Under the pieces are notes generated by a model. The model saw only the letters and a program-made list of their open reading frames with translations. It ran no database searches and was not told where the DNA came from. From contig JBIIGI010000005.1 of assembly GCA_044236545.1 (NCBI GenBank), forward strand, positions 1 to 62,724: a stretch of 62,724 nt of DNA, in the 5' to 3' direction. This stretch comes from Chthoniobacterales bacterium. GTDB lineage: Bacteria > Verrucomicrobiota > Verrucomicrobiia > Chthoniobacterales > UBA6821. The translations under genes and the position numbers were made by a program. Shown here piece after piece: positions 1-62,724 of this stretch (position 1 is the stretch's first letter; each line of letters opens with the position of its first letter).

Positions 1-244
1 CGAGGGTGGCTCCCACCGCGTAGCTCTCGCCTGTCACGGCCGTGAGTTCGTGGAGAATGCCGCCGCAGGGAGCGGTGACTCCCATCACGGCCTTGTTGGT
101 CTCCACCTCGAGGAGGTCGGTGTCGGCTTCCACGCGGTCTCCGACGGCGAAAGCCGCGCGCACGATGGTCGCCTCGGCGATGGACTCGCCGAGTTGCGGC
201 ATGATGATCGGGAGGAGGTTCTTGGAATCGGGTGAAGGGAACAT
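1..244 (-). CDS. 2-oxoacid dehydrogenase E2 (dihydrolipoamide acyltransferase), N-terminal lipoyl domain; 3' end runs off the window
   Basis: Hand translation of the minus strand from ATG at 244-242 gives MFPSPDSKNLLPIIMPQLGESIAEATIVRAAFAVGDRVEADTDLLEVETNKAVMGV... This is a lipoyl-attachment fold with the lipoyl-lysine motif ETNKA. It lies directly downstream of the E1 genes. It is absent from the ORF track because there is no stop inside the window. Confidence 0.75.
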   Translation of the reverse strand, partial: MFPSPDSKNLLPIIMPQLGESIAEATIVRAAFAVGDRVEADTDLLEVETNKAVMGVTAPCGGILHELTAVTGESYAVGATL

Positions 245-274
245 GGCGAGGGATCGTGTTGGAAAATCGCGGGA

Positions 275-1243
275 TTAAAGTTCCAGGAGTTGACGGAGCG
301 AGTTGGCGACGGAGGAGGCGGTGGGCCGGTGGGTCCCCCAGAGCGCGGGATGATAGGGAACCGGAGTTTCCTTAGCGTTGAGCCGCTGAGGCGGTGCGTC
401 GAGGAGTCCGAAGCCCTCGGCGGCGACGCGGGTGATCACCTCGGCGGCGACGCCGCCCCAGGGCCACGCCTCCCCGACCACCAGCAGGCGTCCTGTCCGG
501 GCGACGGAGGCGAGGATTGTGTCGGTGTCGATCGGGCGGACCGTGCGGAGGTCGACCACCTCGATCTCGTAACCGTCGTTGGCAAGTTCCTCGGCGGCGG
601 CAACGGCCTCATGGACCATGGCGCCGTATGCCACGACGGTGGCGTCCCTTCCTGGGAGCGTGATCCTGGCCTTCCCGAAGGGAAGAGCCTCCGCGGGAAG
701 TTTGTCAGCCTTGAGGTGATAGTAGAGGAACTTGTGCTCGCAGAAGATGACGGGATCGTCGAGGGCGACCGCCTCCAGCAGCATCGTGTAGGCGTCCTCC
801 ACGGTGGCCGGGGTCATGACGATGAGACCCGGATAGTGGGCATAGATCGCCTCCATGCTCTGGCTGTGAAAGGGGCCGCTTCCCGGCGTCCCCCCGCTCG
901 GAAGGCGGAGCACCAGCGGGCAGGGGGTGCCCGTCCGGTAATGAAGGGTGGCCGCCTGGTTGACGATCTGGTTGAAGCCGCAGGTCGAGAAATCGGCGAA
1001 CTGCATCTCCACGATGGGGCGCATCCCCTCGATGGCGGCTCCGATGGCGAGCCCCACCATCGCATCCTCGCTGATCGGCGAATCCAGGACGCGGCCAGGG
1101 AATTCCTTGGCGAGATTCTTGGTCGCCTTGAAGGCCCCGCCGAACCCGCCTATGTCCTGGCCGTAGATGAAGACACGCGGGTCCTCGGCAAGGGCGCGCT
1201 GCTGCGCCAGACGGATTGCCTCGAGATAGGTGATGCTGCTCAT
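275..1243 (-). CDS. 2-oxoacid (pyruvate/acetoin/branched-chain type) dehydrogenase E1 beta subunit
   Basis: ORF 275..1399. The conserved sequence begins at internal ATG 1243 (MSSITYLEAIRLAQQRALAEDPRVFIYGQDIGGFGGAFKATK...), which is typical of E1 beta. ATGA start/stop overlap with the E1 alpha stop at 1240-1242. Confidence 0.9.
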   Translation of the reverse strand: MSSITYLEAIRLAQQRALAEDPRVFIYGQDIGGFGGAFKATKNLAKEFPGRVLDSPISEDAMVGLAIGAAIEGMRPIVEMQFADFSTCGFNQIVNQAATLHYRTGTPCPLVLRLPSGGTPGSGPFHSQSMEAIYAHYPGLIVMTPATVEDAYTMLLEAVALDDPVIFCEHKFLYYHLKADKLPAEALPFGKARITLPGRDATVVAYGAMVHEAVAAAEELANDGYEIEVVDLRTVRPIDTDTILASVARTGRLLVVGEAWPWGGVAAEVITRVAAEGFGLLDAPPQRLNAKETPVPYHPALWGTHRPTASSVANSLRQLLEL

Positions 1244-2286
1244 CGGATGGCCTCCCCGTTCCTGCCAAGCGCCGCGAAGGCGTTCCAATCCTCCTCGGAG
1301 GGGTCGGGGGCCGGCTCGCGGAGAACCTTGGAGGAAGTCTCCTCGACCTCCCTCTCGACCTCCACGCGCCATGCGGCCGCCTCGTCCGCGGTGATCCATC
1401 CCTTGTCGAGCAGGGTCTCCAAGGCGATCTCCAGGCAGTCACGGCCAAGCGGGGATTTTTTCAGGGCGGCCGGAATGTAGGAGGCGTCGTCATGCTCCCC
1501 GTGACCGACGAGTCGAAGGAGGTCGGCCACCACGAGCTGCGGCCCATCGCCGGCGCGGGCTGCGGTCACGGCATCACCGATGACCCCGAGACAGTCCGCC
1601 AGATCATTCCCGACGGCGCGTCGGCCGGTCACTCCGTATCCTGCCGCGCGCGCCATCAGATCGGCGCAGGCGAACTGGCGGTCGTTGGGTGTCGAGTAGG
1701 AGAACTGGTTGTTGGCGACCACGACCACGAGCGGCAGCTTCTCCACGGCGGCCATGTTCATCCCCTCGTGGAAGCTTCCCGTGGAGGTTCCCCCCTCGCC
1801 GATGCAGGTGGCGCCGACGGCCCCTGTCTCGCCGCGGAAGCGTTTGGCCATGAGGCTGCCGCAGACGGTGGAGACCATCGCCCCGAGATGACTGATCATG
1901 GCATGATATCCCTCGGAGGGGCGGCCGCGATGAATGTTCCCGTCGCGTCCCCTCATCGGGCCGAGCGCGGAGCCGAGATAGGTGCGCAGCGTGTCGAGGA
2001 TGGTGTCGCCGAAGGCAAGGCGCCCCGCCTGATCGCGGATGAGAGGGGCGTAGACGTCTCCCCTGCGGAGATGAACTCCGAGCGCCGCGCTCAGGGCCTC
2101 CTGACCACGCCCCAGAAAAACGCCGCCGACGATCTTGCCGGAGCGGTAGAGGGCCGCGAGCTTCTCCTCAAGCAGGCGCGCCTCGAGCATCGTGCGGTAC
2201 GCGCGGCGGGCCAACTCGCGGGATCCTCCGCCGGCGCCCCCCCCGGAACGGCCTCTTTTCGGCGCGGCGGTCGGACTCTTGCTCAT
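1240..2286 (-). CDS. 2-oxoacid dehydrogenase E1 alpha subunit (TPP-dependent)
   Basis: 348-aa ORF. TPP-binding region GEGGTSTGSFHEGMNMAAVEKLPLVVVVANNQFSYSTP. Operon order is E1alpha-E1beta-E2. Confidence 0.9.
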   Translation of the reverse strand: MSKSPTAAPKRGRSGGGAGGGSRELARRAYRTMLEARLLEEKLAALYRSGKIVGGVFLGRGQEALSAALGVHLRRGDVYAPLIRDQAGRLAFGDTILDTLRTYLGSALGPMRGRDGNIHRGRPSEGYHAMISHLGAMVSTVCGSLMAKRFRGETGAVGATCIGEGGTSTGSFHEGMNMAAVEKLPLVVVVANNQFSYSTPNDRQFACADLMARAAGYGVTGRRAVGNDLADCLGVIGDAVTAARAGDGPQLVVADLLRLVGHGEHDDASYIPAALKKSPLGRDCLEIALETLLDKGWITADEAAAWRVEVEREVEETSSKVLREPAPDPSEEDWNAFAALGRNGEAIR

Positions 2287-2386
2287 CGGTTGAAGCTAGC
2301 GGGTCGGGGAAGAAAAATGGAGCACTTTATTGCGCATTTCCACGCCCCGCAAAAAACCGGAGGACGTCGGGAAGAGGAGAGCTCCG

Positions 2387-2812
2387 CTACGGGAGGGATT
2401 TCCAGAGCAACATCAGGATCACCGCCAGCACAGCGCAGAGGAAGAGGAACTGAAGTCTCGCGGAACGCTCCTCGGGGCGTGTCATGCGGCGCTGGGAGGA
2501 GGCGGCGCGGCCCGTGGGCCGTCCCGGGGAGTGGCGCTTGTCACGGGGTCTTCCGAAGACATCGTCCGTGGCCGTCGCCAGGGCGCGCAACCGGATCATC
2601 TCCCGCTGCCTGCGCTCCCGTTCCTCGATCTGTTTCGGAAGGTCGGCCACACGGCGCTCCATCTCCTCCTGCTTTTTGCGAAGCTCCGTCTCGCGCAGTT
2701 GTATCTCCTCCAGTTCGCGGCTCAGGCGCGCGCGGTCGTCATCCAGCGGCGCCCTCGATGGGTTCCTGCCCGCGCGCGGCGAGCGCCGTCCGAAAGGGGA
2801 GGGAAGCGGCAT
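2387..2812 (-). CDS. hypothetical coiled-coil protein with C-terminal transmembrane anchor
   Basis: 141-aa ORF. It has a charged heptad-like E/R/K-rich core (RELEEIQLRETELRKKQEEMERRVADLPKQIEERERRQREMIRL) and a hydrophobic C-terminus (LQFLFLCAVLAVILMLLW). No family recognised. Confidence 0.5.
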   Translation of the reverse strand: MPLPSPFGRRSPRAGRNPSRAPLDDDRARLSRELEEIQLRETELRKKQEEMERRVADLPKQIEERERRQREMIRLRALATATDDVFGRPRDKRHSPGRPTGRAASSQRRMTRPEERSARLQFLFLCAVLAVILMLLWKSLP

Positions 2813-2831
2813 GCCTGATCTCGGAGATGGA

Positions 2832-3509
2832 CTACCGCGGCGCGGCGGTCATGAGTTGCCAGACCCAGAAAAAGAGGGCGATGGTTCCGAGAATCAGGAG
2901 AGGCAGCGTGAATGCCAGTCCGCTGCGCAGCCAGTAGGCGAATCCTTGGTCGGCCGCGTCGGAAAAGAACGAGGAGGTCTCCGCCGCAAGGGCTACATCA
3001 CCCTCGGGGGCGGGGGCGATCTTCGCGTGGGAACGCGCGTAGGCCGAGCGGGCCTCGTCCACGGCTCCGAGAGCACGGGTCAGTTCGCGGGGCAGTTCGC
3101 GTCCGTTCCACGACTTGGGATCGATCTCCTCGAGGTTGCGGAGATGCTCGGCAAAGGAATCCTGAACGGTGTTGAGTTGCTCGAGGCGGCGCTGTGCCTC
3201 CTCGGTTTCCCGCTGCACCATGACGATGGCCCGGGTGAGCTTGTCGGCCATCTCGTTGCGGCCCCGCTCGAGTTCCTCCTGCCTGCGGGTCAGTTCCTCA
3301 AGACGCTGTTTCTCCTTCTCGATCTGATCCTGCCTGCGGCGCAGTTCCATGAGCTCCGTCTGGGCCCGCTCTACCTGATGCTGAAGCTCTTCGGCCGAGG
3401 GGGCTTCTGCTTCTTCGAGATCCAACAACTCGTCATGTTCGTTTTTAAAGTCCGACATGGACACAATGGGTAGCGTAGATGGCTCCTTTTGACCCGTAAA
3501 ATCTTCCAT
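2832..3509 (-). CDS. hypothetical coiled-coil protein with C-terminal transmembrane anchor (start 3509 or internal ATG 3458)
   Basis: 225-aa ORF. Long coiled-coil segment (ELQHQVERAQTELMELRRRQDQIEKEKQRLEELTRRQEELERGRNEMADKL...). C-terminal TM LAFTLPLLILGTIALFFWVW. It sits 13 bp downstream of yggS. Confidence 0.55.
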   Translation of the reverse strand: MEDFTGQKEPSTLPIVSMSDFKNEHDELLDLEEAEAPSAEELQHQVERAQTELMELRRRQDQIEKEKQRLEELTRRQEELERGRNEMADKLTRAIVMVQRETEEAQRRLEQLNTVQDSFAEHLRNLEEIDPKSWNGRELPRELTRALGAVDEARSAYARSHAKIAPAPEGDVALAAETSSFFSDAADQGFAYWLRSGLAFTLPLLILGTIALFFWVWQLMTAAPR

Positions 3510-3521
3510 AAGGCGGATTTT

Positions 3522-4202
3522 TTACACTCCGTCGAAAATCGCCGATCCAACCCTTACCAGCGTCGCCCCCTCCTCAACCGCCACCTCGAAGTCGCCGCTC
3601 ATGCCCATGGAGAGGACCCCGAACGGGATGCCTGCGTGCGCCGCCATCCGGTCGCGAAGCTCCCGCAACCCTGCGAAGAAGGGTCTTGCCGCCTCCGCTT
3701 CGGGGGCCAGCGGGGCCATGGTCATGAATCCCTCCACCTGCAGGCGAGGCAGCGCGAGCAGTGTCTCCAGATCACGCTCCAACTGCTCCGGACGGAAGCC
3801 ATGCTTGCTCCCCTCGCCGGAGACATTCACCTCCAGGAGCACGCGGGGAAAGAGGCCCATCTCGCCGGCGATCCGGTCGATCTCTCCCGCCAACTCCGCC
3901 GAGTCCACCGAGTGGATCAGCTCGAAGAGCGGCAGCGCCTTGCGAATCTTGTTCGACTGGAGGTGACCCACGAGGTGCCACCGGAGCGATCCCGGAAGGG
4001 AGGGGATCTTCACCATCGCCTCCTGCACCCGGTTCTCCCCGAAGAGGAGCTGGCCTGCATCGACCGCCTCGCGGATCAGCTCGGCGGACTGCTTCTTGGA
4101 GACGGCCACCAGTTCCACTTCCCCCGGATTGCGACCCGCGCGTCGCGCGGCCTTTGCGATCCGGTCGCGGACCCCGGAGAATCTTTCCTGGATCGTCTCC
4201 AT
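3522..4202 (-). CDS. yggS: YggS-family pyridoxal-phosphate homeostasis protein
   Basis: 226 aa. Motifs [26 protein letters not shown] and [27 protein letters not shown] are characteristic of the YggS/PROSC family. Confidence 0.9.
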   Translation of the reverse strand: [226 protein letters not shown]

Positions 4203-4279
4203 CAGCGTCGGGTTCCGGGGATTGTCCGGATGATGTTTTGCCTTGGGATCATGGGATGGATGAGTGCAGACTCTGCACC

Positions 4280-5182
4280 ATGCACATCGAGGGCTTCAAG
4301 GTCTTCTGCGATCTCTGCGACACCAGCAGCTTCTCTCGGGCGGCGGAGGCGAGCGGCATCACGCAGAGCGCGGTGAGCCAGCAGATCCGCGCCGTGGAGA
4401 GGCGCTTCGGTGTCCCGCTCCTTGAGCGGGGCCGGAACTCCTTCACCCTCACCCCCGAGGGGCGTGTTTATCTCGAAGCCTGCCGCGACATCCTCGCCCG
4501 CTTCGAGAGCCTCGGAACCCGCTTCAGGATCGCCCGCGGTGAGTTGGGCGGGGAACTGCGCGTCGCAAGCGTCATCAGCATCGCCCTGCATGACCTCCCC
4601 CCGCTGTTGCGGCGGTTCCGCAAGACGCACCCCGGCGTCGATGTCACAGTCGATTACCGCAAGGGCGATGAAATCTACGACGCTGTTGGGGACGGGCGGG
4701 CCGATCTTGGACTCGTCGCCTATCCCAAGGCGCGCCCCGGACTCCGCGCCATCACATGCTGGCAGGAGCGCCTCGTCCTGGTGATGCCCCCCGGTCACCC
4801 GCTCAACGGAAAGCAACCCATCGCCCTCGGGCAGTTGGAAGGTCACCGCTTTGCCGGACTCACCCCCGACATTCCGACGCGCCGCCATCTCGACAAGGTT
4901 CTTCGTCGGGCAGGCGTCCGGGTTCACTATGTTGCCGAACTCGACAACATCGAGACCGTCAAGGCGGCCGTTGAGGCCGAGGGGGCCGTCTCGATCATTC
5001 CCGAAACCTCCGTGAGGCAGGAAATCCGGCAGGGAAGTCTCACCTCGCGGGAAATCGAGGCCGACCGGATGTGGCGACCCATGGGGGTCATCACACGCCG
5101 TCCCATTCCCTCGAAGGCCTCCCTCCTGGAGTTCCTCAGCCTCCTCGCCCCCCGGGCCAAGGCGCTGATCCCGACGGATTAG
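4280..5182 (+). CDS. LysR-family transcriptional regulator
   Basis: Tail of ORF 3761..5182. The conserved part starts at ATG 4280 (alternative 4256): MHIEGFKVFCDLCDTSSFSRAAEASGITQSAVSQQIRAVERRFGVPLLERGRNSFTLTPEG. That is the LysR wHTH domain, followed by a substrate-binding domain. It is divergent from yggS. Confidence 0.85.
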   Translation: MHIEGFKVFCDLCDTSSFSRAAEASGITQSAVSQQIRAVERRFGVPLLERGRNSFTLTPEGRVYLEACRDILARFESLGTRFRIARGELGGELRVASVISIALHDLPPLLRRFRKTHPGVDVTVDYRKGDEIYDAVGDGRADLGLVAYPKARPGLRAITCWQERLVLVMPPGHPLNGKQPIALGQLEGHRFAGLTPDIPTRRHLDKVLRRAGVRVHYVAELDNIETVKAAVEAEGAVSIIPETSVRQEIRQGSLTSREIEADRMWRPMGVITRRPIPSKASLLEFLSLLAPRAKALIPTD

Positions 5183-5200
5183 GGAACCGTTGATTAAACC

Positions 5201-5275
5201 CAACATTTGCATTGGGATCACGGAATTGAGAGAGGTTAAAAGGGTTGGAACGTTACAGAGTTAAAATGATTACCG
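5201..5275 (+). repeat. intergenic repeat arm-2, copy A
   Basis: caacatttgcattgggatcacggaattgagagaggttaaaagggttggaacgttacagagttaaaatgattacc. Confidence 0.65.
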
Positions 5276-5398
5276 CGAGAGCCCAGGCTCTGGAGTCCCG
5301 GAGGAAACATCCGTAGCAACGAAGCGAAGTGCCGAGCAGAGACTAGAATAAAAAAGGGCTCCTCGCTGTTTTCAGTGGGTAAAAAAGGAAGACAGGGG

Positions 5399-5700
5399 AA
5401 AATCTGGAACTCAAGAACTCAGGAAAAGAAACGGAGGGAAGTAGGATTTGTACCACGGAGGACCGCCGAGTGGCGGGAGGCACGGTTTAGCCTGCGCGGT
5501 AGCACAGCCCTTCAGGGCGAGGTGAGCGGGAGCGAGGCCCATCAAAGGATCTGAAAAAGAGAGGGACCGGAGATCAAGGAATGGCATTCCAGATCCGTCC
5601 AGACCTAGCCAATGACTCCTCTGCCCCGATCTCCTCTGCATTTCGTGAATTTTCCATCTACTCTCTTCCTGATTTCTTGAGTTCCTGAGTTCCAGATTAT
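5399..5700. repeat. GGAACTCA-type inverted-repeat element, copy 1 (arms of about 30 bp, interior of about 235 bp)
   Basis: Left arm aaaatctggaactcaagaactcaggaaaag (5399-5428). Right arm cttcctgatttcttgagttcctgagttccagattat (5665-5700). The two are near-perfect reverse complements. Confidence 0.8.
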
Positions 5701-5781
5701 TTACCTTTTCCCTCGGATCCCTCTGGGGTCAAAGGGCACCCACTCAAAATAGCGAAGAACCTAAAAAAGGCAGTTTCAGCA

Positions 5782-5882
5782 CCTTGTAACATTTTAACGT
5801 TTGAACTTTTTAACTCCCTGAGCCCCCACCATCCGGGTGAACCATCCACACCAGTTGATGCCGCTCTATTGCAAAATCCGGG
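5782..5882 (-). repeat. intergenic repeat arm-1, copy A
   Basis: ccttgtaacattttaacgtttgaactttttaactccctgagcccccaccatccgggtgaaccatccacaccagttgatgccgctctattgcaaaatcc. It shares a 38-nt perfect core with 34495-34596. Confidence 0.8.
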
Positions 5883-5991
5883 TTAAAGAGCATAGAGGCC
5901 GTTGCGGGAAGCCGTAGCGGATGCGAAGCAAGAACCGGTCAAGCCATGGACCGCGGGCGCTGCGCTGCCATTCCGAATATCCCCGAGCCCA

Positions 5992-6450
5992 TTACTTCGC
6001 GGAAGAGGCCGCCGGCAACCCTCCGACCACGCTGCCAGCCATCACTCCGCGCCTGCCGAACCATCCCTGCGGCACCTCGATTGCATAGACAACGGCCTCC
6101 GAGGCGCTGGGGACGGGGGTCTCGTCGAAGGGCTTGAGATCGTGGATCTCGAAGATCCTGCCCGAGGGGCCGACATAGGCGATCGAGAGCGGGACGGGGG
6201 TGTCCTTCATCCAGAAGGCGACGGGTTGCGGCCGGGGGAAGACAAAGAGCATCGCCTCGTTCTCGGCAAGGTTGGTGCGGGACATGAGGCCGCGCTCGCG
6301 GGATGAGTCGTCGTCGGCGATCTGGGCGTCCAGGGAATTCGTGCCGAGGGTCAGCGTGGCCTTGGGCAGGTCGAACTGCGGCTTCGGCGCCGCTTGGAGA
6401 GGCAATGCCGATAAAAAAACTGAAAGCAGAAGCGGGAGCATGTTTCTCAT
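5992..6450 (-). CDS. DUF192-family secreted protein
   Basis: ORF 5992..6618 with the likely start at internal ATG 6450 (MRNMLPLLLSVFLSALPLQA, a signal peptide). The core ERGLMSRTNLAENEAMLFVFPRPQPVAFWMKDTPVPLSIAYV resembles DUF192. Confidence 0.7.
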   Translation of the reverse strand: MRNMLPLLLSVFLSALPLQAAPKPQFDLPKATLTLGTNSLDAQIADDDSSRERGLMSRTNLAENEAMLFVFPRPQPVAFWMKDTPVPLSIAYVGPSGRIFEIHDLKPFDETPVPSASEAVVYAIEVPQGWFGRRGVMAGSVVGGLPAASSAK

Positions 6451-6493
6451 AGGGACGCCGTAGAATGCTTCTCGATCATAGGGGCATGGGGAA

Positions 6494-6657
6494 AATATGG
6501 AACCCAGGAACTCAGGAAGAGACCTGCAACCATTAAGATGCATCCTGTGTCTTTTGAAGGCGTTCTTATGCAAGAGGCCATGCCCCAACCCAGCTGCTTT
6601 ACTCAGGGCGTTCGACAATTTGATTCATTCATTTCCTGATTTCCTGAGTTCCATATT
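6494..6657. repeat. GGAACTCA-type inverted-repeat element, copy 2
   Basis: aatatggaacccaggaactcaggaag (6494-6519) and tttcctgatttcctgagttccatatt (6632-6657). Confidence 0.8.
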
Positions 6658-6764
6658 CAATTCTTTTCCCGTTTTTCTGCGGCAAATTTCTTGCCTTTGG
6701 GCGCCGAATTCCTACTCTGTTCCGGCCTGCGAATTCCTCCATCCGGGCGTCTCATACCACCCGA

Positions 6765-7424
6765 ATGTCGAATTTCTTTCCCAGATGGGCCAATTGGCTC
6801 CCGCTACAGCTGCTGGTCTGTGGGCTGGTTGTCGGCGCCCCCATCACGCTCGGGGTCTGGTATTACTTCACGCCGAAATACACCCGGGTCGGCTACCAAC
6901 CCGACCAGCCGGTTCCCTTCTCCCACGCCCTCCACGTGAAGCAGCTCGGAATGGACTGCCGCTACTGCCACAGCTTCGTCGAGGTGGCCGGCCACTCGAA
7001 TCTCCCCGCCACCCAGACCTGCATCAACTGCCACGGCGAGGGCAAGATCCTCTCCAACAGCCCCCGCCTCGCCCCGGTCCGCGAGAGCTGGAAGACCGGC
7101 CAGCCGATCCCCTGGGTGCAGATCCATCGCCTGCCCGATTACGCCTACTTCAACCACGCTGTCCACGTGAACCGCGGGGTCAGCTGCTACAGCTGCCACG
7201 GAGCGGTCAACGAGATGAGCGTGGTCTACGAGGCCGAGTCCCTGAGCATGAAGTGGTGCCTCGACTGCCATCGCTCCCCCGAGAACTTCCTCCGTCCTCC
7301 CTCGGAGATCTTCAACATGGACTGGCACCCCTCCTCGGCCGCCGAGCAGCGTGAGCTGGGCGCCAGGTTCAAGGAGGAGTGGAAGGTCAACCCACCCGTC
7401 AATTGCGGAGGCTGCCACCGATGA
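6765..7424 (+). CDS. actA: Alternative Complex III subunit ActA (pentahaem cytochrome c)
   Basis: 219 aa. N-terminal TM and five CxxCH motifs (CRYCH, CINCH, CYSCH, CLDCH, CGGCH). First gene of an actABCDEF-ordered cluster. Confidence 0.9.
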   Translation: MSNFFPRWANWLPLQLLVCGLVVGAPITLGVWYYFTPKYTRVGYQPDQPVPFSHALHVKQLGMDCRYCHSFVEVAGHSNLPATQTCINCHGEGKILSNSPRLAPVRESWKTGQPIPWVQIHRLPDYAYFNHAVHVNRGVSCYSCHGAVNEMSVVYEAESLSMKWCLDCHRSPENFLRPPSEIFNMDWHPSSAAEQRELGARFKEEWKVNPPVNCGGCHR

Positions 7425-10400
7425 AAAAGATTTTCCAACATCCCGCGCGTGACGCGAAGCCGACCCTCTGGAGGACCAGCGGAGAGCTCGAGAATTCCGC
7501 GGAGTTCAACGAGTCGCTCGCACGCGAGTTCACCGATGCGGCCTCGGGCCGTGAATCAAGCGAGGGTCTCTCCCGTCGTGATTTCGTCCGCCTCATGGGA
7601 GCCGCCACCGCGCTGACCGGCGTGGGGCTGACCGGTTGCCGCCGTCCCGAGGCGCACCTCGTTCCCTTTGCCAAGAGCGCCGAGTGGACGGTTCCCGGGA
7701 AGTTCCTCTTCTACGCGAGCGCCATGCCGACACCGGCGGGCGCCGTTCCGCTCATCGTCACCACCAGCGATGGTCGCCCCACCAAGATCGAGGGGAATCC
7801 CCTCCACCCGCTCAGCAACGGCTCGACCGATGCCTTTGCCCAGGCCTCCGTCCTCGATCTCTACGACCCGAACCGTTCCAAGGAGATCAAGCACGACTCG
7901 CTGACCGTCGGTCGCGGCGATCTCGACAACCTGCTGGCCAAGATCCGCGCCACCGCGGGATCCAATGCCGGCGACGGCCTCGCGATCCTCGTAGGCAGGG
8001 AGAACTCCCCCACCGTCGAGCGTCTCCGGGCCGCACTGGTCCAGCAGTTCCCCAAGATCCTCTGGGTGCAGGACGAGGCGATTTCTTCTCGCGGCGCGGA
8101 GGAGGCCTTCGACGTCCTGTTCGGCGCGGGAGCCCGTCCCGCGTGCGATGTGGCCAGGGCTGATGTCATCCTCTCGATCGGCAGCGATTTCCTGAACCCC
8201 GCCGAGAGCGGCTTCGGTTTCGCCAACGGCTTTGCCAAGCGCCGCGATCCCAAGGGGTCGATGAATCGTCTCTACGTGGCGGAGAACCACTTCTCCCTCA
8301 CCGGCGGCATGGCCGACCACCGCCTCCGCGTCCGGGCCTCGGAATACGGCGACTTCGCCGCCGCGGTCGCCTCCGCTGTCGCCGCCAAGACCGGGGATGC
8401 CGGCCTCAATGCCCTTTCCTCGGCTTACAAGGGCACCGGTGTCACCTTTGATCCAGCCTGGATCAAGGGAGTGGCCGACGATCTCCTCTCCGCGAAGGGG
8501 AAGAGCCTTGTCCTTGTCGGCGCGCAGCAGCCTGCCGCGGTCCGAGCCCTCGTCATCGGGATCAATGCCGCCCTTGGCAATCTCGGCACGACCATTTCCG
8601 TTCGCCAGACTGGCGCCAAGCCCGCCGCGAAGCTTTCCGATCTCTGCGCCGCGATCAAGGCCGGCTCGGTCAAGACCCTCCTGATCCTCGGCGGCAATCC
8701 GGCTCACACCGCCCCCGCCGGCCTCGACTTCGCGAACCTTCTGGCACACGTCCCCGAGACGCTCCATCTCTCGCTCTTCACCGACGAGACGAGCAAGGTG
8801 ACCCACTGGCAGGTGCCCGCGGCCCATTATCTGGAGAGCTGGGGCGATGCCCGTTCCCTCGACGGCACGGTCTGCTCCGTCCAGCCGATGATCCTTCCGC
8901 TCTGGAACGGAATCTCCGCGATCGAGATCCTCGCGTCGCTGGCCGGCGAGAAGATCGACGGCCCCTCCGCAGTCCGCGCCACCTTCGCCTCCTACTCCAA
9001 GGATGCCTCCGACGCCGCCTGGCAGACCTTCCTGAAGAACGGCTTCGCCGCGGGAACCGCGTGGCCCCTCTCGGCACCGGCCTTCAACCAGGGTGCCGCC
9101 CTCGCTGCCGTCCAGTCGGCCAAGGGGAGTGCCTCCGGGGAGTTTGAGGTGGTCTTCCTCCGCAGTTCGAGCGTCGACGACGGCCGCTACGCTAACAATT
9201 CCTGGCTCCAGGAGACCCCCGATTTCGTTACCAAGCTCGTCTGGGACAATGCCGCCCTTGTCAGCCCCGCCGACGCCAAGGCTCTCGGCATCAAGGATGG
9301 CGACTGGCTCCGGATCACCGCCGGCGACCGATACATCGATGCCGCCGCCCTGATCGCTCCCGGCCATGCCGACCGCTCGGTCAGCATCGCCCTCGGCTAC
9401 GGCCGCAACGGCGTCTCCCACGTGATGGAGAAGGTCGGATTCGACGCCTACCCGCTCCGCGATTCCACCACGCTCGGATACCGTGCCGGTGTCGCCGTGA
9501 AGGCCCTGCCCAAGGATGCATACGTCTTTGCCCGCACGCAGGAGCACGAGAACATGGAGGGGCGCGACATCGCCCGCGAGGGGACGCTCGAGCAGTTCAG
9601 GGAGGAGCCGAACTTCGCCTCTGAGATGGATGGCGAACTCCCCAAGCCCGTTTCCATCTACCCGAATCCCCCGCTCACCGGCGATCTCCAGTGGGGTCTC
9701 TCGGTCGATCTGAATTCCTGCATCGGCTGCAATGCCTGCCTCGTCGCCTGCCGCGCCGAGAACAACGTCCCCGTCGTCGGCAAGGACCAGGTCCGCCGCG
9801 GCCGCGACATGGCCTGGATCCGCATCGACCGCTGGTTCGCGAGCGCCGATCACAGGGAGGAATCCCTCGAGATGATCCCGATGGCGGTGATGTGCCAGCA
9901 TTGCGAGAGCGCCCCGTGCGAGGCGGTCTGCCCGGCCAACGCCACCGTCCACAGCGAGGAGGGTCTCAACCTGATGGCCTACAACCGCTGCATCGGCACC
10001 CGCTACTGCGCCAACAACTGCCCCTGGAAGGTGCGCCGCTTCAACTGGTTCGACTACAACGAGCGCCCCCTCGACCAGCTCTACTACGGCCCGCTTGCGC
10101 CGAAGGGAATGGCCGACAGCCTCAAGATGGCCAAGAACCCGAACGTCACCGTCCGCATGCGCGGCGTGATGGAGAAGTGCACCTTCTGCATCCAGCGCAT
10201 CGAGGAGGCCAGGATCGGCCGCGCGGTGAAGGCCGGCGCCAGCGACGTCACCAAGACTCCGCTCCCCGCCTTCAAGTCCGCCTGCCAGCAGGCCTGCCCC
10301 TCCGAATCGATCGTCTTCGGCAACATCAACGACCCCGAGAGCCCGGTCTCCAAGGCCAAGGCCGACGCCCGCACCTACTCCTCGCTCGCCTACCTCAATA

Positions 10401-10516
10401 CGCGTCCGCGCGTCACCTACATGGCGAGGGTCCGCAATCCCAACCCGGCGATGCCCGGAGCCGATCTCGTCGGTGCCGCCAATCGTCGTAACGAGCACGC
10501 CACCCACTCCCACTAA
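7421..10516 (+). CDS. actB: Alternative Complex III subunit ActB (molybdopterin-oxidoreductase-like plus FeS domains)
   Basis: Start at ATG 7421 (ATGA overlap with the actA stop). Tat signal SRRDFVRLMGAATALTG. The C-terminal half carries ferredoxin-type Cys clusters CIGCNACLVAC, CQHCESAPCEAVCP, CIGTRYCANNCP and CTFCIQR. Confidence 0.9.
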   Translation: MKKIFQHPARDAKPTLWRTSGELENSAEFNESLAREFTDAASGRESSEGLSRRDFVRLMGAATALTGVGLTGCRRPEAHLVPFAKSAEWTVPGKFLFYASAMPTPAGAVPLIVTTSDGRPTKIEGNPLHPLSNGSTDAFAQASVLDLYDPNRSKEIKHDSLTVGRGDLDNLLAKIRATAGSNAGDGLAILVGRENSPTVERLRAALVQQFPKILWVQDEAISSRGAEEAFDVLFGAGARPACDVARADVILSIGSDFLNPAESGFGFANGFAKRRDPKGSMNRLYVAENHFSLTGGMADHRLRVRASEYGDFAAAVASAVAAKTGDAGLNALSSAYKGTGVTFDPAWIKGVADDLLSAKGKSLVLVGAQQPAAVRALVIGINAALGNLGTTISVRQTGAKPAAKLSDLCAAIKAGSVKTLLILGGNPAHTAPAGLDFANLLAHVPETLHLSLFTDETSKVTHWQVPAAHYLESWGDARSLDGTVCSVQPMILPLWNGISAIEILASLAGEKIDGPSAVRATFASYSKDASDAAWQTFLKNGFAAGTAWPLSAPAFNQGAALAAVQSAKGSASGEFEVVFLRSSSVDDGRYANNSWLQETPDFVTKLVWDNAALVSPADAKALGIKDGDWLRITAGDRYIDAAALIAPGHADRSVSIALGYGRNGVSHVMEKVGFDAYPLRDSTTLGYRAGVAVKALPKDAYVFARTQEHENMEGRDIAREGTLEQFREEPNFASEMDGELPKPVSIYPNPPLTGDLQWGLSVDLNSCIGCNACLVACRAENNVPVVGKDQVRRGRDMAWIRIDRWFASADHREESLEMIPMAVMCQHCESAPCEAVCPANATVHSEEGLNLMAYNRCIGTRYCANNCPWKVRRFNWFDYNERPLDQLYYGPLAPKGMADSLKMAKNPNVTVRMRGVMEKCTFCIQRIEEARIGRAVKAGASDVTKTPLPAFKSACQQACPSESIVFGNINDPESPVSKAKADARTYSSLAYLNTRPRVTYMARVRNPNPAMPGADLVGAANRRNEHATHSH

Positions 10517-10521
10517 CAGGT

Positions 10522-11943
10522 ATGGACGCGACCACTTCCAACGAGACCGCCGCTCCCGACCTGAGCGCCATCGCCCGCCCGCCGCAGGTGCTCAACAACC
10601 GCGGCCCGCTCTGGGTGACCGACGCGGTCTGCTCGATCGTCGAGGGGAAGACCCCGCTCTGGTGGTATGCCGCCATCTCCGTCTCCGGCACCTTCGCCGC
10701 GATCGGCGGAGCCTGCATCCTCTACATGATCGTGACAGGCGTCGGCGTCTGGGGTTCCAACAGCCCCTGCTTCTGGGCCTGGGACATCACGAACTTCATC
10801 TTCTGGGTCTCCATGGCCCATGCCGGATCACTCATCTCCGCGCTCCTCTTCCTGACCCGCCAGAAGTGGAGCATCTCGATCTCCCGCGCCGCCGAGGCGA
10901 TGACCGTCTTTGCCATCGTCTGCGCCGGCGTCTATCCCGCGATCCATATCGGGCGCGTCTGGTTCGTCTGGTTCCTCTTCCCCGTGCCCAACAGCTACGG
11001 CATGTGGCCGAACTTCTCGAGCCCTCTGCTCTGGGACGTCTTCGCGGTGACCAGCTACCTGACCGTCTCCTCGCTCTTCTGGTTCGCCGGCATGATCCCC
11101 GATCTCGCCGTCCTCCGCGACCGCGCCACGACGAAGATCCGCAAGTTCGCCTACGGCCTTGTCTCCCTCGGTTGGCTTGGTACCGCCCGCCAGTGGCGTC
11201 ACTACGAGATGATGTATGTCCTGCTGGCGGGACTCACCTCGGTCCTCGTCGTCACCGTCACCACGATCGTGGCCAGCGACTGCGCCACGTCGGTCGTCCC
11301 CGGTTGGCACGCCACCATCTTCCCCTTCTACTTCATGGTCGGCGCCGTCTACAGCGGAAGCGCCACCATCCTGACCCTGCTCATCCCGCTCCGCGCGATC
11401 TATCCCCAGCTCAAGGAACTGATCACCCCGTCCCACCTCGACAAAGTCTGCAAGCTCCTCCTCATGATGGGCTCCTGCGTGGGCTACGTCTACGTCTTCG
11501 AGCTTTTCAATGCCTGGTACAGCGCGAACCCCTTCGAGCGCGGAGCCTTCTGGGAGCGCTTCACCGGCAGCTACAGCTGGTATGCGATCACCTGTCTCTC
11601 GATCAACCTGACGATCCCCCAGCTCTTCTGGTTCAAGGCGGTTCGCCGATGCCTGCCGCTTGTCGTCATCCTGGCGCTCCTCTGCAATGTCGGCATGTGG
11701 TTCGAGCGCTTCATGATCGTGACCACCACGCTCACCCACGATTTCCTACCCTCCTCCTGGGGGAATTTCCACGCGACGATCGTCGACATCCTGACCGCTA
11801 CGGGAACGGTCGGCATCTTCTTCACGCTCTTCCTGCTCTTCATCCGCTTCGTCCCGATCATCAACATGAGCGAGCTCAAGGCCGCGCTTCCGGAATCCCA
11901 GCCCCATGGAGATTCAGGGCACTCAACCGGGGAGGGACGCTGA
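10522..11943 (+). CDS. actC: Alternative Complex III subunit ActC (NrfD/PsrC-like quinol-interacting membrane subunit)
   Basis: 473-aa polytopic membrane ORF immediately after actB. NrfD-like composition and position. Confidence 0.88.
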   Translation: MDATTSNETAAPDLSAIARPPQVLNNRGPLWVTDAVCSIVEGKTPLWWYAAISVSGTFAAIGGACILYMIVTGVGVWGSNSPCFWAWDITNFIFWVSMAHAGSLISALLFLTRQKWSISISRAAEAMTVFAIVCAGVYPAIHIGRVWFVWFLFPVPNSYGMWPNFSSPLLWDVFAVTSYLTVSSLFWFAGMIPDLAVLRDRATTKIRKFAYGLVSLGWLGTARQWRHYEMMYVLLAGLTSVLVVTVTTIVASDCATSVVPGWHATIFPFYFMVGAVYSGSATILTLLIPLRAIYPQLKELITPSHLDKVCKLLLMMGSCVGYVYVFELFNAWYSANPFERGAFWERFTGSYSWYAITCLSINLTIPQLFWFKAVRRCLPLVVILALLCNVGMWFERFMIVTTTLTHDFLPSSWGNFHATIVDILTATGTVGIFFTLFLLFIRFVPIINMSELKAALPESQPHGDSGHSTGEGR

Positions 11944-11945
11944 AG

Positions 11946-12530
11946 ATGAGCCATCACCTTCCCATCTGCGGATCCAAGGACGAGCCGCTCCACGCGATCG
12001 GAGCACGGTTCGACACCCCCGACCAGCTTGTGGCCGCGGTGAACCGCCTGCGTGCCGAGGGCTACTCCGCCTACGAATGCTTCACACCTTATCCGGTTCA
12101 CGGACTCGCCGAGGCGATGCGCCTGCCCAAGTCCCTCCTCAGCTTCCTCGTGCTGGGCGGCGGTCTCACGGCCATCCTGATCGCCTTCTCGATGGAGCTT
12201 ATCCCGAGCACCCTGATCTACCCGCTCGTCGTGGACGGCAAGCCCCTCAATCTCCTTGCCCTGCCCCAGTATGTGCCGATCGTCGTGGCACTCACGCTGA
12301 TGATCGGCGCCATCGCCGCGGTGAAGGGAATGATCATCCTCGGTGGCATGCCCCGCCTGAACAACCCGATGTTCGCCTGGGACCTCTTCGCCAAGGATGC
12401 CTCGCGAGGCTTCTTCCTCGCGATCGAGGCCGATGACAAAAAATTCACCACGACCGGAGTGACCGAGCTTCTCGATCAACTCGGAGCCGGCGATGTCACC
12501 GCCATCCATCTCGAGGAGGAATCCAAGTAA
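11946..12530 (+). CDS. actD: Alternative Complex III subunit ActD (DUF3341-like)
   Basis: In-frame ATG at 11946 (MSHHLPICGSKDEPLHAIGARFDTPDQLVAAVNRLRAEGYSAYECFTPYPVHGL...). Two C-terminal TM helices. Position after actC. Confidence 0.82.
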   Translation: MSHHLPICGSKDEPLHAIGARFDTPDQLVAAVNRLRAEGYSAYECFTPYPVHGLAEAMRLPKSLLSFLVLGGGLTAILIAFSMELIPSTLIYPLVVDGKPLNLLALPQYVPIVVALTLMIGAIAAVKGMIILGGMPRLNNPMFAWDLFAKDASRGFFLAIEADDKKFTTTGVTELLDQLGAGDVTAIHLEEESK

Positions 12531-12534
12531 CGCC

Positions 12535-13281
12535 ATGAGCCTCATCCGCTACTTCATCCTTCTCCTGACCCTGCTGGTCATCCTGGTGGTCTCCATCGCG
12601 GGACTGCGCGGCTGCAAGACCAAGCGCCCGCCGATCGAGATCTTCCCCGACATGGTACGCCAGCCCAAGGTGAAGGCCCAGGTTCCGAGCGGATTCTTCG
12701 CCGACGGACGCGGCTCCCGCGAGCCGGTCGCCGGGACGGTTCCCGTTGGCTACAGCGAGCCTGTAAAGCCGTCCGCCGCATCATCGGCATCCACTGCGTC
12801 GAATGGATCAAATGGCGCCGTCATGAGCGGCCCCTACGAGGTCGTCATTTTCTCCGGCAAGGAAGGCTACGCCGACACCGGAAAGAACGGCACCAACTGG
12901 GGCAACGGACTTCCCTTCAACGCCACCATGGCGACCCTCGAGCGCGGCCGTGAGCGTTACCAGATCCAGTGCGCCGTCTGCCACGGGGAGACCGGGGCCG
13001 GCAACGGCATCGCCACGAAGTACGGTCTTGTCGGCGTCGCAAGCCTCCACCAGCAGCGCCTCCGCGAGATGACCGACGGCGAGATCTACAACACGATCGC
13101 CAATGGGAAGAACACGATGCTCGGATACGGATCGGTGATCCAGGTGCCCGATCGCTGGGCAATCGTCGCCTACATCCGCGCCCTGCAGCGCTCGCAGAAC
13201 GCGACGATCAACGACGTCCCCGCAGCCGAGCGTGCGGCCCTGCAGGGAACCAACTCCGCCTCCACCCCTGCCAAGCCCTGA
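12535..13281 (+). CDS. actE: Alternative Complex III subunit ActE (membrane-anchored monohaem cytochrome c)
   Basis: Internal ATG 12535 (MSLIRYFILLLTLLVILVVSIAG, TM anchor). Single CAVCHG haem motif. Confidence 0.85.
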   Translation: MSLIRYFILLLTLLVILVVSIAGLRGCKTKRPPIEIFPDMVRQPKVKAQVPSGFFADGRGSREPVAGTVPVGYSEPVKPSAASSASTASNGSNGAVMSGPYEVVIFSGKEGYADTGKNGTNWGNGLPFNATMATLERGRERYQIQCAVCHGETGAGNGIATKYGLVGVASLHQQRLREMTDGEIYNTIANGKNTMLGYGSVIQVPDRWAIVAYIRALQRSQNATINDVPAAERAALQGTNSASTPAKP

Positions 13282-13284
13282 CCG

Positions 13285-14481
13285 ATGAGCAACGAGCAGA
13301 CATCACTACCGGCCCCGGAGACCTTTGACTACAAGCATGTCGGGGGCCGCTTCGTCGGCCTCTGCCTGACGGCGGTCGTCACCCTCGTCATCTCCCTGGT
13401 GCTCGGCTTGGGTGACCCGAAGCAGTTCGCCTTCTCCTGGCTCTTCGCCGGAAGCTTTTTCTTCACCCTCCTGATCGGCTCCCTCTTCTGGGTCGTGGTC
13501 CATCACGCTGTCGACAGCGCCTGGAGCGTCGGGATCCGCCGCCAACTCGAGAACATCTCCTGCCTGCTGCCGCTGCTGGCCCTGCTGCTTGTGCCGCTCT
13601 TTTTCGTGGCGCCTCTCGTCTGGACCTGGATGGCATCGGATCCCGCCCACGACCATGAGCTGGCCGAGAAATCCGCCTACCTGAACGTCAACTTCTTCTG
13701 GCTGCGCACGGCCTTCTACTTCCTGCTCTTCGGCATCGTGGCCGCGCTCCTGCGCCGCAACTCGATCGCGCAGGACAAGGACGGGGCCGCCATCCACACG
13801 ATCCGCAACCGCCGCGTGGCCTTCTTCATCATCCCCGTCGGTGCCATCGCGCTGACCTTCTGGTCGTTTGACTGGATCATGGGCCTGAACATCCGCTGGT
13901 ATTCCACGATCTTCGGTATCTACCTCTTTGCCGGATCCGCCCTCGCGGCGCTCTGCCTCATCATCCTTCTTGCCAACGCGCTACGCTCCGCCGGTTACCT
14001 CGGGCGGGTCCTGACCGCCCAGCACAACTTCGCCTTCGGCAAGCTGCTGCTCGCCTTCACGCTCTTCTGGTCCTGGATCGCCTACGTCCAGTACATGCTC
14101 ATCTGGTATGCGAACATCCCCGAGGAGACCGCCTACTATGTCCTCCGCTCGACGGGCTCCTGGAAGGTGCTCGGCATCGTCCTTGTGGTCGGCCACTTCC
14201 TCATCCCCTTCACGCTTCTCATCTTCCGTGCGCCGAAGGCGAGCGCCGGCTTCCTCGGGTTGGTTGCGGGGTGGATCCTGGTAATGCACCTGCTCGACCT
14301 CTACACCATGATCCTTCCCGTGCTCCACCCGGAGGGATTCCACCCCGCCGTCCTGGACATCGCGGCAGTCATCGCCATCGGCAGCACCCTGGGAGCCGTC
14401 TTCCTCAAGAAACTGGGCGATTCCCCGCTCTGGCCCTCCCGTGACCCGCGCCTCGCCGAGGCCGCCAATTACAACGACTGA
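13285..14481 (+). CDS. actF: Alternative Complex III subunit ActF (polytopic membrane subunit)
   Basis: 398-aa highly hydrophobic ORF in the canonical actF position. Confidence 0.8.
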   Translation: MSNEQTSLPAPETFDYKHVGGRFVGLCLTAVVTLVISLVLGLGDPKQFAFSWLFAGSFFFTLLIGSLFWVVVHHAVDSAWSVGIRRQLENISCLLPLLALLLVPLFFVAPLVWTWMASDPAHDHELAEKSAYLNVNFFWLRTAFYFLLFGIVAALLRRNSIAQDKDGAAIHTIRNRRVAFFIIPVGAIALTFWSFDWIMGLNIRWYSTIFGIYLFAGSALAALCLIILLANALRSAGYLGRVLTAQHNFAFGKLLLAFTLFWSWIAYVQYMLIWYANIPEETAYYVLRSTGSWKVLGIVLVVGHFLIPFTLLIFRAPKASAGFLGLVAGWILVMHLLDLYTMILPVLHPEGFHPAVLDIAAVIAIGSTLGAVFLKKLGDSPLWPSRDPRLAEAANYND

Positions 14482-14813
14482 TGACACACCATCACGAGAC
14501 ATCCCATGAGAGCGCGACCGCATCGCGCGGTCCCGGCATCCTGCTCGGCGTGGCCGTGCTGATCCTGCTCCTGATCGCCGCCGCCGGCGCCCTCTGGATC
14601 AACCGCTCCGGTTCCGCCACCGAACTCGAGGATGCGACGCGCGCCGCCGAGCGGACGAAGAACCTCGCGGAACTTCAGGCGGCCGACAAGGCGGCCCTCA
14701 CCACCTACGGATGGAACGACAAGGCCAAGGGTGTTGTCCGCATTCCGATCACTCGCGCGATGGAACTGGTCCTCCCGACGCTGAAAACCGCCGCCAAGCC
14801 TTCCCAGCAATGA
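14481..14813 (+). CDS. small single-TM protein (possible ACIII/oxidase accessory subunit)
   Basis: 110 aa with one TM (ILLGVAVLILLLIAAAGALWI). TGATG junction with actF and ATGA junction with the next gene imply co-translation with the cluster. Confidence 0.55.
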   Translation: MTHHHETSHESATASRGPGILLGVAVLILLLIAAAGALWINRSGSATELEDATRAAERTKNLAELQAADKAALTTYGWNDKAKGVVRIPITRAMELVLPTLKTAAKPSQQ

Positions 14814-16240
14814 TCGAGAACATCTTTCCCCATCATCACGCCGAAGAGGATCGCGGAACCGCCGCGACGCGCGCCGTCGACGCCTCCGTGCGCCTCCCGG
14901 TGCTGGTTCTTTTCGGCAATGCCGTCCATTGGCTGGTCGTCGCCTCGCTGATCTCCTTCATCCTCTCGGTGAAGTTGATCGCCCCCGGATTCCTCGGCGG
15001 CGTCAGTTTCCTCACCTACGGCCGTCTCGCGCCGATGGCGCGGGATCTCTTCCTCTACGGATGGGCTTCCCAGGCCGCGCTTGCCGCCGGCATCTGGCTG
15101 ATGGCCCGCCTCAGCGGACGGCCTCTCGGGGGGATTCTGCATTCCACGCTCTTGGTCAGCGCCACGGTCCTCTGGAACGTCGCCATCCTGCTCGGCACGC
15201 TTGCGATCTTCGCCGGTTACAGCACCGGGGTGGAATGGCTCGAGTACCCGAACTGGGCCTCGGCGATGCTGCTCCTCTCCTTCCTGCTCATCGGCATCTG
15301 GGCGGTGCTCCAGTTCGACCGCCGCACCAACGAGCGCGCCGAGGTCGCCCAGTGGTTCCTTGTCGCTGCCTTCTGCTGGTTCCCCTGGGTCTACGGCACA
15401 GCGAACCTTCTGCTCACCTGGAAGCCCGTTCAGGCCTCCGCGCAGGGACCGATCCAGTCGTGGTATTGCGGAAGCCTGCTTGCTCTCTGGCTTCTGCCGG
15501 TGGCCATCGCCGCCCTCTACGCCTTGATGCCCCGCCTGCTCGGTTGCCATCTGAACCGCCGCAATCTGGCGACCCTCGGATTCTGGATGCTGCTCCTGCT
15601 CGGGGGATGGAACGGCATGGAGCGACTCATCGGCGGCCCTGTTCCCGCCTGGATTACCTCGGCCGGCGTCGTGGCAGGAGTCCTCTTCCTGATCCCGGTG
15701 GTGATCGTCGCGATCAATCTCCTCGGCATGAGCGCTGATAAGAAAACCGATGTGGAGGAGGGTGTGGTGATTCGTTTTCTGAAGAGCGGGATCTACGCGA
15801 TGCTTTCGGTCGGAATCCTGGGAGCCCTCTGCGCGCTGCCGGAGATCAGCGGTGCTCTCCGCTTCACTGCCGTCACCGAGGCCAAGACCCAGCTCTGGAT
15901 TCTCGGGGCGATTTCCTTCCCGCTCTTCGCGGTGCTCTACGAGTCGTGCCCCGCCCTGCTGGGTCGCGACTGCTGGTGCTCCTCCCTCTCCGCCCGCCAC
16001 TACTGGTTCACCTTCTCGGGGCTCTGGCTGCTGGTCGGACTGATGCTCTTCGGAGGTCTCTTCACCGGACTCGCGCTGAACGACCCGACCGTCTCCTTCC
16101 TCAACATCACCTCCTACTCCTATCCCTTCCATGTCCTGGAGTGCGCGGCACAGCTCCTGCTTCTTGCCGCCGCGGTGATCCTCGGACTCAATCTCTCACG
16201 CGCCCTTGCGTGGGATTACCTCTTCCCGAAGAAGAAATAA
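14810..16240 (+). CDS. cbb3 oxidase subunit I (CcoN)-like membrane protein lacking all canonical haem/CuB histidine ligands
   Basis: Start at ATG 14810. Collinear similarity to CcoN (YGRLAPMARDLFLYGWA, YSTGVEWLEYPNW, SWYCGSLLA, GFWMLLLLGGWNGMERL). The ligand His positions are replaced; see findings. Confidence 0.8.
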   Translation: MIENIFPHHHAEEDRGTAATRAVDASVRLPVLVLFGNAVHWLVVASLISFILSVKLIAPGFLGGVSFLTYGRLAPMARDLFLYGWASQAALAAGIWLMARLSGRPLGGILHSTLLVSATVLWNVAILLGTLAIFAGYSTGVEWLEYPNWASAMLLLSFLLIGIWAVLQFDRRTNERAEVAQWFLVAAFCWFPWVYGTANLLLTWKPVQASAQGPIQSWYCGSLLALWLLPVAIAALYALMPRLLGCHLNRRNLATLGFWMLLLLGGWNGMERLIGGPVPAWITSAGVVAGVLFLIPVVIVAINLLGMSADKKTDVEEGVVIRFLKSGIYAMLSVGILGALCALPEISGALRFTAVTEAKTQLWILGAISFPLFAVLYESCPALLGRDCWCSSLSARHYWFTFSGLWLLVGLMLFGGLFTGLALNDPTVSFLNITSYSYPFHVLECAAQLLLLAAAVILGLNLSRALAWDYLFPKKK

Positions 16241-16241
16241 C

Positions 16242-16886
16242 ATGCACCGCCTACCGACACTGCTCAGCGGTATCTTCCTGGTCTTCCTGACCTCCTGGCT
16301 CGGGTTGGTCGCCTATCCCGTGCTCGGATTGGGCCGTCTGGCCCCGGTGGCCGATGCCGATACCGGCGGCACCCTTCCTCCCGTCTACGGCGGTCAGGCG
16401 GTGGCGGGACAACGCGTCTACGCGACCGAGGGGTGCATCTCCTGCCACAGCCAGCAGGTCCGCCAGACAAGCATCACGCAGACCGACATCGAGCGCGGTT
16501 GGGGCGTGCGTCCCTCGGTGGCTCGCGACTATCTGCGCGACAGCACCTCCTTCCTCGGTTCCCGCCGGCTCGGCCAGGATCTCTCGAATGTCGGCGTGCG
16601 TCTTCCCGACGCCGCCTGGCACTACAAGCATCTCTACCATCCCTCCTCCGTCTGCGAGGGGTCGCTGATGCCCTCCTACAGCCACCTCTTCAGCCTCCGC
16701 AAGATCCAGGGACAGCGCTCCGACGAGGCGCTCAACCTGACCGGTGTGGATGCCCCGAAGCAGGGTTACGAAGTGGTTCCGACGGCGGAGGCGAAGAACC
16801 TCGTCGCCTATCTCCTCTCCCTGCGTCATGATTATCCCCTGCCCGAGGCTCCCGTGAAGAAAGCGGCTGCCGGGCCGGCCAAGTAA
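16242..16886 (+). CDS. cbb3 oxidase subunit II (CcoO/FixO)-like monohaem cytochrome c
   Basis: ATG 16242. N-terminal TM. EGCISCHSQQVR haem motif. GSRRLGQDLSNVG..WHYKHLYHPSSVCEGSLMPSY matches the CcoO signature, including the axial Met region. Confidence 0.85.
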   Translation: MHRLPTLLSGIFLVFLTSWLGLVAYPVLGLGRLAPVADADTGGTLPPVYGGQAVAGQRVYATEGCISCHSQQVRQTSITQTDIERGWGVRPSVARDYLRDSTSFLGSRRLGQDLSNVGVRLPDAAWHYKHLYHPSSVCEGSLMPSYSHLFSLRKIQGQRSDEALNLTGVDAPKQGYEVVPTAEAKNLVAYLLSLRHDYPLPEAPVKKAAAGPAK

Positions 16887-16907
16887 AACGATCCAGAACG
16901 ATCAGCC

Positions 16908-17549
16908 GTGAATCACGATCAACACAATCACAAGCAGGAGTGCGGTGGAGGGGAATCCTCCGCGAACTCCGGCGCGCCCCTCTCCCCCTGGCTCGTCGGG
17001 GCCTTCATTGTCGCAATCTTCTGGGGTGGCTTCTACCTCGCCTTCAACAGCGGCGGGTTCCGCCAGGATGTCTACGAGTCCAACGCGGTGAGTTGGGCCG
17101 GCGGCGGCACGCAGGCCGCCGCGCCCGTCGATCCCAAGGTCGTCGGCAAGCGCCTCTACAGCCAGAACTGCGTCGTCTGCCACCAGGCCAACGGACAGGG
17201 TGTGGCCGGTCAGTTTCCTCCCCTTGCCGGAAGCGAATGGGTCAACGGCGGCGACAAGCAGGGTGAGAACCATCTCGTCCTGCTGATGCTCCACGGCCAT
17301 CAGGGGCCGATGCAGGTCATGGGTGCCAACTACAACAATGCCATGCCGCAGTGGAAGCAGCTCAGCGACGACCAGATCGCCTCGATCCTCACCTACATCC
17401 GCTCGGATTGGGGGAACAAGGCCTCCGCCGTCGACCCGGCTTTCGTCGCGAGCCTCCGCAAGGAGCACGCGGCCCAGAGCGAGGCCTGGACCCAGGCCCA
17501 GTTGCTGGCCATCCCTCCCGTCAAAGGCACCCAGGCCCCCGCCAAATAA
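16908..17549 (+). CDS. membrane-anchored class I cytochrome c
   Basis: GTG start, 213 aa. TM WLVGAFIVAIFWGGFYLAF. CVVCHQANGQG haem motif and a distal MPQW Met region. Confidence 0.8.
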   Translation: MNHDQHNHKQECGGGESSANSGAPLSPWLVGAFIVAIFWGGFYLAFNSGGFRQDVYESNAVSWAGGGTQAAAPVDPKVVGKRLYSQNCVVCHQANGQGVAGQFPPLAGSEWVNGGDKQGENHLVLLMLHGHQGPMQVMGANYNNAMPQWKQLSDDQIASILTYIRSDWGNKASAVDPAFVASLRKEHAAQSEAWTQAQLLAIPPVKGTQAPAK

Positions 17550-17558
17550 GTTCACACG

Positions 17559-18494
17559 ATGAGAGAGTTTTCCTTCCGCCGCCCGTTCACCCGGATCCTC
17601 TCCGGGGCGTTCCTGCTGCTGCCGGTGCTGGCGGCCTCCTCGCTCATGGCGGAGCAGCGCTCCGGCAATGTCTACCTCCTTCCTCCCTGCGTCACGACAG
17701 TCGGCGAGCAGATCGACGACCTGATCAAGATCATCTTCTGGCTCTGCGCCGCGATCTTCGTGCTGACCCAGGTCACCTACGTCTACTACCTCATCAAGTA
17801 CCGCCGCCGTCCCGGAGTTCCCGCCCACTACAGCCACGGGAACAACACGCTGGAGATCATCTGGACCACCGCCCCGACCCTCGTCTTCCTGGCGCTCGCG
17901 ATCTACGGCAACCGCATCTGGGAGAATATCCACCGTCCCGCGCCCGAGAACTCGCTCGTCATCGATGTCTCCAGCTACCAGTTCGGCTGGGACATGCGCT
18001 ATCCCGGCATCAGCGGGAAACTCGCCCCCATGGATGTCCGCAAGATCGGCCCCGAGAACCGCTTCGGAACTGATCCGGAAAACCCGCTCACCGCGCAGGA
18101 TGTGGTGGCGCCCGAACTGGTCATTCCGGTCGGCAGGCCCGTCCATCTCCTGCTCCACGCCCGCGACGTGATCCACTCCTTCTACGTTCCCGAGTTCCGC
18201 CTCTATCAGGACTGCGTTCCGGGCCGCACGATCGGCTGGGTCTGGTTCCAGGCCACCCGCACGGGCGAGTTCCAGCTGGCCTGCAACCAACTCTGTGGAA
18301 CCGGTCACTACAACATGAAGGCGCCGATCCGTGTGGTCACCGAAGAGGAGTTCCAGAAATGGCTGACCCCCCGTCAGCAGAAGAACGCCGGCCCGGCACA
18401 GCCTGCTCCTTCAGCGCCTTCAGCCCCCCAGGCCGCTTCCACGGCTCCAAAGGCCGCCACCTTGACCGCATCTCCCGCAAAGAATACCCTCTAA
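17559..18494 (+). CDS. coxB: cytochrome c oxidase subunit II (CuA; no fused cytochrome c domain)
   Basis: 311 aa. CuA ligands HSFYVPEF ... CNQLCGTGHYNM. No CxxCH anywhere in the product. Confidence 0.9.
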   Translation: MREFSFRRPFTRILSGAFLLLPVLAASSLMAEQRSGNVYLLPPCVTTVGEQIDDLIKIIFWLCAAIFVLTQVTYVYYLIKYRRRPGVPAHYSHGNNTLEIIWTTAPTLVFLALAIYGNRIWENIHRPAPENSLVIDVSSYQFGWDMRYPGISGKLAPMDVRKIGPENRFGTDPENPLTAQDVVAPELVIPVGRPVHLLLHARDVIHSFYVPEFRLYQDCVPGRTIGWVWFQATRTGEFQLACNQLCGTGHYNMKAPIRVVTEEEFQKWLTPRQQKNAGPAQPAPSAPSAPQAASTAPKAATLTASPAKNTL

Positions 18495-18498
18495 GCCC

Positions 18499-20274
18499 AT
18501 GAGCGCTTCCGTCACCGCCGACAGTCACGCAGCCCACGCCCACCATGGCGATGACCATGGCCACGGCAAGCCCGGGATCATGCACTGGATCTGGAACACC
18601 GACCACAAGGTGATCGCGATGCAGTTCCTCGTCTCGGCTGTCTTTTTCCTGCTCATCGGCGGGGCCATGGCCGTGGCGATGCGCTGGCAGTTGGGTTTCC
18701 CGGGTCATCCGATCCCCGTTCTCGGACATCTTCTTCCCTCCGGCATCGTCAATGACGAGGGAGCGATCATGCCCAGCGGCTACAACGTGCTCGTGACCAT
18801 GCACGGGACGATCCTCGTCTTCTTTGTCGCGATGCCTCTCCTCATCGGCGTCTTCGGCAACTTCCTCATCCCGCTCAAGATCGGCGCCGGTGACATGGCA
18901 TTTCCCGCCCTCAACGAGTTGAGCTACTGGCTCTTCGCGCTCTCCGGCGTGATCATGATGGCCTCCTTCTGGGTGCCGGGCGGCGCTCCCGGCACGGGTT
19001 GGACCGGCTATGCCCCTCTCAGTAGTGTGGCCGCCTACAACCAGACCCCGATGGGACAGACGCTCTGGTGCGTGGCTCTCTTCATCAACGGACTCTCCTC
19101 GCTGACCGGAGCCGTCAACTACATCACCACCGTGATCACGATGCGCGCCCCCGGGATGACGATGTTCCGGATGCCGCTTCCTGTCTGGGCGATCTTCCTG
19201 ACAGCGATCCTGCTCATCCTCGCGATCCCCGTCCTCTCTGCTGCGGCCGCACTCATCATCTTCGACCTGAATCTCGGAACCAGCTTCTACAGGCCCCAGG
19301 GTGGCGGGCAGCCGCTGCTCTGGCAGCATCTCTTCTGGTTCTTCGGCCACCCCGAGGTCTACATCCTGATCCTCCCGGCGATGGGTCTGACCTCCGAGAT
19401 CCTCTCGGTGAACTCCCGCAAGCCGGTCTTCGGCTACAAGGCGATGGTCTGGGCGATGATCGCGATCGGCGTCCTCGGCTTCATCGTCTGGGGACACCAC
19501 ATGTATGTCAGCGGCATGAACCTGACCCTCAGCGCCGCCTTCTCCGTCTCGACGATGGTCATCGCGGTGCCGAGCGCCATCAAGACCTTCAACTGGATGG
19601 GCACCATCTGGCGCGGATCGATCCACTACACCGTCCCGATGGCCTTTGCGGTCGCCTTCGTCTCGATGTTCGTGATCGGCGGCCTCTCCGGCATCTTCAT
19701 GGCCTCCACGCCGGTCGACCTCTTCGTACACCACACCTACTTCATTGTCGCCCACTTCCACTACGTCCTCTTCGGCGGATCGATGTTCGCGATCTTCTCG
19801 GCGGTCTACTTCTGGTTCCCCAAGATGACGGGCAGGATGTTCGACAACACCCTCGGTTGGATCCACTTCTGGATGACCTTTGTCTTCTTCAACCTCACCT
19901 TCTTCCCGATGCACAACCTCGGCCTCGGCGGCATGATGCGCCGCATCGCCGACCCGACCGTCTACGACTGCCTGCGCCAGCTTCAGCCGCTCAACGTGGT
20001 CTGCACGATCGGCGCGATCGGACTCGGATTGGCAACGATCCCCTTTGTGGTGAATCTCGTCATGAGCCTCCGCAAGGCTCCCGACGCGCCGGCCAATCCC
20101 TGGAACTCGACCACCCTCGAGTGGACGCTCTCCCATCCGATCCAGCATGGGAACTTCCCAGTCACGCCGACCGTCTACCACGGCCCCTACGAGTACAGCG
20201 TGCCCGGTCTTCAGAAGGACTTCCTCCCGCAGAACGAGAAGGCTCCCGCCCACGTCACGCTGGAGGCCCACTGA
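18499..20274 (+). CDS. coxA: cytochrome c oxidase subunit I (haem-copper oxidase, A-type)
   Basis: 591 aa. WFFGHPEVYILILP, GFIVWGHHMY and HHTYFIVAHFHYVLFGG are classic subunit I ligand motifs. Confidence 0.95.
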   Translation: MSASVTADSHAAHAHHGDDHGHGKPGIMHWIWNTDHKVIAMQFLVSAVFFLLIGGAMAVAMRWQLGFPGHPIPVLGHLLPSGIVNDEGAIMPSGYNVLVTMHGTILVFFVAMPLLIGVFGNFLIPLKIGAGDMAFPALNELSYWLFALSGVIMMASFWVPGGAPGTGWTGYAPLSSVAAYNQTPMGQTLWCVALFINGLSSLTGAVNYITTVITMRAPGMTMFRMPLPVWAIFLTAILLILAIPVLSAAAALIIFDLNLGTSFYRPQGGGQPLLWQHLFWFFGHPEVYILILPAMGLTSEILSVNSRKPVFGYKAMVWAMIAIGVLGFIVWGHHMYVSGMNLTLSAAFSVSTMVIAVPSAIKTFNWMGTIWRGSIHYTVPMAFAVAFVSMFVIGGLSGIFMASTPVDLFVHHTYFIVAHFHYVLFGGSMFAIFSAVYFWFPKMTGRMFDNTLGWIHFWMTFVFFNLTFFPMHNLGLGGMMRRIADPTVYDCLRQLQPLNVVCTIGAIGLGLATIPFVVNLVMSLRKAPDAPANPWNSTTLEWTLSHPIQHGNFPVTPTVYHGPYEYSVPGLQKDFLPQNEKAPAHVTLEAH

Positions 20275-20282
20275 GTCCCGCC

Positions 20283-21326
20283 ATGGGCCCGGGCACCGTG
20301 GAAGCCACGAACTCCGGCGCCGGGAACCCGCGCCTGACGGGATCCCGGGCGGTTCACCGCATCGCGCTATTCGGCGCACTGAGCACCTTCCTGCTCATCG
20401 TCGTGGGGGGACTCGTCACCTCAAAGGGAGTCGGCATGTCGGTGCCCGACTGGCCGACCACCTACGGCTACAACATGTTCCTCTATCCCTACTCGAAGTG
20501 GGTGGGGGGCATCTTCTGGGAACACTCCCACCGTCTCATCGCCTCGGGCGTGGGGTTGATCGCCCTCATCCTTGCCGCCGTCGCTCTCTGGAAAGAAGGA
20601 CGCACCTGGGTCAAGTGGCTCACGATCGCCGCCGTGATCCTGGTATGCCTGCAGGGGCTCCTGGGTGGGCTGCGAGTGACACTCTACAAGGATCAGATCG
20701 GGATCTTCCACGCGCTGCTGGCCCAGAGCTTCTTCGGTCTGCTGCTGATCATCACCGCCGTCACCGGCCGTGGCTTCCTGGCCGGAAAGTGGACGCGTGA
20801 TCCGGCGTCCGGATCACTCCGGTGGCTCTGCGTGGCGGCCCTGCTGCTCACCTACTTCCAGTTGGGTGTCGCCGCGACCATCCGTCATCAGCACGCACCG
20901 CTTGCGATCCGTGACTTTCCCGCCGCCTACGGCACGCTGATCCCTGCTACCGATTCCGCCTCCTTGGCGACGATCAATGCACAGCGTGCCGCCGACCGGA
21001 TCGCTCCCGTCAGCGCAGGGCAGATCCACCTCCAGCTTATCCACCGCGCCGGGGCCGTTGTCCTCTTTATCGTCGTCCTGATTTTCTCGGCCAAGGCCCT
21101 GCAGGTGACGCCGCTCGGTCACTGGCTTCGCGGATGGAGTCTCCTCTGGGTCGGCGCGATCCTGCTCCAGATCCTGCTGGGCGGAATGACCATCTGGTTC
21201 AACAAGGCGGCCGATGTCGCCACGACACACATGGCGCTCGGTGCACTGCTCACGGGATTTGTCATCCTGCTCACCTTCCGGCTTTTCTGCTCCGCGGAGG
21301 GGCACACCCGCCCCGTCACGGCATGA
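20283..21326 (+). CDS. ctaA: haem A synthase (COX15/CtaA family)
   Basis: In-frame ATG 20283 inside ORF 19068..21326. VGGLVTSKGVGMSVPDWPTTYGYNMF, EHSHRLIASG and HRAGAV motifs. Polytopic membrane protein. Confidence 0.85.
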   Translation: MGPGTVEATNSGAGNPRLTGSRAVHRIALFGALSTFLLIVVGGLVTSKGVGMSVPDWPTTYGYNMFLYPYSKWVGGIFWEHSHRLIASGVGLIALILAAVALWKEGRTWVKWLTIAAVILVCLQGLLGGLRVTLYKDQIGIFHALLAQSFFGLLLIITAVTGRGFLAGKWTRDPASGSLRWLCVAALLLTYFQLGVAATIRHQHAPLAIRDFPAAYGTLIPATDSASLATINAQRAADRIAPVSAGQIHLQLIHRAGAVVLFIVVLIFSAKALQVTPLGHWLRGWSLLWVGAILLQILLGGMTIWFNKAADVATTHMALGALLTGFVILLTFRLFCSAEGHTRPVTA

Positions 21327-22222
21327 GTGCTGATTCCACCACCCCCGCCACCAACGAGGCCAAGCAGGCCACGATCCTTTCCGATCTCGGGGAGCTCTCC
21401 AAGGCGCGCCTCTCCCTGCTGGTCCTGCTGACAACTCTGGTCGGCTTCCTGCTCGGATGGCACGGCCCGATGGATTACATCCTCCTGGGCGCCACGCTGA
21501 TCGGGACGGCCCTCAGCGCCGCCGGTGCCTCCGCGCTCAATCAGTGGCTCGAGCGCGACCTCGATGCCCTGATGCCGCGCACCCTCGACCGGCCGCTTCC
21601 CGCGCGCAGGATGCATCCCTCCGATGCCTTGCTCTTCGGCCTGCTCTGCTCAGGCAGCGGGGTGGCCCTGCTGGCCCTGATGGTCAATCCGATCACGGCG
21701 TTCCTCTCCTTCCTGACCATTCTAATATACGCCGCCCTCTACACGCCGCTCAAGCGCGTGAGCGAGCTCAATACGCTGCTCGGGGCGGTGCCGGGAGCCC
21801 TGCCTCCGCTCCTCGGATGGACTGCCGCCACGGGCCACACGGGACTCGGCGGATGGTTGCTTTTCCTGATCCTCTGGTTCTGGCAGATGCCCCATTTTCT
21901 TGCGATCGCCTGGCTCTATCGCGACCAGTATGCCGCCGCGGGATTCCGGATGCTCAGCACGCGCGATCCCGAGGGTTGGGCCACTTCCTGGCAGTCGCTC
22001 ATCTATGCCGCCGCCCTGCTTGCGGTCTCCCTCCTTCCGGGACTCTTCGGGTATGCCTCCCCGTGGTATTTCTTCGCGGCCCTGGCCCTGGGGGCGGCGA
22101 TGCTCTTCCTGGCGGGGGATTTCGTGAGAACACGGACGGCCGCATCGGCGCGGAGGTTGTTTTTCGCCTCGATCATCTACCTCCCGCTCCTCCTCGGAGC
22201 CCTCGTCGCCTTCCGACTCTAA
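21323..22222 (+). CDS. ctaB: protohaem IX farnesyltransferase (haem O synthase)
   Basis: ATG 21323 (ATGA overlap with ctaA). NQWLERDLDALMPRTLDRPLP and YTPLKRVS are UbiA-type prenyltransferase motifs. Confidence 0.9.
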   Translation: MSADSTTPATNEAKQATILSDLGELSKARLSLLVLLTTLVGFLLGWHGPMDYILLGATLIGTALSAAGASALNQWLERDLDALMPRTLDRPLPARRMHPSDALLFGLLCSGSGVALLALMVNPITAFLSFLTILIYAALYTPLKRVSELNTLLGAVPGALPPLLGWTAATGHTGLGGWLLFLILWFWQMPHFLAIAWLYRDQYAAAGFRMLSTRDPEGWATSWQSLIYAAALLAVSLLPGLFGYASPWYFFAALALGAAMLFLAGDFVRTRTAASARRLFFASIIYLPLLLGALVAFRL

Positions 22223-22242
22223 GATACCACTGATTTCATCCC

Positions 22243-22365
22243 ATGACCGCACCGAGACGACGTCACCAATACCTGATCCTGGCCGGATTGTTGCTTTTTG
22301 CGCTCGCCCTCTGTGCCCTGGTCGTGGTCATGATGTTACGCCGCGGCCCAGCCGTGGCTTATTGA
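22243..22365 (+). CDS. possible 40-aa single-TM peptide between ctaB and coxC
   Basis: Hand translation: MTAPRRRHQYLILAGLLLFALALCALVVVMMLRRGPAVAY*. It is below the ORF-track size cut-off. It has positive-inside flanks around one TM. The only support is position and topology. Confidence 0.3.
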   Translation: MTAPRRRHQYLILAGLLLFALALCALVVVMMLRRGPAVAY

Positions 22366-22387
22366 TTTCCGATCGATTTTTCCCAAG

Positions 22388-23041
22388 ATGAACCAAGCCG
22401 CCTACAACGACGCTTCCCTCTTCCACGCACCGCAGCCCGAGGCGCATGACGATCATGCCCACGCGCACCCGCCGACACCCCCCTCGATCTGCAAGCTCGG
22501 CACGATCATCTTCCTCTGCTCCGAGGCGATGCTCTTCGGCGGGCTCATCTCCGCCTACCTCGTCCTGAGGCAGGCTGCGGGATGCTGGCCCCCCGATTTC
22601 GGCGACGGCATCCATCTTCCTCCGATGCCCAAGCTCCTCACCGGCATCAACACGGTGATTCTCGTCGGCAGTTCCTTCGCCTACCACTTCGCCGAAGTGG
22701 CGGTGAAGAAGGGCAAGTCCGGCGCGGGTTGGATTCTTACCGCGGCGCTCATGGGTGCGACCTTTGTCGGCATCCAGTGCATCGAGTGGACCGAGCTCTA
22801 CCACGAGGGGCTCTGGTTCAACAAGGGGGGCATCTACGGATCGACCTTCTTTGCCCTCACCGGATTCCATGGCGCCCACGTCTGCATCGGCGTGCTGCTG
22901 ATCCTCTGGTGCTTCTATCTTCAGGTCACCAAGCGCTTCTTCACGCCGCAGCGCCACGTCGCCCTCGAGAATGTCGGTCTCTACTGGCACTTCGTCGATG
23001 TGGTCTGGGTCTTCCTCTACGTGATCCTCTATCTCGTCTGA
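22388..23041 (+). CDS. coxC: cytochrome c oxidase subunit III
   Basis: 217 aa. Motifs FFALTGFHGAHVCIGVLLIL and YWHFVDVVWVFLY. Confidence 0.9.
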   Translation: MNQAAYNDASLFHAPQPEAHDDHAHAHPPTPPSICKLGTIIFLCSEAMLFGGLISAYLVLRQAAGCWPPDFGDGIHLPPMPKLLTGINTVILVGSSFAYHFAEVAVKKGKSGAGWILTAALMGATFVGIQCIEWTELYHEGLWFNKGGIYGSTFFALTGFHGAHVCIGVLLILWCFYLQVTKRFFTPQRHVALENVGLYWHFVDVVWVFLYVILYLV

Positions 23042-23054
23042 TCAGGGACATCCC

Positions 23055-23699
23055 GTGAGCAAGCAACCGCAGCGCCTGCCTCTCACGGCATGGGTCGTTG
23101 CGTTTCTGGTGGCGGTCGTGCTGATCACGGCGGCCGCAAGGATTTTCAAGGCCTCCGAGCGCCGGGACATCGAGGAGACGGCCCCGCTCGGGAATGTGCC
23201 CGAGTTCCGCTTCACCACCCAGGAGGGGAAGCCGCTGACCCGCGCCGACCTGCTAGGGAAGGTCTGGGTCGTCGACTTCTTCTTCACCCGCTGCCCCGGC
23301 CCCTGCCCGGTGATGACTTCCCGCATGGCGGAGGTTTCCCGGGCCCTGAACAAGACCAAGGATGTGCGCCTTGTCTCCGTGTCGATTGATCCGACCCACG
23401 ACACCCCCGAAGTGCTGGCGCAGTACGCTTCACGCCTGAATGCCGATCCCGGGCGCTGGATCTTCCTGACCGGCCCGCAGAAGGAGATCGAGGACTTCAC
23501 CCAGCGCGGGATGCTTCAGGTGCTGGCCAAGGATCCCAACAACGTCCCGACCCACTCGACCCGCTTCCTCGTGATCGACCGCGAGGGGAGGATCCGCAAG
23601 AGCCGGAACCTCGATGAGCCCGAACTGGTCCAGAAGCTTTTCATGGACATCGGGGGACTGCTCAGGGAACCTATCTCAGGAACCGCTTCCCCGAAATAA
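23055..23699 (+). CDS. SCO1/SenC copper chaperone (thioredoxin fold)
   Basis: GTG start. TM anchor. FFFTRCPGPCP CxxxC motif and a distal HS(TRF) His region. Confidence 0.88.
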   Translation: MSKQPQRLPLTAWVVAFLVAVVLITAAARIFKASERRDIEETAPLGNVPEFRFTTQEGKPLTRADLLGKVWVVDFFFTRCPGPCPVMTSRMAEVSRALNKTKDVRLVSVSIDPTHDTPEVLAQYASRLNADPGRWIFLTGPQKEIEDFTQRGMLQVLAKDPNNVPTHSTRFLVIDREGRIRKSRNLDEPELVQKLFMDIGGLLREPISGTASPK

Positions 23700-23720
23700 C
23701 CCCGGGGACGCACGCTTGCC

Positions 23721-23993
23721 ATGAACCTCGCCAAGATTCTCACTGCCGCTCTCTGGTTCGCCGCCATCACGGTGGCGGGTGCCTGCCCTGATTGCGCCCT
23801 CAAGAGTTCAGGCGGCCTGATCGAGCCGCAGACCATGACCTCCAAGATGGCTTTCTCCTCCAGCACGCTGCTCCTGCTCGGCCTCGTTTTTACGGTGATC
23901 GGACTCATGGTCGCCTACCTGATCAGCTATTGCCGTCAGTACGATCGCTTCCGTGAGTATGAGGCCCGGCGGGAGGCGCGGGCCGACGCATGA
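23721..23993 (+). CDS. small exported/membrane protein with CPDC motif
   Basis: 90 aa. Signal-like N-terminus, GACPDCALK, and a second TM (LLLLGLVFTVIGLMVAYLI). ATGA overlap with the next gene. Confidence 0.5.
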   Translation: MNLAKILTAALWFAAITVAGACPDCALKSSGGLIEPQTMTSKMAFSSSTLLLLGLVFTVIGLMVAYLISYCRQYDRFREYEARREARADA

Positions 23994-24427
23994 ACGTCAA
24001 CAATCTCCCGGCGGTCAACGCCACGCTCAACAGCCTCAGCACCCTGCTGATCCTGACCGGCTGGGTCATGATCCGGACGGAACGGAAGGTGGCCCACGCC
24101 GCCTGCATGATCGGGGCGATCCTTACCTCGGCCGCCTTCCTGGCCTGCTATCTGGTCTATCATTTCCTGAAGGCGGGACATGTCACCCACTTCGCCTACC
24201 CGGGTTGGCCCAAGGCCCTCTACTTCTTCATCCTGGGGACCCACACGCCCCTAGCGATCATTGCACTCCCCCTGATCATCCTGACCGTGATCCCCGCGAT
24301 CCGTCGCCGTTTCGAGGCCCACAAGCGGATGGCCCGCTGGACGCTTCCCGTCTGGCTCTACGTCTCGGTGACCGGGGTTCTCGTCTACTTCATGCTCTAC
24401 GTATGGTTTCCATCCGCGAAGATCTGA
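23990..24427 (+). CDS. DUF420-family membrane protein (oxidase-cluster associated, CtaM-like)
   Basis: 145 aa with four TM helices. NATLNSLSTLLILTGWVMIR..H..CM and HKRMARWTLPVWLYVSVTGVLVY resemble DUF420. Confidence 0.75.
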   Translation: MNVNNLPAVNATLNSLSTLLILTGWVMIRTERKVAHAACMIGAILTSAAFLACYLVYHFLKAGHVTHFAYPGWPKALYFFILGTHTPLAIIALPLIILTVIPAIRRRFEAHKRMARWTLPVWLYVSVTGVLVYFMLYVWFPSAKI

Positions 24428-24474
24428 CCGGGCAGAACCGCCCGCCTGCGGGATCGGGTATCGAGCGCACGGGG

Positions 24475-24945
24475 ATGCTCGATGCCTTCGCCCATGACAC
24501 CCGCGAGGATATCCTCGTCCTCGCCATGTTTGAGACGCGTCCCTGGGAGCATGGTGAGCGCCAGTTATGGCAGCTCCAGGAGAAGCTCAATGCCTACGTT
24601 TCGTTCATCCTCGACGGCGAGATGAAGGAGAACTTCCCCCACCTTGCGGGGAAACCCGTCCGCATCGAACTGCGCACCTCCCACGAACCCTCGGAGCGGG
24701 CTCTCGGTTTCCTTGGGCGCGCCCGGGACCAGCTTGGACTCCAGCAGATCGGCCTCGAGGTCGTCCTGATCGGGGAGCAGGTCGAGGGCTGCTGCGGAGG
24801 AGGAGCCTCCCAAGGCGGCTGCTGCGGGGGTGGTTCTTCCGGGCAGGAGTCCGAAGTTCATGATCAGGGCGGTTGTTGCGGCGGCGCATCCGCCCCGTCA
24901 TCCGAAACCCGCCGACCCGAGGGTGGGTGCTGCGGCGGCCACTGA
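24475..24945 (+). CDS. hypothetical protein with C-terminal (G-C-C-G-G)x4 cysteine-pair repeat tail
   Basis: In-frame ATG 24475 within ORF 23953..24945. Soluble N-domain (MLDAFAHDTREDILVLAMFETRPWEHGERQLWQLQEKLNAYVSFILDGEMKENFPHLAGKPVRIELR...). The tail is VEGCCGGGASQGGCCGGGSSGQESEVHDQGGCCGGASAPSSETRRPEGGCCGGH. Confidence 0.6.
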   Translation: MLDAFAHDTREDILVLAMFETRPWEHGERQLWQLQEKLNAYVSFILDGEMKENFPHLAGKPVRIELRTSHEPSERALGFLGRARDQLGLQQIGLEVVLIGEQVEGCCGGGASQGGCCGGGSSGQESEVHDQGGCCGGASAPSSETRRPEGGCCGGH

Positions 24946-25070
24946 GTGGAAGGAAAAAGGCAGAATGAATAAGGAAAAAACGGGCGCCGCCGATATCTTC
25001 CCCGTGCATCCAGCACGAACCCCTTCCCAGCTCCTGAGCGCCTGAGTTTCGTCATCATTTCAATCCCGTC

Positions 25071-26948
25071 ATGGAACTGAGCACAACAACGACGCGTCCC
25101 AGGGATGTCGACTGGAAGAGGGCGGCGGCGATCCTTTACGGCGACTGGGGAACGAGCAAGGCCTACGTCATCGGTCTGGCCTTCGCGGTGGCCGGTTACA
25201 GCTCCCCGTGGCTGATCGGGGCGATGTGCCTGCTGACGGCGCTGGTTGCCTATAACTACATCATCATCTGCCGCCATCATCCCAACGGGGCAGGAGTCTA
25301 CGCCACCGTGCGTGACCGTTCGGAGATCATCTCGATTGTCGGTGCTTTCCTTCTGGTTGCCGATTATGTGGTGACCGCTGCCGTCAGCGCGCTGGCAGCC
25401 TTTCTTTACCTTGGCTTTCCTCACCCCGAATGGTTTGCCGCAGGTTCGATCCTCCTCATCGGCGCCCTGAACTTCTTCGGTCCCAAGCATACCGGAGGCC
25501 TTGCGGTGCTGGTCTCGGTGCCGACCGCCATCGTTGTCATTCTCCTTGGAATCCTTGCGATTCCTCACCTTGGCGAGGCTGTGGCAAACACCCAGCCTCT
25601 TCACGGCGGTTTTGCTCATAATTGGGCGGCGTTCGTCGGTATTGTTCTCGCTCTGTCCGGAATCGAGTCGATCGCCAACGCCACCAGCGTGATGCAACTC
25701 GATCCGGGAAGCACCTTTGCAAAGCCGAGTGTTTCCAAGACCGCCACCAAGGCCCTGGTGCTTGTGATGATCGAGGTCTGTCTTTTCACCGCCCTGCTCG
25801 GCCTGGCCATGGCCGCATTGCCCGGCATGGTGGTCTCTCATGGAGAGGTGAACGCTCCCGGATCCGAGGGTGTGCGCGACTACATGCTCCGCTACATGGG
25901 TCAGGTCTTTGCCGGGAATGTCTTCGGCTCCGCAGTCGGTAACATTTTCGGGTGGGTGATCAGCGGTGTCTTTGCCTTTCTTCTGCTCTCCGCAGTGAGC
26001 ACAGCGATGATGGCGCTCAGTTCGATTTCCTTTCTGATGGCGCGCGACAAGGAGCTGCCGCCGATCTTTTCCAAACTGAACTCCTTTGGAGTGCCAAGAG
26101 TGGGGCTCCTGTTTGCGATGCTGATTCCGGCAGGCCTAGTGCTGGCCGTCAGTGACATGGCCGGATTGGCGGATCTTTACGCAGTTGGCGTGGTCGGCGC
26201 GATGGCGACGAACCTCTGGGCCAACAGCACCAACAAGAAACTCCCGCTCAAGACAGCCGAGCGCTCGCTGATGCTCTTCACGTTCTTGGTGATGGCGGCG
26301 ATCGAGATTTCCCTTTTGGTGGACAAGCCGAATGCCAGGATCTTCGCGTTCACGGTGCTCGCCATGGGTCTCATCCTGCGCGGTCTTGCCAAGGAGAGCG
26401 CAGAGAGGAAGCGCAAGGCCTCCGAGGCCGCCGCCATGGAGGCGGCCGTTCTTGCCGTGGAACGTGCCGCCAGGGAGCGTGCTGCTGAGACGCCGGAACC
26501 CGCCGCGCGCCTCCATGCTCCTCCACAGCCGGTCGTCCGCACCTACAGCGGGCCGATCCTCACCGCGGTTCGTGGCATGGGCCGGACCCTCGATTTTGCC
26601 GTCAAGGAGGCGCAGGAGAATGGACAGCCGCTCTACGTTCTCTTTGTGAGGGAACAGACCGTGATCGCCCCCGGCGACCGCAGGAAGAAATGGACCGAGG
26701 ACAAGCAGGCGCGTGAGATCTTCGAGTCACTCCGCGACAAGGGCCTCGGCGAGACCATCATCCCCTGCTATGCAGTCAGCGACGCCCCCGCACACACCAT
26801 CGCCGACCTCGCCTCCACCATCGGTGCCGAACGAGTTCTGCTGGGCGCACCTCAGCGCAGTGCCCTCATCCACATCCTCCGCGGAAATATCATCCGCGAA
26901 GTGGCCGGGTTGCTCCCCGACGATATTACCCTCCTCGTTTGTGTTTAG
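25071..26948 (+). CDS. APC-superfamily permease fused to a C-terminal universal-stress-protein (Usp) domain
   Basis: 625 aa. About 12 TM in the N-terminal portion. The soluble C-terminus PILTAVRGMGRTLDFAVKEAQENGQPLYVLFVRE...GAERVLLGAPQRSALIHILRGNIIREV is Usp-like. Confidence 0.8.
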   Translation: MELSTTTTRPRDVDWKRAAAILYGDWGTSKAYVIGLAFAVAGYSSPWLIGAMCLLTALVAYNYIIICRHHPNGAGVYATVRDRSEIISIVGAFLLVADYVVTAAVSALAAFLYLGFPHPEWFAAGSILLIGALNFFGPKHTGGLAVLVSVPTAIVVILLGILAIPHLGEAVANTQPLHGGFAHNWAAFVGIVLALSGIESIANATSVMQLDPGSTFAKPSVSKTATKALVLVMIEVCLFTALLGLAMAALPGMVVSHGEVNAPGSEGVRDYMLRYMGQVFAGNVFGSAVGNIFGWVISGVFAFLLLSAVSTAMMALSSISFLMARDKELPPIFSKLNSFGVPRVGLLFAMLIPAGLVLAVSDMAGLADLYAVGVVGAMATNLWANSTNKKLPLKTAERSLMLFTFLVMAAIEISLLVDKPNARIFAFTVLAMGLILRGLAKESAERKRKASEAAAMEAAVLAVERAARERAAETPEPAARLHAPPQPVVRTYSGPILTAVRGMGRTLDFAVKEAQENGQPLYVLFVREQTVIAPGDRRKKWTEDKQAREIFESLRDKGLGETIIPCYAVSDAPAHTIADLASTIGAERVLLGAPQRSALIHILRGNIIREVAGLLPDDITLLVCV

Positions 26949-27140
26949 GTGAGGAAGGCTTGAGATATTGGCGGATAGCGGCGTTGCCGCTCGTTCGCAG
27001 TAGTCCACTACAGCGTCACTCGCGCGCCTTGCTCTCCATCCAATCTTTCAAGCCTTACGGACAAACCTATTTCCACTTCAGGTAGGCGACGGCCCAGATC
27101 CGGGTGAGCGTGGCTGCCAAAGGCAGTCCAACCTGCTCCC

Positions 27141-27268
27141 GCCAGTCGCAGGTTTTTCGCGCCCCGCTGTGTTCTGCTACGCTCGCAACGCCGAGTGCTG
27201 GGAAGCACGGAATAGCCGATGCGAAGCATAGCCCCGAAAGGGGCGAGGCCGTCGGGAGACGGCGAGGC
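27141..27268. repeat. intergenic repeat family 3, copy 1
   Basis: gccagtcgcaggtttttcgcgccccgctgtgttctgctacgctcgcaacg... followed by gcgaagcatagccccgaaaggggcgaggc (GCCCC-GAAA-GGGGC hairpin). Confidence 0.6.
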
Positions 27269-27404
27269 AATATGATTCACACAGCTTCGCTTGCAGGCCT
27301 TGCGGTGCATCGAAACTTCCGAACCCTTGGAAGGATAGTTCATTACAGGTTTACTGGACCGCCTGGCTCTGGCCTCAAATTCCCGTCACACAAACCATCG
27401 CCTC

Positions 27405-27422
27405 TTTCCTGAGTTCCATATT
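27405..27422. repeat. solo GGAACTCA-type arm
   Basis: tttcctgagttccatatt. The only possible partner is the weak aatggaactca at 27546-27556. Confidence 0.55.
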
Positions 27423-27425
27423 AAC

Positions 27426-27527
27426 CCGGATTGCGCAATTGAGCGGTGTTGACAGGTTTGAGCGGTTCACCCGGATGGTGAGTCCCTGGAAGGGTTAAAA
27501 GCGTTACACCGTTAAAAGGTTACAAGG
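27426..27527 (+). repeat. intergenic repeat arm-1, copy C (diverged, opposite orientation)
   Basis: ccggattgcgcaattgagcggtgttgacaggtttgagcggttcacccggatggtgagtccctggaagggttaaaagcgttacaccgttaaaaggttacaagg. This is a diverged reverse complement of copies A and B. Confidence 0.7.
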
Positions 27528-27630
27528 GGCTGAAGTCCTAGGCCGAATGGAACTCATGCAGGCATCTTTTGACGACGCTTTCCCTGACATTCCCCTCCCG
27601 AATCTTGGGTCAGGGAACTCCCGGATCCAC

Positions 27631-27703
27631 GTTGTAACATTTTCACTTTTTAACTCTTTTAACGCGGCCTCCCATGATCTCAGCAATTCCCAATGCAAAT
27701 TCT
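27631..27703 (-). repeat. intergenic repeat arm-2, copy C
   Basis: The reverse complement reads agaatttgcattgggaattgc...gttaaaagagttaaaaagtgaaaatgttacaac. It shares atttgcattggga and the gttaaaag/gttac motif layout with copy A. Confidence 0.6.
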
Positions 27704-27728
27704 GGGATCAAGGCATCTCTTCACATCC

Positions 27729-28748
27729 TCAATCCCTGCTGAGTTCGCAGGAGTGGGCGGCGAAGCCTGCTCCGAAGGCGGTGAGCCATATGTTGCGGGC
27801 TGGAGTCTTCAAGGCCTCCTGCAGGGCGACGAGAACGCTCGGGCTGCTGATGTTGCCGTAATGCCTGAGGACTTCACGGGTTTCGGTCAACAGATGATCC
27901 GGAAGTGCCGCCTCAAGCGCTTCCACGACATCGCGTCCCCCGGTGTGGGCGATGACTTTATCGGGATCACGCGACCGGAGTTCGTAGAGTTCCTTCACAG
28001 CCTCGGCGGCCAAGGAAGGAACGGATCGGTGGAGTTGGTTTTTGAGTTTTCCGTTTGCATTCACGAAACGGATTTTCTCCCGATGCTCCGGCTTGTGGAG
28101 TGTGCGGAAATTCGAGAATCGGAATTGATTGCCGCGGCTTTCAGGACGCCAGAGGCATGCGGCGGCACCATCTCCAAAAAGACAAAGGCTGATCAGGACA
28201 CCCGGGTCGTCATCCACATAAAAGGCCGCCGAGGAGATCTCGACTGCTATCGTGGCGATCAAAGCGCCTGGTTTTGCAGCGGCTATCCCGCGGGCCGCCT
28301 CCAGCATCGGCAGGGCCGCCCCGCAACCCAGACCGAGGAGGTCCTGAAGGAGGGCGTCCGCACGCATCCCTAGTTTTTCCGAGACGTGGCTGGAAAGACC
28401 CGGACAGAGGTAGCCGGTGCAGGTGCAGATCAGGAGTGCGTCGATTTCGGAGGGTTTGACCCCTGCCTTCTCACACGCCTTTTGCAGGGCCTGAGCGGCC
28501 AGACGGGGTGCGTGTTCTTCAAAGATCCGGTGCAATCCCCCTGCATCCTCTCCCAGCACATCCGCGATGCGCGGGGGGGAGAGACGGCGTGTCTCGATGC
28601 CCGAATCCCCGCAGAGAACCTTCTCCAGAATCTGGCGGGATCGGGGCTTGATGGCCTCCATTGCCTCGGAGGAGGAGAGGATCCGAAAGCACTCCTGCTG
28701 GGTGTATTCGTGTTCTGGAAAAGCGGTCGCGAGGGATTGGAGGTACAT
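27729..28748 (-). CDS. type III polyketide synthase (chalcone/stilbene synthase superfamily)
   Basis: 339 aa. Catalytic triad context [12 protein letters not shown] (Cys), [12 protein letters not shown] (His) and [14 protein letters not shown] (Asn). Confidence 0.85.
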
Positions 28749-28829
28749 GGGGAGAGTTAGAGCGATTTCTGTTTATTCAGTCGTATTCCAAAATGAGAAG
28801 TAATCACCGAGAGGCCGCCGTGGGCAGTT

Positions 28830-29034
28830 AATCAGGAACTCAGGAACTCAGGAAAAATCAAACCTATGAAGATAGTGACGAGGTAAGGAGTTGAATTCCT
28901 CTAACGGAACTGTGCTGAAAGAAGATATGCCCATTCAACCCGTATGCAGAGGTGTTCTGCGATCAACCCGCATCGCTGTCCCAAATGCTGCGTTTCTCCT
29001 GAGTCACCTTTCCTGAGTTCTTGAGTTCCATATT
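28830..29034. repeat. GGAACTCA-type inverted-repeat element, copy 3 (inside the PKS operon)
   Basis: aatcaggaactcaggaactcaggaaa (28830-28855) and tttcctgagttcttgagttccatatt (29009-29034). Confidence 0.8.
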
Positions 29035-29106
29035 GATGATGCAGTCTCTCCTGAAGCGACAGATTCAACGCAAGAGATTATCTAAAATCATAGAGTTAAA
29101 TGTTCT

Positions 29107-30102
29107 TTACCGCAGGAGTCGATAGAGGGCTCCGTAGGGGAGCAGGTGTGCCGAGGCGGCCATCTCCAGAAGCTTCAGGCCGGAGCGACTTGTCATCACG
29201 GGATGGATCAGGGAGGCAAAGCTCATGCGGCGCCGGAAATGCCTCCGCTGGGCCGCGGCGCTTCGCGCCGATGCATTGTCCCAAGAAATCTTTCCCTCCG
29301 CGTAATCCATGGCTGGTTGGATGGCCTGATCCGCCGCTTCCAGAGCCATGCTCATTCCGTTGCCGGTGAATGGTGGAATCATCAGGGCGGCATCCCCGAT
29401 AGAGAACGCAGCCGACGCAGTCCTGCCGAAGCGAAACCCAGCCACTCCGCAGAAGCTCTCGGGATCGGGAAGGGCGCCGCCGATCCGCTTGGCCAGGCGG
29501 TCAAGGCCCCCTGCCCGGAGGCATTCGAGCAGGAGATTGATTCCCTTACCGGAAGCAGATCCGGCATGAAAGAGCCCGCAGAGATTCACCGATCCTCCTT
29601 CGACCCGCGCGAGTCCGGCATAACCCAAAGTCCCGACATGCATCTCTAGATCATGGGTCAGTTCCAGATTTCTCACATGGCATTTCAGTCCGATCCACGG
29701 CGAGGATTGCCGCACACGACCCGCGGCCCAGACGACGCCTTCTCCTTGCTGGATGCGTGACTCGGTCACAAGGGTGCCGCCCAAGCGCGTGAATCTTTTC
29801 TGTAGGCGGTCATCGAGTAGTCGGCGGGAAATCCCCCTCCCCGAAACGCCGATCTCACCCAATTGTCGGGAGTTATTTCTCCAGCAGGAACTGTTCAGCG
29901 CAATGGCATCGGCCAGATCCTCTGAAATACCGAGGCGTTCCAGAGTTCCATCGCTTACCCCACTCAGGAATTCCCCGCAGACCCGGTGGCGGGGATAGCT
30001 TCCGGCTTCGTGGAGCGTGACGGCAACGCCACGATTTCTGAGGGCGATCCCGAGGGAGAGGCCCGCAAGTCCGCCCCCGGCAATCGTGATGTGACGCTTC
30101 AC
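29107..30102 (-). CDS. FAD-dependent oxidoreductase/monooxygenase (geranylgeranyl-reductase-like fold)
   Basis: ORF 29107..30156. I prefer the GTG start at 30102 because it forms a GTGA overlap with the methyltransferase stop. Dinucleotide-binding motif ITIAGGGLAGLSLGIAL and a distal GDAALMIPPFTGNGMSMAL motif. Confidence 0.8.
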   Translation of the reverse strand: MKRHITIAGGGLAGLSLGIALRNRGVAVTLHEAGSYPRHRVCGEFLSGVSDGTLERLGISEDLADAIALNSSCWRNNSRQLGEIGVSGRGISRRLLDDRLQKRFTRLGGTLVTESRIQQGEGVVWAAGRVRQSSPWIGLKCHVRNLELTHDLEMHVGTLGYAGLARVEGGSVNLCGLFHAGSASGKGINLLLECLRAGGLDRLAKRIGGALPDPESFCGVAGFRFGRTASAAFSIGDAALMIPPFTGNGMSMALEAADQAIQPAMDYAEGKISWDNASARSAAAQRRHFRRRMSFASLIHPVMTSRSGLKLLEMAASAHLLPYGALYRLLR

Positions 30103-30740
30103 GTGCGCGAGGCTATCAGTCGCAGGCTTCCCCGTCGCGACTCCTTTTCCTCCCACTTCCAGAGGCTTGGATCAAGAGCGAGCAATAGGGGGAGTTCCCC
30201 TTTGCGGAAACCCGAACGGATGCTCGCCGGCATGTCATGTCGGGTCACTTCTCCCGCTAGCGGGAGAACCAGATGTGCCAGAGCCAGTGGCAGGGGAGCG
30301 CGGAGTGGTTCGCTGAAGATGAGAAGCCGGAAGCGTTGAAGCAATGCGCCGAGAGAGACGAGGCCCGCCGCGTCAAAATGATGCAGGATCAGATTGCCGA
30401 TGCAGGCATCGCCCTCGGTCTCCAAAAGGGTCTGGGAAAAATCCCCCTGGACCCACCCGACGCTCGCGGGGAGATTGTCGGGTCGCGGTGCCAGATCGAG
30501 GCCGGTTGCCCTGGTCATGGGGAGGGAGTTGAAAATCCGCCGGGTCAGATGCCCCTCCCCGGCGCCCAACTCGATCACTCCCTCAGAAAGGCGTCGCTGG
30601 GCGGCAAGTTGCCTAACGATCCAGCGTTCATTGCCGAGGAAGGCATTGATGAGCCTCAGGTCGCGCCTGCTTCGTATTGCCCGTGGATCCGATGCCTTAA
30701 TCGAGTCCAGTAACTCGGGAACAAGTCGGCGTGTATGCAT
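30099..30740 (-). CDS. class I SAM-dependent methyltransferase
   Basis: 213 aa. SAM motif I VIELGAGEGHLTRR. Co-oriented and coupled with the oxidoreductase. Confidence 0.72.
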   Translation of the reverse strand: MHTRRLVPELLDSIKASDPRAIRSRRDLRLINAFLGNERWIVRQLAAQRRLSEGVIELGAGEGHLTRRIFNSLPMTRATGLDLAPRPDNLPASVGWVQGDFSQTLLETEGDACIGNLILHHFDAAGLVSLGALLQRFRLLIFSEPLRAPLPLALAHLVLPLAGEVTRHDMPASIRSGFRKGELPLLLALDPSLWKWEEKESRRGSLRLIASRT

Positions 30741-31014
30741 GGGTTCTGGCGGTCTCGGCGAGGCGGCGCTCTGAGGGTATCAGTGATGACCTCACCATAC
30801 TACTTGGCGCGGACCGGGCCGCCGTTGCAATTCTTTCCGGACTTCCCGTTCCGGGAGATGGAGTCATCGTTTGCCACGCCTTAGCATCTTGCGCTCGTGC
30901 AGGGATTGGATCCTTCTCGAGGCAACGTAAAAGATGATCCCCGACGAAACCGAGATCAGGAGATTCAGGATGATGTGGGCCATGGTTGTTGGACATGGCG
31001 TGGAGAGGCTCCGT

Positions 31015-31620
31015 TCAATCCAAAGTCCCCGGGGGTGGCAGGCAGGTTTTCGCCCCAAGGGCTTCGCCGAGCCTTTCCAGATATTCCTCTCTCGGGATTT
31101 CGCGGGCGCCGAACTGTGCCAGATGGGGCGTGTTCCACTGGGTGTCGAGCAGGGTGAATCCGCCCGCCCGCAGGATCCGGACGAGATGCCAGAGAGCGAC
31201 CTTGGAGGCGTCGGTGACCCGATGGAACATCGATTCTCCGAAGAAGGCGCCTCCGAGCGCGACACCGTAGAGCCCCCCTGCAAGCTTCCCCCCATGCCAG
31301 ACCTCAACGGAATGTGCGTGGCCGCTTTCAAAGAGCTTCCCGTAACTGGCAGCGATCGCCTCGGTGATCCAGGTCGACTCCCGGTCGGCGCATGCGCTCA
31401 CCACTTCGGGAAAATCCGAATCGATCCGGATCTCCCATCCCGTCCTCCTGAGCGCCCTGCGCAGCCCGTGCGGCGTTTGAAAACCCTCCAGGGGAAGAAT
31501 CCCCCTGGGATCGGGTGAGAACCATCCGATCTTCCCGTCCGGCATCCCCATGGGGAATATTCCCGAGGCATACGCCTCCAACAGGAGTTCGGGATGGAGG
31601 GAATCCTTCATGACGGGCAT
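31015..31620 (-). CDS. aat: leucyl/phenylalanyl-tRNA--protein transferase
   Basis: ORF 31015..31704 with the conserved part starting at ATG 31620. LLEAYASGIFPMG, GWFSPDPRGILPL, GGLYGVALGGAFFGESMF and LLDTQWNTPHLAQFGA are typical Aat motifs. Confidence 0.85.
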   Translation of the reverse strand: MPVMKDSLHPELLLEAYASGIFPMGMPDGKIGWFSPDPRGILPLEGFQTPHGLRRALRRTGWEIRIDSDFPEVVSACADRESTWITEAIAASYGKLFESGHAHSVEVWHGGKLAGGLYGVALGGAFFGESMFHRVTDASKVALWHLVRILRAGGFTLLDTQWNTPHLAQFGAREIPREEYLERLGEALGAKTCLPPPGTLD

Positions 31621-31802
31621 CAGGTTATCGAAAAAGTCGGAAGGAAAAATGAAGAAGGAAAAATGAGGGAAGGTGCCGAACTCATCAACTCGGAACGGGA
31701 TCAACCCGTTGGGGGCGAGTAGCCCAACAGTCTAACAGCCTAAACTCCCATCTCCCCGCCTTCCTGTATTGCCTTCTCGTCCGGATCTTCTAGGTTCGTC
31801 GG

Positions 31803-31991
31803 GTGAAACTGCTCCGCAGAATTTTTCTCCCCTCCATTGCACTGATCCCGCTTCTTGCGCTGGGCGGTTGCGCCAGCGCCGAGATGGACATGGACGACGT
31901 CGCCAACACGGCCGTCCAGGGACTTGAGGGCAAGGGCCATCTGTATACCGAAAAAGTGATGAAGGATCAGATCGGCAACGATTTCCAATAA
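31803..31991 (+). CDS. small putative lipoprotein
   Basis: GTG start, 62 aa. Signal peptide with lipobox LALGGC. Confidence 0.4.
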   Translation: MKLLRRIFLPSIALIPLLALGGCASAEMDMDDVANTAVQGLEGKGHLYTEKVMKDQIGNDFQ

Positions 31992-32010
31992 ATAAGCACC
32001 GACTTCCACC

Positions 32011-33663
32011 ATGCCAAGCCGCGCCAGCAAGAAGACATCCACACCCGGCAAGAAAGCCTCCGGCCAAGCCAGATCCTCCTCCGCCCGGATCACGAAAGCC
32101 TCCTCCAAGATTGTCATCCTTGATTTCGGATCGCAGTACACGCAGGTGATCGCCCGCCGCGTGCGCGAGTGCCGCGTCTTCTCCGAGATCGTTCCTCACA
32201 CCACCAAGGCCGCCGAGATCATGGCCGATGGCACGGTGAAGGGGATCATCCTCTCGGGCGGTCCGGCCAGCGTCTACGCCCCTAAGGCCCCGAAGGTCGA
32301 TCCCGCGATCTACGAACTCGGCCTCCCGATCCTCGGCATCTGCTACGGCATGCAGCTTCTCTCGCGCGATCTCGGCGGTTCCGTCGCCCGCTCCACCCAC
32401 CGCGAGTATGGCAAGGGAGTTCTCGCGACCATCGGATCCTCACCGCTCTTCAAGGGGCTGCCGAAGAAGCTCGATGTCTGGAACAGTCACGGCGACCGCG
32501 TCGAGAAACTCCCCAAGGGCTTCGCCGCCATCGGAACCACGGAGAACGCGCCTCACGCCGTCATCGCCGACGCGAAGAGAAAGATCTACGGGATGCAGTT
32601 CCATCCCGAGGTGCACCACACCCCCAAGGGCAAGGCAATCCTGCAAAACTTTCTTCACGCTATCTGCGGCTGCAAGAGCGACTGGACCATGGGCTCCTTC
32701 ATCGAGCGCATCTGCGCCCAGATCCGGCAACAGGTGGGCGATGGACGCGTGATCCTTGGCCTGAGCGGCGGCGTCGATTCCTCCGTGGCTGCCGCACTCA
32801 TCCACAAGGCCATCGGTGACCAACTCACCTGCATCTTCGTGGACAACGGCCTTCTCCGTTTCGGCGAGCGCGATGCGGTCGACAAGCTCTTCGGACGCAA
32901 CTTCAAGATCCGCCTCAAGATTGTCGATGGAACCAAGCGCTTCCTGGGAGGTCTCAAGGGAGTCACCGATCCTGAGAAGAAGCGCAAGATCATCGGCGCC
33001 GAATTCATCCGCATCTTCGAGCAGGCGGCGGAGGATCTCCGGAAGTCGGCCAAGGGGTCGAAACACCCCTTCAAGTTCCTCGCTCAAGGAACCCTCTATC
33101 CCGACGTCATCGAGAGCGTGCCGATCGCGGGTAATCCCGCCTCCCTCATCAAGAGCCACCACAATGTCGGAGGCCTCCCCAAGGACATGAAGTTCGAGCT
33201 CGTCGAGCCGCTCCGTCAGCTTTTCAAGGACGAGGTGCGCGAGGTCGGCCGCGAACTGGGACTTCCCCGCGAGGTGGTGGACCGCCAGCCCTTCCCGGGT
33301 CCCGGTCTTGCTGTCCGCATCGTGGGCGCCATCACCCCGGAGCGACTCCGCATCGTACGTGACGCTGACCGCATTGTCCTCGAGGAGATGAAGAACTCGG
33401 GCTGGTACTTCAAGGTTTGGCAGTCCTTCGCAGTCCTCCTGCCCGTCCAGTCTGTGGGAGTCATGGGCGACGAGCGCACCTACGACTACACGATCGCCCT
33501 CCGCGTCGTGGAGAGTCAGGACGGCATGACGGCCGACTGGGTGCGCCTCCCATACGACCTGCTCGGCAAGATCTCCAGCCGCATCATCAACGAGGTCAAG
33601 GGCGTGAACCGCTGCGTGCTCGACGTCTCGAGCAAGCCGCCCGCCACCATTGAGTGGGAATAA
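32011..33663 (+). CDS. guaA: GMP synthase (glutamine-hydrolysing)
   Basis: 550 aa. GATase [10 protein letters not shown] (Cys) and HPEV. ATP-PPase [11 protein letters not shown]-terminus PPATIEWE. It has a K/S-rich N-terminal extension of about 30 aa. Confidence 0.95.
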
Positions 33664-33671
33664 CCCGTTCC

Positions 33672-34160
33672 ATGAGCCGTCGCCGCGCGATCTATCCGGG
33701 AAGCTTCGATCCGGTGACCAATGGTCATCTTGACCTGATCTCCCGGTCCCTCGGACTCTTCGACGAGGTGATCATCGGGGTGGCCGACAACGAGGCGAAG
33801 AGCCCGCTCTTCGCCACGGAGGAACGCGTCGATCTGATCCGCCGAAGTGTCGGCGATCAGCCTGGCCTCTCCGTGGAGCCGCTCAACGGCTTGTTGGTAG
33901 ATTTCTGCCGCCGCCGGGAATCCTTCGTCGTCATCCGGGGACTGAGGGCCGTCTCCGACTTCGAGTTCGAGTTCCAGATGGCACTGACCAACCGCCGCCT
34001 CGAACCGAAGATCGAGACGATCTTCCTGACACCGCGCGAGGATTGCATCTTCCTGAGTTCGCGGCTGGTGAAGGAGGTCGCGCGTCTGGGCGGGGACGTC
34101 TCCCCGTTTGTCTCCGATCCCGTGCTTGGTGCCCTGACCGAAAAATTTCCCAAGGACTGA
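33672..34160 (+). CDS. coaD: phosphopantetheine adenylyltransferase
   Basis: ATG 33672. AIYPGSFDPVTNGHLDLI (HxGH-type motif). About 160 aa. Confidence 0.9.
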   Translation: MSRRRAIYPGSFDPVTNGHLDLISRSLGLFDEVIIGVADNEAKSPLFATEERVDLIRRSVGDQPGLSVEPLNGLLVDFCRRRESFVVIRGLRAVSDFEFEFQMALTNRRLEPKIETIFLTPREDCIFLSSRLVKEVARLGGDVSPFVSDPVLGALTEKFPKD

Positions 34161-34494
34161 GGAAACTGGAGTGACGGTTAGAAAGGTTAAAATCGTTAAA
34201 AGGGTTAAAACGGAAGGGAGAATTCGAAACCCTTCGGCATTCAGTCACCTTGCAACCCTTGTAACGTTTCACGGTTCAACCCAGATTTTTCATTAGGGCC
34301 AGGATTACGGGAGCGGGGAAAGGGGTTAAAAAAGTTAGCCGTAACGCAGGCCGTCAGGCCGAGGCCGGGCTAGCAAAGTTGAAGCGTTACAAAGTGGATC
34401 CAAACAGCCCTGATCTGAGAATCGAGATGGCGAATTCAGAGAACTCGTCATAGCAGAAAGGGCCGGAGAGTCGAATCAGGGTTTCCAATTCAGT

Positions 34495-34596
34495 CCCTTG
34501 TAACCCTTTTAACGGTTCAACGTTTTTAACTCCCTGAGGGCCACCATCCGTGCGAGCCATCCACACCAGTTGATGCCGCTCTATTGCAAAATCCAG
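34495..34596 (-). repeat. intergenic repeat arm-1, copy B
   Basis: Contains ccatccacaccagttgatgccgctctattgcaaaatcc, which is identical to copy A. The flanking gtaac/ttttaac motifs are conserved. Confidence 0.8.
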
Positions 34597-34650
34597 GTTC
34601 AACTTTCACCATCCCTTCCATCCCTGTGAATCTTGGGCTAGGGTATCTCC

Positions 34651-35133
34651 ATGAAAGTCCATCTTCGCCAGATCCCCCAGGGAGAAACCCTTCACCTGGA
34701 GGGTGAGGAGGATTCCGCCCCCCTCGGGCTTGAGGAGGCTGGGGCCGAAGCTATCGGCCCCTTGGAGTTTTCGCTCGATGTCGGCATCTCCGACGGGGGC
34801 CTCTTTGCCACGGGTCGCCTCCATCAGCGGGTCCGGATGACTTGCGTCTCCTGCCTCGAAGCCTTCGAACAGGACCTTGATTCCGATCCCTTTGCCACCC
34901 AGATCGAACTTGGGGGAGGGGAATCAGTGGACTTGACCCCCGAGGTCCGGGAGGATATTCATCTCCTTCTGCCCGCGCATCCCCGATGCGATCAGGGTGG
35001 AGAAAAGACCTGCCCCGCCCACTACCCCGCGGCCGCCCGACCCTCCTTGAATGATTCAGGGGATACGGCACGCCCGGCCATCTGGGCAGCGCTCGACCAA
35101 CTCAAAACACCACCGTCCGATGGGAGTCCCTAA
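34651..35133 (+). CDS. YceD/DUF177 family protein
   Basis: 160 aa, acidic. CVSCLEAF ... HPRCD metal-like motifs. Canonical position upstream of rpmF-plsX-fabH. Confidence 0.72.
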   Translation: MKVHLRQIPQGETLHLEGEEDSAPLGLEEAGAEAIGPLEFSLDVGISDGGLFATGRLHQRVRMTCVSCLEAFEQDLDSDPFATQIELGGGESVDLTPEVREDIHLLLPAHPRCDQGGEKTCPAHYPAAARPSLNDSGDTARPAIWAALDQLKTPPSDGSP

Positions 35134-35302
35134 ACGCAAAACTTCAAAGATGCGCCTTCGCACCCGCAAGGCCGCCAACCGCTGGCACGCGCCGAAGCTC
35201 GGCAAATGCACCCAATGCGGAGCACCGCTCCGCTCGCACACCGCCTGCCCCGCCTGCGGAACCTACCGCGGCCGACAGGTCCTCGATGTCGAGGTGGCGT
35301 AA
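35120..35302 (+). CDS. rpmF: 50S ribosomal protein L32
   Basis: Internal ATG 35120: MGVPKRKTSKMRLRTRKAANRW...CTQCGAPLRSHTACPACGTYRG (zinc ribbon). Confidence 0.9.
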   Translation: MGVPKRKTSKMRLRTRKAANRWHAPKLGKCTQCGAPLRSHTACPACGTYRGRQVLDVEVA

Positions 35303-35361
35303 CCCCCACCGCTTCTTCCGATCAGGAAGCGGAAAGCTCCAACCCGGTCTCCAGTAGCATC

Positions 35362-36411
35362 ATGAGGATCGCCCTCGACGCCATGGGGGGTGACTACGCC
35401 CCGCAGAACACGGTGGCCGGCGCGGTTATGGCGCTTCGCGAATATTCCAAAATCACCCGCCTCTACCTGACGGGTGACGAGAAGGCGATCCGTGCGGAAC
35501 TGGCAAAGCTCGGATGCAGCGATCCCAGGATCGAGATCGTCCACACCACCCAGGTCGTCGAGATGAGCGACGCGGCCGTCGAGGCCGTGCGTCGCAAGAA
35601 GGACTCCTCCGTCTCCCGCGCCGTTGATCTTGTCAAGGCGGGGGATGCCGACGCCGTTGTCAGCGCGGGCCACACCGGTGCCGCGGTCGCCGCGACCACC
35701 ATCAAGCTCCGCACCCTCGAGGGGGTCGAACGCCCCGGTATCGCCTCTTACCTTCCGACCGAAAAGAACGTCTGCGTCCTCATTGATGCCGGTGCCAACA
35801 TCGACGCCAAGCCCGTCCACCTTCTCCAGTACGCCATCATGGGATCGGTCCTCTCCAGGCAGGTGCTCGGATACGCGAATCCCGAGATCGGCCTCATGTC
35901 GATCGGCGGGGAGGACGTCAAGGGAAGCGAGTTCACCAAGGAGGTTTTCAAGCTCCTGAAATCCAGCACCCTCAATTTCCGCGGCAACATCGAGGGGCAC
36001 GACCTCTTTGAGCACCCCGTCGAGGTCATCCTCTGCGACGGATTCACCGGCAATGTCGTCCTCAAGACCGCCGAGGCCACTGCCGGGGCCGTCTTCCACT
36101 GGCTTAAGCACGAGCTGATGAAGACCAAGTTGCGCATGCTGGGGGCCTGGATCGCCCGCAACGCCTTCCGCGCCATCCGCCGCCGCACCAACTACGAGAA
36201 CTACGGTGGCAGCCCCCTGCTTGGTGTCAACGGCATCTGCATCATCGCCCACGGGTCAAGCTCCCCGCTCGCCATCAAGAACGCGATCCGCGTCGCCGCG
36301 GAGTTCATCGAGCAGCAGGTGAACCCCCGCATCGTCGAGGCGATCCGGGCCTATAACGAAAAGAACCCGGCCGTCGGCCCCTCTCCCCTTCAGGAACCCC
36401 ATGCAGCCTGA
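35362..36411 (+). CDS. plsX: phosphate acyltransferase PlsX
   Basis: ATG 35362: MRIALDAMGGDYAP... and ...GICIIAHGSS. Conserved rpmF-plsX-fabH order. Confidence 0.9.
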   Translation: MRIALDAMGGDYAPQNTVAGAVMALREYSKITRLYLTGDEKAIRAELAKLGCSDPRIEIVHTTQVVEMSDAAVEAVRRKKDSSVSRAVDLVKAGDADAVVSAGHTGAAVAATTIKLRTLEGVERPGIASYLPTEKNVCVLIDAGANIDAKPVHLLQYAIMGSVLSRQVLGYANPEIGLMSIGGEDVKGSEFTKEVFKLLKSSTLNFRGNIEGHDLFEHPVEVILCDGFTGNVVLKTAEATAGAVFHWLKHELMKTKLRMLGAWIARNAFRAIRRRTNYENYGGSPLLGVNGICIIAHGSSSPLAIKNAIRVAAEFIEQQVNPRIVEAIRAYNEKNPAVGPSPLQEPHAA

Positions 36412-37390
36412 CCTCACCGCCTCCATCATCGGAACCGGTAGCTATGTTCCGGATCGCGTGATGACCAACGCGGAACTCGAGAAGCTTGTCGAGACCAGCG
36501 ACGAGTGGATACGAAGCCGGACCGGCATCCGGGAGCGCCGCATCGCCGGGCCGGAGATGCCGACCAGCGAGATGGCTGCGCGCGCCGCGCAGGCCGCCAT
36601 CGGGAATGCCGGGATCACCGCCGGGGAGATCGACCTCATCATCTGCGCCACCGTCACGCCCGACATGTTCTTCCCGAGCACCGCCTGCTTTGTGCAGACC
36701 AAGATCGGAGCGGTGAAAGCGGCTTGCTTCGACCTCTCCGCAGCCTGCTCCGGCTTCCTCTTCGGCGTCGAGACCGCACGCCAATTCATCGCCTCGGGCA
36801 CATACCGGACCATCCTCGTGATTGGCGCCGACAAGCTCTCCGGCATCGTCGACTGGACCGACCGCAACACCTGCGTCCTCTTCGGCGACGGCGCCGGGGC
36901 GGCCATCCTCAGGCACCGCGAGGGATCCGAGGGAGTCATGGCCACCCGCATGGGAAGCAATGGAGCCCTCGCCGACATCCTCTACATTCCCGGCGGTTGC
37001 AGCGCGCATCCCCCCACGTCGGAGGATGCGGTTGAATATCCCTCCACCATCCGCATGAACGGCCGCGAGACCTACAAGCACGCCGTGACCGCCATGGTCG
37101 AGGCCTCGGAGGGAGTCCTGGCCGACGCCGGGGTCTCCGCGTCCGAGATCGCCTGCTTCATTCCGCATCAGGCGAACCTCCGCATCATCGAGGCCATCGC
37201 GAGCCGCCTGGACGTCTCCATGGACCGCTTCCACATCAACCTGGACCGCTACGGCAACACCTCTGCGGCCGCCGTCGCGATCGCCCTCGACGAGGCCGCC
37301 CGCACCGGACGCTTCAAGCGTGGCGAGAAGATCCTGATGGTGGTCTTCGGCGGGGGGCTGACTTGGGCCTCGACCGTCGTCGAGTGGTAA
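36401..37390 (+). CDS. fabH: 3-oxoacyl-ACP synthase III
   Basis: 329 aa. Active-site context FDLSAACSGFLFG (Cys), IPHQANLRII (His) and YGNTSAAAVAIAL (Asn). Confidence 0.92.
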   Translation: MQPDLTASIIGTGSYVPDRVMTNAELEKLVETSDEWIRSRTGIRERRIAGPEMPTSEMAARAAQAAIGNAGITAGEIDLIICATVTPDMFFPSTACFVQTKIGAVKAACFDLSAACSGFLFGVETARQFIASGTYRTILVIGADKLSGIVDWTDRNTCVLFGDGAGAAILRHREGSEGVMATRMGSNGALADILYIPGGCSAHPPTSEDAVEYPSTIRMNGRETYKHAVTAMVEASEGVLADAGVSASEIACFIPHQANLRIIEAIASRLDVSMDRFHINLDRYGNTSAAAVAIALDEAARTGRFKRGEKILMVVFGGGLTWASTVVEW

Positions 37391-37473
37391 TTGGGTAGGC
37401 TTGGGATTGAACTCGGGCGTGCCCACGCCGCTTACCCCTAGAGGGGCTGCCTGCGGCATTTCTACCTCCTACC

Positions 37474-37570
37474 GCCAGTCAGAGGTTTTTGGCGCGGGGC
37501 GTTGTTGCCCTACGCTCGAGCGAATGGAAAATTCCATGCTGCACGAGCATCTCGGCTCGCTGCTCGATGG
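37474..37570. repeat. intergenic repeat family 3, copy 2
   Basis: gccagtcagaggtttttggcgcggggcgttgttgccctacgctcgagcg aligns with 27141-27190 at roughly 70% identity by eye. Confidence 0.55.
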
Positions 37571-37617
37571 AAAACTCAAGGGTTGAAAACAGCTTCCTCC
37601 GGCCGCACTCTAGGGGA

Positions 37618-37893
37618 ATGATCACGACGTTAGCCTTCGGCCTGCCGGCCGCCCCCGAGTGGATCTTCATCGCCATCCTGGCGCTTGTGCTCTTCGGACC
37701 CAAGAAGATCCCCGAGTTGGCCCGCGGGATCGGCAAGGCGCTCGGTGAGTTGCAGCGTGCCAAGGAGGACTTTCACCGTGAGATCACGGGGGTCCCCAAG
37801 CTGCCCAAGATCCAGTCGTCCGAGGGGCTTGAGTCGGTGGCCTACCCTGATCCTGCCGCTAAGGATGACGCATCCAAACCGGCCGATCGTTAA
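37618..37893 (+). CDS. tatA: twin-arginine translocase TatA/E family protein
   Basis: Internal ATG 37618. EWIFIAILALVLFGPKKIPELARGIGKALGELQRAK is the TatA TM plus amphipathic helix signature. Confidence 0.8.
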   Translation: MITTLAFGLPAAPEWIFIAILALVLFGPKKIPELARGIGKALGELQRAKEDFHREITGVPKLPKIQSSEGLESVAYPDPAAKDDASKPADR

Positions 37894-38169
37894 TCAGCGG
37901 TTCCCTTAGTGCTGCGATTCCGATGACTGGGGATGCTACCTGCTTGATACATTCCTGAACCAGTTCAGGGAGTTGCTCAAGCGTCTTGGGTAGCTTGGAC
38001 CGATTACGCGGTTCAGTGCATTTTTTCACATGGAACCTGCCCCGTTCGCTCCGTGATAGGGGACGGAAAATAGGGGCCCGGAACGGATCATTCATGACCG
38101 CTTTTCCAGGTCCATATGATCCTGCTTGTCTGGCCCCGTATTTACTTCAATCTGACCTCTTAACAATCT

Positions 38170-40431
38170 ATGGGATCCGCAGAAAACAGAGCAACCCCCG
38201 TAGCAAAGTCTCTCGATTTTCTCGGGAAGATCGCCCTTGAAATGGCGTTTATCACGCCCGATGAGGATGCGGGACTGCTCCCGCTCAACAGCCTTCTGAT
38301 GGATCTGGAGGAACTCACGGGAAAAGAAACTCCGCCGAGGTTGGTCTCCGCCCTTTCTACCGCGCGGGGTTGGATGGACCTGATTCTGGATGGAACCGGC
38401 AAGTTTACCCCCGATTCAATCAGCAAGTTTAACCAGTGGCATTCCTGGATGAGCACGGCGCTCACGGATTGGGAAAGGGGAGTGGAAATTTCTCCCCTGC
38501 CGGTGGCTTGGGGAGGAAAGAGTGATCCCTCCAGTGTCCCGGCGGCTGCGATGACCCCTTCGGCGTCGGCGCCACAAATCCCCGCTGCGCCACCTGTTCT
38601 TGCTCCGGTAAAGTTGGCCTCGGCACCCGCCGCGCAGGTCTCCTCCGGCGAGGAGGAAGCCGCCATCATGCTGAAGATTGCGGAGGACGCCGAACTGCTG
38701 CACGAGTTTTACGGGGAGTCGCTGGAACTTCTGCAGAATATCGAGCAGGGCGTCCTGGTCCTGGAGGAGAATCCCACGGACGCGGAGACGATCAATTCCA
38801 TCTTCCGCGCCTTTCATACCTTCAAGGGAGGGGCGGGATTCCTGCACCTTAAGGCCCTGCAGGACCTGGCGCACGAACTGGAGTCCGTGCTCGACGCGGC
38901 ACGGCAGTCAAAGCTCCGGATCACCTCGGACACCATTGACCTGATTCTCGCCGGTGCCGATGCACTCAAGCAGTTCACCCAGGGAATCGGGCGTCAGTTG
39001 CAGGGAACGGGTGCCGGCGAGCCGATCGTGGTCCCCACCAGCGAGTTGATCCGCCGCTCGCAAGCTGCTCTCAGGGGGGAGAAGATGACTGCCTCGACTC
39101 CCTCCGCGTTTGCCCTCACGCCCATGGATACGGTCACCGAGGTCATTCTTGTCGACGCTCACTCCCGGTCCTTGCACGAGGTGGAGCCGCTCCACGGAAC
39201 CTTGCCTCAAGCCGTTGCAAAAAGCTCTTCGCGTCAATCCCTTGCCGCCGCCGACGCGTCCTCGGGGTTCGTGAAGCTCGAGACCTGGAAGCTGGACAAC
39301 CTTGTCGATCTCGTTGGAGAGCTTGTCATCGCCCAGTCGATGGTGGTGCAGGATCCCGATGTACGAAATCTTATCAGCCGTAACCTGGAGCGCAGTCTTC
39401 GCCAACTCAGCCGCACAACCTCGGAGCTTCAGCGTAACGCCATGACCCTGCGCATGGTTCCCATCCGCGGGGCTTTCCAGAAGATGAGCCGCCTCGTGCG
39501 CGATATCTCGGCACAGCAGAACAAGCAGGTTCAGCTCCTCATGGACGGAGAGGAGACCGAACTCGACCGCAACATCGTGGAAAAGCTCGGTGATCCTCTC
39601 ATCCACATGATCCGCAACTCGATCGATCACGGGATCGAGTCTCCCGACGAGCGTGAGGCATGCGGCAAGCCGGCGCTCGGCACGATCAGGCTCACGGCAT
39701 CCCACCAGCGAGGCGGCATCGTCATCCGGATCCGGGATGACGGGAAGGGCCTCAACGCGCAGCGCATCCTGGCCAAAGGGGTCGAGCGCGGCCTTGTCGC
39801 CCCGAACGCAGAGCTGACGGAACCCGAGATCTTCAACCTCATCTTCATGCCGGGCTTCTCCACCGCCGAGGCCGTCACCGACCTTTCCGGCCGGGGGGTC
39901 GGAATGGATGTGGTGCGGCGCAATATCGAGGCACTGCGCGGCAAGATCGAGATCCAGTCGCTTCCGGGTGAAGGCACCACCTTCACCATCATCCTCCCTC
40001 TCACCCTTGCAATCATCGATGGCCTGCTCGTCGGTGTCGGCAGCGACCGCTACATCCTCCCAACGATGTCCGTCAGGGAATCCTTCCGCCCGCGGCCCGG
40101 GATGGTCACGACCGTTCATGAGCGGGGCGAGGTTGTCAGCGTTCGCGGCAGGCAGACGCCGATCCTCCGGCTTGGAAAATACCTCGGAACCGAGGGCAAG
40201 GCCAGGGAACCCGAGGATGGGATCCTCGTCGTGGTGGAGTCTGGAGAGGCCACCCGAGCCATCCTTGTGGACGAACTCATCGGAAAGCAGGAGGTCGTCA
40301 TCAAGAGTCTCGGCGAGACGTTCAGCAAGCAGAACCTCCTTGCCGGTGCCGCAGTCCTGGGTGACGGCCGTGTCGCCATCATCCTTGATGTGGACACGCT
40401 GGTGCGACTGGAACAACCGGCCTCCGTTTAG
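38170..40431 (+). CDS. cheA: chemotaxis histidine kinase CheA (with an N-terminal extension of about 190 aa)
   Basis: 753 aa. HPt FRAFHTFKGGAGFL. HATPase N/G boxes (IHMIRNSIDHGIE, DDGKGL, GRGVGMDVV). C-terminal CheW-like domain. Confidence 0.9.
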   Translation: MGSAENRATPVAKSLDFLGKIALEMAFITPDEDAGLLPLNSLLMDLEELTGKETPPRLVSALSTARGWMDLILDGTGKFTPDSISKFNQWHSWMSTALTDWERGVEISPLPVAWGGKSDPSSVPAAAMTPSASAPQIPAAPPVLAPVKLASAPAAQVSSGEEEAAIMLKIAEDAELLHEFYGESLELLQNIEQGVLVLEENPTDAETINSIFRAFHTFKGGAGFLHLKALQDLAHELESVLDAARQSKLRITSDTIDLILAGADALKQFTQGIGRQLQGTGAGEPIVVPTSELIRRSQAALRGEKMTASTPSAFALTPMDTVTEVILVDAHSRSLHEVEPLHGTLPQAVAKSSSRQSLAAADASSGFVKLETWKLDNLVDLVGELVIAQSMVVQDPDVRNLISRNLERSLRQLSRTTSELQRNAMTLRMVPIRGAFQKMSRLVRDISAQQNKQVQLLMDGEETELDRNIVEKLGDPLIHMIRNSIDHGIESPDEREACGKPALGTIRLTASHQRGGIVIRIRDDGKGLNAQRILAKGVERGLVAPNAELTEPEIFNLIFMPGFSTAEAVTDLSGRGVGMDVVRRNIEALRGKIEIQSLPGEGTTFTIILPLTLAIIDGLLVGVGSDRYILPTMSVRESFRPRPGMVTTVHERGEVVSVRGRQTPILRLGKYLGTEGKAREPEDGILVVVESGEATRAILVDELIGKQEVVIKSLGETFSKQNLLAGAAVLGDGRVAIILDVDTLVRLEQPASV

Positions 40432-40456
40432 CATCCCCCCTACCACCCACCAATCC

Positions 40457-41071
40457 ATGAGCACATCCATCCCTCCAACGATACAAACCGCGGCCAAAGA
40501 GGGCCGCTTCCTCACCTTCTCTCTCGGCAATGAATCGTACGGACTTCCTGTTCTCAAAGTCCGCGAAATCATCCGGATCTGCCCGATCACGCCCGTTCCC
40601 ACGATGCCGACCCATATCAAGGGTGTTATCAACCTGCGTGGTACGGTCATCGCCGTGGTCGACCTGAGGGCAAAGTTCCAGCTTTCCGAGGGTGACTACG
40701 GTGAGCGTGCCTGCATCATCGTCGTCCAACTCACCGGCCCTGCGGGCAACAAGATCCTCATGGGCGCCATCGTCGATGCCGTCGAGGAAGTGATCCAAAT
40801 CGCCCAGGAGACGATCGAACCGGCCCCTGACTTCGGAGGGGCTCCCGACACCCAATACATCCTGGGTGTGGCAACGGCCCAGGGTGGCGTGAAGACACTG
40901 CTCAACATAGAGCGGATCTTCCTTCAGGAGGCCGCGATGCAGCCTTCCCTCGAGGCCGGATCAACGGTGCAGGATGTGATGCGCGTCACGCTGGAAAAAA
41001 CCTTCCTGGAGCAACGCTCCGTGACCCAGACGACCTCGCTGAAGCTCGATTCTCCCGCACAACGGCTCTGA
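40457..41071 (+). CDS. cheW: chemotaxis coupling protein CheW (with C-terminal extension)
   Basis: In-frame ATG 40457. [22 protein letters not shown]...[18 protein letters not shown]. Confidence 0.85.
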
Positions 41072-41099
41072 TGGGCACCAACTTCCAATCTTAAAAAAC

Positions 41100-42563
41100 A
41101 TGAAGAACTGGACCATCGGCCGCCGAATTATCACCGGATTCGCGATTATACTGCTCATGTTCGCCACCCTTGGGGGACTCAATATCCGGGAGATTTCGAC
41201 GCTCAACGACAGGATCGCTGACATCGCCGACAACTCCCTTCCGAGCATCTTCGTTCTCAATGAAATCAACGACCTGGGCTACAATAATTTCGTCAATGTT
41301 CTGCAGATGCACATGTCTTCACCGGAGGAATGGGTGGAATTTGAGAAGAAAATAGCATTAAGAAAAAAGCGGATCGATGAGTTGTTCAAGAAGTACGAAA
41401 CGTCCCTTGTGGCGGATCCAACCGATCGGCGCCTTTTTGTGGAGGCAAGGCAATCGTATGACGATCTGGCCAAGGCCCGCTCCCATTGGCTTGATTTGCT
41501 CCATGAGAACAAAACCGAGGAGAGTGAGAGCTATTTCAAAAGTACCTTTGTTCCATCGTTCGAGAAGGCGCTGATGGCGATCCGCGCGGGTGTTGAGTAT
41601 AACAACCAACTCGGCCAGGCTGCCGGGAAAATGGGAAAGGAAGCCGTCTGTAGCAGTCAGATCCTGATTGGTAGTTTTCTGGGGGTCGCTCTGCTCCTTT
41701 CAACTCTCCTTTCGTGGATGGTGACCCGCTCAACCAATGGAATCCTCAGATCCATTGCCTCAAACCTCGATCGGGGCTCCCTTCAGACAGCTTCCGCAGC
41801 GCGTCAGGTCTCGATGGCCAGCAACTCCCTCTCCTCCGGAGCCAATGAGCAGGCCTCCTCCGTGGAGGAGACCAGCACCGCGCTTGAGGAGATGTCCAGC
41901 ATGATACGAGCCACCGCGGATAATGCCCGGAAAGCCACAACCCTCGCCTCCGAGGCCCGGGAAGTTGCTGATGCGGGCGCCATGTTGCGTGGCGAGGTGA
42001 TGACCGCGATGGGCGTCATGGAATCCTCCAGCACCGAGGTGGCCAAGATCGTCAAGAACATCGACGAGATTGCCTTCCAGACCAACATCCTTGCCCTGAA
42101 CGCCGCCGTCGAGGCCGCCCGGGCAGGTGAGGCCGGGGCTGGATTTGCGGTCGTCGCAGACGAGGTGCGCTCGCTGGCCCAGCGCAGTGCGGCAGCAGCC
42201 AAGGAGACCGCGGAGAAGATCGATGCCGCCATCATCAGCAGCAGGAACGGCTCCGAATGCTCGGCCAAGGTCGGGGAATCCCTGCGCGAGATTGCGGAAA
42301 AGGTGAGGGCGGCGGATCTTCTTGTCGCTGACATTGCCAGGGCCGCATCCGAGCAGGCCCAAGGGATCGAGCAGATCAACGGTGCGATGGCGCAGATGGA
42401 CAAGGTGACCCAGGGCAACGCCTCCAGCGCCGAGGAGAGCGCCAGCGCCGCGGAGGAACTCGATGCCCAGGCGGAGACCATGAAGGATCTGGTCGGCCAA
42501 CTCCGTCGGCTTGTGGGTTTAACGTCCCCGTCTGAGGGGTCAGTCAAGGGGGGTAGGTCATGA
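41100..42563 (+). CDS. methyl-accepting chemotaxis protein 1 (four-helix-bundle type sensor, no C-terminal tail)
   Basis: 487 aa. Two TM helices. Hairpin tip [41 protein letters not shown]. Confidence 0.9.
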
Positions 42564-44287
42564 GAAGCAGGGGAAAACTCGGCGATAGGACCATCCTGGC
42601 GCTGGCAAGCGTCATCCTCTTCCTGCTTGTCATCGGGGGAATCACGGGAAGGATCCTGACCAACCAGAAGGAAATCACCGCCGCACAGGAAAGGCGTTAC
42701 CAGTCCTATCTGCTGGCGGACGAGCTCCGTCAGAGCTCCGACGACCTGACGCGACTTGCCCGCACCTATGTGGTCACCGGCGACTCAAAATACGAGGGAC
42801 AATACTGGACGATCCTGGCGATCCGGAATGGTCAGGCTCCAAGGCCGCAGAACTACGAGCGGATCTACTGGGATTTCATGGCTGCTGACGGAGTCAAACC
42901 CCGGCCGGATGGCAGGACCGCGCCACTGCTGCAATTGATGAAGGAGCAGGGGTTCACGGACCGTGAATTTGCTCTCTTGAAGGAAGCACAGTCAAACTCC
43001 GACGGCTTGGTTCGCATGGAGACCGTTGCGATGAATGCGACCAAGGGGCTTTTTGACGACGGGAGCGGCAACTTTACACGCAAGGGGGATCCGGATCCCG
43101 AACTGGCCAGACAACTCATGCACAGCAAGGAGTACCATGCCGACAAAGCCAAAATCATGAAGCCCATCGACGAGTTTTTCACCGTGCTGGAGCAAAGGAC
43201 CCGCGGTGAGGTGGCGATCCTTCTTCAAAGCAGCTACAACTTGTTTTATCTTCTTCTGGGCGTTGTGGGTCTGGCCATCCTGACGGTCGCTTTGCTCTAT
43301 GTTTCCATATTCAGGACAGTGATCCGCCCGAGCGGCGTGATGATGGGGGAGCTTTTCAACACGAGTCGCGAACTTGAGACAGCCTCCTCCCACCTTTCCA
43401 TCTCAAGCCAGTCCCTGTCGTCCGGAGCGAGCGAACAGGCTTCCTCGGTTGAGGAGACCAGTGCCTCGCTTGAGGAGATGTCGAGCATGACGCGCATCAC
43501 GGCGGAGAACGCCCGCAAGGCAACCTTGCTTGCCTCCGAGACGCGATCCGAGGTTGAGGGGGCTTCCCTTGCCATGGAGGAAATGATGGACTCAATGAGA
43601 GCCATCGGAGCCTCCAGTGCGGAGGTGGCCAAGATCGTCAAGAACATCGACGAGATCGCATTCCAGACCAATATTCTGGCACTGAATGCCGCCGTCGAGG
43701 CGGCGCGTGCGGGCGAGGCGGGAGCTGGGTTCGCTGTCGTCGCCGATGAGGTCCGCTCCCTGGCCCAGCGCAGTGCGGCGGCTGCCAAGGAGACCGCCGC
43801 CAAGATCGAGGCCGCCATCGCCAGCAGTAGGAGCGGTTCCGAATGCTCCGCCAGAGTAGGTGAGGCCCTGACTCAGATTGCCGAAAAGGTGAAGTCCACG
43901 GATCTCCTTGTCGCTGATATCGCCAGGGGTGCCTCTGAGCAGTCCCAAGGAATCGAGCAGATCAACGGCGCCATGGTCCAACTGGACAAGGTGACACAGA
44001 GCAACGCGACAAGCGCGGAGGAGACCGCCAGTGCCGCAGAGGAACTCGATGCCCAAGCAGATTCCCTAAAGTGTCTGGTGGATCGGCTTCGGCTGCTTGT
44101 CGGGGGTGACGAGGCCGCAACACAGTCCGAACCGCCTGGCACACGGCCTGCGGCAACCAAGCCTTTCAAACCAGCATCCGTCTCCTTCGGGAATCCGAAA
44201 ACACGCAACGCGATCCCGATGCCCGGAGATGCCTTTTCCGGATCGGGAACGCAGGGAATAGATAGCTCCAGCTTCAGAAACTTCTAA
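42560..44287 (+). CDS. methyl-accepting chemotaxis protein 2 (helical periplasmic sensor; C-terminal ...FRNF tail)
   Basis: 575 aa. ATGA overlap with MCP1. Same hairpin-tip motif. Ends [29 protein letters not shown]. Confidence 0.9.
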
Positions 44288-44372
44288 GCCAAGCAGAATA
44301 CAAGAGCATAAAGATCAACAAGAGAGTCCATCGAAAAAACCAGAAACAAAAAATCATCCCCACCCACTTCAA

Positions 44373-46040
44373 ATGGAAAAGAAATCATCCGCATCCACCA
44401 AGGTTGCTTCCAAAAACTACCGACTCATCGGCATCTTTCTCGGCGTGGCGGTCCTCACCGTGGGGCTCTCTCTCCAGAGCCTGAGCAGGCTCAAAATCAA
44501 CGGTCCGCTGTACGATGAAATCATCTCCCAGAAAGATCTTTTGGCAGACATTCTCCCCCCCCCCCTCTACGTCATTGAGACCTACCTGACCGCCCTGGAG
44601 ATGTTGGGGGAGAGAGACAAGGCCAAACTCGCGGGGTATGCCGCGAGGATCCAATCCCTCAAGGAGGAATTTATGACGAGGGATGCGTACTGGGCCAAAC
44701 ACCTAGCGGGTTCACCGCAGGCCAAGATTCTGGCTGAGGATTCCCGGAAACCCGCAATGGAGTTTTTTAATACCCTCCAAAAGGAATTTATTCCTGCACT
44801 CCAACTTCAGGACAAGTCGGCAGCCAGTGCCCTCGCCTATGGAAAACTGAGTGATGAGTATGAGGCTCATCGCAAGGCGATCGATCAGGTGGTAGCATTG
44901 GCCACGAAGTCGAGTCAACTTCTGGAGAAATCCAGTGAAAGGGAAGCGCGCATGTGGACCATGCTGCTCTTGGCAATCATCGTCCTGGGTGCCCTTATGG
45001 TCGGGTTTTTCAGTTGGGATGTCATCCGGAACACCAGGTTGGCCATGGAGGAAATCAGCAACGAGTTTAAGCGGATCAGGGCCGAGGCGATGGCGACCGT
45101 CGCTGGGGTCGCAGCCAACCTCGACCGCAGCGCACTCCACACGGCATCCGCTGCACGGCAGGTCTCCATGTCGAGCAACCAACTCTCCTCGGGAGCGAGC
45201 GAGCAGGCTTCCTCCGTGGAGGAGACCAGCACCTCGCTTGAGGAGATGTCGAGCATGATCCGCGCGACTGCGGATAACGCCCAGAAGGCCAAGGCGCTTG
45301 CCTCCGATGCCCGGACAGTGGCCGACGCAGGCACTCTCACCATGGCCGAGATGGTGCAGGCGATGACGGCCATCGGTACCTCCAGCGGGGAAGTCGCGAA
45401 GATCGTGAAGAACATCGACGAGATCGCCTTCCAGACCAACATCCTCGCCCTGAACGCGGCCGTGGAGGCGGCCCGCGCTGGTGAGGCGGGTGCCGGCTTT
45501 GCCGTCGTTGCCGACGAGGTCCGCTCCCTGGCGCAGCGCAGTGCCGCCGCCGCCAAGGAGACCGCGGAGAAGATTGAGGCGGCCATTTTGAGCAGTAGGA
45601 GCGGCTTCGAGTGCTCCGCCAGGGTCAGTGAGTCACTCAAGCAGATCGCCGAGAAGGTCAACTCAACCGATGTTCTTGTCGCCGACATCGCCTCCGCTGC
45701 CACGGAGCAGGCGCAGGGGATCCAGCAGGTCAACAATGCCATGAGCCAGATGGAGAAAGTCACCCAGAGCAATGCTGCGAGTGCCGAGGAGAGCGCCAGT
45801 GCCGCGGAGGAACTCGATGCCCAGGCCGAGACCATGAAGGATCTGGTGGCCCAACTCCGCGAACTCGTCGGAGGTCAGGTCATTGCCGAATCCGGATCTT
45901 CCGGCATGCGGGCCGCGGAACCCCTGGCACACAGATCCGCACCCGTCCCTTCCAGGAATCAGAAAACACGCAACGCGATCCCGATGCCCGGGGATTCCGT
46001 TTCCGGATCCGATGAAGATGGTGGCTTCCGGAATTTCTAA
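44373..46040 (+). CDS. methyl-accepting chemotaxis protein 3 (C-terminal ...FRNF tail; contains a C11 tract)
   Basis: 555 aa. Same hairpin-tip motif. Ends [25 protein letters not shown]. Confidence 0.9.
44555..44565 (+). repeat. C11 homopolymer tract inside the MCP3 coding sequence
   Basis: att ctc ccc ccc ccc ctc tac encodes ILPPPLY. It is the longest homopolymer I saw in the window. Confidence 0.95.
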
Positions 46041-46063
46041 CGGTTGTTGCTGCGGCCTAGAAA

Positions 46064-46915
46064 ATGTTTTCCTCGGACTCATTGCAGGATGCGACCCTGT
46101 CCCCCCAGGCCTACAGGACCATCGTGGATCTGGTCTATCAGCACAGCAGGATCAGGCTGGGTGATGACAAGCAGACCCTCCTGGCCAACAGGCTCAGAAA
46201 GCGCCTTCTTCAGCTCAGCATCACCTCCTACGACGAGTATTGCCACCGCTTGGCAGCGCCCGGAGCCCAGGATGAGGTTGAGCACCTGGTGGATCTCATC
46301 TCCACCAACCACACGAGATTCTACCGGGAGCCGGATCATTTCAGTTTTCTCACCGGCAGCATTCTGCCAGCCCTGATCCCCCGACTCCTGGCCGTCTCCG
46401 CGCCGCTGAGGATCTGGTCCGCGGCCTCCTCCTCCGGAGAGGAGCCCTACACGCTGGCGATCATTCTTTCCGAATACCTCAGGGCGCACCCCGCCGTGAC
46501 GTGGAAGATCGAGGCCTCCGACATCTCGAGGGGAATCCTAGAGAAGGCCGAAAAGGCAATTTACCGGATGGATGCGGTGGAACCCGTGCCGCGCGAACTT
46601 CTCAAGCGCTACTTTCAAAAGGGTGTCGGGGAGTACGAGGGGTACTGCCGGGTGAGGCCGGAACTGAAGGAGAAAGTCCGATTCGAGAGGGTGAACCTCT
46701 TCCAACCGGAATATCCCGTGGCGTTCAACCAGCATGTGATCTTCTGCCGGAACGTGATGATCTACTTCGATGTCCCGTCCCGAGAAGCAGCGGTGAAGCG
46801 CCTCTCCAAGCATCTCGCTCCGGGAGGCTATCTCATTGTGGGTCATTCCGAGAGCCTCCTGGGGGTCAATCACGGCCTTGTATCCGTCAAGCAAGGGGTC
46901 TACCAAAAGCCATGA
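46064..46915 (+). CDS. cheR: chemotaxis protein methyltransferase CheR
   Basis: 283 aa. TNHTRFYREPDHF, RIWSAASSSGEEPYTLA and IFCRNVMIYFD. Confidence 0.9.
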   Translation: MFSSDSLQDATLSPQAYRTIVDLVYQHSRIRLGDDKQTLLANRLRKRLLQLSITSYDEYCHRLAAPGAQDEVEHLVDLISTNHTRFYREPDHFSFLTGSILPALIPRLLAVSAPLRIWSAASSSGEEPYTLAIILSEYLRAHPAVTWKIEASDISRGILEKAEKAIYRMDAVEPVPRELLKRYFQKGVGEYEGYCRVRPELKEKVRFERVNLFQPEYPVAFNQHVIFCRNVMIYFDVPSREAAVKRLSKHLAPGGYLIVGHSESLLGVNHGLVSVKQGVYQKP

Positions 46916-48006
46916 CTACCGGGGAAAAAGTCCGTGTGCTCGTCGTGGATGATTCGGCCTTGGCACGACGCGCCATCACGGATGCGCTCCTCAGGGATCC
47001 GGGAATCGAGGTAATCGGGGGAGCCGCCGATCCCTACATAGCGAGGGAGAAGATCCTCGAACTGGAACCCGATGTCATCACGCTTGACCTGGAGATGCCC
47101 CGCATGGACGGCATCACCTTCCTGAAAATCCTCCGGGAGCATCATCCCGTCCCTGTGGTCGTTGTCAGTTCCCTCACACAGACAGGGTCCTCAAAGGCAA
47201 TGGAGGCGCTTCAAGCCGGCGCAATCGACGTCCTGGGAAAGCCGGACGGAAGCAGGAACTTCTCGGAGATTGCCGGCGAACTCGCCTACCATGTGAAAGC
47301 GGCGGCCCGATCACGACGCCGAAAGGAGGGAAGTGAGCCGGCCGCACCCGCTGCCAAAGAGTCATCAAAAAACTTTCCGCCGGGCAGTTTTTCGCTGCGT
47401 CAGGTGATTCTTATCGGCGCCTCCACCGGCGGAGTGGAGGCGCTTCGGCATATCCTGCCGCGTCTTCCCGCGGGTCTTCCACCGATCGTCGTGGTGCAGC
47501 ACATTCCGGCGAACTTTTCGCGGATCATGGCGCAGCATCTGGACGAATTGTGCCCCTTCACGGTGAGCGAGGCGACGAACGCGCAGGAGTTGAGACCCGG
47601 CATGTGCGTGGTGGCTCCCGGGGATTTTCACCTGGCCCTGCTTCCTTCGGGAATGGGCTACAAGGTCCGCCTGACCCAGTCCCCTCCCGTCCACCACTGC
47701 CGTCCGGCAGTCGACGTGATGTTCCATTCCGCGGCCGCACACGCCGGATCAAACGCGGTGGCGGCACTCCTCACAGGCATGGGTGTGGACGGCGCTCTCG
47801 GACTGCAGGCCCTGCAGGCCGCCGGATCGCACACGATCGCCGAGTCCGAGGAGAGTTGCGTCGTGTACGGGATGCCGCAGGCCGCGATCAAGTTGGGTGC
47901 GGCTGACCGCGTGGTGCCGTTAAGCGGCATGCCACAGGCAATACTCGATGCAGTCGTGGAAAAAAAAGCTAGCTTCCACAAAAAACACCGATCCGAAGCG
48001 CGATGA
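46912..48006 (+). CDS. cheB: protein-glutamate methylesterase/deamidase CheB
   Basis: ATG 46912 (ATGA overlap). Receiver domain VLVVDDS..DVITLDLEMPRMDG. Catalytic residues GASTGG, ..H.. and GMGVDGA. Confidence 0.9.
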   Translation: MTTGEKVRVLVVDDSALARRAITDALLRDPGIEVIGGAADPYIAREKILELEPDVITLDLEMPRMDGITFLKILREHHPVPVVVVSSLTQTGSSKAMEALQAGAIDVLGKPDGSRNFSEIAGELAYHVKAAARSRRRKEGSEPAAPAAKESSKNFPPGSFSLRQVILIGASTGGVEALRHILPRLPAGLPPIVVVQHIPANFSRIMAQHLDELCPFTVSEATNAQELRPGMCVVAPGDFHLALLPSGMGYKVRLTQSPPVHHCRPAVDVMFHSAAAHAGSNAVAALLTGMGVDGALGLQALQAAGSHTIAESEESCVVYGMPQAAIKLGAADRVVPLSGMPQAILDAVVEKKASFHKKHRSEAR

Positions 48007-48500
48007 CAATGAAAGGGAAACTTTCTTCCGGGGAGCTGACCACCATCGCCACCCGTGCCATCACGGAGGTGTTGGCCGTCCAACTGAAGCTGGTTGCGGA
48101 ACCCGTCACTCCCGGAGATGAACGCCTGAAGGAGGCAAAGAGGAACCACCTCCATGCCACCGTGACGCTGACCGGCGAAAGGATTGTCGGGGCGGTGTTG
48201 TTCCAGGTTCCCGTGGAGTTTGCCACCGTGGTTGCGGAACGACTGCTCGGCAGCGATGCGGAGGGCGATGACTCCAAGGATGTCACCGGAGAACTTTGCA
48301 ACATGATCTCCGGATTGGTGAAAGGGGAACTCTTATCCGCGGGATACCACGGAACGCTGGGTACTCCCATCGTGACCCTCGGATCCCTCATTACCCTGCG
48401 TGCCCCCGTTGATTCCGAACTTTGCACCACTGACTGGTCCTGTGAGGGCCACCTGCTCTCCCTTCAGATCCAGCTCAGCCATACCCATCCCGCGTCATGA
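48003..48500 (+). CDS. cheX: CheX/CheC-like chemotaxis phosphatase
   Basis: 165 aa. GELCNMISG matches the E-x2-N-x3-G phosphatase motif of the CheC/CheX/FliY family. ATGA junctions on both sides. Confidence 0.65.
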   Translation: MTMKGKLSSGELTTIATRAITEVLAVQLKLVAEPVTPGDERLKEAKRNHLHATVTLTGERIVGAVLFQVPVEFATVVAERLLGSDAEGDDSKDVTGELCNMISGLVKGELLSAGYHGTLGTPIVTLGSLITLRAPVDSELCTTDWSCEGHLLSLQIQLSHTHPAS

Positions 48501-48892
48501 TCCCGAAAATCCTCACCGTTGACGACAGTAAGACCATCCGGATGATGCTGGCCCGTCTTTTCCGGCCCTTTGCGTGCGAGCTTCACGAGGCGGGAAACGG
48601 GGAGGAAGCCCTGGTGGTGGCCGGGCGTGAAAAGCCGAGCCTCATCATCCTGGACTACAACATGCCGGTGATGGACGGGGTCACGATGCTGCGCCGTTTG
48701 AGGGAGGATGAGGATCTGAAAAAGACACCGGTGATCATGCTCACCGCTGATTCCAGCAACGAAATCATCTCCACCGTGGCGCGCCTCGGCGTGCGGGATT
48801 ATATTACCAAGCCTTTCAACGAGGATCTATTGTTGGCAAAAACCTCCCGCATTATCGGACTTGAGCGCCGGCCTGAGGTGGAGGTTGAGTGA
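48497..48892 (+). CDS. cheY: CheY-like single-domain response regulator
   Basis: 131 aa. ILTVDDS, LIILDYNMPVMDG, MLTA and KPF receiver motifs. Confidence 0.88.
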   Translation: MIPKILTVDDSKTIRMMLARLFRPFACELHEAGNGEEALVVAGREKPSLIILDYNMPVMDGVTMLRRLREDEDLKKTPVIMLTADSSNEIISTVARLGVRDYITKPFNEDLLLAKTSRIIGLERRPEVEVE

Positions 48893-48967
48893 TCTCTCCA
48901 CGGCAACCCATGATTCCTTCCACCCATCCGTCACGAAACGCACAGCATCCCGAACCAGAATCATCCG

Positions 48968-50209
48968 ATGAATGAAGCGCCCATGAACACGAATCCAGTC
49001 GCGACAGACCAGTCCCCCGAAGCCGCCGCCACATCCCTTCTGCAGGCGGAGGTGCTGGTGGTGGATGACAGCCGCACGATGAGACTGGCCCTCATTCGCG
49101 CACTCAACTCCCTTGGCTTCCATAACATCACTGAGGCGAACGACGGGCGTCAGGCACTGGAGGCCGTGCAGGCCAAATCCTTCGACCTCATGCTGCTCGA
49201 CATGGAGATGCCCGAAATGAACGGGATGGAGGTGCTGGCGGCGATGAGACTCGATCCCAGGCTCGAGGGTGTCCCCGTGATCGTGATCTCGGGGGCGGAG
49301 CAGGTTGAACTCGCCGTGCAGTGCATCGAGGCGGGAGCCGAAGACTACCTGACCAAGCCACCCAACCCGACTCTTCTCAGGGCACGTGTCACCACTTCCC
49401 TGGAGAAGAAGCGGCTTCGCGATCTCGACAGGCTCAGGTTCGCGCAACTTCAGGCGGAGAAAGAAAACCTGGAGCGGACACAACGCCGGCTGGACAAGGA
49501 GCTCAACGATGCCGCGCTCTACGTGCGAAGCATCCTTCCCGACCCTGTCGCACTACCCAACGCCATCGACTGGCATTACGAGCCGACAGGAGAGTTGGCT
49601 GGTGATTCCTTCGGCTATCACCAGATCGACGAAGACCACCTCGCCATTTACCTGCTCGATGTCTGCGGCCACGGCGTGGGCGCGGCGCTCCTCTCGGTCA
49701 GTGCCATCAATGCAATCCGGACCTCCGGCATCAAGGGGGTGGACTTCCGTGATCCTGGTGCCGTGCTCGGAGGCCTCAATGAGGCCTTCCCCATGGAGCG
49801 GAACAACGACATGTATTTCACCATCTGGTACGGTGTCTATCACGCTCCTACCCGTACGTTGCGCCATGCAAGCGCCGGCCACCCACCTGCGCTCCTGTTG
49901 CACCCCGAACACGGGATCAAGGAGGTCAACGAACCGGGAATGATCACGGGATTCATGCCGGAGACGGTCTACGAGTCATCCTCGCTCGAGATTCCGCGGG
50001 GGTCGCGCCTCATTGTCATCTGCGACGGAACCTACGAGGTCACCAAGCCTGACGGGACCCTGCTGTGTTTTGACGAGTTCAAGGAGTTCATGGCACTCAT
50101 TGGCGCGGAGCCCGATTGCTTCATGCGACTCCTTACATGGCTGAAAACCTTGAACGGACCGGGCCCACTGGATGACGACTTCTCGCTCGTGCGCATCCAG
50201 TTTCCATAA
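48968..50209 (+). CDS. response-regulator receiver fused to a PP2C/SpoIIE-type Ser/Thr phosphatase (RsbU-like)
   Basis: 413 aa. Receiver VLVVDDS..LMLLDMEMPEMNG..KP. Coiled linker. PP2C motifs GDSFGY, DVCGHGVGAAL and ICDGTYE. Confidence 0.85.
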   Translation: MNEAPMNTNPVATDQSPEAAATSLLQAEVLVVDDSRTMRLALIRALNSLGFHNITEANDGRQALEAVQAKSFDLMLLDMEMPEMNGMEVLAAMRLDPRLEGVPVIVISGAEQVELAVQCIEAGAEDYLTKPPNPTLLRARVTTSLEKKRLRDLDRLRFAQLQAEKENLERTQRRLDKELNDAALYVRSILPDPVALPNAIDWHYEPTGELAGDSFGYHQIDEDHLAIYLLDVCGHGVGAALLSVSAINAIRTSGIKGVDFRDPGAVLGGLNEAFPMERNNDMYFTIWYGVYHAPTRTLRHASAGHPPALLLHPEHGIKEVNEPGMITGFMPETVYESSSLEIPRGSRLIVICDGTYEVTKPDGTLLCFDEFKEFMALIGAEPDCFMRLLTWLKTLNGPGPLDDDFSLVRIQFP

Positions 50210-50264
50210 GTACTATAGACCACGGCTTGATTGACAGTGAAACGCCCCTCAAATCACCAACCCC

Positions 50265-50957
50265 ATGAACCACGAACCCCCCACCCACTCACATTCAGGT
50301 AATACGCAGGCCAGTAAAAGCCGCTCGGTCGGATTCCTTTCCTTTGCGGTCCTGCTACTGGCAGGTTACTCGCTTTTTTCGGTCTATTTCGCCAATGATC
50401 AGTCTGACAAGGCCATGAAAAAGGCATTTGTTGAAACTCTCCTGCTTGATCAGGCAAGGATGGCCCAGGTGAACTTCAAGATTCAGGTACAGGACTGGAA
50501 AAATCTGCTTCTCCGCGGACAGAATCCCGGGGATAGGTCAAAGTATCTAGGGGCGATCTCCGATAGCAGCGAGGCGGTTCAAAAGAACCTTCATCAGGTG
50601 CTCAATACACCCTCGCTGCCGGATGAACTCAGGCAGGAGATCGGATCAATCCTTGTCGCCCATGCCGCCATTCTGCCCAGTTACAGGAAGGCCTTTGAAC
50701 ATTATGGAGGGATGGAATCGATTCATGCCGTGGATCAGTCGGTGAGCGGAATTGACTATGAGCTCAACCTGAGGATTGATCGGGTGTCGTTGAGGATGAT
50801 GGAGGCCCAGTTCTCCATGATGGAGCGCCTGAAACAGGAGGCGCAGAGTCGCTATCGCACGGTGAGGATGACCATCACGCTGATGACGCTCGGCATTCTG
50901 TCGCTGATCGGGGCGCTTGTCTGGAAAAGCCTGTTTTCCCGAAGGTCACGGCTTTGA
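50265..50957 (+). CDS. two-TM membrane protein resembling a stand-alone periplasmic helical sensor module
   Basis: 230 aa. TM1 FLSFAVLLLAGYSLFSVYF and TM2 ITLMTLGILSLIGALVW flank about 150 aa of helical sequence (QVNFKIQVQDWKNLLLRGQNPGDRSKY). There is no cytoplasmic output domain. Confidence 0.55.
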   Translation: MNHEPPTHSHSGNTQASKSRSVGFLSFAVLLLAGYSLFSVYFANDQSDKAMKKAFVETLLLDQARMAQVNFKIQVQDWKNLLLRGQNPGDRSKYLGAISDSSEAVQKNLHQVLNTPSLPDELRQEIGSILVAHAAILPSYRKAFEHYGGMESIHAVDQSVSGIDYELNLRIDRVSLRMMEAQFSMMERLKQEAQSRYRTVRMTITLMTLGILSLIGALVWKSLFSRRSRL

Positions 50958-51152
50958 AAGTCAGGCCTGCTGTTGGGAAAAGTGAAATCGAATGTGACGG
51001 AACGGTAACGTTGCAACGATTGTGAACTTTCTCTGCAGCGCCTAAAAATTACCTTGAGGAGTTGTATGAATTTTCCAGGAGTCGCATTCAAGACAGCCGT
51101 CCGGCAGCGCCCGCGGCAAGTTGCCTGCATAGCTTCTTACCAACGCGGTTGA

Positions 51153-52751
51153 ATGGAGTCCGCGGCCCTGTTTCTGGCTGGATTGAGCCTCTTTTTCTAC
51201 GGCGTTAACGGCGTCCGTGAAAAACTGCAGCAGGCCAGTGGGCGACGCCTTAGGAATATTCTCGCGCGCTTCACGAGGAGGCCCTTCGTGGCAGCTCTGC
51301 TTGGCGTGCTTGCCGGCGCTGTCACCCAGAGTTCCTCCGCGGTCTCCTTCATCCTTTCGGGGCTCGTGGCCACGGGACTTATTCCGCTCAGACGCGCACT
51401 CCCAGTTGTGGCGGCGACCCATGTGGGCACCGCGCTCCTCGTCTTTCTCGCCGCGCTCAACATTCATGTGGCGATTCTCTACCTGATCGGGTTGACCGGC
51501 CTGATGATCTCCTTCCGGATCAGCGAGCGGCACGGGGCCCTGATAGGATCCCTTTTCTCCATCGGACTGCTCTTTCTGGGGCTTGACCTGATGAAGACAT
51601 CCTTCCTTCCGTTGCCGGACTGCGAGTGGTTCCAGACCCTGGCCATGTTCATCAGGGAATGGCCGCTCGCGCCCTTCCTGCTCGGGGTGGCGCTGAGGAT
51701 GTTCATCCAGTCCTCCTCTGCAATCGGAGTGATTGCAATGACCCTCCAGCACGGGGGATTGTTTGACGAGATCCAGGCGATGATTCTGATCTGCGGCACG
51801 GGCCCCGGAGTGGCCCTCTCCGGATTCTTTCTCTCGGGAAATCTGAGCGGCCCTCCCCGCCAGATCGTCATCTATCAGGGAATGATTAACCTTCTTTCCG
51901 GATGCCTTGTGGGAATTCTCATCATGGCCGATACCCTTGGTGGCCATCCATTGTTGAGGGAAGTGCTCGACCATCTCTCGATGAACGCCTCGGACCGGAT
52001 CGCCTGGGTCTATTTCTTCATGATGGCAGTCTGCATGATTGCTGGCATTGCCATCCTTCCCAGGATCGAGCCTCTGCTGAAAAAGCTTTCCCCCCCGGAC
52101 GTTGAGAGTGATCTGTCACGTCCGGAGTTCCTGCTTGAAGAGGCCTTGGCCACCCCGGAAACGGCGACAACCCTCGTGGACCGTGAACAGAGGAGGTTCC
52201 TCGAACTCTGCATCGCCCTGCTCGACACTGCACGGGAGGAGGGTGGGGCCGGAAAGTCGGAGAACGCCGCGGCCTATCACCAGGGCGCGAAGGGACTGAA
52301 CAGGGAGATCACGGAGTATTCGGAAGAGCTGATTGCCAGGCCCCTTGATTCCCAGACGATGCACGAACTCCTCAACCTGAAGCGCAGGCAGGAGATGCTC
52401 GGACCCCTTGAAGAGTGCGTGGAAGGGCTCGTCCGCTCGACCCGCGACAGTGCGCCTGGAAGCGAACGTCAACTTGAGATGAAGAGCCTGCTGGAGTCGA
52501 TGAGCCTCATTGCGCTCACGGCTCTAGAGGCATGGACAAACGGGGATCCCCAGGAGCTTGAGTTTCTGCTCCAACTCACGGATGACCGGAGTGGGATGAT
52601 GGAGAAACTCCGGAAGAACTTCCGTGCCGATGGGAACGCAATGAGCCCGGAGGATCAGTCCGCTCTTTTCTATGCAACCACCCTCTTTGAGCGCGCTGTC
52701 TGGCTGATGCGCCAACTTGGACTCACTCTCGGCGGTGAGCGGGAGGGATAA
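51153..52751 (+). CDS. Na+/phosphate cotransporter family protein (NptA-like, with PhoU-like C-terminal region)
   Basis: 532 aa. LFLAGLSLFFYGVNGVREKL...GAVTQSSSAV, a second repeat IQSSSAIGV, and a helical soluble C-terminus. Confidence 0.8.
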   Translation: MESAALFLAGLSLFFYGVNGVREKLQQASGRRLRNILARFTRRPFVAALLGVLAGAVTQSSSAVSFILSGLVATGLIPLRRALPVVAATHVGTALLVFLAALNIHVAILYLIGLTGLMISFRISERHGALIGSLFSIGLLFLGLDLMKTSFLPLPDCEWFQTLAMFIREWPLAPFLLGVALRMFIQSSSAIGVIAMTLQHGGLFDEIQAMILICGTGPGVALSGFFLSGNLSGPPRQIVIYQGMINLLSGCLVGILIMADTLGGHPLLREVLDHLSMNASDRIAWVYFFMMAVCMIAGIAILPRIEPLLKKLSPPDVESDLSRPEFLLEEALATPETATTLVDREQRRFLELCIALLDTAREEGGAGKSENAAAYHQGAKGLNREITEYSEELIARPLDSQTMHELLNLKRRQEMLGPLEECVEGLVRSTRDSAPGSERQLEMKSLLESMSLIALTALEAWTNGDPQELEFLLQLTDDRSGMMEKLRKNFRADGNAMSPEDQSALFYATTLFERAVWLMRQLGLTLGGEREG

Positions 52752-52995
52752 ACAGCCGGGCGTCAGTTTCACCTACCCAAGCCCAAGGCTTGTGATGGTG
52801 ATGCCAAACCGAGTGGCCGGTGAGGGTGAACGCCTCATACCATTGACACGATTAGTCTGGTGGAATTGGCGAAGGGATTTTGGTGATGGGCTAGGCGGAA
52901 GACCGAGGGCTATCTGAAGATAACCCGAGGGATGACAACAACGCCCATCACCGAAAGAACCAGCTGCTTCCACCAGAATAAGGGTGGAGATGGTA

Positions 52996-53313
52996 TCAGC
53001 CCTTCAGCGCGCTATCCCTGTCCGGGTATGTGGAGACAAGCGAAAGGAACCCCGAGAGTTCCAGCAACTTCATCACCGTCGGCTGGATGCTGCAGAGACG
53101 AAGAACCCCTCCCGACGATTTGGTTTTTTTGAGTGCCTGAAGGATGGAGCGCAACCCCGCGCTGCTGACATAGCTCAGTTCGGACAAATCAAGGAGAACC
53201 GGACCTGATTCCGGAATCACCGCATCCAATGAGGGGCCGGTCTGGACGTCGAGTCGTCCGTTAAGTGCCAGCACGGTGGTCGTTTCAATCCGCACTTCTT
53301 GGATGGTGAGCAT
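52996..53313 (-). CDS. STAS-domain anti-sigma-factor antagonist (SpoIIAA/RsbV-like)
   Basis: 105 aa. LNGRLDVQTGPSL...LLDLSELSYVSSAGLRSIL has the conserved phosphorylatable Ser context (SYVSSAGL). Confidence 0.85.
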   Translation of the reverse strand: MLTIQEVRIETTTVLALNGRLDVQTGPSLDAVIPESGPVLLDLSELSYVSSAGLRSILQALKKTKSSGGVLRLCSIQPTVMKLLELSGFLSLVSTYPDRDSALKG

Positions 53314-53677
53314 GGGGAGGAGTCCGTTTTTTCTGCGTGGATTTCTTAAAAAAGGTGCAAAATCATCACCTGTTCACGAAAGTTTGGAAAGGGTGAAGTC
53401 GAGGAATAAAATGAACGTGAAGACCGCGGGACTGGCGGTCAGATGATTCCAACAAGGAAGTTGGAGCCGTTGTTCATGAAGTTATACTCGTGGAGTCCCG
53501 CTTCCTCTGAGAGGTGGCGGCAGGCCCATTTGCGGGAGTAGTCGCCCATGCCGCAGTAATGCCTTCAACTCAATCCAACTTGAGAAGCTCAAGCGTCCCT
53601 CGACTCCTTTTCATCTCAATCCCCAAGCTAACTGATGAAGAAGCGGCATTGTTCGTGCTAGGCGCCGAAAAAGACCC

Positions 53678-54490
53678 TCAGATGTAGTTCTTGCGAAGCA
53701 TCTCGGCCACTGCCGGATCGATCCGTTCCCTGCACCGCACCTCATCGAATCGTTGAAGGAGATCCTCCGGCCGGACACGTGCACGTTCCGCGCCGCTCAG
53801 GTCGTGCAGGACTTCGCCGCGGTGCATCATGACGATGCGGTTCCCAAGGTTGACGGCCTGCTGCATGGAGTGGGTGACCATGAGCGTGGTCAGCTTATCG
53901 CGCTCGATGATGTCGTGTGTCAGCCTGATCACCTGATCGGCGCTCTTGGGATCGAGTGCCGCCGTGTGTTCATCCAGCAGAAGGAGTTCCGGTTTGAGCC
54001 ATGAAGCCATGAGCAGAGTGAGTGCCTGGCGCTGACCTCCCGAGAGGCTGCCTATGGGATTTTCCAAGCGCTGCTCCAGGCCCATGTTGAGTGTGCGGAC
54101 CCGGTCACGGAGTTCACCCATCATGCTGCGGTTTAATGCCCATCCCAGACCGCGCCGTTGGCCCCTTCGCGTCGCCAGGGCGAGATTTTCGGCGATCGTC
54201 ATCGTGGGAGCCGTTCCGCTGAAGGGATTCTGGAACACCCTCCCGATCAGTCGGGCGCGCTTGTGTTCAGTCCACCGCGTGATGTCGTGACCGCCGAGGG
54301 CAAGGGTGCCCTCATCCACCAAAAACGTGCCGGCCACAGCGTTGAGCAGGGTTGATTTGCCCGATCCGTTGGTGCCGATGATGATCAGGAATGTTCCATT
54401 TTCCAGACTGAGGCTGACATCGCGCAGGGCGCGCACCTCGTTGGGGGTTCCTGGATGAAAGGTCTTTCGGATGTGCGAGATTTCAAGCAT
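53678..54490 (-). CDS. ABC transporter ATP-binding protein
   Basis: 270 aa. Walker A GTNGSGKST, signature LSGGQRQAL and Walker B LLLLDEHTAALD. Confidence 0.9.
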   Translation of the reverse strand: MLEISHIRKTFHPGTPNEVRALRDVSLSLENGTFLIIIGTNGSGKSTLLNAVAGTFLVDEGTLALGGHDITRWTEHKRARLIGRVFQNPFSGTAPTMTIAENLALATRRGQRRGLGWALNRSMMGELRDRVRTLNMGLEQRLENPIGSLSGGQRQALTLLMASWLKPELLLLDEHTAALDPKSADQVIRLTHDIIERDKLTTLMVTHSMQQAVNLGNRIVMMHRGEVLHDLSGAERARVRPEDLLQRFDEVRCRERIDPAVAEMLRKNYI

Positions 54491-55427
54491 GACGTGAAGA
54501 TTTTGCCGCCGAAACCGACCTGAGTTTGCGGAGCATCGAGGGGGCGATCAGCGCGATGAAGACAAAGAGGGCCGTGATCAGCTTGAGGTCGTTGGGATTG
54601 AGCCCCCAACGCAACGCGATCGCCACCAGGAGGCGGAAGAGAACGGAGCCCATCACCGCTCCGATGATGACAAACCCGATACTCCCAGCCCCGACCAGCG
54701 CCTCGCCGATGATGACGCTTGCCAGTCCCCAGACGACCATCCCGATACCCATCTGAACATCGGCGAAGCCCTGATACTGAGCCAGCAGGGATCCAGCCAA
54801 GGCAATGAGCCCGTTGGAGATGGCCAGACCCAGGATCAGGATGAAGTCGACGCTCACCCCGAGGGCACGAATCATCTGGGCATTGTCCCCGGTTGCGCGC
54901 ATGGCGGTGCCCAGGTTGGTGCGGAAGAAGAGAAAGAGGGCCGTTCCCACCAAGGAGACGATCGCCGTGATGCCTAGGAGCGTCGAGGCGTCGCGAACGC
55001 TCACGGACCATCCGAAGAAATCCAGATCCTCTTTCCCACGGAAGAAGGTTGCAAAAAGCGTCTCTGCCTGACTCGTCAGCGTCGGTTCGTTCATCAAAGG
55101 GACATTGCTTTTTCCCATCACGTGCAGATTGACGGAATAGAGTGCCGTCATGACCAGGATGCCGCTGAGAAGTTCGTTGATCCTGAACTTGGTGTGAAGG
55201 ATTCCCGTGATCGATCCGGCGAGCATGCCGGCAATAAACCCCGCCAGAGTGGCCTCCCAGGGGGCGTAATGATGGACGAGCAGCGCCGCCGTCACGGCGG
55301 CCCCCAGAGTGATCGAACCGTCCGCGGTGATGTCGGGGAAACTGAAAATCCGGAAGCTGAGATAGACCCCGAAAGCCAGCAGGGCCAGGATGAGTCCGAT
55401 GGTGGTGGCGCCGATGAGGAGATTCAT
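54483..55427 (-). CDS. ABC transporter permease (BPD_transp_2-like; partner of PF04392-type binding proteins)
   Basis: 314-aa polytopic protein. The 8-bp overlap with the ATPase gene supports one operon. Confidence 0.85.
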   Translation of the reverse strand: MNLLIGATTIGLILALLAFGVYLSFRIFSFPDITADGSITLGAAVTAALLVHHYAPWEATLAGFIAGMLAGSITGILHTKFRINELLSGILVMTALYSVNLHVMGKSNVPLMNEPTLTSQAETLFATFFRGKEDLDFFGWSVSVRDASTLLGITAIVSLVGTALFLFFRTNLGTAMRATGDNAQMIRALGVSVDFILILGLAISNGLIALAGSLLAQYQGFADVQMGIGMVVWGLASVIIGEALVGAGSIGFVIIGAVMGSVLFRLLVAIALRWGLNPNDLKLITALFVFIALIAPSMLRKLRSVSAAKSSRHA

Positions 55428-55454
55428 AAAAAGTGTATCGCCGGGAGTTCGCGG

Positions 55455-56684
55455 TTATTTTTTCAGGGTCGGGCCCACCCAGCATGCGCCACGCATCAGG
55501 TCTGTTTCCCCGACTCCCTCAAACTCGCGTTCGTCAGCCATCAGGTGCATCACTGTCCGCAGCGATCCCGAAGAGATCAGCGAAGCAGCCGTCTCACCAA
55601 GGTCGATCTTTCCCTTGGGCAGGGGACGGTAGGGGAACGTCACCGCATGAAAGTGTCCCCTTGCGGAGGTCCCCGGCCCGATCGGGCGGAGAAACGGGCC
55701 GCTTTCCGGAGAGGGAACCCGTTCGGCAAAGCCGACAATCAGCGCAATGGCACGCTCCTCATCGCATTCCGTCGTGAACGAGAGCCAGTCCCGTACCTGC
55801 GGAAAGGAAAACGGGGAGTTTCCTTTGCCGATGTCCGGTGATCTGCGCAAGGAAGCCCCCACCACCCCGGCGCTCTCCGCAACGATCACGATGGCGACGG
55901 AATCAGATTTGGAGTTCTCCATGGCGGCCTCCACCATTTGACTCAGGCCAATCACCCCCTCGGTGCTGCCCGCAGCCTCGAATCGCATGAGAGAGGGGAA
56001 CTTTCCACGTGCCGTGATCCCGTAGAGAAGTTCCGCTTCGGGTAAAAACTCCCCCTCCGTGGTCTGGTAATCGGGAACGCTGCTTCCGTCCGTCGGGAGG
56101 GCGACGGCTGATCCGGCCACTGCGAGGAACTCCCCGAAACGGCCAGTCCCCAGCGACTGTGATCCGCCAAAGGATCCCACTCCGATGCCCAGAAAATCAG
56201 TGTCGCAACGCACTTTGGTGACATCTTCGGGCGAAAGTTCGCCGGAGGAGAGTTTCCCGGGACTTCCATGCAGCGCGGATTCCAGGAAAGGGTTGGGGGC
56301 CTCGCCGTGGGTTTCAAAAACGACACCCCCTCTTTCCCAAGTGAGGGATGGAGCCTTGATGGGTTCGGGTGCGTGATCCTGCTCCACCGAGACGATCAAT
56401 TGGGAAAGTCCAGCCAGCTTGAACACCTTGAGGATGCTCTCGATCGGTTCCGTGATGCGGAACGACCCCTTGACCGAGTTGAGTTGTTTATAGTGGGACA
56501 TCAGGACCCGGATGCCGGCGGAGCTGATGTAATTGACCCCCGAAAAATTCAGGATGATGTGGTGCTGACCGGAACGGACGGCCGTGTGGATGACGCTGCC
56601 GACATGATCCGACCAGTTGGCATCGAAGCGTCCGTTGAGGCGCAGTTCCAGATGCTGATCGTTGGGGTGTTGAGAGATCTCCAT
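55455..56684 (-). CDS. STAS domain fused to a domain of about 300 aa with no family recognised
   Basis: 409 aa. The N-terminal STAS is LELRLNGRFDANWSDHVGSVI...IILNFSGVNYISSAGIRVLM. I recognised no family for the remainder. It sits between the binding-protein and permease genes. Confidence 0.7.
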   Translation of the reverse strand: MEISQHPNDQHLELRLNGRFDANWSDHVGSVIHTAVRSGQHHIILNFSGVNYISSAGIRVLMSHYKQLNSVKGSFRITEPIESILKVFKLAGLSQLIVSVEQDHAPEPIKAPSLTWERGGVVFETHGEAPNPFLESALHGSPGKLSSGELSPEDVTKVRCDTDFLGIGVGSFGGSQSLGTGRFGEFLAVAGSAVALPTDGSSVPDYQTTEGEFLPEAELLYGITARGKFPSLMRFEAAGSTEGVIGLSQMVEAAMENSKSDSVAIVIVAESAGVVGASLRRSPDIGKGNSPFSFPQVRDWLSFTTECDEERAIALIVGFAERVPSPESGPFLRPIGPGTSARGHFHAVTFPYRPLPKGKIDLGETAASLISSGSLRTVMHLMADEREFEGVGETDLMRGACWVGPTLKK

Positions 56685-56710
56685 CGTCGTCTTGTTTGAG
56701 AAGTTGGACG

Positions 56711-58777
56711 TTATTCTTTTGCCGGAGCAATGGTGTTTTCCTGAGGGTGCTGGGACCCTGCCGCGGCCTCATCGAGGATCTCCTTGGGAAAGGTGATTCC
56801 GATCTTCTCGGCCTCGGGAAGGTTGAGCCAGAGCACCTTCTCCGCGACGTTTTCCATGGGGATCTTTGCGGGGCTTTCCCCTAGCAGGACGCGGGCAAGG
56901 GGCTTGGCCGCCGCATACCCCGGCTTGTAATATCCAAGGCCCACGCAGGCCACGGCGCCGCGTTTGGCAACTTCCGGATCGTCCACGAAGATCGGGATAT
57001 GAGCGTCACGGGCGGCCTTCACCACGGCCTCGAACCCCTGAAGGACGGTATTGTCACCCTCGATGTAGAGGGCGTCGACGTGGCGTCCGGCCAGCGCCTG
57101 TGCCGCCTGCAGCACATCCGCCGAGGAGGAGACGGTGATCTCGTCCAGCTTGATCCCGGCCTTTGCAAAGAGCCCCCGGGCCACCTCGATGACTTTCACC
57201 GAGTTGGCCTCCGAGGCGTTGTAGATGGTTCCGATCGTCGTTGCCCGGGGCATCACCTTGCGGATGAACTCCACCATTTCCGCGACAGGGGGGAAGGATC
57301 CGATTCCCGTCACGTTGGGAAGATGGTCGGTGAAGGATTTTCCTGCTCCCGCCGCCACGGGATCGCTGCAGTAGGTGAAGACGACGGGCTTCTTCCTGAC
57401 CATGCCGCAGGCGGCGCTGATGACGGGGGTCGACATCGGAAGAATCAGGTCGACGTCGGAGGATTCGAAGTTCTGGAGGAGGAGCGGGATGTTCGCGATT
57501 TCCGACTGGGCATTGGAGCGGCGCACCTCGAGGTTGTTCCCCTCCTCGAAGCCTAGGTCACGCAACCCGTCGATGATGCCCTTGATGCATGACTCGCATG
57601 CGGCCTCGGGAGCGAAATAGGCGAGGCCTATCTTGTATTGATGGCCGGGCACTGGCTTCAGAAGTGGGGAAGCGGCAGGAGGGTGCGAGGGAAGGTTCGT
57701 CTCCGTGGCGGTGATCCAGCCATTCGCCTGCTTGCGCAGGTCATCCGGAATAACCCACTTTTGTTTCAGGGAAGAAAGGACGGTATCATTGAAGTAAAAG
57801 ACCTTCGGGATGAGATTTTCAACGGGAACGTCCCCCGGGTTCTTGCCATCCAGGATGTCAGCCGCAAGATTTCCCACCGCCATTCCGATCTCGGGATAAT
57901 TGGCGCCAAGATCAAAGAGGGCGCCCTTCGAGACTTTCGGGGGGATGGAGGAGAATGTTGGGATGCCGGCTTTTTTGCAGGTGTTGATGATGGGCTCGGC
58001 GGCAAGGCTGACAGTGATGTCACCACTTAACCAGACAGCCTCGACGCCCCGCGAGATCAGCGAGTTGAGCGCCTCCAGGGCGGCGCTGCTGTTCTCGGCA
58101 TTGGCCTCCAAGAGGGTGATGCCAAGATCGGAGCAGACCTTCCGCGCGGCTTTGGTCTGGGCCAGGGAGTTGGCTTCGGCCGCATTCCAGACAAGGCCCA
58201 CGGTCTTGAGTTCGGGACGCATGGCGCGGGCCATTTTAAAGATGCTTTCGACGGGCTGCATCGATCCGTAGCCCGTCATGTAGGGAGGATGGAGGGCGTG
58301 GTTGGTGGGGTCGATCCCCACACCGGCGGCATAGGGATCGGTCACAATGCCAAAGACATGCTGAGTCCGGCTGCCGTTTCGATTGGCATTGGCCACCGTC
58401 TGAAGGGAGACCGTGCTGATGCTGATGATGAGGTCGTTTCCCCCGCCAGTGACCTCCCTCGCGATGGAGTTGGCTGTTCCGATGTCAGCCTCGGAATTGT
58501 AGTGCTTGACGGAAATTTTACCCCCATCGGAGTAACCGCGGTCAGCAAGTGCCTTGAACACCCCCTCCGCGCCCTCATCAAGGGCGGGAATTGATGCATG
58601 CTGGACCAAGGCAATCCGCAGGCTTTTACCGGGCTCTTTTTTTGCACCGTGCCGGCGCGAGCCCCTGTCGGCATTTAATAAAATCCCCCCCGCAACCGCG
58701 ATGAGAATCACTCCCAGCGAGAGCTTTTTGATGGTCTCAATCATGCGAGTGTTAAAAAACAGAAGGGACCAGGACAT
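56711..58777 (-). CDS. membrane-anchored ABC substrate-binding protein with tandem duplicated binding modules (alternative start 58744)
   Basis: 688 aa. N-terminal TM LSLGVILIAVAGGILL. Two homologous halves are visible: LRIALVQHASIPALDEGAEGVFKALADRGY... and YKIGLAYFAPEAACESCIKGIIDGLRDLGF... Confidence 0.8.
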   Translation of the reverse strand: MSWSLLFFNTRMIETIKKLSLGVILIAVAGGILLNADRGSRRHGAKKEPGKSLRIALVQHASIPALDEGAEGVFKALADRGYSDGGKISVKHYNSEADIGTANSIAREVTGGGNDLIISISTVSLQTVANANRNGSRTQHVFGIVTDPYAAGVGIDPTNHALHPPYMTGYGSMQPVESIFKMARAMRPELKTVGLVWNAAEANSLAQTKAARKVCSDLGITLLEANAENSSAALEALNSLISRGVEAVWLSGDITVSLAAEPIINTCKKAGIPTFSSIPPKVSKGALFDLGANYPEIGMAVGNLAADILDGKNPGDVPVENLIPKVFYFNDTVLSSLKQKWVIPDDLRKQANGWITATETNLPSHPPAASPLLKPVPGHQYKIGLAYFAPEAACESCIKGIIDGLRDLGFEEGNNLEVRRSNAQSEIANIPLLLQNFESSDVDLILPMSTPVISAACGMVRKKPVVFTYCSDPVAAGAGKSFTDHLPNVTGIGSFPPVAEMVEFIRKVMPRATTIGTIYNASEANSVKVIEVARGLFAKAGIKLDEITVSSSADVLQAAQALAGRHVDALYIEGDNTVLQGFEAVVKAARDAHIPIFVDDPEVAKRGAVACVGLGYYKPGYAAAKPLARVLLGESPAKIPMENVAEKVLWLNLPEAEKIGITFPKEILDEAAAGSQHPQENTIAPAKE

Positions 58778-58857
58778 ACAACGAGAAACTCATTAATAAC
58801 CGGCCAATCCCTTGTTAATTCGGTTTTTCGGTCTTTGGAAACGATCCCCGTTGCGAT

Positions 58858-60168
58858 TTAATCAGTTGCTTCCGATGTTAGCCGGACTGCGGTCAGACTG
58901 ATCAGGCTGACCGCCGCCATGATTGCGAGGTAAAGACCGACCGACCAGAGTCCGTGACTGATGGCAAGCGAGGTCGCAGCGTAGGGCGCGAGCGAGGCAC
59001 CGAGGATGCCTGCCAGATTGAATGCCAGGGAGGATCCTGTGTAGCGGATCTCCACGGGGAAGAGCTCCGATAGGAAGGTGCCCAGCGGCGCATAGGTCAA
59101 TCCCATCAGGATGAACCCGATGATCAGGGTGGCCATGACGCCCGGGAATCCCGCCGAGAAGAGGTGGCCGAAGGAGAGCCCGAAAACAAGGATCGCTGCG
59201 GAAGATACGATGAGCATCACTCTTCGTCCGATGCGCTTGGCCATCCATGCGGAGCAGGGGATCGAGAGCCCGAAGAAGAGGACGCCGACCAACTGGATCA
59301 CGAGGAAATTTTCCCGGCTGTAGCCCAGAGTGCTGGTCCCCCACGAGAGGCAGAAGACCGTCAGCAGATAGAAGATGACGAAGGTGGCCACGGCCCCGAG
59401 TGTTGCCAGAAGGAGGAGGGCAAGGTGACTGCGGAAGACCGTGATCATCGGCACGGCGACATGCCCCCGTCGGGCGTTCACCTCAAGGAACGCTGGAGTC
59501 TCGGTGATATGCAGACGCACATAGAGGCCAACAATGACCAGCATGCTGCTTGCGAGGAACGGGATCCGCCATCCCCAGCTCAGGAAGTGCTCGTTATCGA
59601 GGAAGGCGGTTAGAAGGAGGAAGATGCCTCCGGAGCAGAGGAATCCCAACGGAGCACCGAGCTGGGGGAACATCCCGTACCAGTCGCGCTTCCCAGGCGG
59701 CGCGTTTTCCGTGGCGAGCAGGATGGCCCCGCCCCATTCCCCTCCGAGGCCGAATCCCTGGCCGAAGCGGCAGAGCGCTAGCAGTACGGGAGCCGCCAGT
59801 CCGATCGATGCGTAAGTGGGGAGCAGTCCGATCGCGACCGTCGAGAGTCCCATGGTGAGCAGAGCCGCCACCAGGGTTGCCTTCCGGCCGATGCGGTCGC
59901 CGAAGTGTCCAAACACGGCCGATCCGACCGGACGGGCGAAGAATGCCAAGGCGAAAGTGGCGAGTGATTGGAGCGTCGCCGCCGTGGCATCCGAGGAGGG
60001 AAAGAAGAGCTTCGGAAAGACGAGCACCGCCGCCGTGGCATAGATGTAGAAATCAAAGAACTCAATGGCGGTTCCCGCTAGGCTGGCCGTAAGGATCCTG
60101 GCCGTGGAATTGGTCGCGGGGAAGTGGGGGGTGTTTGATGCGGGCATTTTCCAAGTAAGTCGATTCAT
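58858..60168 (-). CDS. MFS transporter, metabolite:H+ symporter (MHS) family
   Basis: 436 aa. GTAIEFFDFYIYATAA and GHFGDRIGRKATLV motifs. 12 TM. Confidence 0.85.
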   Translation of the reverse strand: MNRLTWKMPASNTPHFPATNSTARILTASLAGTAIEFFDFYIYATAAVLVFPKLFFPSSDATAATLQSLATFALAFFARPVGSAVFGHFGDRIGRKATLVAALLTMGLSTVAIGLLPTYASIGLAAPVLLALCRFGQGFGLGGEWGGAILLATENAPPGKRDWYGMFPQLGAPLGFLCSGGIFLLLTAFLDNEHFLSWGWRIPFLASSMLVIVGLYVRLHITETPAFLEVNARRGHVAVPMITVFRSHLALLLLATLGAVATFVIFYLLTVFCLSWGTSTLGYSRENFLVIQLVGVLFFGLSIPCSAWMAKRIGRRVMLIVSSAAILVFGLSFGHLFSAGFPGVMATLIIGFILMGLTYAPLGTFLSELFPVEIRYTGSSLAFNLAGILGASLAPYAATSLAISHGLWSVGLYLAIMAAVSLISLTAVRLTSEATD

Positions 60169-61283
60169 CCCCGGTGTGTTGCCTTCTCCTTGAAGGCCTG
60201 CCCGGCGGCATCCGCCGCCACGATGGCATCGACCACCATGGCGGCAGTCACTTTGAAAGGTTCGTTATGAATGGTTTCTCCGGTTGCGGTTGCCCGTGCG
60301 GCCACGGTCTGAAGCATTTCCGCAGAGAGGCTTTGGCATCCGATATCCGCAAGGGTCATGGGGAGTCCGACCGAAGCGGAGAACGAGAGCACCTCGTTCA
60401 GTTCGGCCTGAGCGGTTCCTTCCATTACCAACTGAACAATCACGCCGAAGGCAACCTTCTCGCCGTGCAGAAAGGAATGGGTTCCGGGTGCGGCGGTGAG
60501 ACCGTTGTGAACGGAATGTGCGGCTGCGAGTCCAGCGGACTCGAAACCCAGTCCCGAGAGCAGGGTGTTTGCCTCGATGATGCGATCAAGGGCCGGGGTG
60601 ATGGCCTTGCGTTCGGCGGAATGCATGGCTTCCACGCCATCCGCAAGCAATGTCTTGTGGCAGAGTTCCGCCAGTGCCAGGGCGCTCCGAGTTGGCAATC
60701 CGCCGCGCATGTTCCGGGCCCCCGATTTGGCGCAGGCCCTCGCCTCGAACCATGTTGAGAGAGCATCCCCCATGCCCGAGATGAGTTGCCGCACCGGGGC
60801 GTTCGCAACGATGCGTGTGTCGACCAGGACGAGGTCGGGGTTCCTGCCGTAAATCCTGAATTCCTGAAATTCCCCCGCCTCGTTGTAGATCACCGAGAGG
60901 GCGCTGCAAGGGGCGTCCGTGGACGCGATGGTGGGGCAGTTGACCACGGGGAGTCCGAGTTCGGCCGCCGCCGCCCGTGCCGCGTCGAGCGCCTTGCCTC
61001 CTCCGGCTCCGAGAATGGTTCTCGCTCCATCACTCCGAGCCACGGCGGCAATCCTTCCAATTTCGGCAAAGGTACACTCGCCGCCGAAGGGATGGATCCG
61101 GATTTCAATGCCTGCCGCGCCGAGGGTCTTTTCCCAAACCGGGCCGAGTTGGGCGCGGGCAGAGCGCCCGGCCACGATCAACACGGGACCCTTCAATCCC
61201 AAGACCGCCATCTCGGCACCGAGCGATTGGGTGGCGTCGGGGCCTTGGGTGTAACGGCATGGGGAGCTGAAGACGGCGTTCAT
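60165..61283 (-). CDS. gldA: glycerol dehydrogenase (iron-containing ADH family)
   Basis: 372 aa. GAGGGKALDAAR, PTIASTDAPCSALSVIY, and HSVHNG plus HGEKVAFG metal-ligand motifs. Confidence 0.85.
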   Translation of the reverse strand: MNAVFSSPCRYTQGPDATQSLGAEMAVLGLKGPVLIVAGRSARAQLGPVWEKTLGAAGIEIRIHPFGGECTFAEIGRIAAVARSDGARTILGAGGGKALDAARAAAAELGLPVVNCPTIASTDAPCSALSVIYNEAGEFQEFRIYGRNPDLVLVDTRIVANAPVRQLISGMGDALSTWFEARACAKSGARNMRGGLPTRSALALAELCHKTLLADGVEAMHSAERKAITPALDRIIEANTLLSGLGFESAGLAAAHSVHNGLTAAPGTHSFLHGEKVAFGVIVQLVMEGTAQAELNEVLSFSASVGLPMTLADIGCQSLSAEMLQTVAARATATGETIHNEPFKVTAAMVVDAIVAADAAGQAFKEKATHRG

Positions 61284-61330
61284 AATGGATTGGCTTCGGT
61301 GTGGAGGGGATGCGTGGTGATGGATCGGCC

Positions 61331-62724
61331 TCAGAACTTCTTCTGCTGGGCCATGGAGAACCAGTCGCCGCCGCCCGTTCCTGGCTTTCCCGAGTCGTTG
61401 CGCATGTAGCGGCTTAAGTCCTCCTTCCTTCCTCCTCGATCGGTGCCGGGGGCTCCCTTCGGTTGGCGCGGCGAGAGATCCACCTTGGTCTTGAGTGAGA
61501 GGGCGATGCGCTTGCGCGGCAGGTCGACCTCCATGACGGTGGTCTGGACTTTCTGGCCGACCTTGAGGAACTCCGCGGGGTTCTTCACGAAGTCATCGCT
61601 GATCTGACTGATGTGGACCAGTCCGTCCTGATGGACGCCGATGTCGACGAAGGCGCCGAAGGCCGTGACATTCGTCACGATGCCGGGGAGCTTCATGCCC
61701 GGCTGGAGGTCCTCCATCTTCTCCACCCCGTCGGCGAAGCTGAAGGCCTCGAACTGCTCTCGCGGGTCGCGGCCGGGCTTGGACAGCTCGGCGATGATGT
61801 CCTTGAGGGTGGGAAGGCCCACCTCCGGGGTGACATAGCGTTCGGGATTGATGGCGGCACGCTTGGCGGGATCACGCAGGAGATCCTGCACCGTGCAGCC
61901 GAGATCCGCAGCCATGCGGTCGACGAGTTCGTAGCGCTCGGGATGGACGGCACTGGCATCGAGCGGGTGGGCGCCGTCGCGGATGCGCAGGAAGCCCGCG
62001 GCCTGCTCGTAGGCCTTGGGTCCGAGGCCGCTGACCTTGAGGAGTTCCTGGCGTGACTTGAAGGGGCCGCTGGTGTCGCGGTGGGTGACGATGCTGGCGG
62101 CGGTGCGGGAGTTGAGCCCCGAGACGTAGGCAAGGAGGTGTCTGGAGGCGGTGTTAAGCTCCACTCCGACCTTGTTCACGCAGGAGATCACGACATCGTC
62201 CAGGGAACGCTTCAGCGCGGCCTGATCGACATCATGCTGGTACTGGCCGACGCCGATTGATTTCGGATCGAGCTTCACCAGCTCGGCGAGCGGATCCATG
62301 AGGCGGCGGCCAATGGAGACGGCTCCGCGGACGGTGAGGTCGAGGTTGGGGAACTCCTCGCGGGCAATCTCGCTTGCCGAGTAGATCGAGGCGCCGCTCT
62401 CGCTGACGACGACGATCTGGATGGAGGAGGGGAGCTTGAGCTTCTTGACGAAGGCCTCGGTCTCGCGCGAGGCGGTGCCGTTGCCGATGGCGATCGCCTC
62501 GACCTTGTGCAGGCGGACCATGTTGAGGATGGCCTCGGCTGCCTCGAGTTCCTCGCCGCGGCTTCTGCCCGGATAGATGACCTCGTTGGCGAGGAGCTTT
62601 CCCTGACGGTCGAGCAGGACGACCTTGCAGCCGGTGCGGAAGCCCGGATCGATGCCGAGGGTGATCTTCTGGCCGAGAGGGGAGGCGAGAAGGAGTTCGC
62701 GGAGATTGTCGGCGAAGACACGGA
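61331..62724 (-). CDS. tex: Tex-like transcription accessory protein (YqgF/HhH/S1 domains); 5' end runs off the window
   Basis: ORF 61331..62521 stays open upstream to the window edge. Hand translation gives ...LGIDPGFRTGCKVVLLDRQGKLLANEVIYP...NMVRLHKVEAIAIGNGTASRE. The C-terminal S1 domain is GMKLPGIVTNVTAFGAFVDIGVHQDGLVHIS. Confidence 0.85.
   Translation of the reverse strand, partial: RVFADNLRELLLASPLGQKITLGIDPGFRTGCKVVLLDRQGKLLANEVIYPGRSRGEELEAAEAILNMVRLHKVEAIAIGNGTASRETEAFVKKLKLPSSIQIVVVSESGASIYSASEIAREEFPNLDLTVRGAVSIGRRLMDPLAELVKLDPKSIGVGQYQHDVDQAALKRSLDDVVISCVNKVGVELNTASRHLLAYVSGLNSRTAASIVTHRDTSGPFKSRQELLKVSGLGPKAYEQAAGFLRIRDGAHPLDASAVHPERYELVDRMAADLGCTVQDLLRDPAKRAAINPERYVTPEVGLPTLKDIIAELSKPGRDPREQFEAFSFADGVEKMEDLQPGMKLPGIVTNVTAFGAFVDIGVHQDGLVHISQISDDFVKNPAEFLKVGQKVQTTVMEVDLPRKRIALSLKTKVDLSPRQPKGAPGTDRGGRKEDLSRYMRNDSGKPGTGGGDWFSMAQQKKF

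Follow-up and report, generated by a model that had tools for sequence, protein, structure and literature searches.

Organization of the act-cco-cox operon

The window analysed, i.e. the whole 62,724-nt stretch of a Chthoniobacterales contig (Accession No. JBIIGI010000005.1), contains an operon with the gene order actABCDEF, a small gene for a protein with one transmembrane helix (1-TM), ccoN* (a ligand-less ccoN), ccoO, a cytochrome c gene, coxBA, ctaAB, coxC, and sco (Table 1). The junctions from actF to coxA range from -4 to +21 nt, indicating a single co-translated unit; the ATG of ccoN* overlaps the stop codon of the upstream gene (ATGA), and the FixO-family gene ccoO starts 1 nt past the ccoN* stop codon.

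Table 1. Predicted genes of the operon carrying ccoN* (positions in the window).
Gene product	Position	Strand	Basis
ActA, pentahaem cytochrome c subunit of Alternative Complex III (ACIII)	6765..7424	+	five CxxCH; Cytochrome_C7, E 7e-16
ActB, Fe-S/molybdopterin-like ACIII subunit	7379..10516	+	4Fe-4S dicluster and Molydop_binding domains
ActC, NrfD-like quinol-binding membrane subunit	10522..11943	+	Pfam NrfD, E 4.4e-13
ActD	11946..12530	+	Pfam PF11821 (ActD), E 4.9e-43
ActE, monohaem cytochrome c subunit	12535..13281	+	Cytochrome_CBB3, E 2.7e-13; one CxxCH
ActF, second polytopic ACIII membrane subunit	13285..14481	+	position and conserved synteny only
Small 1-TM protein, 110 aa, His-rich N-terminus	14481..14813	+	translation, conserved position
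CcoN*, ligand-less CcoN, 12-TM haem-copper oxidase subunit I fold	14810..16240	+	profile match, alignments, AF2 model, dN/dS
CcoO-like monohaem cytochrome c, N-terminal TM anchor, haem site CISCH and MPSY intact	16242..16886	+	Pfam FixO, PDB CcoO matches
Membrane-anchored monohaem cytochrome c, Thermus c552 type, 1-TM, CVVCH	16908..17549	+	Pfam, PDB matches
CoxB, aa3 oxidase subunit II with CuA site	17559..18494	+	TIGR02866, 153 bits, above cut-off
CoxA, A-family oxidase subunit I, ligand motifs intact	18499..20274	+	Pfam COX1, E 1.7e-150; GHPEVY and HH
CtaA	20271..21137	+	Pfam COX15-CtaA
CtaB	21134..22222	+	Pfam UbiA
CoxC	22388..23041	+	Pfam COX3
SCO1/SenC	23055..23699	+	Pfam SCO1-SenC

ActA matches multihaem families of Pfam; the ORF at 6497-7354 is an out-of-frame artefact. 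The ActE ORF opens at 12493, with the likely start at 12535. Orthologues of ActB are found at the same position in related loci (42-97% identity), and ActF, which has no match in Pfam, is conserved in its place in every related operon (34-97% identity). With ActF assigned in this way, the ACIII cluster (ActABCDEF) appears to be complete. The small 1-TM gene lies between actF and ccoN in operons with liganded and ligand-less CcoN alike, and the sole similarity of its product was to ActG (8k9e_G), at an insignificant E-value of 1.6. Downstream, CoxB matches only COX2_TM and COX2 in Pfam and lacks a fused cytochrome c domain, as noted in the first-pass annotation, and its CuA motif (CNQLCGTGHYNM) is intact. 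CoxA scored just below the cut-off of TIGR02891 (639 vs. 671 bits). CtaA, CtaB, CoxC, and SCO1/SenC make up an oxidase biogenesis and accessory block at 20271..23699 on the + strand. Judging from the CoxA ligand motifs, the CuA site of CoxB, and CoxC, a whole A-family (aa3) oxidase is encoded in the operon.

The CcoO-like protein matches Pfam FixO (PF02433; E 4.3e-22, 79 bits vs. a cut-off of 29.6) and the CcoO chains in PDB (E 2e-15), and is regarded as a divergent member because it reached only 77 vs. 200 on TIGR00781. An immediately downstream ccoO-like partner with haem c is shared with cbb3 oxidase but, unlike in cbb3 oxidase, dihaem CcoP is absent and a c552-like monohaem cytochrome takes its place: the best PDB matches of this third gene product are cytochrome c552 (E 3e-21, vs. 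2e-7 for CcoP), to the Thermus type of which it is far closer than to CcoP.

Fold and metal-ligand positions of CcoN*

The 476-aa CcoN* matched Pfam COX1 (PF00115) over residues 32-445 (E 2.2e-30, above the gathering score), and phmmer aligned residues 38-465 collinearly with the solved CcoN chains 6xkw_n, 9g6b_A, and 3mk7_A. Its AlphaFold2 model (pLDDT 88, pTM 0.90) contains 12 TM helices, and Foldseek matched the model to Pseudomonas stutzeri CcoN (3mk7_A) with TM-scores of 0.89/0.91 and an rmsd of 2.3 Å. The collinearity with CcoN proposed in the first-pass annotation is thus borne out; the protein is homologous to C-family cbb3 CcoN over its whole length, and its 12-TM fold is predicted to be intact. 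It scored 80.4 bits on TIGR00780 (ccoN), unlike cbb3 CcoN falling below the NCBIfam equivalog cut-off of 583.15. Automatic annotation at present labels ccoN* genes 'cbb3-type cytochrome c oxidase subunit I'.

Six histidines define haem-copper oxidase subunit I. Of these ligands, two for haem b, one for haem b3, and three for CuB, CcoN* retains none: A77, G221, E271, R272, K359, and Q361 occupy the positions of H60, H207, H257, H258, H345, and H347 of P. stutzeri, and the cross-linked Tyr of helix 7 (Y251) is replaced by G265. These readings were obtained from phmmer alignments and from an independent MAFFT alignment with 120 homologues; both agree, and the complete ligand loss claimed initially holds. 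The equivalents of E323 and Y317 of cbb3 CcoN are also replaced, as are those of T215, S240, H243, and Y251, which, together with Y317, we take to be proton-channel residues (reportedly those of Buschmann et al. 2010). At least four of the seven catalytic positions are missing in 107 of the 120 best homologues, indicating that the loss is neither chance nor a one-off. With these substitutions, CcoN* would be unable to reduce O2 by the known mechanism, and the actual protein would be free of haem b, haem b3, and CuB.

CcoN* might still bind haem or metal via non-canonical ligands and have a redox or catalytic role, e.g. in electron transfer only. K359, Q361, E271, and R272 are fairly conserved in the query clade, and intermediates with just the two low-spin haem b His (pattern HNSQ[RH]YH) were found in P0109, P0113, P0117, and P0118. 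Across the independent ligand-less clades, however, the residues that fill the seven positions are unrelated, many of them being Ala, Gly, Leu, or Val. Nor have the ligands shifted: in the alignment, ligand-less relatives have no conserved substitute set of His, Met, or Cys, and their sole invariant His, H397, which lies close to where TM11 ends on the cytoplasmic side, is just as invariant in liganded CcoN. Moreover, among loci from the best 80 of 336 matches, the maturation gene ccoS/FixS (PF03597) is found just upstream of ccoN in 25 of 32 liganded but 0 of 37 ligand-less loci; unlike in cbb3 systems, no FixS-like ORF precedes ccoN* of the query, and ccoS is absent from the window. Non-canonical binding is therefore considered very improbable.

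Ligand-less ccoN in related Chthoniobacterales

The comparison covered 79 related loci obtained from the best 80 of 336 matches, a sample biased towards the query; the sequences are MAG-derived, and the trees were constructed by neighbour-joining. Among these relatives, the same operon is widespread with a CcoN that has all its ligands (HHYHHHH), suggesting that the ancestor had a working cbb3. Since the act-cco-cox layout also occurs with functional CcoN, the layout is ancestral and did not evolve as an adaptation to an inactive subunit. The gene had at first been described as a CcoN paralogue; its homology to CcoN stands, but instead of a stray paralogue it is the positional orthologue of the functional, ACIII-linked ccoN of sister operons.

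On the ActC plus ActF tree, the ligand-less state requires at least five changes in 100 of 100 bootstraps, and ligand-less loci are monophyletic in 0 of 100. These data indicate that the ligands were probably lost on at least about five independent occasions. A similar pattern could result from replacement of genes between operons, but pairwise identities argue against it: every ligand-less clade is as near to liganded CcoN as to the other ligand-less clades. Loss of ccoS appears to have accompanied each ligand loss. The ligand-less locus L069 and the liganded locus L028 share 92% identity in ActC, 81% in ActF, 65% in CcoO, and 46% in CcoN, whereas the liganded control pair L028 and L022 share 92% in ActC and 82% in CcoN.

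ACIII lies upstream in all 33 ligand-less loci with enough flanking sequence (from the best 80 of 336 matches). In contrast, coxBA follows in 29 of 34, coxB only in two, and neither gene in three; L080 also lacks adjoining coxBA. Four stand-alone ccoNO loci were found, three fully liganded and one (L021, HHSHHHH) missing only the cross-link Tyr. The invariant companion of ligand-less ccoN thus appears to be ACIII, not aa3. Of the location between ACIII and an aa3 oxidase given in the first-pass annotation, the ACIII side is general and the aa3 side is not, and a role as an adaptor from ACIII to aa3 cannot be universal given the loci without coxBA or with coxB only.

Selection on the ligand-less genes bears on whether ccoN* is a non-functional relic, i.e. 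a young pseudogene that is as yet undisrupted. Ligand-less CcoN does evolve about 2x faster relative to ActC/ActF than liganded CcoN, and five independent ligand-less clades have dN/dS values of 0.11-0.22 vs. 0.03-0.08 for liganded orthologues. For the query ccoN* compared with its nearest relatives, dN/dS is 0.11-0.17. However, these values and those of the query clade (0.05-0.17) remain low, and full-length orthologues of ~470-490 aa persist down to about 35% identity, with intact ORFs across lineages diverged to ~35-45%, so that no pseudogene decay is seen. The gene is also translationally coupled on both sides, and the same outcome was reached at least five times without gene loss. A relic is strongly disfavoured by these data and considered extremely improbable. 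After each ligand loss, the protein seems to have diverged rapidly for a time before purifying selection set in. The ccoN* gene is under strong purifying selection and appears to be neither a pseudogene nor an oxidase. With catalytic residues lost, the predicted fold kept, and purifying selection acting, CcoN* has the features of a pseudo-enzyme.

The pattern of conservation also differs between the two forms. In ligand-less proteins, the conservation that remains increases across the membrane towards the periplasm (Spearman +0.20, p 1e-5), whereas in liganded CcoN conservation decreases in this direction (Spearman -0.13, p 0.005). Among positions invariant in liganded CcoN, 56% of the periplasmic, 46% of the cytoplasmic, and 43% of the middle ones are kept in ligand-less proteins; the periplasmic bias is thus modest. 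Cytochromes dock on the periplasmic face. The shell might have taken on a new task that needs no cofactor, e.g. conducting protons or ions for ACIII or binding a lipid or quinone. In the query clade, the cavity that once held the active site would contain polar or charged residues (E271, R272, and K359), and proton translocation by ACIII is unresolved in the literature (PMC8498564). We consider such an activity improbable: the cytoplasmic half, where protons would be taken up, is the least conserved part, the equivalents of the presumed channel residues are replaced, and the cavity residues vary between ligand-less clades.

Possible role of CcoN* in an ACIII-centred assembly

The evidence above suggests that ccoN* is most likely kept as a structural part of an ACIII respiratory assembly, not as an enzyme. 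More specifically, we regard it as moderately probable that the gene encodes a dead, cofactor-free cbb3 subunit I that serves as a structural anchor for CcoO in an ACIII-centred assembly. In the ancestor, a functional cbb3 subunit I gene would have stood directly after the ACIII genes and before the aa3 oxidase. Loss of the sites for haem b, haem b3, and CuB and of the residues for proton uptake would have followed, while the 12-helix protein stayed on as a structural subunit in the membrane. What is left for it to do would be to fold, anchor, and position the haem-c subunit CcoO on the periplasmic face, and possibly to anchor the c552-like cytochrome as well. The CcoN*-CcoO pair would sit within the assembly, in physical association with ACIII or aa3. 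Electrons would pass from quinol through ACIII (Fe-S clusters, ActA, and ActE) to c-type haems, i.e. CcoO and/or the anchored c552-like cytochrome, and from there to CuA of CoxB and aa3. In such a scheme, an electron-wire role of CcoN*/CcoO would be plausible. The first-pass hypothesis of a CcoN shell that holds c-type haems between ACIII and aa3 is thus supported in part. More tentatively, a catalytic oxidase subunit may have been turned, repeatedly and independently within one order, into a cofactor-free tether of c-type cytochromes in a string from ACIII to aa3.

Whether the CcoO haem carries electrons separates this proposal from one in which CcoN* is purely an assembly or stability subunit that only stabilises ACIII or keeps CcoO folded. 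The CcoO haem would then be a structural need or a dead-end redox centre, and electrons would pass from ActA/ActE via the c552-like cytochrome directly to aa3. Since haem is required for the folding of c-type cytochrome domains, a CxxCH motif retained in CcoO is no proof of electron carriage. CcoO also diverges somewhat faster in loci with a dead CcoN (65% vs. 74% identity at equal ActC divergence), coxBA is missing from some ligand-less loci, and the c552-type cytochrome immediately before coxB resembles known CuA donors. The ACIII of F. johnsoniae passes electrons to aa3 with no additional carriers, and not even ActE is needed (PMC8552683). On the other hand, the intact haem site seen initially in the query CcoO (CISCH and MPSY) is widely retained, the CxxCH and Met-Pro motifs, including the axial Met, being kept in 39 of 43 ligand-less loci from several independent lineages (from the best 80 of 336 matches), and dN/dS of CcoO is still 0.04-0.13. 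The haem site of the membrane-anchored CVVCH cytochrome, likewise recognized at first reading, is kept in 40 of 40 ligand-less loci from the same matches. A purely assembly-related role is considered rather unlikely, and the CcoO haem may lie on the electron path.

Supercomplexes of ACIII with aa3 and caa3 oxidases are known (PMC8552683, PMC5928083), and ACIII genes adjoin cbb3 genes in Verrucomicrobia (PMC8498564). As in the query operon, act genes are directly followed by terminal-oxidase genes for the ACIII-aa3 of F. johnsoniae and the ACIII-caa3 of R. marinus, and in these systems, as proposed here, the oxidase has ACIII as its dedicated supplier of electrons. The act-cco linkage of verrucomicrobial methanotrophs and Opitutaceae provides the same C-family neighbour (PMC8498564, PMC8552683). 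Unlike in known ACIII-oxidase systems, ACIII is followed in the query operon by a C-family module as well as an A-family oxidase, and the C-family catalytic subunit is predicted to be dead.

Pseudo-enzyme respiratory subunits include the inactive MPP-like core proteins of mammalian bc1 and the gamma-carbonic-anhydrase-like subunits of plant complex I, and ActF is a duplicate of ActC without the quinone site. In all three, as apparently in CcoN*, a dead enzyme fold is kept by selection as architecture. Unlike them, CcoN* would have degenerated from what was the very catalytic core of a terminal oxidase, repeatedly and so recently that a single bacterial order still contains functional orthologues beside dead ones.

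We found no published description of a ligand-less CcoN system in the literature, in agreement with the first-pass annotation. If the interpretation is true, CcoN* would represent the first case of a 'pseudo-oxidase' among haem-copper oxidases, and the natural series from functional through haem-b-only to empty proteins would illustrate how respiratory supercomplexes capture and repurpose dead enzymes. With the current annotation as cbb3 subunit I, metabolic reconstructions would wrongly assign a high-affinity oxidase to many freshwater and soil Chthoniobacterales. The family also bears on electron hand-over from ACIII to the oxidase, an open question in the literature (PMC8552683). Functional and dead orthologues in otherwise identical operons, with the dead form having arisen several times, would constitute a rare natural experiment in which the non-catalytic contribution of a respiratory-complex subunit becomes testable.

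Organization of the operon and its partner cytochromes

The window is a chromosomal segment with a GC content of approximately 62%; at 95% protein identity, it is closest to MAGs of Chthoniobacterales/'Spartobacteria' within the Verrucomicrobiota. A single string of genes on the + strand, located at approximately 6.8 to 23.7 kb, extends from actA through sco1 in the order actA, actB, actC, actD, actE, actF, a gene for a 110-aa protein with one transmembrane helix (1-TM), ccoN, a ccoO-like gene, a cytochrome c gene, coxB, coxA, ctaA, ctaB, coxC, and sco1. The junctions between genes from actF to coxA are -1, -4, +1, +21, +9, and +4 nt, and these short distances (-4 to +21 nt) point to a single translationally coupled unit. 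No other oxidase genes were found within the window.

Features of the operon encoding Alternative Complex III (ACIII), the ligand-less CcoN, and its partners
Feature	Position	Strand	Characteristics
actA	6765-7424	+	five CxxCH
actC		+	NrfD-like
actD		+	PF11821, E 5e-43
actE		+	monohaem
small 1-TM gene, 110 aa	14481-14813	+	between actF and ccoN
ccoN, ligand-less	14810-16240	+	Pfam COX1
ccoO-like gene	16242-16886	+	FixO family, CISCH and MPSY
anchored monohaem cytochrome c	16908-17549	+	1-TM, CVVCH, c552-like

Long spurious ORFs in the wrong frame or on the opposite strand are typical of GC-rich DNA, and two such ORFs lie opposite real genes in the window (7556-10513 and 14705-16132, both on the - strand). 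The ORFs at 6497-7354, 11906-12436, and 20147-20800 were rejected as ActA, ActD, and a cox gene, respectively, being out-of-frame artefacts of GC-rich DNA; the first two could be mistaken for actA and actD. A chemotaxis cluster (38170-50209; CheA-CheW, three MCP genes, CheB, and a response-regulator/PP2C (SpoIIE) protein) and a type III polyketide-synthase-like gene (27729-28748, - strand) represent ordinary chromosomal content unconnected with the ccoN finding.

The first-pass annotation had described a CcoO-like protein retaining CISCH and MPSY, a membrane-anchored CVVCH cytochrome downstream, and a CoxB without a fused cytochrome c domain, and all three features were recovered: the motifs are present in the FixO-family product, the cytochrome has a single transmembrane helix, and CoxB has CuA but no cytochrome domain. 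The best solved relatives of the 1-TM cytochrome are Thermus c552 proteins (E 3e-21), which match 14 orders of magnitude better than CcoP (E 2e-7), and its assignment as CcoP was therefore rejected. The 110-aa product yielded no significant match in Pfam or NCBIfam, and its only, non-significant PDB match was ActG of the Roseiflexus ACIII (E 1.6). Its gene, which belongs to no family, is conserved between actF and ccoN in liganded and ligand-less operons alike, and the protein may be an additional subunit of ACIII or of the cbb3 oxidase. His-rich N-terminal tails occur on four membrane proteins of the operon, i.e. MTHHHETSHE (14481-14520), FPHHHAEED (14825-14845), NHDQHNHKQE (16908-16940), and HAHHGDDHGHG (18535-18590, in CoxA); these tails, which possibly bind metal, lack conservation in the family at large.

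Fold and ligand positions of the CcoN homologue

The 476-aa product had been regarded as collinear with CcoN, and this was borne out by its match to Pfam COX1 (E 2.2e-30), by phmmer alignment of residues 38-465 with solved CcoN chains, and by structure prediction. AlphaFold2, run with 32 family members, gave a model (pLDDT 88, pTM 0.90) with 12 long helices, which Foldseek superposed on 3mk7_A, a cbb3 CcoN, with TM scores of 0.89/0.91, an rmsd of 2.3 A, and 18% identity, ranking above NOR and the A- and B-family oxidases. In NCBIfam, CcoN is also the nearest family, yet the score is 80 bits against an equivalog cut-off of 583. Although the fold is like that of CcoN, all six His and the Tyr at the ligand positions are lost, as originally proposed: both in the phmmer alignments and when 120 homologues were aligned with MAFFT, the Pseudomonas stutzeri residues H60, H207, Y251, H257, H258, H345, and H347 correspond to A77, G221, G265, E271, R272, K359, and Q361, respectively. 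The equivalents of E323 and Y317 (position counted from H345), which reportedly matter for catalysis, are L and M.

Shifted or substitute ligands were sought in the ligand-less relatives, but none was conserved. H397 is their sole invariant His and is also invariant in liganded CcoN, so the ligands are not present at a shifted position. CcoS is reportedly needed for cofactor insertion. A FixS/CcoS gene (60-75 aa; PF03597, above the gathering score) is located just 5' of ccoN in 25 of 32 liganded loci; upstream of ccoN it was found in none of the 37 ligand-less loci, nor in the window. This distribution of ccoS, one of the ccoGHIS assembly genes of cbb3 oxidases (PMC5829832), would corroborate a real loss of cofactors, and the alternative that the protein holds a cryptic cofactor is disfavoured by the missing ccoS and by the lack of conserved replacement His residues. 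Full-text literature searches yielded no description of a ligand-less CcoN, and these proteins are named 'cbb3-type cytochrome c oxidase subunit I' in the databases.

Related loci and repeated loss of ligands

When one genome per GTDB species was scanned, 336 relatives were identified, all MAG-derived, and the best 80 hits were taken as the locus sample (79 loci compared, designated by L numbers). The 79 loci are all from Verrucomicrobiota, almost all from Chthoniobacterales or Terrimicrobiaceae, and the window's proteins mapped to the same operon throughout. Approximately half encode a CcoN with the full pattern HHYHHHH (residues at the seven P. stutzeri positions in the above order), which argues that an act-ccoNO-cyt c-coxBA operon with a working cbb3 oxidase is ancestral and the window a derived state. 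This layout agrees with published reports that, in verrucomicrobial methanotrophs and Opitutaceae, genes for ACIII and cbb3 lie next to each other (PMC8498564, PMC6688271).

The expected co-occurrence of ligand-less CcoN with act genes held in every ligand-less locus whose flank extends 3 kb or more (33 of 33), with ACIII upstream, whereas that with coxBA was only partial: coxB and coxA follow in 29 of 34 loci, coxB alone in two, and neither in three; L080 likewise lacks both. ACIII therefore accompanies the ligand-less copies without exception, and aa3 in most cases. Of the four ccoNO-cyt c loci that stand alone, three are fully liganded (L046, L061, and L066) and one lacks only the cross-link Tyr (L021). 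No claim is made for a link between ligand loss and the oxic-lake habitat, since both forms are present in lake MAGs; loci L001-L018 were obtained from lakes.

Several loci show other arrangements. In L022 (12982-13836), L069 (12786-13631), L026, L028, L035, and L072, which include liganded and ligand-less operons, the string closes with a coxB-like gene with an intact CuA motif (CSQLCGTGHYNM) and no coxA within 7-8 kb downstream, an 'orphan' CuA subunit on an ACIII-cco module. Directly 3' of the ligand-less operon of L069 (15837-19179), genes for a bacteriorhodopsin-like protein (PF01036, E 4e-46), a polyprenyl synthetase, and a phytoene-desaturase-like oxidoreductase suggest a rhodopsin-plus-carotenoid cassette. 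In assembly CAZRIL01 (L027 and L035), act-ccoNO-cyt c-coxB operons occur at two separate places, with the patterns HHYHHHH and HRYHHHH, the result of a true duplication or of a mixed bin.

All trees were constructed by neighbour joining. In the CcoN-only tree, the ligand-less forms are placed together on long branches; this was rejected as evidence for a single origin of ligand loss, because their monophyly was recovered in 0 of 100 bootstraps with ActC+ActF and they show no special pairwise affinity (45-53% identity to liganded CcoN, 42-50% to other ligand-less clades). In the ActC+ActF tree, they occupy at least five separate positions beside liganded sisters (Fitch changes: minimum 5, median 7 over 100 bootstraps), with L069+L072+L028 grouped in 88 and L055+L065 in all 100 of 100 bootstraps. 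Clades also differ in the residues that they carry at the seven positions, e.g. AGGERKQ, ASATxxx, ASGAQLQ, and AGGRLEV. Ligand-less L069 and liganded L028 share 92% identity in ActC, 81% in ActF, and 65% in CcoO, but only 46% in CcoN, whereas the liganded control L028 versus L022 shows 92% in ActC, 74% in CcoO, and 82% in CcoN, indicating a burst of divergence.

Intermediate patterns were also found. The HNSQ[RH]YH group (L080 7505-8989, i.e. P0118; P0109, P0113, and P0117), located behind ACIII, retains only the two low-spin haem b His and has lost the CuB and haem b3 ligands; accompanied by a longer CcoO (301 aa) and a cytochrome c without coxB, it possibly represents an electron-transfer intermediate with haem b only. 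Near-intact forms, i.e. HRYHHHH in L026 and L035 (first CuB His to Arg; no recognisable ccoS upstream), HHSHHHH in L021 (cross-link Tyr to Ser), and HHCSHHH in L057 (cross-link Tyr to Cys), may represent early degeneration or altered chemistry. L057 derives from a MAG labelled Chthoniobacter flavus, as does L050, whose pattern is ASAAQHA.

Selection and the probable role of the ligand-less protein

Against its 95% relatives, the window's ccoN has a dN/dS (Nei-Gojobori) of 0.11-0.17, and within its clade the range is 0.05-0.12, resembling the values of actB and ccoO; dN/dS is 0.11-0.22 in five separate ligand-less clades and 0.03-0.08 in liganded orthologues. Relative to ActC/ActF of the same operons, ligand-less CcoN has accumulated approximately 2.1-fold and liganded CcoN approximately 1.2-fold more substitutions. 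The gene is relaxed yet clearly still constrained, and the possibility of a decaying pseudogene is disfavoured by the overall range of 0.05-0.22.

Conservation of the ligand-less protein rises from 0.43 in cytoplasmic loops to 0.68 in periplasmic loops, whereas the trend is reversed in liganded CcoN (0.87 to 0.81). From the cytoplasmic to the periplasmic side, the Spearman correlation is +0.20 (p 1e-5) in ligand-less and -0.13 (p 0.005) in liganded proteins, and rho for the ratio of the two is 0.29 (p 4e-10); this periplasmic bias is genuine, albeit of moderate size. Most of the conserved residues are Trp, Pro, and Gly common to liganded CcoN, a pattern that would be expected where selection acts on fold and surface and not on chemistry. 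Recruitment for a new transport function is disfavoured. The best-supported reading of these comparisons is a pseudo-enzyme, i.e. a cofactor-free CcoN shell, which would have been kept as a membrane platform still required by an ACIII-centred assembly, or at least by CcoO.

The partners retain their haem sites: CxxCH and Met-Pro are kept by CcoO in 39 of 43 ligand-less or partial loci, and the haem site of the c552-like cytochrome in 40 of 40. In the electron-wire idea of the first-pass annotation, electrons would pass from ACIII through CcoO and/or c552 to CuA, which agrees with these retained sites, with a c552-type donor encoded directly before coxB, and with known ACIII-oxidase supercomplexes (PMC8552683, PMC5928083). 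A purely structural role of the CcoO haem is also possible. The window shares the layout of the known ACIII-oxidase gene linkage but differs in that its C-family oxidase member is dead, and comparison of the loci provides unusually rich evidence that this protein has been under selection for a non-catalytic role.
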